Below, one piece after another: positions 1-32,000 of a stretch of DNA of 32,000 nt (positions are counted from its first letter, which is position 1; each line of letters opens with the position of its first letter). The notes under the pieces are model-generated. The model was not told the origin of the DNA. It did not search any database and saw only the letters and a list, made by a program, of their open reading frames with translations. Source of the stretch: Pseudovibrio sp. Ad37. Its GTDB lineage: Bacteria; Pseudomonadota; Alphaproteobacteria; Rhizobiales; Stappiaceae. Made by a program: the position numbers and the translations under genes. The stretch is from NCBI RefSeq assembly GCF_001623075.1, contig NZ_LMCF01000121.1, forward strand, positions 7,901 through 39,900, read 5' to 3'.

Positions 1-57
1 CTTTTGTAAGATCGAAAGATTTTGAGATAACACTCAAATCATAGAGTTCGCCTCGGA

Positions 58-100
58 GTGCGAACCTTAAGTTTTGGGTTCGCACCTTCAGGTTCGCACC
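58..100. repeat. Cluster of a 9-mer, GGTTCGCAC: inverted copy at 58-66, direct copies at 77-85 and 91-99 (14-nt period), degenerate copy GAGTTCGCC at 44-52
   Basis: Read directly from the sequence. 44-66 also forms the inverted repeat TTCGC-N9-GCGAA. Function unknown (operator, terminase or integrase binding sites are all possible). Confidence 0.6.
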
Positions 101-115
101 CGCGCTAAGCATTCA

Positions 116-529
116 TTACTTTATGGCATACGCATAAAGCTCAACCTGAAGCTCGTTTAGTTGCCCGCTCAGACAAGTTGATCTTGATCCTAGCCATACC
201 CAGTATCGCACCACCGCACCGAATACATGAGGCTCAGAGTGAGCTAAACCTCGAAAGCATGTCCACAACTGAGCGTTTGTTTCACAATGCCAGTCAGCAT
301 CCTCGAAAGAGGAAATTATCAAAGATGCAAGTGCTTGCTTGATCTCAAAGTCCAATTCTTGCTCAAGATAAAACGCAACAAACTCGTCAATGCGCTCAGC
401 GTTAGATAATTCGAGTTCCCAGTCTTGCTCAGTTCCCGAAGCATTCAAGCAAAGTGCCACGTTTAGAAACTGAGCTGCCCTCGATGAGGGATATCGATAA
501 ACCTTACGTGAAACGTGTTTTTCAAACAC
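116..529 (-). CDS. Hypothetical acidic protein (137 aa), reverse-strand moron candidate
   Basis: ORF with GTG start preceded by GAGGGG 5 nt upstream. The central segment is very rich in D/E. My hand count for 121-480 is 167 G+C of 360 nt (about 46%), lower than the phage structural genes. No family recognised. Confidence 0.5.
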   Translation of the reverse strand: MFEKHVSRKVYRYPSSRAAQFLNVALCLNASGTEQDWELELSNAERIDEFVAFYLEQELDFEIKQALASLIISSFEDADWHCETNAQLWTCFRGLAHSEPHVFGAVVRYWVWLGSRSTCLSGQLNELQVELYAYAIK

Positions 530-614
530 GATAGCCCCTCATCTCAATTTCTAAGCACATAACAAAAAACAATATGCTGCAATTAGCTCCCCTTGCCTTT
601 AGTAGGAGAATAAC

Positions 615-1967
615 TTGCAAGTTGAGATGATGCCAATAGCGGCCTTGGTACCTTATGTGCACAATGCAAGAACACATCCCGATTGGCAGATTACCCAGAT
701 TGCAAGTTCTATTGCTGAGTTTGGTTTTACAAACCCAATCTTAGTTGGAGCTGACAACAATATCATCGCTGGTCATGGACGCCTGCTGGCCGCACAACTA
801 CTGAAGCTTGCAGAAGTCCCAGTTATCCGGCTCACACATCTGTCTGAAGTGCAGCGTCGCGCCCTCGTCATTGCCGATAACAGGATCGCGGAAAATGCCG
901 GTTGGGATGAGGCCTTGCTTCGCGAGGAATTGGCTGCGCTTTGTGACGACAGCTTCGATCTGGATGTGCTGGGGTTTTCCGATGAGGAGCTTGGCAAACT
1001 TTTAGTGTTTGGAGGCGAAGATACTCCACCACCTCCACTGGGTGACGAGGACCATGTTCCCTCACCAGAGCCAGTTCATGCGTCTGTTCCAGGTTCCATC
1101 TGGCTTTTGGGCGAACACCGCCTCATGTGCGGCGACAGCACGTCTTCAGATCAGATGGGCATGTTGTGCGATGGCGCATTGATCGATGCTGTCTGGACCG
1201 ATCCGCCCTACAACGTGAACTACGAGGGCGTGGCAGGAAAGATCGAGAACGACAACCTCAGCAAAGACGCCTTCCGTAAGTTCCTGCTGGATGCATTTTC
1301 CTCTACCGCATCCGTCATGCGCGGTGGTGCGCCCATCTATGTGGCACATTCAGAGACCGAAGGGGTAAGTTTCCGCCGTGCTTTTGTCCAAGCCGGCTTC
1401 AAGCTCTCCAGCTGCCTCATCTGGGTTAAGCCTGCTCTAGTTATCGGACATGCCGACTATCAATGGCGCCACGAACCTATCCTCTACGGCTGGAAACTTG
1501 GAGCATCTCATAGCTGGTATGGCGGACGCACAAACACGACTGTGTTCGAGGCGGATGGCAAATTCTTGCGAGTAATGCCCGATGGCAGTCTGCAGATTGA
1601 TCTGGGTGATCAGGTGGTCATCGTTGAAGGGAAGCATATGACCATGCGCTCTGTCGATAGTACCGTCATCCATCATGACAAGCCGGTGAAAAGCCCGGAG
1701 CACCCGACAATGAAGCCCGTATCTCTGATCCAGCAAATGCTAGAGAATTCAACTGAGCACGGCGATCTTGTGTTGGATCCCTTTGGCGGCTCAGGCTCCA
1801 CACTGATTGCCTGCCAAAAGCTAGGGCGCAAAGCACGGCTGATGGAACTTGATCCGAAATTCTGCGATGTGATCGTTACTCGCTGGCAGGAATACACCGG
1901 CAGACAAGCGACGCTCGCCGGTGATGGCCGCAGCTTTGACGAAATCCGTACTCTTGTAAGTACTTGA
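615..1967 (+). CDS. ParB-like nuclease domain fused to a beta-class N6A/N4C DNA methyltransferase (orphan phage MTase)
   Basis: N-terminal ParB/Srx-like region (NIIAGHGRLLAA, VIADNRIAE). Motif IV WTDPPYNVNY precedes motif I DPFGGSGSTLIA, which is the beta-class order. TTG start 7 nt after AGGAG. Confidence 0.9.
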   Translation: MQVEMMPIAALVPYVHNARTHPDWQITQIASSIAEFGFTNPILVGADNNIIAGHGRLLAAQLLKLAEVPVIRLTHLSEVQRRALVIADNRIAENAGWDEALLREELAALCDDSFDLDVLGFSDEELGKLLVFGGEDTPPPPLGDEDHVPSPEPVHASVPGSIWLLGEHRLMCGDSTSSDQMGMLCDGALIDAVWTDPPYNVNYEGVAGKIENDNLSKDAFRKFLLDAFSSTASVMRGGAPIYVAHSETEGVSFRRAFVQAGFKLSSCLIWVKPALVIGHADYQWRHEPILYGWKLGASHSWYGGRTNTTVFEADGKFLRVMPDGSLQIDLGDQVVIVEGKHMTMRSVDSTVIHHDKPVKSPEHPTMKPVSLIQQMLENSTEHGDLVLDPFGGSGSTLIACQKLGRKARLMELDPKFCDVIVTRWQEYTGRQATLAGDGRSFDEIRTLVST

Positions 1968-2009
1968 ACTCATTCACTAACTTGAACAGCAAATGCATGG
2001 ACTGGAGCT

Positions 2010-2573
2010 ATGGGATTATCTCGGCGGGCATATGCGCAGCATCGCAAAGCTTTGGGATTACCCGGTGCGACAGACATGGCCGTGCGCAAAGCAATCCAAT
2101 CTGCCAGGATCACCCTAGAGGCCGATGGCAGCATTGATCCAGCTAAAGCGGATGCGCAGTGGGCGGCATCAACAGACAGCGCGAAACGCAGACAGCCCAA
2201 GCGCTCGGAACGGCAACCAATCAAGCCGTCTACCGCCCCTTCAATTCCCGACGGCGCAGATCCCATCGGCGGTTCGCAAGGCATAACATACGCCAAGGCC
2301 CGTGCTGCCAATGAAGCTTTGAAGGCACAGCGCTCTAAGTTACTCTTGCAACAGCTCAAGGGCGAACTCATCGACCGCCGGGCGGCGGTGAACCATGTGT
2401 TCGATCTGGCACGAAAAGAGCGAGATTCATGGCTGCAACTGCCAGCCCGTGTTGCCGCCAATATGGCCGCCGAGCTTGGCGTCGATGCCCACAAGATGGA
2501 GCTGCTGCTTGATGAGGTTATTCGCGACCACTTAGCCCGGCTTTCTGAAATCAAGATAGAGCTCGGTGGGTGA
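2010..2573 (+). CDS. Terminase small subunit (Nu1-like, N-terminal HTH)
   Basis: Lies directly upstream of, and overlaps by 8 nt, the GpA-type large terminase gene. It has an N-terminal HTH-like segment and a YAKARAANEALKAQ...GELIDR pattern resembling Nu1-type TerS. Confidence 0.7.
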   Translation: MGLSRRAYAQHRKALGLPGATDMAVRKAIQSARITLEADGSIDPAKADAQWAASTDSAKRRQPKRSERQPIKPSTAPSIPDGADPIGGSQGITYAKARAANEALKAQRSKLLLQQLKGELIDRRAAVNHVFDLARKERDSWLQLPARVAANMAAELGVDAHKMELLLDEVIRDHLARLSEIKIELGG

Positions 2574-4551
2574 GTATCAGGGCACAAGTGACATTCAAAG
2601 CGCCTGGCTTTCGGGACTGGCACCAGATCCAGCGCTTACGGTTACGCAGTGGGCTGATGTCAAACGCTATCTGTCTTCAAAAGGGGCTGCCGAGCCCGGC
2701 AAATATGCAAGTTCGCGCACCCCATTTATGCGCGCTATTATGGATGCACTGTCGCCAAGTCATTGGGCCCAGAAAATCATCTTTGCCAAATCCGCTCAGG
2801 TGGGCGCGACGGAGGCCGGCATCAACTGGATCGGGCACACCATGGAGGTGGCGCCTGGTCCGTTTTTAGCCGTGCAAGCCAATGAGACCACTGCCAAGCG
2901 GTTTTCCCGCCAGCGGGTCGATCCCATGATCGAGGCGACACCCACGATCAAAGACATCGTGGCGCCGGCTAAATCACGGGACAGCGGAAACACGCAGCTG
3001 GAGAAAAGCTATCCTGGCGGGCATCTCTTCATTGCCGGTGGCAACTCAGCAGCGGGCCTCAGGTCCATGCCAATCCGCTATGTACATCTGGATGAAGTGG
3101 ATGCTTACAAAGATGACCTTGATGAGGAAGGTGATCCGGTCACCCTGGCGGAAGCGCGTACACATACGTTTGGCCGGCGCAAGAAGATCTACATCTCCTC
3201 CACGCCAACCATCAAAGGGGCCTCGCGTATCGAAGCAGAGTTCGAGTTAAGTGATCAAAACCGCTACTTCGTGCCCTGCCCCCATTGTCTGGGTCTACAG
3301 GTTCTAAAATTTGAACGTCTCAAATGGGATTGGGGCACCCCGCGTTCTGTACGCTACCTGTGTGAGCATTGCGATGCTTCAATCGAGGAGCGCTTTAAGA
3401 CATGGATGATGGATCCAGAGAATGGCGCGTGTTGGCAACCAACCGCAGATCCAGAACTGATCCACAAAGCCCATGAGGCTGGGATTGTCGGGTTTCATAT
3501 CTCGGGACTGTATTCGCCCATTGGTTGGCTGTCCTGGGAGGCAATTGCGCGCTCCTGGGAAGCTGCGCAAGGCAAGGATGCGCTTCTTAAGGCATTCAAG
3601 AACACCACCCTTGGCGAGACCTGGGAAGAACAAGGCGAAGCCCCTGACTGGCAAAAGCTTTATGAGCGCCGGGAAAGTTTCAAGCTTGGCGTTGTTCCGA
3701 AAGGTGGCTTGGTTCTCACCATGGGCGTTGATGTGCAGCGTGCTGGACGGTTGGAAGCGGATATCTGGGCTTGGGGCCGAGGTGGAACAAGCTGGCTAAT
3801 CGATCACATCACTCTGGATGGCGATGTCACAAAGGACGACGTTTGGGTTGAGCTCACCGAGCTTTGTGCCAGCACCTGGCCGCATGAGAGCGGTGTACCC
3901 ATGTCCCTCGCCCGTGTGGGCATTGATACGGGTGACGGCATGACGGTGGATTCCGTTTATGCCTGGGTGCGTAAGATGGGCCGCGGCCAGGTGATTGCCC
4001 TCAAGGGCCGTGGCGGGTTCGATCGCATCGCGCCCGTTGATGGCCCCAGCTATGTGGACGTGACTGAGGGAGGGCGCAAAATCTCCCGCGGAGTGGCTCT
4101 TTGGAATGTGGCGGTTTCCGTCTTCAAACTGGAGACCTATCGCTATTTCCGCTTGAATGTACCCACCGACGAAGATCTTGCCCTTGGCAAAACCTATCCC
4201 GATGGTTTCATCCACGTGGGTCAGGGTGTCAGTGCTGAATGGTTCAAGCAGATCACCGCCGAGCAGCTGGTTCAACGCAAGAACAAACGTACCGGATTTG
4301 CCAAATCAGAATGGGTCAAAACCCGAGAACGAAACGAGGCATTGGATAGCCGCGTCTACGCCCGAGCTGTGGCCTGGCTGCTTGGCATTGACCGCTGGGA
4401 TGAAAGCCGCTGGCAGGACCTGGAAGCCCAGCTCAAACAAGCGCAGCAATCTGCCCCAGAACCTGCGGGCCAACCGCGCCGCCAGCGACGCTCCCGCAAG
4501 GCCAAGCAGAACACCTGGTTTGGGAAACAACAGAGGAACTGGTTCAAATGA
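2566..4551 (+). CDS. Terminase large subunit, lambda GpA family
   Basis: 661 aa. GpA-like N-terminal region with Walker-A-like KSAQVGATEAG, a CxxC...CxxC segment (CPHC...CEHC), and the expected position upstream of gpW and portal. Confidence 0.92.
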   Translation: MGEYQGTSDIQSAWLSGLAPDPALTVTQWADVKRYLSSKGAAEPGKYASSRTPFMRAIMDALSPSHWAQKIIFAKSAQVGATEAGINWIGHTMEVAPGPFLAVQANETTAKRFSRQRVDPMIEATPTIKDIVAPAKSRDSGNTQLEKSYPGGHLFIAGGNSAAGLRSMPIRYVHLDEVDAYKDDLDEEGDPVTLAEARTHTFGRRKKIYISSTPTIKGASRIEAEFELSDQNRYFVPCPHCLGLQVLKFERLKWDWGTPRSVRYLCEHCDASIEERFKTWMMDPENGACWQPTADPELIHKAHEAGIVGFHISGLYSPIGWLSWEAIARSWEAAQGKDALLKAFKNTTLGETWEEQGEAPDWQKLYERRESFKLGVVPKGGLVLTMGVDVQRAGRLEADIWAWGRGGTSWLIDHITLDGDVTKDDVWVELTELCASTWPHESGVPMSLARVGIDTGDGMTVDSVYAWVRKMGRGQVIALKGRGGFDRIAPVDGPSYVDVTEGGRKISRGVALWNVAVSVFKLETYRYFRLNVPTDEDLALGKTYPDGFIHVGQGVSAEWFKQITAEQLVQRKNKRTGFAKSEWVKTRERNEALDSRVYARAVAWLLGIDRWDESRWQDLEAQLKQAQQSAPEPAGQPRRQRRSRKAKQNTWFGKQQRNWFK

Positions 4552-4757
4552 GCTGGACGCCAGCAGAATTGGCTGCCCTGAAGAAAGCCTATGCAGCTGG
4601 TGCCACCCGTGTTTCTTATGAAGGCAAGACAGTTGAGTACGATAGCGGTGCCCAGCTTCTTGCCCGGATCCGCATCATTGAAGCGGAAATTGCAGCAACA
4701 AGCGGCAAGAAAAAACCTGTAGCTGGCTTTGCCCGGTTCACCCGCGAGATCCGATGA
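4548..4757 (+). CDS. Head-tail joining protein, lambda gpW family
   Basis: 69 aa, located between GpA terminase and lambda-type portal. Sequence LAALKKAYAAGATRVSYEGKTVEYDS...LARIRIIEAEI is typical of gpW. ATGA overlaps at both ends. Confidence 0.8.
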   Translation: MSWTPAELAALKKAYAAGATRVSYEGKTVEYDSGAQLLARIRIIEAEIAATSGKKKPVAGFARFTREIR

Positions 4758-6292
4758 GAACCAAGCCGGTGCAGGTATCCTTTACCTGGAGTGATCGGGC
4801 GCTGGCTCTGTTTTCACCAACGCGCGCCGCAAAGCGCTATGCCAGCCGCGCCACCCTTGCCAATTTACGCCGACTGTATGAAGGGGCGCAAAAGGGTAGA
4901 TTGAGCGACGGCTGGCGCTCCAGTAATACAGCAGCTGACAGTGAGATCACAGCAGCAGGCGGTCTTCTGCGGGAGCGCATGCGTGATCTTGTCCGCAACA
5001 ATCCACTGGCAGCCCAAGCGGTTCAGGTGCTCGTCAACAACATGGTTGGCCCCGGCATAAGGCCACGGGCGGCCACATCCAACAAAGCGCGCAACAAGAA
5101 GATCGACAAGCTTTGGAACGAATGGGCAAAGGCTTGCGATGCCCATGGTCATACGGACTTTCATGGGCTCTTGAGCCTGGCCGTGCGTGAGATGATTGAA
5201 GGCGGTGAGGTCTTTGCCCTCAAACGCCCTCAGCGCAGCTCCAAAGGCAAGGTGCCCTTGCAGATTGAGCTTCGCGAGGCCGACCATCTGGATACCTCCC
5301 GGCTGAGTGAAGCCAAAGACAACTCCATTCGCCAAGGCATTGAATACGACAAGGCTGGCAGGCGGACCGCTTATTGGATGTTTCCAGATCATCCGGGAGA
5401 CACCACCTCTGCCTTCACGCGCCGGTTGGAATCCATTCGCATACCGGCAGACATGGTGGCACATCTGTTTGAGCGTCAGCGGGTGCAGTCACGCGGTGTG
5501 CCGTGGGGAACGCCCGCCATGACAGCGCTTCGGGATCTAGGTGATTGGCAGCTTGCCGAAATGGTGCGCAAGAAAACCGAAGCCTGCCTAGTCGGCGTGG
5601 TGCTGGGCGAAGACGGCGATGGCGGAGCCTCTGTTGCGCCCACGGTTGAAGATGCTGACGGCAACCAGATCGAACAGTTCTCTCCCGGTATGATCGCCTA
5701 TGCACGGGGTGGCAAGGATATTCGCTTTAACACACCAGGTCATTCTGGCGGTATTGCAGAGTGGAACCGGGTGCAGATGCATATCATCGCCTCGGGTTTT
5801 CGGATGCCTTATGCGCTGATGACGGGTGACCTCAGTCAGGCCAACTTTTCTTCCAACCGGGCAGGCCTCAATGAGTTCCGCCGCATGGTCGATCAGGTGC
5901 AGTGGCACATCATAATCCCGATGTTCTGCGAGCGTATCTGGGCCTGGTTTATTGAGGCCGCTTTTACCGCAGGTCTTACCGATACGCCGGACATACCGGC
6001 AGAATGGGCACCGCCCAAGTTTGAAAGCGTCAATCCCAAGCAGGATGCTGAAACCGATCTTATCGAGACCAGATCAGGCTTCACCTCCCTGCCCCAGCAA
6101 ATTGCCAAGCGTGGCTATGATCCACGCGAGGTGGTGGAAGAACAAGCAGCGTTCCTCAAGGAAACCGATGACCTCGGTCTGGTCCTCGACAGCGATCCAC
6201 GCAAGATGTCCCGCGCGGGCCTTGCACAAGCTGACCTCGAAACGGGTCCGAAACCAGAACCATCCAGCAGCACAGCGAAAGACGAAACCTGA
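4754..6292 (+). CDS. Portal protein, lambda (gpB) family
   Basis: 512 aa in the expected position after gpW, with lambda-family portal-like sequence (NNPLAAQAV, EGGEVF, QVQW). Confidence 0.9.
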   Translation: MRTKPVQVSFTWSDRALALFSPTRAAKRYASRATLANLRRLYEGAQKGRLSDGWRSSNTAADSEITAAGGLLRERMRDLVRNNPLAAQAVQVLVNNMVGPGIRPRAATSNKARNKKIDKLWNEWAKACDAHGHTDFHGLLSLAVREMIEGGEVFALKRPQRSSKGKVPLQIELREADHLDTSRLSEAKDNSIRQGIEYDKAGRRTAYWMFPDHPGDTTSAFTRRLESIRIPADMVAHLFERQRVQSRGVPWGTPAMTALRDLGDWQLAEMVRKKTEACLVGVVLGEDGDGGASVAPTVEDADGNQIEQFSPGMIAYARGGKDIRFNTPGHSGGIAEWNRVQMHIIASGFRMPYALMTGDLSQANFSSNRAGLNEFRRMVDQVQWHIIIPMFCERIWAWFIEAAFTAGLTDTPDIPAEWAPPKFESVNPKQDAETDLIETRSGFTSLPQQIAKRGYDPREVVEEQAAFLKETDDLGLVLDSDPRKMSRAGLAQADLETGPKPEPSSSTAKDET

Positions 6293-8310
6293 TGCCAGAG
6301 CAAACGTTAGGCCTGCCGCTTTTGGGGCGGGCTGCAGAAGTGCGTGCAGATAGCGTAGACCGCGAGGCACGCACCATTGAGATTGTCTGGACCACGGGTG
6401 CCACCGTCCAGCGCATGCGCTGGGAAGGTTGGGATGAGCTTGTTGAATACGATGAAGAGCTGCAGGTGGATGAGAGGTCCGTTCGCCTGGGGAGGCTGGA
6501 TGCCGGTGCCCCGTTCCTCAATTCCCACAATGCCTGGCGTCTGGAGAATGTGCTGGGTTCTGTTGTTCCAGGCTCCGTGCGTCTTCAAGACGGGAAAGGC
6601 TTTGCCACCATCCGGCTGACAGACGCACCTGATGCCTCAGGCATTGTCCAGCGTATCCTGGAAGGCACCGTGCGCAGTGTTTCCGTTGGCTACCGCGTCC
6701 ACACTTATGAGATCACAGCACAAGAAGGCAAACGTGAACTCTGGCGTGCCACCGACTGGGAGCCTCTGGAAGTCTCAGCAGTTGCTATTCCCGCTGATCC
6801 GGGTGCGCAAACCCGAAGCTCAAATGAGATAGCGCCTTCGTTCAGTCCCTGCACGCTTGTTCGCAACTTGAACCTCTCGTCGCCCTCCAAGGAGTCCGTG
6901 ATGCCAGATACGCCCAATGACAAACCTGCAACAGATACAGTAAGAACCGATCCTCCGAAAACGCCAGAGCAATCAGCGTCACCTCCTGAGGAAGAGCCCA
7001 ATGCGGAGGCAGTGCGCACTGAAGAACGCACCCGTGTCAGCACCATCACACAACTGTGCCGGCGACATAAACTGGAAGATAGCTTTGCTGATGATCTGAT
7101 TGCCCGCGGCGTGTCCCTGGAGACCGCCCGATCAGAAATCCTCGACAAGATCTACGAGGCTGATCCGCTCAAAGGCAAAACCACAGAGCCTGCCCCAGCA
7201 GAAGCACGAGAACAAGACACTCGAGAGATCTCTTATCGCGATGCCCTCACCAATGCGCTGCAACACCGCGCTTCGCCTGATCTCAACAAACTTGGTGAGG
7301 ATGCTCGGCAGTTTCGTGGCATGACACTTTTGGAACTTGCCCGTCATTCTCTGGAGCGGCGCGGCTTCAGCACCCTTGGCATGAGTAAGATGGAGTTGGC
7401 CACTGCCGCCTTTGCCATGCGCTCTGCAGGTTATCACGCCACTTCTGACTTTCCGGCCATTCTTGCCAATGTGGCCGGCAAGACTTTGCGCGATGCTTAT
7501 GACATCACCCCGCGCACCTTCCGCCCCTGGGCCCGGCGTACAACCATCGTTGACTTCAAACCCGTACAGCGCACCCAGCTTGGCGGCGCGCCAGACTTAC
7601 AAAAAGTGCTCGAATCTGGCGAGTTCCAATACGGAACCATGGGCGAAGGCAAAGAAGTCTATGCACTGGCCACCTACGGCAAGATCATCGCTATCACTCG
7701 CCAGGCACTGATAAATGATGATCTGGATGCTTTTACCCGGATCCCGCGCTCTTTTGGTGCATCAGCTGCTGATCTGGAAAGCGACATTGTCTACGCTATC
7801 CTCAAGGACAATCCGGTGATGCAGGATGGGACTGCGTTGTTTCATGCAAAGCATAACAATCTGGGCGCTGCAGCCAGAATTGATGAAACGTCCCTCACCG
7901 CTGCCTACCGCGCCTTTGGCCTGCACAAGGGGCTTGAAGGGAGGCTGATCTCGGTGCAGCCACGCTACATCATCACACCGCCCGGCCCGCGGTCAGTCGA
8001 AGCACGCAAGCAGATCACGGCCACCACACCGGCCAACACCGCGGATGTGAATGCTTATGCTGGCCGCCTTGAACCCATAGAAGAACCGCGCCTGATCCCG
8101 GCATCAGGACAGGATCCCTGGTTCATGGCTGCGGATCCGGCTCGTATTGATACAGTGGAGTTTGCTTATCTGGAGGGCCAGGAAGGTGTCTTTACTGAAA
8201 CCCGCACAGGCTTTGAGGTCGACGGCATTGAGATCAAGGCCAGGCATGACTTTGCCGCCAAGGCCATTGACCACCGCGGGCTCTATAAGAACCCTGGCGC
8301 AGCGGCGTAA
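6292..8310 (+). CDS. Prohead protease / major capsid protein fusion
   Basis: The N-terminal ~190 aa resemble an HK97-type prohead serine protease. A P/E/T-rich linker follows, then a C-terminal ~340 aa HK97-fold capsid-like domain (FAYLEGQEGVF...GIEIKARHDF). It is one uninterrupted ORF. Confidence 0.85.
   Translation: MPEQTLGLPLLGRAAEVRADSVDREARTIEIVWTTGATVQRMRWEGWDELVEYDEELQVDERSVRLGRLDAGAPFLNSHNAWRLENVLGSVVPGSVRLQDGKGFATIRLTDAPDASGIVQRILEGTVRSVSVGYRVHTYEITAQEGKRELWRATDWEPLEVSAVAIPADPGAQTRSSNEIAPSFSPCTLVRNLNLSSPSKESVMPDTPNDKPATDTVRTDPPKTPEQSASPPEEEPNAEAVRTEERTRVSTITQLCRRHKLEDSFADDLIARGVSLETARSEILDKIYEADPLKGKTTEPAPAEAREQDTREISYRDALTNALQHRASPDLNKLGEDARQFRGMTLLELARHSLERRGFSTLGMSKMELATAAFAMRSAGYHATSDFPAILANVAGKTLRDAYDITPRTFRPWARRTTIVDFKPVQRTQLGGAPDLQKVLESGEFQYGTMGEGKEVYALATYGKIIAITRQALINDDLDAFTRIPRSFGASAADLESDIVYAILKDNPVMQDGTALFHAKHNNLGAAARIDETSLTAAYRAFGLHKGLEGRLISVQPRYIITPPGPRSVEARKQITATTPANTADVNAYAGRLEPIEEPRLIPASGQDPWFMAADPARIDTVEFAYLEGQEGVFTETRTGFEVDGIEIKARHDFAAKAIDHRGLYKNPGAAA
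6889..6903 (+). promoter_or_regulatory. Candidate internal translation start (SD AAGGAG 6889-6894, in-frame ATG 6901-6903) inside the protease-capsid ORF
   Basis: Perfect AAGGAG with a 6-nt spacer to an in-frame Met (codon 204), located just after the protease domain. Confidence 0.4.
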
Positions 8311-8354
8311 CGTACTGAAAGTTTGGGATATTTTTCTTTGCAATATCAGCAAGT

Positions 8355-9161
8355 TCAACATACTGAGGGTTCAGCATCAGAGCAGGCCTGTTCACCCTTG
8401 AGAGCTAGACTTCGTTCCAGAAAATCGATCAGCAAACTATGGTGTAGATTTTCTCCATCACTACCCGGCACGTGACCTTCTTCTGCGTAATAGTGAGCCT
8501 CTACAGGCAAACCGCTTTCCTCTCGACGAGTTTCCAGTCGGCGTGTCATTTCAGGCGACCAAGTGAGATCTTTAAGGCCAGCAGAAAGAAACAGAGGTTC
8601 AGGAAAAGCTTCAACTGGTATCGGTGTGGTCGGTAACAGATTGCTAGAATCACCATTCCAGCACCATGCACGACGCGCACAATCCCACACCTGCCAGCCG
8701 GGGTCACCGGCGTCCCGAAAGTGCTTTGCATCAAATGCTCCACACACAACGTCTGGCGCAGCAAGGCAAGCAACTGCGTCGGGTCGTCCATCTATCTCTT
8801 TTTGAGCCATAAGCGATGCGACGAGCAATGCATGCTCAGCCCCTCGTGAGACACCGTATAGTACGACCCGACCATCACATGCTTCAAACTCACGAAGAGC
8901 GTGAATGGCATCGACGGTGCGCGTTAGTTCGACATCTTCGATCGCCCCAGCATTCCACGCATTGCCACCAACAGAGTACCCGTGCGGGTATGAGAGGAAA
9001 CCTGAAGCAGCAAGAATAGCTGCGGTTCGATGCGACCAGCCGGAACTGCTCCCCTCAGATCCATGTAGAATTAGTATCGCAGGAAACGGGCCATCATCGG
9101 GAGGGCCATAAGTTGTCCCAAATTCTGGCAACAATCTGCGAATAACAGCTAGCGCTGACAT
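8355..9161 (-). CDS. Alpha/beta hydrolase (dienelactone hydrolase / BAAT C-terminal-like), reverse-strand moron
   Basis: ILILHGSEG oxyanion-region motif, nucleophile elbow GVSRG, candidate Asp (GLKDLTW) and His (EEGHVPG). AAGAGG lies 9 nt before the ATG. No signal peptide. Confidence 0.8.
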   Translation of the reverse strand: MSALAVIRRLLPEFGTTYGPPDDGPFPAILILHGSEGSSSGWSHRTAAILAASGFLSYPHGYSVGGNAWNAGAIEDVELTRTVDAIHALREFEACDGRVVLYGVSRGAEHALLVASLMAQKEIDGRPDAVACLAAPDVVCGAFDAKHFRDAGDPGWQVWDCARRAWCWNGDSSNLLPTTPIPVEAFPEPLFLSAGLKDLTWSPEMTRRLETRREESGLPVEAHYYAEEGHVPGSDGENLHHSLLIDFLERSLALKGEQACSDAEPSVC

Positions 9162-9270
9162 GGTCGGATACCTCTTGCAGTGTTTTACAACAACAGTCTC
9201 AGCTTGCCATACTCTTCGTGGGAGTAAAACCGCGATGCTGCCCTATTCCGAAACCCAGAGGTCATAGCCC

Positions 9271-9615
9271 ATGAAGAACTTCATCTCTCAGGGAAATACA
9301 CTTACGTTCACCAATGACACAGGCGCACCGATTAGCTCCGGTAGCGGCGCCTTACTCGGCACCATCTTCGGTGTTGCCGCGGGCGATATAGCGGAGAACG
9401 CAAGCGGTATACTGAACCTTGTGGGCACCTATGAGCTCGCCAAAGCCCCGTCGGAGGCGTGGAGCCTGGGCACCGCTGTCTATTGGGACAACACAGCCAA
9501 ACACTGCACCAATGTTGCTACAGATAACACGCTTATCGGTGCAGCAATTGAAGCCGTTGGTGGTGGGGCCACCGATATTCTTGGCAAGGTACGGCTGAAC
9601 GGCTCGTTTGGCTGA
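9271..9615 (+). CDS. DUF2190-family head decoration (capsid cement) protein
   Basis: 114 aa. MKNFISQGNTLTFT...GVAAGDIA...YWD...LIGAAIEA...GKVRLNG matches the DUF2190 pattern as I recall it. Adjacent to the capsid gene. Confidence 0.75.
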   Translation: MKNFISQGNTLTFTNDTGAPISSGSGALLGTIFGVAAGDIAENASGILNLVGTYELAKAPSEAWSLGTAVYWDNTAKHCTNVATDNTLIGAAIEAVGGGATDILGKVRLNGSFG

Positions 9616-9950
9616 TGGAGTTCTTCTCCTCAGCCATTGATCTGATCTTTGCCGATGATAGCATGGCCCGCACTGCGCTTTACCGCAGCCAAGGCGAAGG
9701 TGGTGGCCTGCTAGTTCGCGTTATCCTACGCTCCCCCGATGCCCTACAGCAGTTTAATGGCGGCAGGTTTCGGCAGGATGCCATGTTCATTGATATGCGG
9801 GTAAGCGAAGTCCCTGAGCTATCCAAACACGATACCTTCGAGCTTTTAGCCGACGACGGAACACCATCAGGACAAGTCTATGAGATCACTGGCGAGCCTG
9901 GCCGAGACCGCGAACATCTTATCTGGCAAGGGGAAGCTGCCAGTTTATGA
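9615..9950 (+). CDS. Putative head-tail joining / head completion protein
   Basis: 111 aa, ATGA-coupled to neighbours and located in the neck-gene slot. Only weak resemblance to gpFII-like head-tail attachment proteins. Confidence 0.55.
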   Translation: MEFFSSAIDLIFADDSMARTALYRSQGEGGGLLVRVILRSPDALQQFNGGRFRQDAMFIDMRVSEVPELSKHDTFELLADDGTPSGQVYEITGEPGRDREHLIWQGEAASL

Positions 9951-10594
9951 AGCTTCTCATCAGCGTCAAAGGTTCTTCAGAAGACCTGATGGTAAAGGAG
10001 CTGGAGCTTGCCGAAAACGCTGTCACCAAAGGCATTCGCGCTGCTGGCAAGGGCCTTAAAGACGACTGGCGTGCACAAATCCAAAGCGCGGGCCTTGGCA
10101 CCAAGCTGTCCCGAACTATCCGCCAGCAGAGTTATCCTTTACGCGGCACAAGCCTCAAAGCGGCCAGCCTAGTTTACAGCCGGGCCAGCAAAGTGGTGGA
10201 TGCCCATGACCGCGGTATTCTTATCCGCTCCAAGGACGGTTTCTTTCTTGCCATTCCCATTGGCGTTGCCGCCAAAATGCGCGGACCGCAAAACAAACGC
10301 ATTACGCCTGGTGGCTTTGAACGGCGTACCGGCATTCGCCTGCGCTTTGTCTATCGGCGTGGACAGCCCTCGCTACTGGTCGCTGACGACGCCCGCTTTA
10401 CCAAACGCGGACGCATTGGCAAGAAAGGTGGTCGCCGACGAAAAGACGGTATCCTGACTGGCGCTCAGACCATCCCGGTGTTTTTGCTGGTGCCCCAGGT
10501 CAAACTCAAGAAGCGCCTGGATCTCGACCGTGACACCGAGCTTTGGGAAAGCCGTCTGCCCGGCCTGATTGTTGCCAACTGGAAAGATCGGTGA
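9947..10594 (+). CDS. Putative neck / tail-completion protein (function assigned by position only)
   Basis: 215 aa, translationally coupled on both sides, between the head-completion and tail-terminator slots. No motif recognised. Confidence 0.5.
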   Translation: MKLLISVKGSSEDLMVKELELAENAVTKGIRAAGKGLKDDWRAQIQSAGLGTKLSRTIRQQSYPLRGTSLKAASLVYSRASKVVDAHDRGILIRSKDGFFLAIPIGVAAKMRGPQNKRITPGGFERRTGIRLRFVYRRGQPSLLVADDARFTKRGRIGKKGGRRRKDGILTGAQTIPVFLLVPQVKLKKRLDLDRDTELWESRLPGLIVANWKDR

Positions 10595-11034
10595 TGAACT
10601 TGAGCACCTCTGAGCAAGTGCTGAAAGCTCTGTTCGAGATGCTGCAAAGCAACAAGCCTGCAGGCGTAAAACTCCTGCGTAATGACGCTTATCCTGAACG
10701 CATCCCTGAGGCTGGTCTCTTGATCCTGCGCGATGGCGATCCGGGTGAGCCGGAAGTAACGCTGTCACCGCCCTCATACCTTTATGAGCACCGCGCGGAC
10801 GTGGATTTGCTGGTTGAGGCACGAGAGGCTGAGGTGCGGGATGCCAACTTTGATACGCTAAAGCAGGCGGTAGGTGCTGCCATTGCATCCGATCGCAGTC
10901 TTAGTGGTCTGTGCGATTACGTGGAGGCCGAAGCTCCAGCGCCAATTGATCTGGCATTGGAAGGCACGCAAGCCATCAAGGCTGCAACCATCACCATCAA
11001 GCTCATCTACACTTCCTCCGATCCCCTCGCATAG
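10594..11034 (+). CDS. Putative tail terminator / tail-completion protein
   Basis: I prefer the ATG at 10594 (TGATG overlap with the upstream stop) over the track start at 10543. It lies immediately upstream of the major tail gene. Confidence 0.55.
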   Translation: MNLSTSEQVLKALFEMLQSNKPAGVKLLRNDAYPERIPEAGLLILRDGDPGEPEVTLSPPSYLYEHRADVDLLVEAREAEVRDANFDTLKQAVGAAIASDRSLSGLCDYVEAEAPAPIDLALEGTQAIKAATITIKLIYTSSDPLA

Positions 11035-11046
11035 AAAGGAAGACCT

Positions 11047-12006
11047 ATGGCCCGTGCCCGAGGTGCCCGCTCTGTTCTGGCAGCTGCCTTTGAAACAACC
11101 TATGGCACCGCTCCAGCTGCGGGCTCATATTGGAAGATGCCCTTTGCCAGTTCCAACCTTGGCAGTGAGCAGCCCTTGCTGGAAAGCGAGCTTCTGGGTC
11201 AGGGCCGCGATCCCTACCCGCCGGTCAAAGACGCCATCACCACGGAAGGCGATATCAGCGTGCCCATTGATGTGCGCTATCTTGGCATCTGGCTAAAGGC
11301 GCTGTTCGGCGCACCAGAGACAACAGGTTCTGCAGCGCCCTACTCGCATGAGTTTCAAAGTGGTAAATGGGACCTGCCCAGTCTTGCCATTGAGGTGGGC
11401 ATGCCGGATGTACCCTACTTTGCGATGAACACAGGATGCCGTGCCAACTCCATCAACTGGACCATGCAGCGCTCAGGACTGGTAACGGCCACCGTCAACC
11501 TGATTGCTCAAGGTGAGGTTACTGGCACCACCTCCAACACCGGTGATCTGGAGCAACTGCCTCTCAAGCGGTTTGGCTCTTTTAGCGGGTCCATCCTGCG
11601 CAACGATACTCAACTCGGCAACATCACTTCTGGCCAGATCACCTATACCAACAATCTGGAGCCTATCGAGACTATCCGCGGAGATGGCATGATTGATGAC
11701 GCAGATCCGGCTATGGCCATGCTATCCGGCACCATCGATGTGCGCTTTGCCGATCAGACGCTTTTGTCTCAAGCACTTGCTGGAGAACCCTGCAAACTGA
11801 GTTTCCGCTATGCGCTGGGCAATGACACCAACTTTGAGCTTGTCGCCCAGGCGGTTTACTTGCCTAAGCCTAAGCTTGCCATTGAAGGACCCGGCGGTGT
11901 TCAGGTGAGCTTTGCCTGGCAAGCGGCCCGTGACGAGGCGTTGGGCCGAATGGCAACAATCATGCTTAAGAACGATGTTGCTTCCTATGACAACCCATCT
12001 GTTTAG
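11047..12006 (+). CDS. Major tail (tube) protein
   Basis: 319 aa with a good SD (GAAAGGAAG). It sits before the chaperone and tape measure genes and resembles the alphaproteobacterial phage tail tube family. Confidence 0.75.
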   Translation: MARARGARSVLAAAFETTYGTAPAAGSYWKMPFASSNLGSEQPLLESELLGQGRDPYPPVKDAITTEGDISVPIDVRYLGIWLKALFGAPETTGSAAPYSHEFQSGKWDLPSLAIEVGMPDVPYFAMNTGCRANSINWTMQRSGLVTATVNLIAQGEVTGTTSNTGDLEQLPLKRFGSFSGSILRNDTQLGNITSGQITYTNNLEPIETIRGDGMIDDADPAMAMLSGTIDVRFADQTLLSQALAGEPCKLSFRYALGNDTNFELVAQAVYLPKPKLAIEGPGGVQVSFAWQAARDEALGRMATIMLKNDVASYDNPSV

Positions 12007-12065
12007 ATCGTTTTCTTATCCGAAAACCGGACCACTTTTCGGGAAAACGCGGCAAGGAGACTGCC

Positions 12066-12593
12066 ATGCGCCTTGATCTTAGCTTAGAGCCCAAATGGTA
12101 TGACCTCATCCCCGAAGCTGGCATTCGGGTACTGGCCGATCCCGCCATCACCGACATCATGGACGCCGCCCGAGAGGATGAACGATTGATCGCTCTTGCC
12201 GGTGACGAACCTCTATCTGAGGTGATCGAGCCCGGCAAAGCCACCAGGCTTGCCCGTGTTCTGTCTCTAGTCGTTGCACAGCAAGTCATTCGTGACTGGG
12301 AAGGTGTGGAAGAAGAGGCTGGCGTTAAGGCAAAGTTGACACCTGACCACATCGAAGCATTTCTGAGGCACCCACAAATTGCCGATGCTTGGTTGCTTTA
12401 CTACATGCAATATTGGCTTCAGGTAGACAAAGATATACTTGAAGAAAAAAACGTCTCTGCGCCCTTGCTGAGTGGCACTTCAGCGGCGGCGCAGAGTATT
12501 GCAGCGCGTGCCCCAGTAAATGCAAAGACTGCCCGCAAAAACAACACCAGCCGCAAAGCCAGGAAGGCCGCCGGCTCTGGCAGGTCGTCATGA
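12066..12593 (+). CDS. Tail assembly chaperone (gpG-like)
   Basis: 175 aa between tail tube and tape measure, with SD AAGGAGA. Contains the slippery heptamer at 12446-12452. Confidence 0.65.
   Translation: MRLDLSLEPKWYDLIPEAGIRVLADPAITDIMDAAREDERLIALAGDEPLSEVIEPGKATRLARVLSLVVAQQVIRDWEGVEEEAGVKAKLTPDHIEAFLRHPQIADAWLLYYMQYWLQVDKDILEEKNVSAPLLSGTSAAAQSIAARAPVNAKTARKNNTSRKARKAAGSGRSS
12446..12452 (+). promoter_or_regulatory. Candidate programmed -1 ribosomal frameshift site A_AAA_AAC (gpG/gpGT-like)
   Basis: The heptamer is in the correct X_XXY_YYZ phase of the chaperone ORF. The -1 frame opens at 12443 (TGA at 12440-12442) and stays open to 12781. A 9-bp stem (12455-12463 with 12488-12496) plus a 5-bp inner stem (12467-12471 with 12480-12484) follows. 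Confidence 0.5.
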
Positions 12594-12781
12594 GACTGGG
12601 CGGTCAGGTGCGCACCATCTCCACCATGAACGGCTATGTGGTTCTGGGCTGGGACATGGGAGCTGCCTTAAAGCTTGCTGATAATCTTGATGCCAATCCA
12701 TATCTGGCAGCTTTGATCCTGCCCGAGATCGAGCAGATCGCATGTGCCAAGATTAACGAGAGGCTGCAGGCGGATGGTTGA
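12590..12781 (+). CDS. Small tail assembly protein / distal part of a frameshifted chaperone (gpT-like segment)
   Basis: 63-aa ORF in the -1 frame relative to the chaperone gene. It has its own ATG in an ATGA overlap and ends 8 nt inside the tape measure gene. Confidence 0.5.
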   Translation: MRLGGQVRTISTMNGYVVLGWDMGAALKLADNLDANPYLAALILPEIEQIACAKINERLQADG

Positions 12782-14777
12782 GCGCAAGGTCTCTGTCAGG
12801 CTAGCAGCTATTGGCGGTAAAGCCGTCAAAGATGATCTGGCTGCCATCGGCAAGACTGGTAGTGTGTCTCTTACCCAGATCGGCTCGGCCAGCGAGGCTG
12901 CTAATGCGGGACTTGATGAGGTCTCTTTAGCTGTTGCCAGAGGCCGAGAACAATTGGAACAGCTTGCCGCAAAAGCTGCGCGATCAGCCAATGCCCTCAG
13001 AGCAACGGCAACAGCCACCACACCGCTGATTGATCAGATCAATCGTATGAGCGGCGTGACACCCGCGATTGGCAAAACCACAGCAGAGTTTCTCGCCCAA
13101 GGCCAGGCACTTGATGATCTACGGGCCAGATACAATCCTGTCTTTGGTGTGATCCGCAGATACCGGCAAGCCATCTCAGAGATTAAAGCCGCCCATCTGG
13201 AAGGCGCGCTTTCTGCAAATGAGATGACAGCTGCTATTTCTCGCGAACGCAGCGAGACCTTGCAAAGCATTGCCGCCCTTAAGAACCGAACAACGGCTAT
13301 CACCCGTATGGCCCGTGCATCGCGAGGTGCGACCCTGCGCCTGCAGCAGATGTTCTTTCAGGTGAATGATATTGGCGTCTCGCTGGCCGGTGGGCAGAAC
13401 CCGTTTCTGGTGCTGGCCCAGCAAGGCACGCAGATTGCCCAGATCTATGGTTTTGGTAATGGCGGCGTCTCTGGAGCCTTCAAAGATCTAAGATCCCTTC
13501 TTGTCGGTGTGGCGCGCAGGTTCTGGCCAGTGGCTGTTGCCGTGGGTGTGGTGACAGCTGCCCTTGCAGGTTTGACCTATGAGATCAACCAGACCACCGA
13601 TGTGTCTGTCACCATGGGTGATACTTTGTTGGCGGTCTGGCAACTCATCCGTGACGGGTTTAATGCGCTGGTCGCTCCTCTTATCAATGCGATTGCTCCA
13701 TGGTTTGAAGCAGCCTGGACCCGTGTGGTGGCTGCCACCAAAGCAACCGGTAACTTCATCATCAACGAGATGAAGATCACTTATGAGATCATCACCACCA
13801 TCTGGGAGCAATTGCCAGCTGCCTTTGCAGCACTCATGATCGGAGCCACCAATGCAGTCATCCGTGGTATCAATCTGATGATCCGCAAAACCACCCAGGG
13901 CCTTAACACGCTAAGCCGAGCGGCTAATCGGGTTCTATCCAATATTCCAGGCCTTGATGAAAACTTCCGTATTGGCCAGCTCAAAAACATCCAGATTGAG
14001 CAGATCGCCAATCCTTATGCCGATCAGGTCGCGACTGCTTCCAGAGCGCTGGATGAGCTCGTTACTGAAATCGCGAAGCAAGATCCCATGGGTGAGTTGT
14101 TTTCTGCCATCAAAACCCGCGCTGTCCAGAACGCCCTCAGCCGCATTGCTGAAACGGCAGATAAAACCGGCAAGGCAGTCAAAAAAGCTGCAGAAGAGGC
14201 CAAGGTCGGATGGGAGGCAGCACTTGCATCAATCGAGGCCTATGTGGCCAGTGCCCGCGATATTGGCGCTGCCTTTGGCGATCGCATTGCCAAAGTGTTT
14301 TCAGATGGCGAGCAAGCCATTGCGAACTTCGTTCAAACCGGCAAGTTGGAGTTTAAAAGCCTCATCACCTCGCTCATTGCCGATATGGCCAAGCTGGCAG
14401 CCCGGCGCTTTATCTTTGGACCCATTGCCTCGGGGCTTTCTGCGGGCTTGAGCAATCCATCCAGCGGTCTGCAAAACCTGCTGTCTGGCTTCTTCAAGTC
14501 GCTCCTGACGCCGACGACAAGTTTTGCCGGTGGTGGGCATACGGGCTCGGCCCCGCGCACCGGCGGGCTTGATGGCCGCGGCGGGTTCCTCGCGCTGATG
14601 CATCCGCAAGAGCGGATCATTGATGAGTTCAGAGGTGGCAGGCAGCAGCAACAACAATCTATGCCGCCCGTTATCGTCAATATCGAAACCCGCGATGCAG
14701 AGTCCTTTCGCCAATCCAGAACACAGGTGGCAGCTGACATTCAGCGGGTGGTGGCTCGCGGTCGCCGAGGGCTTTAA
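12774..14777 (+). CDS. Tail tape measure protein
   Basis: About 667 aa from the ATG at 12774 (the track start, GTG 12744, is also possible). Ala/Gly-rich helical protein with internal hydrophobic segments, in the canonical position. Confidence 0.85.
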   Translation: MVERKVSVRLAAIGGKAVKDDLAAIGKTGSVSLTQIGSASEAANAGLDEVSLAVARGREQLEQLAAKAARSANALRATATATTPLIDQINRMSGVTPAIGKTTAEFLAQGQALDDLRARYNPVFGVIRRYRQAISEIKAAHLEGALSANEMTAAISRERSETLQSIAALKNRTTAITRMARASRGATLRLQQMFFQVNDIGVSLAGGQNPFLVLAQQGTQIAQIYGFGNGGVSGAFKDLRSLLVGVARRFWPVAVAVGVVTAALAGLTYEINQTTDVSVTMGDTLLAVWQLIRDGFNALVAPLINAIAPWFEAAWTRVVAATKATGNFIINEMKITYEIITTIWEQLPAAFAALMIGATNAVIRGINLMIRKTTQGLNTLSRAANRVLSNIPGLDENFRIGQLKNIQIEQIANPYADQVATASRALDELVTEIAKQDPMGELFSAIKTRAVQNALSRIAETADKTGKAVKKAAEEAKVGWEAALASIEAYVASARDIGAAFGDRIAKVFSDGEQAIANFVQTGKLEFKSLITSLIADMAKLAARRFIFGPIASGLSAGLSNPSSGLQNLLSGFFKSLLTPTTSFAGGGHTGSAPRTGGLDGRGGFLALMHPQERIIDEFRGGRQQQQQSMPPVIVNIETRDAESFRQSRTQVAADIQRVVARGRRGL

Positions 14778-15406
14778 TGGTCTTTCATGATGTGCGGTTC
14801 CCGGAGAAGATCAGCCGCGGAGCCCGCGGTGGACCGCGCCGCCGCACGCAAGTGGTTGAGCTTTACTCTGGAAATGAGGAGCGTAATGCCTCCTGGGCCA
14901 ACTCCCGGCGTGAATATGATGTTGCTTTTGGCATTCGCAGCAATGACCAACTGCAAGAGGTCATTGCCTTCTTTGAAGCACGCAATGGAAGGCTCTATGC
15001 TTTCCGCTTCAAGGATTGGGCCGACTATAAAAGCTCCATGCCCTCAAGAGCGATCACACCTCTGGATCAGCAGCTGGGCGTTGGGGATGGCACGCAGGCA
15101 GCATTCCAGTTGCGCAAACTCTACGGCACTGAGGCGCTTGGATACTGGCGCACAATCACAAAGCCTGTTGCCGATAATATCCGTATTGCAGTGAATGGCC
15201 TCACGCAAGCCAGCGGCTGGACAGCTGACCTTGCCACTGGTCTCATCAACTTCAATAGCGCTCCTACAGCAGGAGCTGTCATCACCGCAGGCTTTGAGTT
15301 TGATGTGCCCTGCCGCTTTGACACCGACAGCATCGACATCACGCTAGACCTGGAGCGCCTCGGGTCCATCACCTCTATTCCGCTCATTGAAGTTCGGGAC
15401 ACCTGA
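14777..15406 (+). CDS. Distal tail protein, DUF2460 family (RcGTA g12 homologue)
   Basis: MVFHDVRFPEKISRGARGGPRRRT...NEERNASWANSRREYD...FFEARNGRLYAFRFKDWADYKS closely follows the RcGTA g12/TIGR02217 pattern. Confidence 0.9.
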   Translation: MVFHDVRFPEKISRGARGGPRRRTQVVELYSGNEERNASWANSRREYDVAFGIRSNDQLQEVIAFFEARNGRLYAFRFKDWADYKSSMPSRAITPLDQQLGVGDGTQAAFQLRKLYGTEALGYWRTITKPVADNIRIAVNGLTQASGWTADLATGLINFNSAPTAGAVITAGFEFDVPCRFDTDSIDITLDLERLGSITSIPLIEVRDT

Positions 15407-15409
15407 CAC

Positions 15410-16294
15410 ATGAAGAAGCTCTCGGAAGACCTGGCAACTCACCTTGCCAGCGGCACCACCACCCTGTGTTGGTGCTGGCGGCTGATCCGCAAAGACGGTG
15501 TGGTCTTTGGCTTTACCGATCATGATCTGACACTTCAGTTTGATGGCACCAGCTTTGAACCGGAGACCGGGCTCATTCCATCAGAGTTGCGTGCCTCTTC
15601 TGATCTTGCCGTTGATGCTCAGGAAGCCGAAGGGGTGCTATCTTCCGACCATATCTCCGAGCCCGATATCTTTGCCGGGCTTTGGGACAATGCCAGCGTA
15701 GAGGTATGGCGGGTCAACTGGCGAAACGCTGAAGACCGGGTTTTAATGCGGCGCGGATCCATCGGCCAAATCCGGCGCGGCAAAACCGCCTTTGTCGCCG
15801 AGGTGCGCAGCATGGCCCATGTGCTGGAGCAAAGCGTAGGCCGCACCTTCCAGAATGCCTGCGATGCAGCTCTTGGTGACAACCGCTGCAAGGTCAATCT
15901 GGAAGCGCCTGAACTTAGCACTACCGGCACCGTCACCAGCCTCATCAGCGATCGTGGCTTTGTCGTCTCTGGCTTAGATGAATTTGCAGCTGACTGGTTT
16001 GCTCTTGGCCTGCTTAACTGGCAGAGTGGCGAGAACCAAGATCGGCAGGTAGAAGTCTCCCGCCATGAGATCATCTCTGGCGTTACCATCATCACATTGC
16101 TGGAAGCGCCGGTGCGACGGTTTACTATTGGAGATACTTTCCAGATTAAGGCCGGCTGTGACAAGCTCTGGCAAACTTGTCTGGAAAAGTTCAGCAACGG
16201 CGATAACTATCGCGGCTTCCCGCACATTCCCGGCAATGACACGCTGATCCGCTATGCCGCTACTAGTCGTGGGCATAAGGGTGAGCCGTTGTGA
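15410..16294 (+). CDS. Tail hub protein, DUF2163 / BR0599 family (RcGTA g13 homologue)
   Basis: HLASGTTTLCWCWRLIRKDGVVFGFTDHD is the hallmark N-terminus of this family. Synteny fits. Confidence 0.9.
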   Translation: MKKLSEDLATHLASGTTTLCWCWRLIRKDGVVFGFTDHDLTLQFDGTSFEPETGLIPSELRASSDLAVDAQEAEGVLSSDHISEPDIFAGLWDNASVEVWRVNWRNAEDRVLMRRGSIGQIRRGKTAFVAEVRSMAHVLEQSVGRTFQNACDAALGDNRCKVNLEAPELSTTGTVTSLISDRGFVVSGLDEFAADWFALGLLNWQSGENQDRQVEVSRHEIISGVTIITLLEAPVRRFTIGDTFQIKAGCDKLWQTCLEKFSNGDNYRGFPHIPGNDTLIRYAATSRGHKGEPL

Positions 16295-16740
16295 ACAAGG
16301 ATCAAGCAAAGCGCATTGTTGCTGCTGCTCAGCGCTGGATCGGAACGTCCTATCACGATCAGGCCAGTGTTCGCGGCGTGGGCTGTGATTGTCTTGGGCT
16401 CGTTCGCGGTGTCTGGCGTGAGGTTGTTGGTGACGAGCCAACTGACATCCCGCCCTATACACGGGATTGGGGGGAAGCCGGAGATGTGGAAGTGCTAGCG
16501 GAAGGGGCAAGCAAGTGGCTGCTGCCGGTGTCTCTGGAGGATATCAAGCCTGGCTGTATTCTGCTGTTTCGGATGAAAGATGCTGCAATCGCCAAGCATT
16601 GCGGGATCATGAGTGATGCGGCCCACTTCATCCACGCCTATGAGCGGGTTGGGGTGATCGAACAACAGCTGACAAAGACGTGGATGCGGAGATTGGCATT
16701 TGGGTTTAAAGCAAATACATCAAGCAAGTTCAGCTTCTGA
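16291..16740 (+). CDS. NlpC/P60-family phage cell wall peptidase (RcGTA g14 homologue)
   Basis: RWIGTSYHDQASVRGVGCDCLGLVRGVW (catalytic Cys) and HFIHAYE (His). GTGA overlap with the upstream gene. The last ~21 nt overlap the convergent moron. Confidence 0.9.
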   Translation: MNKDQAKRIVAAAQRWIGTSYHDQASVRGVGCDCLGLVRGVWREVVGDEPTDIPPYTRDWGEAGDVEVLAEGASKWLLPVSLEDIKPGCILLFRMKDAAIAKHCGIMSDAAHFIHAYERVGVIEQQLTKTWMRRLAFGFKANTSSKFSF

Positions 16741-17205
16741 CTTTTCGCAAGCTAAAGACAGAAGATTAAAGGCATTCTCGTATTGCTTCCATTTAGGCCT
16801 AGGGACCCACTTACCTGCCGCATTTTCATTCGCAAATACAATGCTGTACTTCCCAGCGTTCTTGCCGCTCTTGTTTTGATTTGCTTTCTCAATGAGCTCC
16901 AAGGACGGCATTACCCAGTAAGTATCGCACGCCTCTGAATAGAAGAGGAAATAGAAGTTTTCCCTTGGCTCTCTAATCTCCATAGCAGAAAACGTACTTG
17001 CATTTTTTGCGGCTGTAGAACGCGCTTTGATTTGCAAATCAATATACTGCGGCGGAGAGGTTGGAAGTCGAATGATGCAATCAATCTGCTGATCATCGAC
17101 AAGAGTCATGTAAACATCATAGCCCCTCTTAAGGAGCTCAGCTACAGCTACATATTCCTGGCGCTTTCCAAATGACGCTGTTGAGCGAAAGCTAGTTTCC
17201 TTCAT
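16720..17205 (-). CDS. PD-(D/E)XK (restriction-endonuclease-fold) protein, 161 aa, reverse-strand AT-rich moron
   Basis: ATG at 17205 preceded by GAGGAGAG. Motifs GKRQEYVAVAELLKRGYDV...VDDQQIDCIIRL...YIDLQIKARS give an E...D...(D/Q)xK layout. My hand count for 16741-17280 is 235 G+C of 540 nt (43.5%), against 57-67% in the flanking 60-nt blocks. Confidence 0.7.
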   Translation of the reverse strand: MKETSFRSTASFGKRQEYVAVAELLKRGYDVYMTLVDDQQIDCIIRLPTSPPQYIDLQIKARSTAAKNASTFSAMEIREPRENFYFLFYSEACDTYWVMPSLELIEKANQNKSGKNAGKYSIVFANENAAGKWVPRPKWKQYENAFNLLSLACEKSEAELA

Positions 17206-17240
17206 GACACTCTCCTCAAAATGCAATTTAAAACAACTTA

Positions 17241-17268
17241 AGCATACTTGATACACAAGCAAGCTCAA
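17241..17268 (-). promoter_or_regulatory. Possible sigma70-like promoter for the nuclease moron (-35 TTGAGC, 16-nt spacer, -10 TATGCT on the minus strand)
   Basis: Read from the reverse complement of 17241-17268, located in the AT-rich spacer upstream of the moron start. Not experimentally supported. Confidence 0.3.
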
Positions 17269-17281
17269 GCATGAGGCATTC

Positions 17282-20200
17282 ATGGCAACACTTGTCCTTG
17301 GCGCTGTTGGCACCGCCGTGGGCGGAGCCATTGGCGGCTCGTTTCTTGGCGTGACCGCAGCCACAATCGGTGGTGCAATCGGCGCAGCAGCTGGCTCGTA
17401 TATTGACAGCTGGCTGATCAGCACGACGCTTCCTGACCAGACCATCGAGGGCCAGCGACTTGATCGCCTGCAAGTCACCACCTCAACAGAGGGAGCTGTC
17501 ATTCCCCGTATGTTTGGCCGCATGAGGATCGGTGGCAATATCATCTGGGCAACTGACTTTCGCGAGGAGATCAACCAGCAAACCCAAGGTGGCGGTAAAG
17601 GCGGCGGACCGAAGGTCACCACAACCACCTATGCCTACTATGCCTCGTTTGCCATCGCACTGTGCGAAGGGGTTCTTACCGGCATTGGTCGCATCTGGGC
17701 AGATGGTGAGCTTATGGATCTGCAAGGTGTCACCTGGCGCTGGTATGCAGGCGATGAGGCCCAAGAGCCAGATCCCCTCATCAAGGCTAAGATGAACGCG
17801 GCACCGGCCTATCGCGGCACAGCCTATCTGGTCTTTGAAGAGCTGCTATTGGAAAGCTATGGCAACCGCATTCCGCAGATCACGGTGGAAGTGTTTCGCC
17901 CGCTCTTGGACGGCACACCGGAAGGCCAGTTGCAATCGGCCACGTTGATCCCGGCATCTGGCGAATATGTCTATGCCACACGGCAGGTGACCAAATCCGA
18001 AGGCGGCGCCAAGACAGCCGGCATCAACGTAAATGCAGAAGCAACACAAGCCGATCTCATCGGTGCCCTGGACCGCCTGCAAGCCTCAGCCCCAAACATC
18101 CAAAGCATCTCGCTTGTGGTTGCCTGGTTTGGAGATGACCTTAGATGCGAGACTTGCAAGATCCGCCCAGGTGTCGATCAACCGACCAAGAATGCCAGCA
18201 CGTCCTGGAACGTCAATGGTGTCAGTCGGTCTGATGCTTTTCTGGTCAGCCGTGATGATAAGGGAGATCCTGTCTTCGGCGGAACACCTGCCGACTTTTC
18301 TATTGTCGAGGCAATCAAGGAAATAAAGGCCCGTGGCCTGCGGGTTACCTTCTATCCCTTCATCCTGATGGATATCCCGCCAAACAACACGCTGCCAGAT
18401 CCTTATAGCGATGATGCAAGCACGATCGGTCAACCCGCCTATCCCTGGCGTGGCAGGATAACATGCTCTCCTGCCCCTGGTTTTGCTGGCTCTCCGGACA
18501 AAAGCGAAGCAGCAGTTGGACAAGTGTCTGCGCTGTTTGGTTCTGCTGCTATTGGTGATTTCAGTGTGAGCGGGACAAGCGTTTCATGGACGGGACCATC
18601 GGGTGATTGGGGCCTGCGCCGCATGATCCTGCACTATGCCCATCTGTGCAAAGCTGCTGGCGGAGTGGATGCGTTTCTCATCGCCTCAGAAATGCGCGTG
18701 CTTAATCAAGTGCGAGGACCAGCAAACAGCTTTTCCGCAATTGAGCAATGGAGCAGCTTACTGAGCGATGTACGCTCTGTTGTAGGTTCAGATACCAAGC
18801 TCTCTTATGCCGCCGACTGGTCCGAGTATTTCGGCTTCAGGTCGGCAGGTGACAGCGGAGACCTCTTCTTTCATCTTGACCCAATCTGGGCTCATGAAGC
18901 CTGTGATTTTATCGGTATCGACAACTACATGCCGCTTTCCGATTGGCGCGATGGTTTTGACCATCTGGATGCGCAGATCTACCCGCACATATTCGATCAG
19001 AGTTATTTGAAGGGCAACATTGCCGGCGGCGAAGGTTTTGACTGGTTTTATGCAAGCGATGCTGATCGCATTGCTCAGGTCAGAACGCCAATCACAGATG
19101 GCACCCACAATAAGCCTTGGGTGTTTCGCTATAAGGACCTACAGAGCTGGTGGAGCAATCAGCATTATGATCGCCCAGGCGGTGTGGAGGGGACAGAGCC
19201 AACGGCCTGGATACCACAGAGCAAACCCATCTGGTTTACCGAGTTCGGCTGTCCTGCTGTAGACCACGCCACCAACCAGCCCAACGTATTCATTGATCTC
19301 AAATCATCAGAATCCAAAGCGCCCTACTTTTCTCGTGCCTGGCGTGATGATGCCATCCAGCGGGCTTACTTGAATGCCACGCTGAGCTATTGGCAAGAGC
19401 CGGGCAACAATCCCACATCAAGCGCCTATGACGGTCCCATGCTGGACCTTGGCAATTGCTCTGCCTGGACATGGGATGCCCGGCCCTATCCGTTCTTTCC
19501 AGAACTCACCAACATCTGGTCAGATGGTGACAACTGGCGACTGGGGCACTGGCTGGGAGGACGGCTCGGGGCTGTTGGGCTTGGTGCGCTGGTCAAACAC
19601 CTATGTAAACGCGCTGGGCTGAGCGGAGATCTGATCGACACCTCAGATCTTTATGGTGCCGTTGAAGGCTATGTGATTTCTGCGTTGCAAAGCCCGCGTG
19701 CATCAATTGCCGTGCTGGCCCGTCACTTCGGCTTTGATGCCGTGGAGAGCGAAGGCATTCTGCATTTTAAGGTGCGTGGGCGTGGTGCCGTCAAACGCCT
19801 TGAGCTTGATGATCTGGTGGCAGCACCAAAAGACACTGAGCCCATCGAGTTTGAGCGCGCGCAGGAAACCGAACTGCCCCAGGCGCTGAAATGGTCTGTC
19901 GCCCGCGCCGATGAAGACTATGACGCCATTCAGGTGGAAGCGCAGCGGGTAACAGTGCAGGCGAGCCGTATCTCTTCTGAAAACTTCCCGCTTGCCGTTG
20001 CCCCGGAAGAAGCGGAGCGCCGGGTGCGCCGCGCCCTGCAAGAAGCCTGGGTTGGACGCGACGGTGCCAGCTTTGCGCTACCGCCGTCAGAGCTTGCCCT
20101 TGATCCAACAGACGTGGTTGCGCTGGACCATGATGGGCGCAGCTATGATCTGCAGCTCTTGAGTGTCAATGATGGCCTGGAGCGCAAGGTGACCAGCATC

Positions 20201-21244
20201 CAGCAAGATCGCCAAGTCTACGATATGCCACCTGGACCATCGCGGAAAAGAACAGATGGAGCGCTTTCGCAGGCGGTTGTATTCGGAAAACCTCTGTTTG
20301 CGTTTCTCGATCTGCCGCAGCTCTCAGACAACTCCCCTGCTCATCAGCCGTTGATGGCAGCTTATGCCGATCCCTGGCCGGGTGTTCTCAATGTCTATCG
20401 CAGTCAAGCAGACGCAGGATTCAAACGGGTTGCCGAGATCACCACGCCAGCCCAGTTTGGGGTGACACTAGAGCCCCTTAAGCGAGGTCCTACCTCCCGG
20501 TTTGATCTTGGCAGTGAATTGGTAATCTCAGTCTCTTCAGGAACAATCGAGAGCATTCCAGACTTAGAGCTCCTTGCGGGCGGCAATGCTTTTGCCATTG
20601 AGACTGCTCCAAACACCTGGGAGATCATTCAGGCCAGCAGAGCAGAGCTCTTAGCGCCTAGCACCTACAAACTCTCACGGCTGCTTCGCGGTCAACGTGG
20701 TACCGAGAGTTCTATCGTCGATACACTCCCGGCAAGCGCAAGGATCATCCGTCTTGATGATAATTTGGTTCCGGCTCCCATCACTTTGAGCGAGATAAGC
20801 TTGCCGTTCCGGTGGCGTATCGTGCCCGGAAGAGCGTCGCTTTCTGATCCTGCCACGTTGGCATTAGGCTTTACGCCGGAAGCCAATGGTTTGCGTCCAT
20901 TGTCTCCGGTTCATGTTACACAACCTATTCGCAAAGGACGTCTTCCCGGTGACCTCGCTCTCTTCTGGATCAGACGGTCCCGTTTGCCCGAAGCGGACAG
21001 CTGGCTGTCACGCGATGTGCCACTTGGCGAAGCCATCGAGGCCTATGAGGTGGAGGTTCTGAAAGACGGCTCAGTAATCCGCACGCTGAGTTCAACAACC
21101 TCCAGCGTGATTTATATCGGCACGCAGCAGATTGAGGACTTTGGAGCAATACTTTCGTCTGGAGATACGCTTCTCATCCGCATCTACCAGCTCTCCAACA
21201 CTTTAGGCCGCGGCATGCCGCTTACCACCACTTTGCACTTCTGA
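17282..21244 (+). CDS. Host specificity / baseplate multidomain tail protein (RcGTA g15 homologue, gpJ-like)
   Basis: 1320 aa. The glycine-rich N-terminus MATLVLGAVGTAVGGAIGG and the following region (RMFGRMRIGGNIIWATDF, YYASFAIALCEG) are typical of g15-type proteins. Synteny follows g12-g14. Confidence 0.92.
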   Translation: MATLVLGAVGTAVGGAIGGSFLGVTAATIGGAIGAAAGSYIDSWLISTTLPDQTIEGQRLDRLQVTTSTEGAVIPRMFGRMRIGGNIIWATDFREEINQQTQGGGKGGGPKVTTTTYAYYASFAIALCEGVLTGIGRIWADGELMDLQGVTWRWYAGDEAQEPDPLIKAKMNAAPAYRGTAYLVFEELLLESYGNRIPQITVEVFRPLLDGTPEGQLQSATLIPASGEYVYATRQVTKSEGGAKTAGINVNAEATQADLIGALDRLQASAPNIQSISLVVAWFGDDLRCETCKIRPGVDQPTKNASTSWNVNGVSRSDAFLVSRDDKGDPVFGGTPADFSIVEAIKEIKARGLRVTFYPFILMDIPPNNTLPDPYSDDASTIGQPAYPWRGRITCSPAPGFAGSPDKSEAAVGQVSALFGSAAIGDFSVSGTSVSWTGPSGDWGLRRMILHYAHLCKAAGGVDAFLIASEMRVLNQVRGPANSFSAIEQWSSLLSDVRSVVGSDTKLSYAADWSEYFGFRSAGDSGDLFFHLDPIWAHEACDFIGIDNYMPLSDWRDGFDHLDAQIYPHIFDQSYLKGNIAGGEGFDWFYASDADRIAQVRTPITDGTHNKPWVFRYKDLQSWWSNQHYDRPGGVEGTEPTAWIPQSKPIWFTEFGCPAVDHATNQPNVFIDLKSSESKAPYFSRAWRDDAIQRAYLNATLSYWQEPGNNPTSSAYDGPMLDLGNCSAWTWDARPYPFFPELTNIWSDGDNWRLGHWLGGRLGAVGLGALVKHLCKRAGLSGDLIDTSDLYGAVEGYVISALQSPRASIAVLARHFGFDAVESEGILHFKVRGRGAVKRLELDDLVAAPKDTEPIEFERAQETELPQALKWSVARADEDYDAIQVEAQRVTVQASRISSENFPLAVAPEEAERRVRRALQEAWVGRDGASFALPPSELALDPTDVVALDHDGRSYDLQLLSVNDGLERKVTSIQQDRQVYDMPPGPSRKRTDGALSQAVVFGKPLFAFLDLPQLSDNSPAHQPLMAAYADPWPGVLNVYRSQADAGFKRVAEITTPAQFGVTLEPLKRGPTSRFDLGSELVISVSSGTIESIPDLELLAGGNAFAIETAPNTWEIIQASRAELLAPSTYKLSRLLRGQRGTESSIVDTLPASARIIRLDDNLVPAPITLSEISLPFRWRIVPGRASLSDPATLALGFTPEANGLRPLSPVHVTQPIRKGRLPGDLALFWIRRSRLPEADSWLSRDVPLGEAIEAYEVEVLKDGSVIRTLSSTTSSVIYIGTQQIEDFGAILSSGDTLLIRIYQLSNTLGRGMPLTTTLHF

Positions 21245-21254
21245 GGCCATATCC

Positions 21255-22004
21255 ATGTCAGAGACAACTTCTCGGCTTGCCCTGCCCTACATCACGGCCG
21301 CGCAGGCGCAAAAGCATATCACCCACAACGAAGCCCTTCGCCTACTCGACGGCCTCATTCAGATGCGGGTCCTCAATGCAACTTCGGCAGCACCGCCAAG
21401 CTCCCCCGGTGAGGGCGATGCTTACATCGTGAGTTTTCCCGCCACAGACGCATGGACTGGCTGGGAGAAGGATGTGGCCTTTTATGCCGATGGCAGCTGG
21501 TTCCGGCTGCCCGCCCTTGATGGCATGCGCGTCTGGGACCCAGATGCTGAAACATTGCTGATCTATACCGCTGGGAGTTGGAAAGTTCTCTCCGATGCCT
21601 TGAACCTTTTGAGATCAGCGACGCTGGTTCATGTCGCCAAAGGACCACTTGGAGGCACCACAGGCCTGGGTGTTCTGGAAGAAACGCTCTCAGGTCTGTC
21701 AGGCTCTATTGTCGAGACCACCATCACCATTCCAGATCGCTCCATCTGCCTTGGTGTTTCCACCCGAACAGTCTCAGCAATCACAGGTGCCACTTCTTAC
21801 GATTGTGGCATTGACGGCGAGCTCTCCAAGTTCGGCGGTTCCCTCGGCATTACCGCTGGCAGCACCAACAAGGGCATCATCGGCCCGCAAGGCTTTTACG
21901 CTGATACGCCCATTCGCCTGACCGCCAAGGGCGGTGACTTCACTGGGGGCACCGTCAGCGTGGCGATCCATTATCTCAGCGTTGGCGTACCGGACGCACA
22001 ATGA
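21255..22004 (+). CDS. DUF2793 domain protein (putative tail fibre / receptor-binding accessory)
   Basis: SRLALPYITAAQAQKHITHNEALRLLDGL...GEGDAYIV...W.GWEKDVAFYADGSWFRL is the DUF2793 signature. It sits directly after the g15 homologue. Confidence 0.85.
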   Translation: MSETTSRLALPYITAAQAQKHITHNEALRLLDGLIQMRVLNATSAAPPSSPGEGDAYIVSFPATDAWTGWEKDVAFYADGSWFRLPALDGMRVWDPDAETLLIYTAGSWKVLSDALNLLRSATLVHVAKGPLGGTTGLGVLEETLSGLSGSIVETTITIPDRSICLGVSTRTVSAITGATSYDCGIDGELSKFGGSLGITAGSTNKGIIGPQGFYADTPIRLTAKGGDFTGGTVSVAIHYLSVGVPDAQ

Positions 22005-22225
22005 CAAACCTTGGCGAGATCATCAATGCGCTGGGCGGCGGACCCGCAGCCGTTGCTATTGTCGGTCTGGGCTTCTTTGCCTGGAGAGTGCTCAATTGGT
22101 GGCGACAAGACACCAAGGAATACAACGCTGCCCTTCGCGAGATCCAGAAGGACGCCATCGAAGGCCTGCAAGCCAGCACTGAGGCCATTCGCGCCTTAAC
22201 CAAGGAGATCAAGCGCCGTGATTAA
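22001..22225 (+). CDS. Small membrane protein, holin-like or i-spanin-like
   Basis: 74 aa with one predicted TM segment (GPAAVAIVGLGFFAWRVLNWW) followed by a charged helical tail. ATGA overlap with the upstream gene, close to the endolysin. Confidence 0.5.
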   Translation: MTNLGEIINALGGGPAAVAIVGLGFFAWRVLNWWRQDTKEYNAALREIQKDAIEGLQASTEAIRALTKEIKRRD

Positions 22226-22376
22226 ACACCTCCTGAAAACCGTTCCGCAGTCCCGCAAGCGGACATGCAAGACTTGTAGCCGGCAAGCTGTACTTGCTGT
22301 GCGTGAAAAGCGCCTAGAGCTTTGCCATGCGCTTAAGGAGTTGGCGCAGGCGAGAAAAGCCAAAGACCGAACCTGA
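22218..22376 (+). CDS. Possible small basic protein (52 aa, GTG start). Weak call.
   Basis: Below the ORF-track cutoff and translated by hand (VIKHLLKTVPQSRKRTCKTCSRQ...). The GTG overlaps the upstream stop. No recognisable family or lipobox. Confidence 0.25.
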   Translation: MIKHLLKTVPQSRKRTCKTCSRQAVLAVREKRLELCHALKELAQARKAKDRT

Positions 22377-22407
22377 CGCCTGCGCATTCCAAAGAACTCA
22401 CCTCTTC

Positions 22408-22432
22408 AAGCTGCCTTCGGGCGGCTTTTTTT
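22408..22432 (+). terminator. Rho-independent terminator (late operon end)
   Basis: AAGCTGCC-TTCG-GGCGGCTT: an 8-bp stem with one G-T pair and a TTCG loop, followed by a T7 run. Confidence 0.7.
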
Positions 22433-22450
22433 ATGTCTGGAGGACTAACC

Positions 22451-23098
22451 ATGACGTACACCACACGGGACATCCAAGCCCGACTTGCTGCGCTGAGCTA
22501 TGATCCCGGTCCCATCGATGGTCTTGATGGACCAAAGACAAAAGCTGCGATAGCTGAGGCGTTGAAAGCGCGGAACGTGAAGCGCGTCGAGGAGTTGTTT
22601 CATCGCTCTGGCCTTCATCGCATTATCTTGCATTGGACAGCAGGCGCGGACGGGCTCATTGAGCTGGAGCGGCAGCACTACCACATCATCATCGATCGCT
22701 CAGGCCGAACACATGCAGGTGCTCTAAAACCAGAGGCCAATGCCAATTGCCTCGATGGCCGCTATGCCGCTCATACTAGAGCACTTAACACCGGGTCCAT
22801 CGGCGTTGCCCTTGATGCCATGTCGGGCGCAATAGAGTCTCCTTTCGATCCCGGCAAGTATCCAATCACGCAAGTTCAAGTTCAGGCACTAGCGGAGACT
22901 GTTGCTGATCTCTGTGAAACCTACCAGATCCCGGTGAGCCCATACTCCGTTCTTACCCATGCAGAAGTTCAGCCGACGCTGGGCGTCAAACAACGCAGCA
23001 AATGGGATATCGCCTGGCTGCCAGATATGACTGAGCCGGAAAATCCGGTTGATGTGGGCAACAAGCTGCGTTCGCTCATTGCAACTGCAGGGCTCTGA
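22451..23098 (+). CDS. Endolysin: peptidoglycan-binding domain + N-acetylmuramoyl-L-alanine amidase (Amidase_2/PGRP type)
   Basis: I prefer the ATG at 22451 (GGAGGA 6 nt upstream) over the track start at 22433. PG_binding_1-like IQARLAALSYDPGPIDGLDGPKTKAAI, then ILHWTAG...HYHIIIDRSG...AAHTRALNTGSIGVAL...LTHAEV. Confidence 0.85.
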   Translation: MTYTTRDIQARLAALSYDPGPIDGLDGPKTKAAIAEALKARNVKRVEELFHRSGLHRIILHWTAGADGLIELERQHYHIIIDRSGRTHAGALKPEANANCLDGRYAAHTRALNTGSIGVALDAMSGAIESPFDPGKYPITQVQVQALAETVADLCETYQIPVSPYSVLTHAEVQPTLGVKQRSKWDIAWLPDMTEPENPVDVGNKLRSLIATAGL

Positions 23099-23287
23099 GC
23101 TTTCAAGTTACTGCTGTGACAACTGACAGGAAACAGTCTCTCGTTGAGAGTGCAAACAGATCACTGAGGGCCATGTGCTGACATTCGACAAGGCATTGAA
23201 TGCTGGGTTGTTTCGCAGGCGCAGCATATTAGTGGCAGGCTAAAACAGCCATCAACACGATTTAACAAAGACTTTTCGTAGAGTGAT

Positions 23288-26200
23288 TTACTCAACGTCT
23301 GATTGATCGAACTGAGTTTGCTTCTTCTCTGCATACATCAGATCAAGTAACAAGTTGGAGATCTCAGCGGCTTTCTCTGGGTTTGATAGGAGATGCATCA
23401 TCATTTTCTGGTGCGCCTCACCACTCGTAATAATGGCATCGTCTACTGCATTTTGGAAACCGCCTAGCTTTGCCTGATCTTTGGTGTTGTTTTCAATCTG
23501 AGTCATAACAAGCGGATTTTCAGAGATTTTGTCTTTGAGAACGTACAGGTAATTGACCTTATCTTTTTCTGTAAGCCCATCTTCAGCAAACAGGTCATTC
23601 ACACGCTCAATAATCTGCGAGAGGAATTCTTCTTTGGGATCTTTAGATTTGCCACTGCCAAGCTCGTCAGCTGGCTCCAATCCCTCACCTTCACCGCTTA
23701 CCAACTGCAAATCCTGCTGCTTAAGCTTCGACAGTCGGTAGTGACTCAGTTCGACATTGTCCAGATCGATTACATCATCCTCAATTGCAGCTTCGCGCAG
23801 CAAAGGACGCAGGCTTCGTGCAAACAGGCTAAGCTTTTCCAACTCCTTATCATCATAGTCCACGATTTGTGAGATGAACTCATAAAACCGCACATACGTG
23901 CCCAAATCCTTCTTGAAGATTTCCAGCCCGTCTTTTTCTTTCTTGCAGTCTTTGAACGTTGTATCCGTGTTGGCAATCAGGACAGGATCGCCAGCCTTTT
24001 TGGCGCGCTCGAACATATCCTTTGAACGCTTATAGGCTTCAACGGCTGACTTGTAGCGGCTGGTCCAACGTTCCACCGCAGGCTTACAGATATTTGAGAT
24101 GGCCGCACTGCTCTTGTTCTTTTGCAAGAAGGCAATGCAGTACTGCTCCACCTCGCTCCATAGGAAAATTCCAGAGCTTCTGAGTTTTTCTGAGAGTTCG
24201 AAGACGAGATTAGGATTAGACACATCCATGAGTTCAGCGGTCTGATAATACTTCTGAAACGGGGCTAGAACGTCTTCTGGCTCATTGAAGAAGTCCAGCA
24301 CAAACGTGCCGGATTCTGCTTTACCCTGATAGGTACGGTTGAGACGAGAAAGAGTTTGAACACATTCCACTCCGGCCAGTTTTTTATCCACGTACATGGC
24401 GCAGAGCTTGGGCTGATCAAACCCAGTCTGGAATTTATTCGCAACGATCATCACCTGATACTCGTCACCATCAAAAGCTTTGCGCATGTCGCGGCCTTTC
24501 AGGCCTGGGTTCATGCTGGTTTCAGTGAACTTCTCGCCAACCAATCCTGCTGAGTTCGGGTCTTTATCAGTAAACTCCACCTCACCGGAAAATGCAGCCA
24601 TTGAGTGGATTTTATCGTAGCCTTTGGCTTTTGTGTATTTGTCGAAAGCTAGCTTAAAACGAACAGCCTCTTTGCGTGAGCTGGTAACCACCATCGCTTT
24701 GGCTTGTCCGCCTAACAAGCCCATCACATTATCTTTGAAGTGCTCAACAATGATCTGCACTTTTTGAGCAATATTGTAGTCATGCAGCCGTACCCACTGG
24801 TTCAGCTTGACCTTGGCTTTTTTGCTTTCAACCTCGTCGTCTTTTTCCTGTATCTTAAGAGCGAGATTATAGGCGACTTTGTAGTTGGTGTAGTTTTTCA
24901 GCACATCGAGAATGAAGCCTTCCTCAATCGCCTGACGCATGGAATATACGTGGTAAGCCACTGGGATATTGGTGCGAGATGGCACCTCATCAGGCTTTGG
25001 CAGACGGCCAAACAGCTCTAGCGTTTTAGCTTTCGGTGTTGCGGTAAAGGCAAAATAACTTAGGTTTTGCGAGGCGCTGCGTGAGGCCACAGCAGCATCA
25101 AGAATATCTTCGCTGCTCAGCTCTTCTTCACCAGAGCTTTCCTCTTTCATCAGCACTTCTTTGAGCTGACGTGCGGTAGAGCCAGTCTGTGAAGAATGCG
25201 CTTCATCGGCAATAATGGCATAGCTACGCGTCTTCAAACTTGTGCTGTTCTCAATCGCTTTGAGCACAAACGGGAAGGTCTGGATGGTGACGATAATAAT
25301 GGGCTGAGAAACCTCCAGCGCTTTAGCCAGCTTCTCAGACTTAGAGCCATCACCTTCCTTGTTGTTGATGCGGCCAACAACACCGTCCACATGCTCAAAC
25401 TGATAGATTGTGTCTTGCAGCTGGTCATCAAGCACTGTGCGGTCGGTCACGATGATGACGGAGTTGAACACCTTTTCGCCGTTGTCACCATAGAGCGAAG
25501 AGAGTTGATGCGCGGTCCATGCAATAGAATTGGATTTGCCAGAGCCAGCGCTGTGCTGAATAAGGTATTTTTGCCCAGAACCTTCGCTTTTCGCCGCATC
25601 AACAAGTTTGGTGACCACATCCCACTGATGATAGCGCGGGAAGATCATGGTCTCTTTTTTGATCTTCCTGCCCTGCCAGTCTTCCTTTTCCTCAATCTGT
25701 AGATGGATAAACCGGGCGAGGATGTTTAAAAGATTGTCGGGCTGCAGCACCTCTTGCCACAAATAGGCTGTGGCATATTCATTTTTGTCTTCTGGAACAT
25801 CATTGCCAGCCGCTCCGTCCTTCGCCCCTTTGTTGAAGGGGAGGAAATATGTGTCTTTGCCCGCCAGTTTGGTGGTCATATAGACCTCATACTGGCTCAC
25901 AGCAAAATGAACGAGCGCACCGCGTTTGAATGTGAGCAACGGCTCTGGCTTGCGCGTTTCAGGGTCAATAGGCAAACGAGTGGTTTTATACTGCCGCTTG
26001 GCGCTGTCTACCGCCTGCTTGAACTCGGATTTCAGCTCCAGCGTGGCAATTGGTAAGCCGTTGACGAACAATACCAGATCGATGCGCCAGTTCTTTGCCT
26101 TCTTTCCGGTTACGGTCAGATGCTCTGCTGTAGCCCAGGGGCTGTAAACCAGCTCTGGCACCACACGCAAACGGTTTTGTTTATAGCGCGCCAGCGTGTC

Positions 26201-26566
26201 GGGGTTGAGGTCGTGCTCTGGCTTAAACTGACACAAGCTAAACCGGGCGTTGCGGTCTTTCAGGCCATGGCGCAACACACCAAGCGTCCCGTAAAGGCGC
26301 ATTTGCTTGTCGGCGGCTCTTGGGTCAGCTTTGCCAAGCTGCGTTGCAACGCATTCAAGGAATTTCTGCTCGCTGTTACCGGGGTGGTTCCTAGCAAACT
26401 TCTGCCATTCCCCATCCTGCGTTTCTTTGACAAAGCTGAGCAGGTCTTCTTCATAAAGGGCAAGGGCGCGATTGTAGCCAGCAGGCGAACCAAGCAACCA
26501 GCCATTGGCACACAACTGGTTGATAATATCGCGCTGGAAATGCACTTCAGCAGCCTTGTCGCTCAT
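23288..26566 (-). CDS. hsdR: Type I restriction enzyme R subunit
   Basis: 1092 aa. N-terminal PD-(D/E)XK motif (DLVLFVNGLPIATLELKS), helicase motif I HSAGSGKSNS, DEAH box IIADEAHSSQ, and a long helical C-terminal region. Confidence 0.95.
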   Translation of the reverse strand: MSDKAAEVHFQRDIINQLCANGWLLGSPAGYNRALALYEEDLLSFVKETQDGEWQKFARNHPGNSEQKFLECVATQLGKADPRAADKQMRLYGTLGVLRHGLKDRNARFSLCQFKPEHDLNPDTLARYKQNRLRVVPELVYSPWATAEHLTVTGKKAKNWRIDLVLFVNGLPIATLELKSEFKQAVDSAKRQYKTTRLPIDPETRKPEPLLTFKRGALVHFAVSQYEVYMTTKLAGKDTYFLPFNKGAKDGAAGNDVPEDKNEYATAYLWQEVLQPDNLLNILARFIHLQIEEKEDWQGRKIKKETMIFPRYHQWDVVTKLVDAAKSEGSGQKYLIQHSAGSGKSNSIAWTAHQLSSLYGDNGEKVFNSVIIVTDRTVLDDQLQDTIYQFEHVDGVVGRINNKEGDGSKSEKLAKALEVSQPIIIVTIQTFPFVLKAIENSTSLKTRSYAIIADEAHSSQTGSTARQLKEVLMKEESSGEEELSSEDILDAAVASRSASQNLSYFAFTATPKAKTLELFGRLPKPDEVPSRTNIPVAYHVYSMRQAIEEGFILDVLKNYTNYKVAYNLALKIQEKDDEVESKKAKVKLNQWVRLHDYNIAQKVQIIVEHFKDNVMGLLGGQAKAMVVTSSRKEAVRFKLAFDKYTKAKGYDKIHSMAAFSGEVEFTDKDPNSAGLVGEKFTETSMNPGLKGRDMRKAFDGDEYQVMIVANKFQTGFDQPKLCAMYVDKKLAGVECVQTLSRLNRTYQGKAESGTFVLDFFNEPEDVLAPFQKYYQTAELMDVSNPNLVFELSEKLRSSGIFLWSEVEQYCIAFLQKNKSSAAISNICKPAVERWTSRYKSAVEAYKRSKDMFERAKKAGDPVLIANTDTTFKDCKKEKDGLEIFKKDLGTYVRFYEFISQIVDYDDKELEKLSLFARSLRPLLREAAIEDDVIDLDNVELSHYRLSKLKQQDLQLVSGEGEGLEPADELGSGKSKDPKEEFLSQIIERVNDLFAEDGLTEKDKVNYLYVLKDKISENPLVMTQIENNTKDQAKLGGFQNAVDDAIITSGEAHQKMMMHLLSNPEKAAEISNLLLDLMYAEKKQTQFDQSDVE

Positions 26567-26617
26567 TCCTAAAATCCCTTAAATATCAATTCATCGCGGC
26601 GTAAACCCGCCATTATC

Positions 26618-27562
26618 TCAGGCGTCTTCCAACTGTGGTTCCGGTGTTCCAAGCAGTTGCTCAGCTTCCCATTGCTTGTAGGTCTTGTTGGTGCCTTCCA
26701 GTTTCCAGGATTTTTGACCATTGGAAGAACGACCATTCACGATCGCCGCCGCAGCGCTGGGGCTTTTAAAGGCGTAATCAGCTGCAAAGTGCGCACTGCT
26801 ACCCGCGCTGACAATAACACCTGTTTTATCCAGCTCCTTGCGCAAGGTTTCATAGGATGTGACGCGCCCGCCTTTGCCTTCCCAGCGCGACCGCACAACC
26901 GAGCCCTTTTCAACGATGAACTCACCCTCCTCCAAACGCGCTTTTGCGCAGAGACCGTGTTTTGGTGTGAGCAATTCAAAGCGCACAGAACTGGCATTTT
27001 GCACTGTCGAAGCTAAGGAACTGGTAGTGAACGCTTGCTCTGGTGCCGCGCTGCTGCGTTTACTTTCGACAAATAAGTCAATGCCGAGGGCGGGAAGGAT
27101 CATGTAAAGGTTTTCCAAAAAACCTTCCATATTGGCGATGGTGGCCTCGCTGACCTGTGGTTGTTGTGGAATTTGGGCATTGTCAAGGATCACACGGCCA
27201 ACAGAGGCGGCGCGCTCATAGCTGCGCGCCTCTAAAAATCGGACGTGGGCTTTGTTCAGCTTGTTATCAGCTGTGGTGACAAACACCGCCTTCGTCCACC
27301 AGTCTTTTTTGGAATCGTGGGTGCGAATGCGTTGGCCAATATCCTCCGTCTCGCCAATATAGGCGGTGGGCTCGCCGTCCTGTTCACCCAGCAGAATATA
27401 AATGCCGGTGTAGCTGGCCTCCGCCCGCACCAGTGCTTGCTTGATCTGCGTGCGAGGGACGAGGAGCACATGGCCTGTCCAGTTGAACAGCTCTGCCACC
27501 AGAAGGCCATCGGGGCGGCCATCGACAAAAAACAGCTCCAGTGATCGGCCTTTGGTGGTCAT
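26618..27562 (-). CDS. GIY-YIG nuclease domain protein with a DUF4357-like C-terminus, embedded in the Type I operon
   Basis: 314 aa from the ATG at 27562 (GGGAGAA upstream; the track start, TTG 27574, is less likely). Motifs TGIYILLGE...AYIGETEDIGQRIRTH...FLEARSYE, with C-terminal YAFKSPSAAAAIVNGRSSNGQKSWK. Confidence 0.85.
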   Translation of the reverse strand: MTTKGRSLELFFVDGRPDGLLVAELFNWTGHVLLVPRTQIKQALVRAEASYTGIYILLGEQDGEPTAYIGETEDIGQRIRTHDSKKDWWTKAVFVTTADNKLNKAHVRFLEARSYERAASVGRVILDNAQIPQQPQVSEATIANMEGFLENLYMILPALGIDLFVESKRSSAAPEQAFTTSSLASTVQNASSVRFELLTPKHGLCAKARLEEGEFIVEKGSVVRSRWEGKGGRVTSYETLRKELDKTGVIVSAGSSAHFAADYAFKSPSAAAAIVNGRSSNGQKSWKLEGTNKTYKQWEAEQLLGTPEPQLEDA

Positions 27563-27609
27563 GTGTTCTCCCAATCGTCCACTTGTGCCCGTATCTGCAA
27601 GTTTGTGCC

Positions 27610-28902
27610 CTACGCAGATGCTTGCGTTAAACTTGCAGATTCTTCAGCAGGTTGAAAGGTGCCTTTCGGTGGTTCCCAGTCGCGCACATCAATCTTGCCT
27701 GTCACCGCAGCCGAGATAAGGGCTGTGCGACGTTCTTTGAGGAGGGTGATGGCGGATTTGGCTTTTGAGACCAATTCTTGCGTAAGACTATCTGATTTTA
27801 CTAAGAATGCGGCAATCTCTTTTTGCTCCTTATATGGTGGCAAAGTCAAAGAAAGCTTTTCAAATTTCTCAGGTTCTAAGCGCCACTGGCTTGGCCGGAT
27901 TCCATTCGAAATTGATTTGTAGACATCGGGCATGATTTTGCAGCGCAATGCAAAATGAATGTATTGAGAATGCTCTGAGTGGATAGCTCGATAAACAACG
28001 TAATCTGGGCTAGTTATTCCTTTAAATGTTGAAACTCCAAGTGAACCTTGCCATGCCTTCATTTTGTTGATGACGAGATCGCCAACCTCAATCAACTGAT
28101 ATGATGTGAGATCCTCTGGTGTTTTGTTGTTGTTGTCGTCTCGAGAGGATTTCTTGATCACGCCAAAGTCTCGATAGACAGAGAGAACTTCTAAGTCGGG
28201 ATGATCTTGCCTCTTTGATTGAAGAAAGAGGTGCTTCAACTGCGTGGCGTCCCAATGCTCCGGCACATCGCCGAGCCAGTCGATGCCGGAGGGGCGTAAG
28301 GGGGCGTCTGGGTTCAGGCCTTTGGTGACGGCGTGAGAGATCACCGCCTGCCGCTTTTCTTCCAGCAACCCAATCAACCGCTCCTGCCTCTCTATCAACC
28401 GGTCAATCTTCAAAGTTTCATGGTCGAGAAACCTGGCGATCTGTTGTTGTTCCGTAAACCGCTTTGGTATGGCGAAGGAGTAGTTTCCTAGATGCTCTTG
28501 GGTCATGCTAGGCAAAGCTGTATTAGTGGAGTATCTATCGAACTGAATAGTTGTTGCCAAGTAGTATAGAAATTTGGCGGGAGTATCAGGGGATACTTCC
28601 GTGTAATACATTGTATCCACGGTCCAAAATGGCTCGTTAATGTATAAGGGGCGGTCGATAGTTCCTTTTCGCCCTAACAATACAGATTCTTTGCAGTACA
28701 TTGGTTTTGCTGCGTAGGTAAACTGTCCTCCTGAACCTAGGACAGGATAGCCACTTTCTGCTTCAATTTGCTTATAGTCTTGCCCATTGCGAATAGACGC
28801 AAGGTGCTTTAGGCGCTTTACACCCCACCCATTCGGAATCTCTCCAAGCCACTCTAAGCCGCTCTCTTTGTACGCCGGATATGCCTTATACTTGCCAGCC
28901 AT
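27610..28902 (-). CDS. hsdS: Type I restriction enzyme S (specificity) subunit with two target recognition domains
   Basis: 430 aa. Conserved central (IARFLDHETLKIDRLIERQERLIGLLEEKRQAVISHAVTKGL) and C-terminal (IAAFLVKSDSLTQELVSKAKSAITLLKERRTALISAAVTGKIDV) helices flank two variable TRDs. TAATG overlap with hsdM. Confidence 0.93.
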   Translation of the reverse strand: MAGKYKAYPAYKESGLEWLGEIPNGWGVKRLKHLASIRNGQDYKQIEAESGYPVLGSGGQFTYAAKPMYCKESVLLGRKGTIDRPLYINEPFWTVDTMYYTEVSPDTPAKFLYYLATTIQFDRYSTNTALPSMTQEHLGNYSFAIPKRFTEQQQIARFLDHETLKIDRLIERQERLIGLLEEKRQAVISHAVTKGLNPDAPLRPSGIDWLGDVPEHWDATQLKHLFLQSKRQDHPDLEVLSVYRDFGVIKKSSRDDNNNKTPEDLTSYQLIEVGDLVINKMKAWQGSLGVSTFKGITSPDYVVYRAIHSEHSQYIHFALRCKIMPDVYKSISNGIRPSQWRLEPEKFEKLSLTLPPYKEQKEIAAFLVKSDSLTQELVSKAKSAITLLKERRTALISAAVTGKIDVRDWEPPKGTFQPAEESASLTQASA

Positions 28903-31223
28903 TAGGAGTGAACCTCCTGAAGCAGCTGCATGATTTCTGCGCTCACTGCGTCCAGTTCAGCGTCGATCTCTTCCAGTGCCCGTGGGGGCTGGTAGACATA
29001 AAAATGTCGGTTAAAGGGGATTTCATAGCCGACAATGCCGATTTCAAAGTCACGCTCATCTTTCTTGCCTGCGTCAATCCACGCTTCTGGCACATGAGGC
29101 TTTACCTCGCGGGCGAAGTAATCCTCATTAGCCTCATTGACGGAGCGGGACGGGTCCAGCGGCACGTTTTCATTATCGCGCAGGTCGCCATCTGGCTTGT
29201 ACTCCACACTCTGCCCGTTCACAGCAAACAGGCCATAGGTTGGGTTCGGTGCCGTGGCCTTGTGGACCTTTTTGATAACAGGAGCAGCCTGCGGGTTCTT
29301 CCAGCTGACAGCGGTCGTGATTTGCTTTTTGGCAGCTGTTTCCAGCTTGATGGCGGTTTGCTTTTGTGCGGCCTTCAGCGTGTCGTCAAAGGCGTTCATG
29401 TCGTCATGCTGATCTGTGCCGATAACCGCTTGCAGGGCTTTGGCGCTGAGCAGAATGGCCTTCTGTCCTGTCCATGTATCCCGCTTCAGCAAGTCCTTGA
29501 TATGCTTTTCCTTCAGCTCTGCAAAGCTGGCTTTGATGTGGGCGCGGATTTCTGTCTCATGCTCCGCCAGATCGCCATAGCGTGGGCAGTCCGGTGCGTC
29601 TGTCCAGTTCCCCCCATAAGTCTCAAAGATCCACTGCATCACAGTACCCAGTGGTTTTGGAGCAAAGCGCAGGGTCTCCAATCGCTCATCAGAAAACTGG
29701 AAGCTTTCGCGCAAGGGGCGTTCAATGGTCAGGCGGCGATAACCAAACTCATGTGATTGGAAGATTTTGGAGGCAAAGGTTTTCAGCTCAGCCTTCTTGC
29801 CATTTGCAGACTTGCGCCCGCGTGTGCTGGCAGGTTCTTCTGCCTTGTCCAGCTCTTGCACCTCCACCACCTCAAATGCGCCGAAACAGCGGGTGATGGT
29901 GCGGATGTCGTCTTCGCTCATCTGGTTGCGTTTGGAGCCAAGAGACTTGCGCATCTTGGAATAAAGGTTCGCCCCGTTTATGAGCTGTACCTGCCCTTTG
30001 CGCTCAGCGCTCTTTTTATTGCTGAGCACCCACACATAAGTGGCAATGCCGGTGTTGTAGAACATATCCGTTGGCAGCGCGATGATGGCTTCCAGCAGGT
30101 CAGCCTCCAAGATGTAACGGCGGATTTCACTCTCACCTGAGCCAGCGCCACCCGTAAACAGCGGAGACCCATTGAGGATGATGCCGATACGCCCGCCGCC
30201 TTCATGCGTGTCCCGTAGCTTGGAAATGAGGTGCATGAGGAATAGCAGCGACCCATCTGACACACGCGGCAGGCCGGGGCCGAAGCGTCCATCATGGCCT
30301 TTCAGGGTGTGCTCGTCCTTGATGGTGCCTTCAATCTTTTTCCAGTCCACCCCAAATGGTGGGTTGGAGAGCATATAATCAAACTTGTCGGCGTAGAGCT
30401 GGTCCTGGCTGAGCGTGTTGCCAAGCTTGATATTATCAACTTCCTGCCCCTTGATCAGCATATCCGCTTTACAAATGGCATAACTCTCCGGGTTCAGCTC
30501 CTGCCCAAAACCGCGCATAACCGCTTGCGGGTTAAGCTCGTGCACATACTCCATACCAGAAGACAAAAACCCGCCAGTCCCTGCGGTGGGATCATAAATG
30601 GTGCGAATAATACCCGGCTTTGTCAGCGCGTCATCATCCTCCATAAACACCAGTGACGTGGTGAGGCGAACGATATCGCGCGGGGTGAAGTGTTCACCAG
30701 CCGTCTCGTTGGAACCTTCCGCAAAGCGCCGGATCAGTTCCTCAAACACCAGCCCCATTTCATGGTTGGAGATGTTTTGCGGGCTGAGATCTGCCTCACG
30801 AACGCGCTGTACCACTTTGTAGAGCAGATTGGCCTCTGCCAGTTGAGCGATAAACTCGGCAAACTTGAAGTGCTCGAAGATCTCGCGGGCATCCTTGGAG
30901 AAGCCCTGAATGTAGTTCTCCAGATTGTCCTTGATGCCCGTTTCGCCAAGCTTGGACATATCCATTCTGGAGATGTTGTAGAACGACAACCCAGCGGCCC
31001 GCAGCAACAGCTTCTCCTGCGCCTCTTCTGGCAAGTTCATCGACTTGAGCTTCTCAGCCTGCGCTAACACCGCATCCTTACTGCCTTCCAGTACGCACTC
31101 AAGGCGGCGCAGCAGTGTAAACGGCAGAATAACGCGGCCATACTGGCTTTGCTTAAAATCTCCGCGCAGCAAATCAGCAAGAGACCAGATGAAGGCAGCT
31201 AGGTTATTGGTTTGATGAGACAC
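28902..31223 (-). CDS. hsdM: Type I restriction enzyme M subunit (N6-adenine MTase), long form of 773 aa
   Basis: HsdM N-terminal region ([37 protein letters not shown]), motif [12 protein letters not shown], motif [15 protein letters not shown] start. About 250 aa of C-terminal extension beyond the catalytic core. Confidence 0.95.
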
Positions 31224-31725
31224 GAAGAGTTTCCAGAATGATTAGGAGGCAGCAATTGTGGTCACTATCAACACCCCACACACGCCGAGTAAATACCGGA
31301 AGCTAACTAATTAGAGCATTTAGTTCTCAGAGCCGCTTTTTTCCAAACAAAACACGTGACAAAGACTGATGCTATGCGGGAACACTCAACTCTCGATAGA
31401 TTTATCTGATTAGCTAGAAATACCTTGTCGCAAGCGCAATAACTGTTTAGACGCTCCATCCTTCGCACCTGCAGCGAAGGACCGGCCCGATCACAATGTG
31501 GAGCGCGTCAGCACACAGACAAGCACCTAGCTTTTCAGCCACTCTCACCACCGACCGTTCAATTTAGCGCCAGTCCGTAGATTGCAATCTATGAATTTCA
31601 CAACCAACTTAGAATATCTCTCTTGCCCTAAGCCTTAGGAGAACCTGACGTCATTTGCCAGCCATCTCTTTGCATCTGGCGTCTCAAGACTGGATCAAAT
31701 GTTGACGTGGTGTTGACGCGAACGC

Positions 31726-31757
31726 AAAAAGCCCTGAGCGGTTGGCTCAGGGCTTTT
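31726..31757 (-). terminator. Rho-independent (bidirectional-looking) terminator ending the rrn operon
   Basis: GCCCTGAGC-GGTTG-GCTCAGGGC: a 9-bp perfect stem flanked by A5 and T4. On the minus strand it is followed by TTTTT, 30 nt downstream of the tRNA. Confidence 0.7.
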
Positions 31758-31786
31758 GCTATCATACCAGTATGATTGGGATATTT

Positions 31787-31863
<77 letters not shown>

Positions 31864-31918
31864 GTAAAATGTGTTTGTTCTGTTTCATTTTGAGAGATTG
31901 TCAGTGTGGATTATTCAT

Positions 31919-32000
31919 GCCCGGCGGCGCCCTACTCTCCCGCGTCTTAAGACGAAGTACCATTGGCGCAGGGGCGTTTCACTTCCGAGTTCGGGATGGG
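31919..32000 (-). rRNA. rrf: 5S rRNA, 3' portion (truncated by the window edge)
   Basis: The reverse complement reads CCCATCCCGAACTCGGAAGTGAAACG...GGGAGAGTAGGGCGCCGCCGGGC, matching the conserved 3' two-thirds of bacterial 5S. The 5S-tRNA-fMet order is typical of alphaproteobacterial rrn operons. Confidence 0.9.

Follow-up and report, generated by a model that had tools for sequence, protein, structure and literature searches.

The window analysed here, a stretch of 32,000 nucleotides from Pseudovibrio sp. Ad37, carries on its minus strand a Type I R-M operon in the order hsdM-hsdS-X-hsdR, in which X is an additional gene for a predicted GIY-YIG nuclease. Pfam, PADLOC and NCBIfam agree on this order. 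The product of hsdM (28902-31223, minus strand; 773 aa) is recognised by Pfam N6_Mtase and HsdM_N and by PADLOC MTase_I (E 1.6e-285), that of hsdS (27610-28902, minus strand; 430 aa) by Pfam Methylase_S and PADLOC Specificity_I (E 2e-114), and that of hsdR (23288-26566, minus strand; 1092 aa) by Pfam SWI2_SNF2, ResIII, T1R_D3-like and HSDR_N together with PADLOC REase_I. A preliminary description, drawn from the letters alone, had reported the X reading frame, this gene order and a 1-nt overlap of hsdM and hsdS (TAATG), all of which are borne out. Judged by eye, the HsdR translation has an intact D-x13-ELK nuclease motif, and the idea that X stands in for a dead HsdR nuclease was discarded on that ground.

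X itself spans 26618-27562 on the minus strand when read from an ATG, giving 314 aa; the ORF finder proposed a longer version (26618-27574, minus strand, 318 aa) that begins with a TTG at 27574. The ATG at 27562 is the likely true start, since it is preceded by GGGAG, agrees with the N-termini of homologues and yields a product with 100% identity to a Pseudovibrio sp. Ad37 protein of the same length (314 aa) at NCBI. With a GC content of 0.545 – against 0.540 for hsdM and 0.539 for the whole window – the gene is not distinct in base composition, which thus gives no hint of recent import.

Counted from this ATG, X is separated from hsdS by 47 nt (27563-27609, minus strand, with the GGGAG ribosome-binding site) and from hsdR by 51 nt (26567-26617, minus strand), exactly the lengths first given; a promoter/terminator scan found no promoter- or terminator-like site in either spacer. 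A perfect 12-bp stem, ATCTGCAAGTTT/AAACTTGCAGAT, is predicted around the hsdS stop codon (27593-27640, minus strand), with an RNA fold of -27 kcal/mol (z -3.05) that none of 200 shuffles equalled in stability; the fold of the X–hsdR spacer had no significance. By eye, the hsdR-proximal end of the latter spacer, AAGGGATTT...ATG, resembles the hsdS–hsdR spacer of the X-less Shewanella pXY8M38-1 (L090). The spacers were also considered as the ends of a mobile element, an idea that was rejected: the two share no duplication or repeat, and most relatives lack a spacer. In 38 of 50 loci linked to R-M genes, the X start and the upstream stop overlap by 4 nt; the spacers are a peculiarity of Pseudovibrio. 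The earlier suggestion that X is a cassette dropped into the operon, which had taken the spacers as its sign, suits this lineage – the four closest plasmid relatives of HsdR (67-74% identity) are encoded in hsdM-hsdS-hsdR operons with the slot empty, which marks X as an optional cassette.

Domains of the X protein

Both domains originally proposed for X score above their Pfam cut-offs – GIY-YIG (PF01541; E 1.8e-5; 25.4-26.6 bits against 22.6) at aa 53-117 and DUF4357 (PF14267; E 1e-15 to 9.8e-15; 54.7-57.7 bits against 38.4) at aa 241-291 (26690-26842, minus strand) – and all the motifs quoted for them are present; NCBIfam holds no model matching X. The catalytic core (aa 51-160; 27083-27412, minus strand) is supported by the PF01541 match, by conserved residues and by a fold match. 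Across 120 homologues Y55, Y68, R78, H82, E111 and N128 vary little or not at all; the catalytic arginine is R78, the first of the QRIRTH motif, and R80 varies. The GIY-YIG catalytic residues are retained in 80 of 81 aligned copies (the window plus the best 80 of 275 loci) and in every intact one; a single decayed copy (L031) was seen in the 80 loci. A fold comparison with the PDB ranks the GIY-YIG N-domain of AtGRXS16 first (2lwf; probability 0.97, with an E of only 0.035), and PDB sequence searches with profiles of the whole protein and of the C-terminal domain returned chance-level matches only. By its residues and its fold, X appears to be an intact GIY-YIG nuclease, whose competence is predicted.

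The core is preceded by an N-terminal segment (aa 1-50; 27413-27562, minus strand), recognised from homologue conservation and from the structural model, in which F26, N27, W28, T29, G30 and H31 (FNWTGH) are invariant across 120 homologues. The first 50-52 aa have no Pfam match even at E<=10 and are modelled as three strands and a helix (pLDDT 66-92; 84.6 for the whole protein). Behind the core follows a variable linker (aa 161-189; 26996-27082, minus strand), unconserved and gap-rich in the alignment, with a pLDDT below 50 over aa 172-189, where it is predicted to be disordered.

The C-terminal alpha+beta domain (aa 190-305; 26648-26995, minus strand), defined by the DUF4357 match and by the model (pLDDT 89), is best described as RAMA-like. 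In profile matches, DUF4357 overlaps with another Pfam domain, RAMA (PF18755; restriction enzyme adenine methylase associated): on X itself the latter scores 16.2 bits (E 0.011), below its cut-off of 35.2 bits, and it has matches, all sub-threshold, in 24 of 40 relatives, while in one relative (P0165) it reaches 60.5 bits (cut-off 35.2) over the same residues as DUF4357. The modelled domain has no convincing fold match in the PDB, and the CcrM and MPND RAMA structures are absent from its top 50 matches. Among ten unusually long relatives examined, some carry two to six tandem DUF4357/RAMA copies behind the nuclease, which would suit multivalent DNA binding, and one is fused to GreA/GreB; no Hsd or Mod domain is attached to any of the ten.

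RAMA owes its name to an association with adenine-methylase R-M systems, and its role as a reader of modified DNA is a prediction (PMC4738411). The solved RAMA domains bind dsDNA – those of CcrM and MPND through the backbone and without sequence specificity – and a preference for m6A was not confirmed, the MPND work having failed to reproduce it (PMC9963953). These domains resemble that of X in that Pfam RAMA overlaps DUF4357 in X relatives and in having the same fusion partners; in restriction systems, RAMA or DUF4357 is found with GIY-YIG (URI), HNH, ParB/GmrSD, T5orf172, REase and McrB domains (PMC4738411, PMC4619093, PMC11090510). The C-terminal domain of X would thus be a portable DNA-binding or reader module common to several kinds of restriction nuclease and no evident Hsd-binding module, which tells against the preliminary proposal of a latent nuclease under R-M control. 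As the domain is highly conserved and HsdS very variable (mean distance 0.66), the cognate site of the Type I enzyme cannot be what it reads.

Embedded and solitary relatives

X belongs, by its profile matches, to a family that had already been catalogued. PADLOC PDC-S14 aligns aa 1-303 with positions 21-314 of its 320 (E 2.4e-112), all five PDC-S14 models match, and PADLOC lists PDC-S14 as a single-gene candidate; X is a plain member, with no structural difference and the same embedding in R-M loci. The candidate stems from a ‘guilt-by-embedding’ approach (Payne et al. 2024), in which the embedding of genes in Type I R-M, BREX or DISARM loci was the ground for nominating their families; the text of that preprint and its accessible supplementary files make no mention of PDC-S14, DUF4357 or GIY-YIG. 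A paper from NEB named ‘GIY-YIG-RAMA’ fusions for future study (PMC11037411). Calling the gene uncharacterised was therefore right as regards experiments, of which we likewise found none in the literature, but not as regards recognition. Within one P. aeruginosa panel, the strains susceptible to phage carried PDC-S14, if anything, more often (8/14), and papers on the Type I systems of Zymomonas and PAO1 are silent on any GIY-YIG gene between hsdS and hsdR. The family comprises 1,491 clusters (50% identity, E<=1e-30), and about 4,500 family clusters are counted in all. X also matches phrog_12629 (E 2e-77); homologues occur in 3 of 50,697 phage records.

Genomic contexts were compared at species level in the best 80 of 275 loci by score, a sample that is biased towards close relatives for that reason and whose hosts are mostly Alphaproteobacteria. 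X lies within a Type I R-M locus in 49 of the 80 (about 61%), whereas for random genes we would roughly estimate fewer than one such case; the suspected enrichment beside hsdS and hsdR is strong. The main arrangement is hsdM-hsdS-X-hsdR with the X ATG overlapping the hsdS stop, and the gene order is shared by the window and 36 complete related loci. Another four of the 80 place X next to Type III-like Mod/Res genes, and in two loci (L003 and L012) it is part of a helicase-X-DUF4391-Mod-Res cluster. The Type I link extends over several Type I families, the gene orders M-S-X-R and R-S-AAA-M-X, and four phyla (Actinomycetota, Bacteroidota, Chlorobiota and Pseudomonadota).

This distribution invites the explanation that X is an auxiliary to, or a reserve effector for, ATP-dependent R-M systems that write m6A, whether Type I or Type III-like. 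It might cut DNA engaged by the translocase, or read the methylation of its partner methyltransferase through the RAMA-like domain; solo copies would then have their partners, R-M systems or orphan methyltransferases, in trans at other places in the same genome. In its favour are the 53 of 80 loci (again the best of 275) in which X adjoins Type I or Mod/Res genes, the spread over phyla and gene orders, the 4-nt overlaps and the helicase-containing cluster, as well as the origin of the name RAMA. It is also favoured by the PADLOC DUF3780 model, which has its C-terminal domain in common with X, DUF3780-RAMA fusions being known in R-M-like systems. Distances between X and Hsd proteins are significantly correlated (0.50-0.56), though less closely than those of HsdM and HsdR (0.80), a gap that suits an optional cassette. 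Against it count the closest Type I relatives, which do without X, the lack of Hsd or Mod fusions among the long relatives (0/10) and the retained HsdR nuclease motif – and the copies that stand alone. In 27 of the 80 best loci, X has neither a Type I nor a Mod/Res gene closer than 6 kb; these solo copies are intact, conserved and interleaved with the embedded ones, with up to 98% identity across contexts. Some reside on plasmids and some in unrelated operons, housekeeping ones such as that of murB and ddl among them – murC-murB-X-ddl, phnJ-X, X-moeA, or between genes of the carbamoyltransferase and amidohydrolase families (pyrB/pyrC-like). We consider the auxiliary role unlikely, and give the same low weight to its more specific form, in which X is wired to such a system as a DNA-targeting counterpart of PrrC or as a nuclease reading methylation state, acting through the RAMA-like domain and FNWTGH on DNA that its partner has engaged or let escape.

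The solo copies bear equally on the explanation first offered for X, a guard in the manner of PrrC: the Type I complex would keep the nuclease latent until an anti-restriction protein frees it as a suicidal or second-line effector. The comparison of slots was apt, since PrrC, TgvAB and DarTG2 have all been published as embedded between hsdS and hsdR; X is also predicted to be tightly co-expressed with hsdS, and the invariant FNWTGH segment could be a partner-binding surface. PrrC of the EcoprrI Type Ic locus is, like X, a nuclease gene inside a Type I operon and co-expressed with it. Yet PrrC, an ABC-ATPase-like nuclease that acts on tRNA(Lys), is kept masked by the R-M complex and hardly ever occurs outside Type I loci, whereas X combines a DNA-type GIY-YIG nuclease with a RAMA-like domain and is often solo. 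Neither PADLOC, Pfam nor NCBIfam gives a PrrC or NTPase match, and Pfam and PADLOC show no regulatory domain. About one-third of the best 80 of 275 loci have an intact active site with no adjacent R-M genes, which speaks against this reading because an unrestrained toxin would be lethal, and X is also found beside Type III-like and unrelated systems. Restraint by the R-M complex is thus rather improbable, and less likely than independent action.

A selfish origin was weighed as well. Classic homing endonucleases include GIY-YIG enzymes with C-terminal DNA-binding domains. X could be a free-standing element of this type, or an addiction element, spreading by cutting alleles without X and bringing its host no benefit; its precise insertion between conserved genes (murB/ddl, the pyrB/pyrC-like pair, hsdS/hsdR), its presence or absence among close Type I relatives and the lack of a linked recombinase would suit such a life. 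We regard this as very unlikely, as the family is very large and strongly constrained, with invariant catalytic and signature residues and the one decayed copy (L031) in the best 80 of 275 loci, is nearly absent from phages and has neighbours enriched in defence genes, and as X shows no NUMOD, HTH or intron/intein context by Pfam. The neighbours include, besides R-M genes, SIR2, TIR, SIR2-NB-ARC-TPR, McrB-like and DUF4268 proteins.

A candidate second layer of defence

The reading that we favour, tentatively and with less than even confidence, is that X is an autonomous, DNA-targeting, restriction-like nuclease that forms a second defence layer co-expressed with the Type I system. As it is also found solo elsewhere, it probably works independently, without restraint by the Type I enzyme. 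A complete GIY-YIG domain, a flexible linker and a RAMA-type (DUF4357) module that would bind dsDNA or act as a reader could make it a self-sufficient endonuclease, a single-protein defence that would bind DNA through the RAMA-like domain and cut foreign DNA poorly handled by the Type I enzyme. Phage DNA carrying modifications or hypermethylation is a candidate target, as is some other feature. Carried as an optional cassette in the hsdS–hsdR slot, X would share the transcript of the operon, and in most lineages its translation would be coupled to that of the gene upstream; both layers would in this way be expressed and transferred together. The defence-rich contexts – the Type I and Mod/Res loci, the SIR2, TIR and McrB-like neighbours – and the PDC-S14 listing are consistent with such a role.

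Known systems offer possible precedents. TgvAB, a GmrSD-like Type IV system in the VPI-2 Type I R-M locus of Vibrio cholerae, is an independent restriction module that, like X, is nested in a Type I operon, and it covers phages that escape the Type I enzyme; unlike X, it is made up of two proteins, has a nuclease of the DUF262/HNH type and is proven to be specific for hypermodified cytosine (PMC11411939). DUF4357 also occurs on GmrSD-family proteins (PMC4619093). Only some 6% of TgvAB homologues (79/1,341) are embedded, against about 61% for X (in the best 80 of 275 loci); this difference, with the usual 4-nt overlap, hints at a functional tie between X and its Type I neighbours. DarTG2 occupies the same slot, which the DarTG2 paper regards as a place where defence genes probably tend to collect, but is a toxin–antitoxin pair that ADP-ribosylates DNA and has no sequence relation to X. 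Ahi29725I and Apa233I, two wH-GIY-YIG Type IV enzymes, join a GIY-YIG cleavage domain and a reader of DNA modification in one polypeptide, as X putatively does; their reader is an N-terminal winged helix with a demonstrated preference for Gm6ATC, whereas the RAMA-like domain of X is C-terminal (PMC11037411).

Such wH-GIY-YIG fusions are proven to be m6A-dependent. A purely m6A-dependent mode would be awkward for X, because the Type I enzymes of its hosts themselves write m6A. Alphaproteobacteria, to which most hosts belong, also carry CcrM, which adds to the difficulty.

X thus represents a large family with, so far, only a candidate role against phages, and a common resident of the hsdS–hsdR slot, which it fills in roughly every second related species of the sample (best 80 of 275 loci). 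Should X rely on the Type I enzyme, it would be a common fourth component, and many Type I systems would be four-component machines. If it is autonomous, X would become the first characterised RAMA–nuclease fusion and would settle whether DNA methylation is what RAMA really reads, on which the work on MPND and CcrM gave no final answer.

The hsd operon and its surroundings

X, a protein combining GIY-YIG and DUF4357 domains, is encoded on the minus strand between hsdS (27610–28902) and hsdR (23288–26566), in an operon headed by hsdM (28902–31223; all minus). The ORF list, Pfam, PADLOC and NCBIfam confirm the placement noted in the preliminary description, and the TAATG overlap of hsdM and hsdS and the flanking spacers of 47 and 51 nt are as it claimed. 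A six-frame ORF finder begins X at a TTG (26618–27574, minus strand; 318 aa); the start is, however, likely the ATG at 27562, given the GGGAG ribosome-binding site upstream, the aligned N-termini of homologues and the NCBI match – for Pseudovibrio sp. Ad37, NCBI lists a protein identical to the resulting 314-aa product.

Shortly upstream of X, a perfect 12-bp inverted repeat (ATCTGCAAGTTT/AAACTTGCAGAT; 27593–27640, minus strand) forms a hairpin enclosing the hsdS stop codon (-27 kcal/mol, z -3.05, 0 of 200 shuffles equally stable), a feature not obvious in L001 or L002, two relatives from Pseudovibrio. At 773 aa, HsdM is unusually long, with ~320 C-terminal residues past N6_Mtase (aa ~455–773) that have no Pfam match; the methyltransferases of X-less plasmid relatives are of similar length. 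The C-terminal ~85 aa of HsdR (994–1077) match the PADLOC phage-defence candidate model PDC-S15 (E 6.8e-9), so this "candidate" may be a detached HsdR module.

A prophage late-gene block (615–23098, plus strand) adjoins the operon. It comprises a ParB–DNA methyltransferase fusion (615–1967), large terminase (2566–4551), portal (4754–6292), head protease/major head protein (6292–8310), a minor tail protein encoded between the head protein and tape measure genes, tape measure (12744–14777), a 1320-aa tail protein (17282–21244) and endolysin (22433–23098), all on the plus strand. As the operon converges on the block's end, 190 nt from the endolysin gene, it may be prophage cargo or lie at the prophage boundary.

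A GIY-YIG nuclease with a RAMA-like domain

Pfam matches to both GIY-YIG (aa 53–117) and DUF4357 (aa 241–291) exceed the curated cut-offs, bearing out the domains first recognised by eye. Among 120 homologues (51–75% identity), the GIY-YIG catalytic set – Y55, Y68, R78, H82, E111 and N128 – is invariant or nearly so, and an N-terminal motif, F26-N27-W28-T29-G30-H31, in a region matching no Pfam family, is conserved as strongly. AlphaFold models X (pLDDT 84.6) as a GIY-YIG nuclease core with an N-terminal strand region packed against it, then a disordered linker (aa 172–189) and, as the fourth part, a separate alpha+beta C-terminal domain (aa 190–305).

When 40 C-terminal domains of the family were scanned against Pfam at a permissive threshold, all matched DUF4357 and 24 matched RAMA (PF18755; best E 8.7e-4). 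In longer relatives, retrieved by an exhaustive HMMER search, the two matches cover the same residues, and one of them, P0165, scores 60.5 bits for RAMA against a cut-off of 35.2, which suggests that DUF4357 effectively represents the RAMA core. Several such proteins (P0122, P0165, P0169, P0191, P0196 and P0209) carry 2–6 tandem DUF4357/RAMA domains C-terminal to the nuclease, and P0209 (780 aa) an additional C-terminal GreA/GreB domain.

RAMA was defined through fusions to N6-adenine methylases and to REase, HNH, URI (GIY-YIG), ParB, T5orf172 and McrB modules (PMC4738411), and DUF4357 has been reported from GmrSD, GIY-YIG, T5orf172 and McrB proteins (PMC4619093, PMC11090510). The RAMA domains with solved structures, those of CcrM and MPND, bind dsDNA through its backbone and with no sequence specificity, and no preference for m6A could be confirmed (PMC9963953). 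Fusions of wH and GIY-YIG domains proved to be m6A-dependent Type IV enzymes in an NEB paper that explicitly names "GIY-YIG-RAMA" fusions as awaiting study (PMC11037411).

Embedded and solitary copies

One genome per species was scanned, giving 275 relatives of X, and the best 80 loci were profiled within 6 kb of X with the window's Hsd proteins and Pfam-verified Mod/Res proteins. A complete Type I system was present in 36 and a partial one in 13, in most cases on a truncated contig or belonging to another Type I family; four had Type III-like Mod/Res genes and 27 had neither. The predicted enrichment beside hsdS/hsdR is strong (49 of 80, against fewer than one Type I placement in 80 for a random gene, an estimated rather than computed figure). 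The commonest arrangement is hsdM-hsdS-X-hsdR on a single strand; in 38 of the 50 loci linked to R-M genes there is a 4-nt overlap between the start codon of X and the stop codon before it, and spacers around X occur only in Pseudovibrio. Distant plasmid homologues (28–42% identity) from Rhodococcus, Acinetobacter, Parabacteroides and Prosthecochloris also sit in Type I operons, in two gene orders. L003 (6783–16832) and L012 hold a five-gene R-M-like system – SNF2-type helicase (1068 aa), X, DUF4391, N6_N4 methyltransferase, and Res-type helicase-endonuclease – in which X again overlaps its preceding gene. Because X is embedded so very often, is translationally coupled and occurs with several Type I families and also with Type III-like systems, a functional link to m6A-writing R-M systems stays in play as a rival reading, though we regard it as rather unlikely.

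X is both optional and mobile. On plasmids, the four relatives nearest to the window's HsdR (67–74% identity; Comamonas, Shewanella, Vibrio and Acinetobacter) belong to hsdM-hsdS-hsdR operons whose slot is empty, and a comparison by eye finds the Shewanella hsdS-hsdR spacer similar to the hsdR-proximal end of the spacer between X and hsdR in the window. In pairwise distances X is correlated with HsdM (Spearman 0.50) and with HsdR (0.56), levels reached in 0 of 500 permutations, but less closely than HsdM and HsdR are with each other (0.80); X thus appears, from sequence distances, to move mostly with the operon but to be reshuffled more often.

Other cargo occurs too. Six loci (among them L033, 10852–12036, and L037, L044, L054 and L068) encode between X and hsdR a protein of 360–394 aa with C-terminal DUF4268, a domain known elsewhere from reports on GmrSD Type IV enzymes; L057 alone has a Schlafen/AlbA_2 + HATPase_c_4 protein there instead. 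Shortly downstream of hsdR, the X-less relatives of this system in L091 (Vibrio campbellii, 10253–11942) and L092 (Acinetobacter baumannii, 10339–14204) carry, respectively, a DarTG-like DUF4433 + macro-domain pair and an AAA ATPase + McrC pair.

Some of the 27 solo loci have defence or mobile-element surroundings (SIR2-NB-ARC-TPR, TIR, DUF4011/MTES_1575 helicase-nuclease, AAA_13 and SIR2 proteins, an integrase). Others place X within housekeeping operons: murC-murB-X-ddl (L015, 9033–11808, and likely L058), between carbamoyltransferase- and amidohydrolase-family genes resembling pyrB/pyrC (L069, 8706–12201), phnJ-X (L073, 9120–10903), X-moeA (L079, 9507–12063), and beside prolyl oligopeptidase (L051, L071) or ilvC (L076). 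Among the copies in L015, L058, L069, L073 and L079, several show 4-nt start/stop overlaps and lack a recombinase close by. Three further copies stand alone on plasmids. None of the 26 intact solo copies has lost a catalytic or signature residue, and solo and embedded copies interleave in similarity (L017 is 98% identical to embedded L009); the single decayed copy among the 80 loci, in L031 (1398–2477), is split into ORFs of 131 and 154 aa.

Intact copies in the murB-ddl operon and on R-M-free plasmids argue that X works by itself. The preliminary description had proposed a latent nuclease held by the R-M complex, like PrrC. This narrower version of the link to m6A-writing systems finds no support and is improbable, since a toxin needing the Type I complex should not persist intact at R-M-free sites, and X has no PrrC-like or NTPase domain in Pfam or PADLOC.

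Mode of action and standing of the family

The same hsdS-hsdR slot can hold TgvAB, an independent restriction module (PMC11411939), and the toxin system DarTG2. With these precedents, the intact solo copies, the lack of a PrrC-like or NTPase domain, and an architecture – a competent GIY-YIG domain plus one or more RAMA-type DNA modules – that is that of single-chain restriction nucleases, we tentatively favour X as an autonomous, DNA-targeting, restriction-like nuclease that would be co-expressed with the Type I enzyme and complement it. Dependence on m6A is an attractive sub-hypothesis with a real difficulty, namely the hosts' own adenine methylation by the adjacent HsdM; CcrM, too, methylates adenine in alphaproteobacterial hosts. 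As the RAMA-like domain is highly conserved whereas HsdS is hypervariable, any modification reading would have to be context-specific, or the trigger would be something else.

The family, whose typical member has ~300 aa, forms 8,445, 4,526 or 1,491 clusters at 50% identity (E<=1e-3, 1e-10 and 1e-30). Phage genomes hold hardly any homologues (3 of 50,697 records), and this rarity, with strong constraint and neighbourhoods rich in defence genes, makes a selfish homing endonuclease the least probable of the readings considered.

Along its entire length X matches PADLOC PDC-S14 (E 2.4e-112), one of 145 candidates nominated for embedding in BREX, DISARM or Type I R-M loci, with tests covering seven Hma-embedded systems only (Payne et al. 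2024). The family is therefore already catalogued as a defence candidate on the same embedding logic, and we found no experimental work in the literature on PDC-S14, DUF4357 or GIY-YIG-RAMA proteins. As a member of a catalogued, uncharacterised family, X will not surprise the specialist; it is a good and cheap target for experiment.
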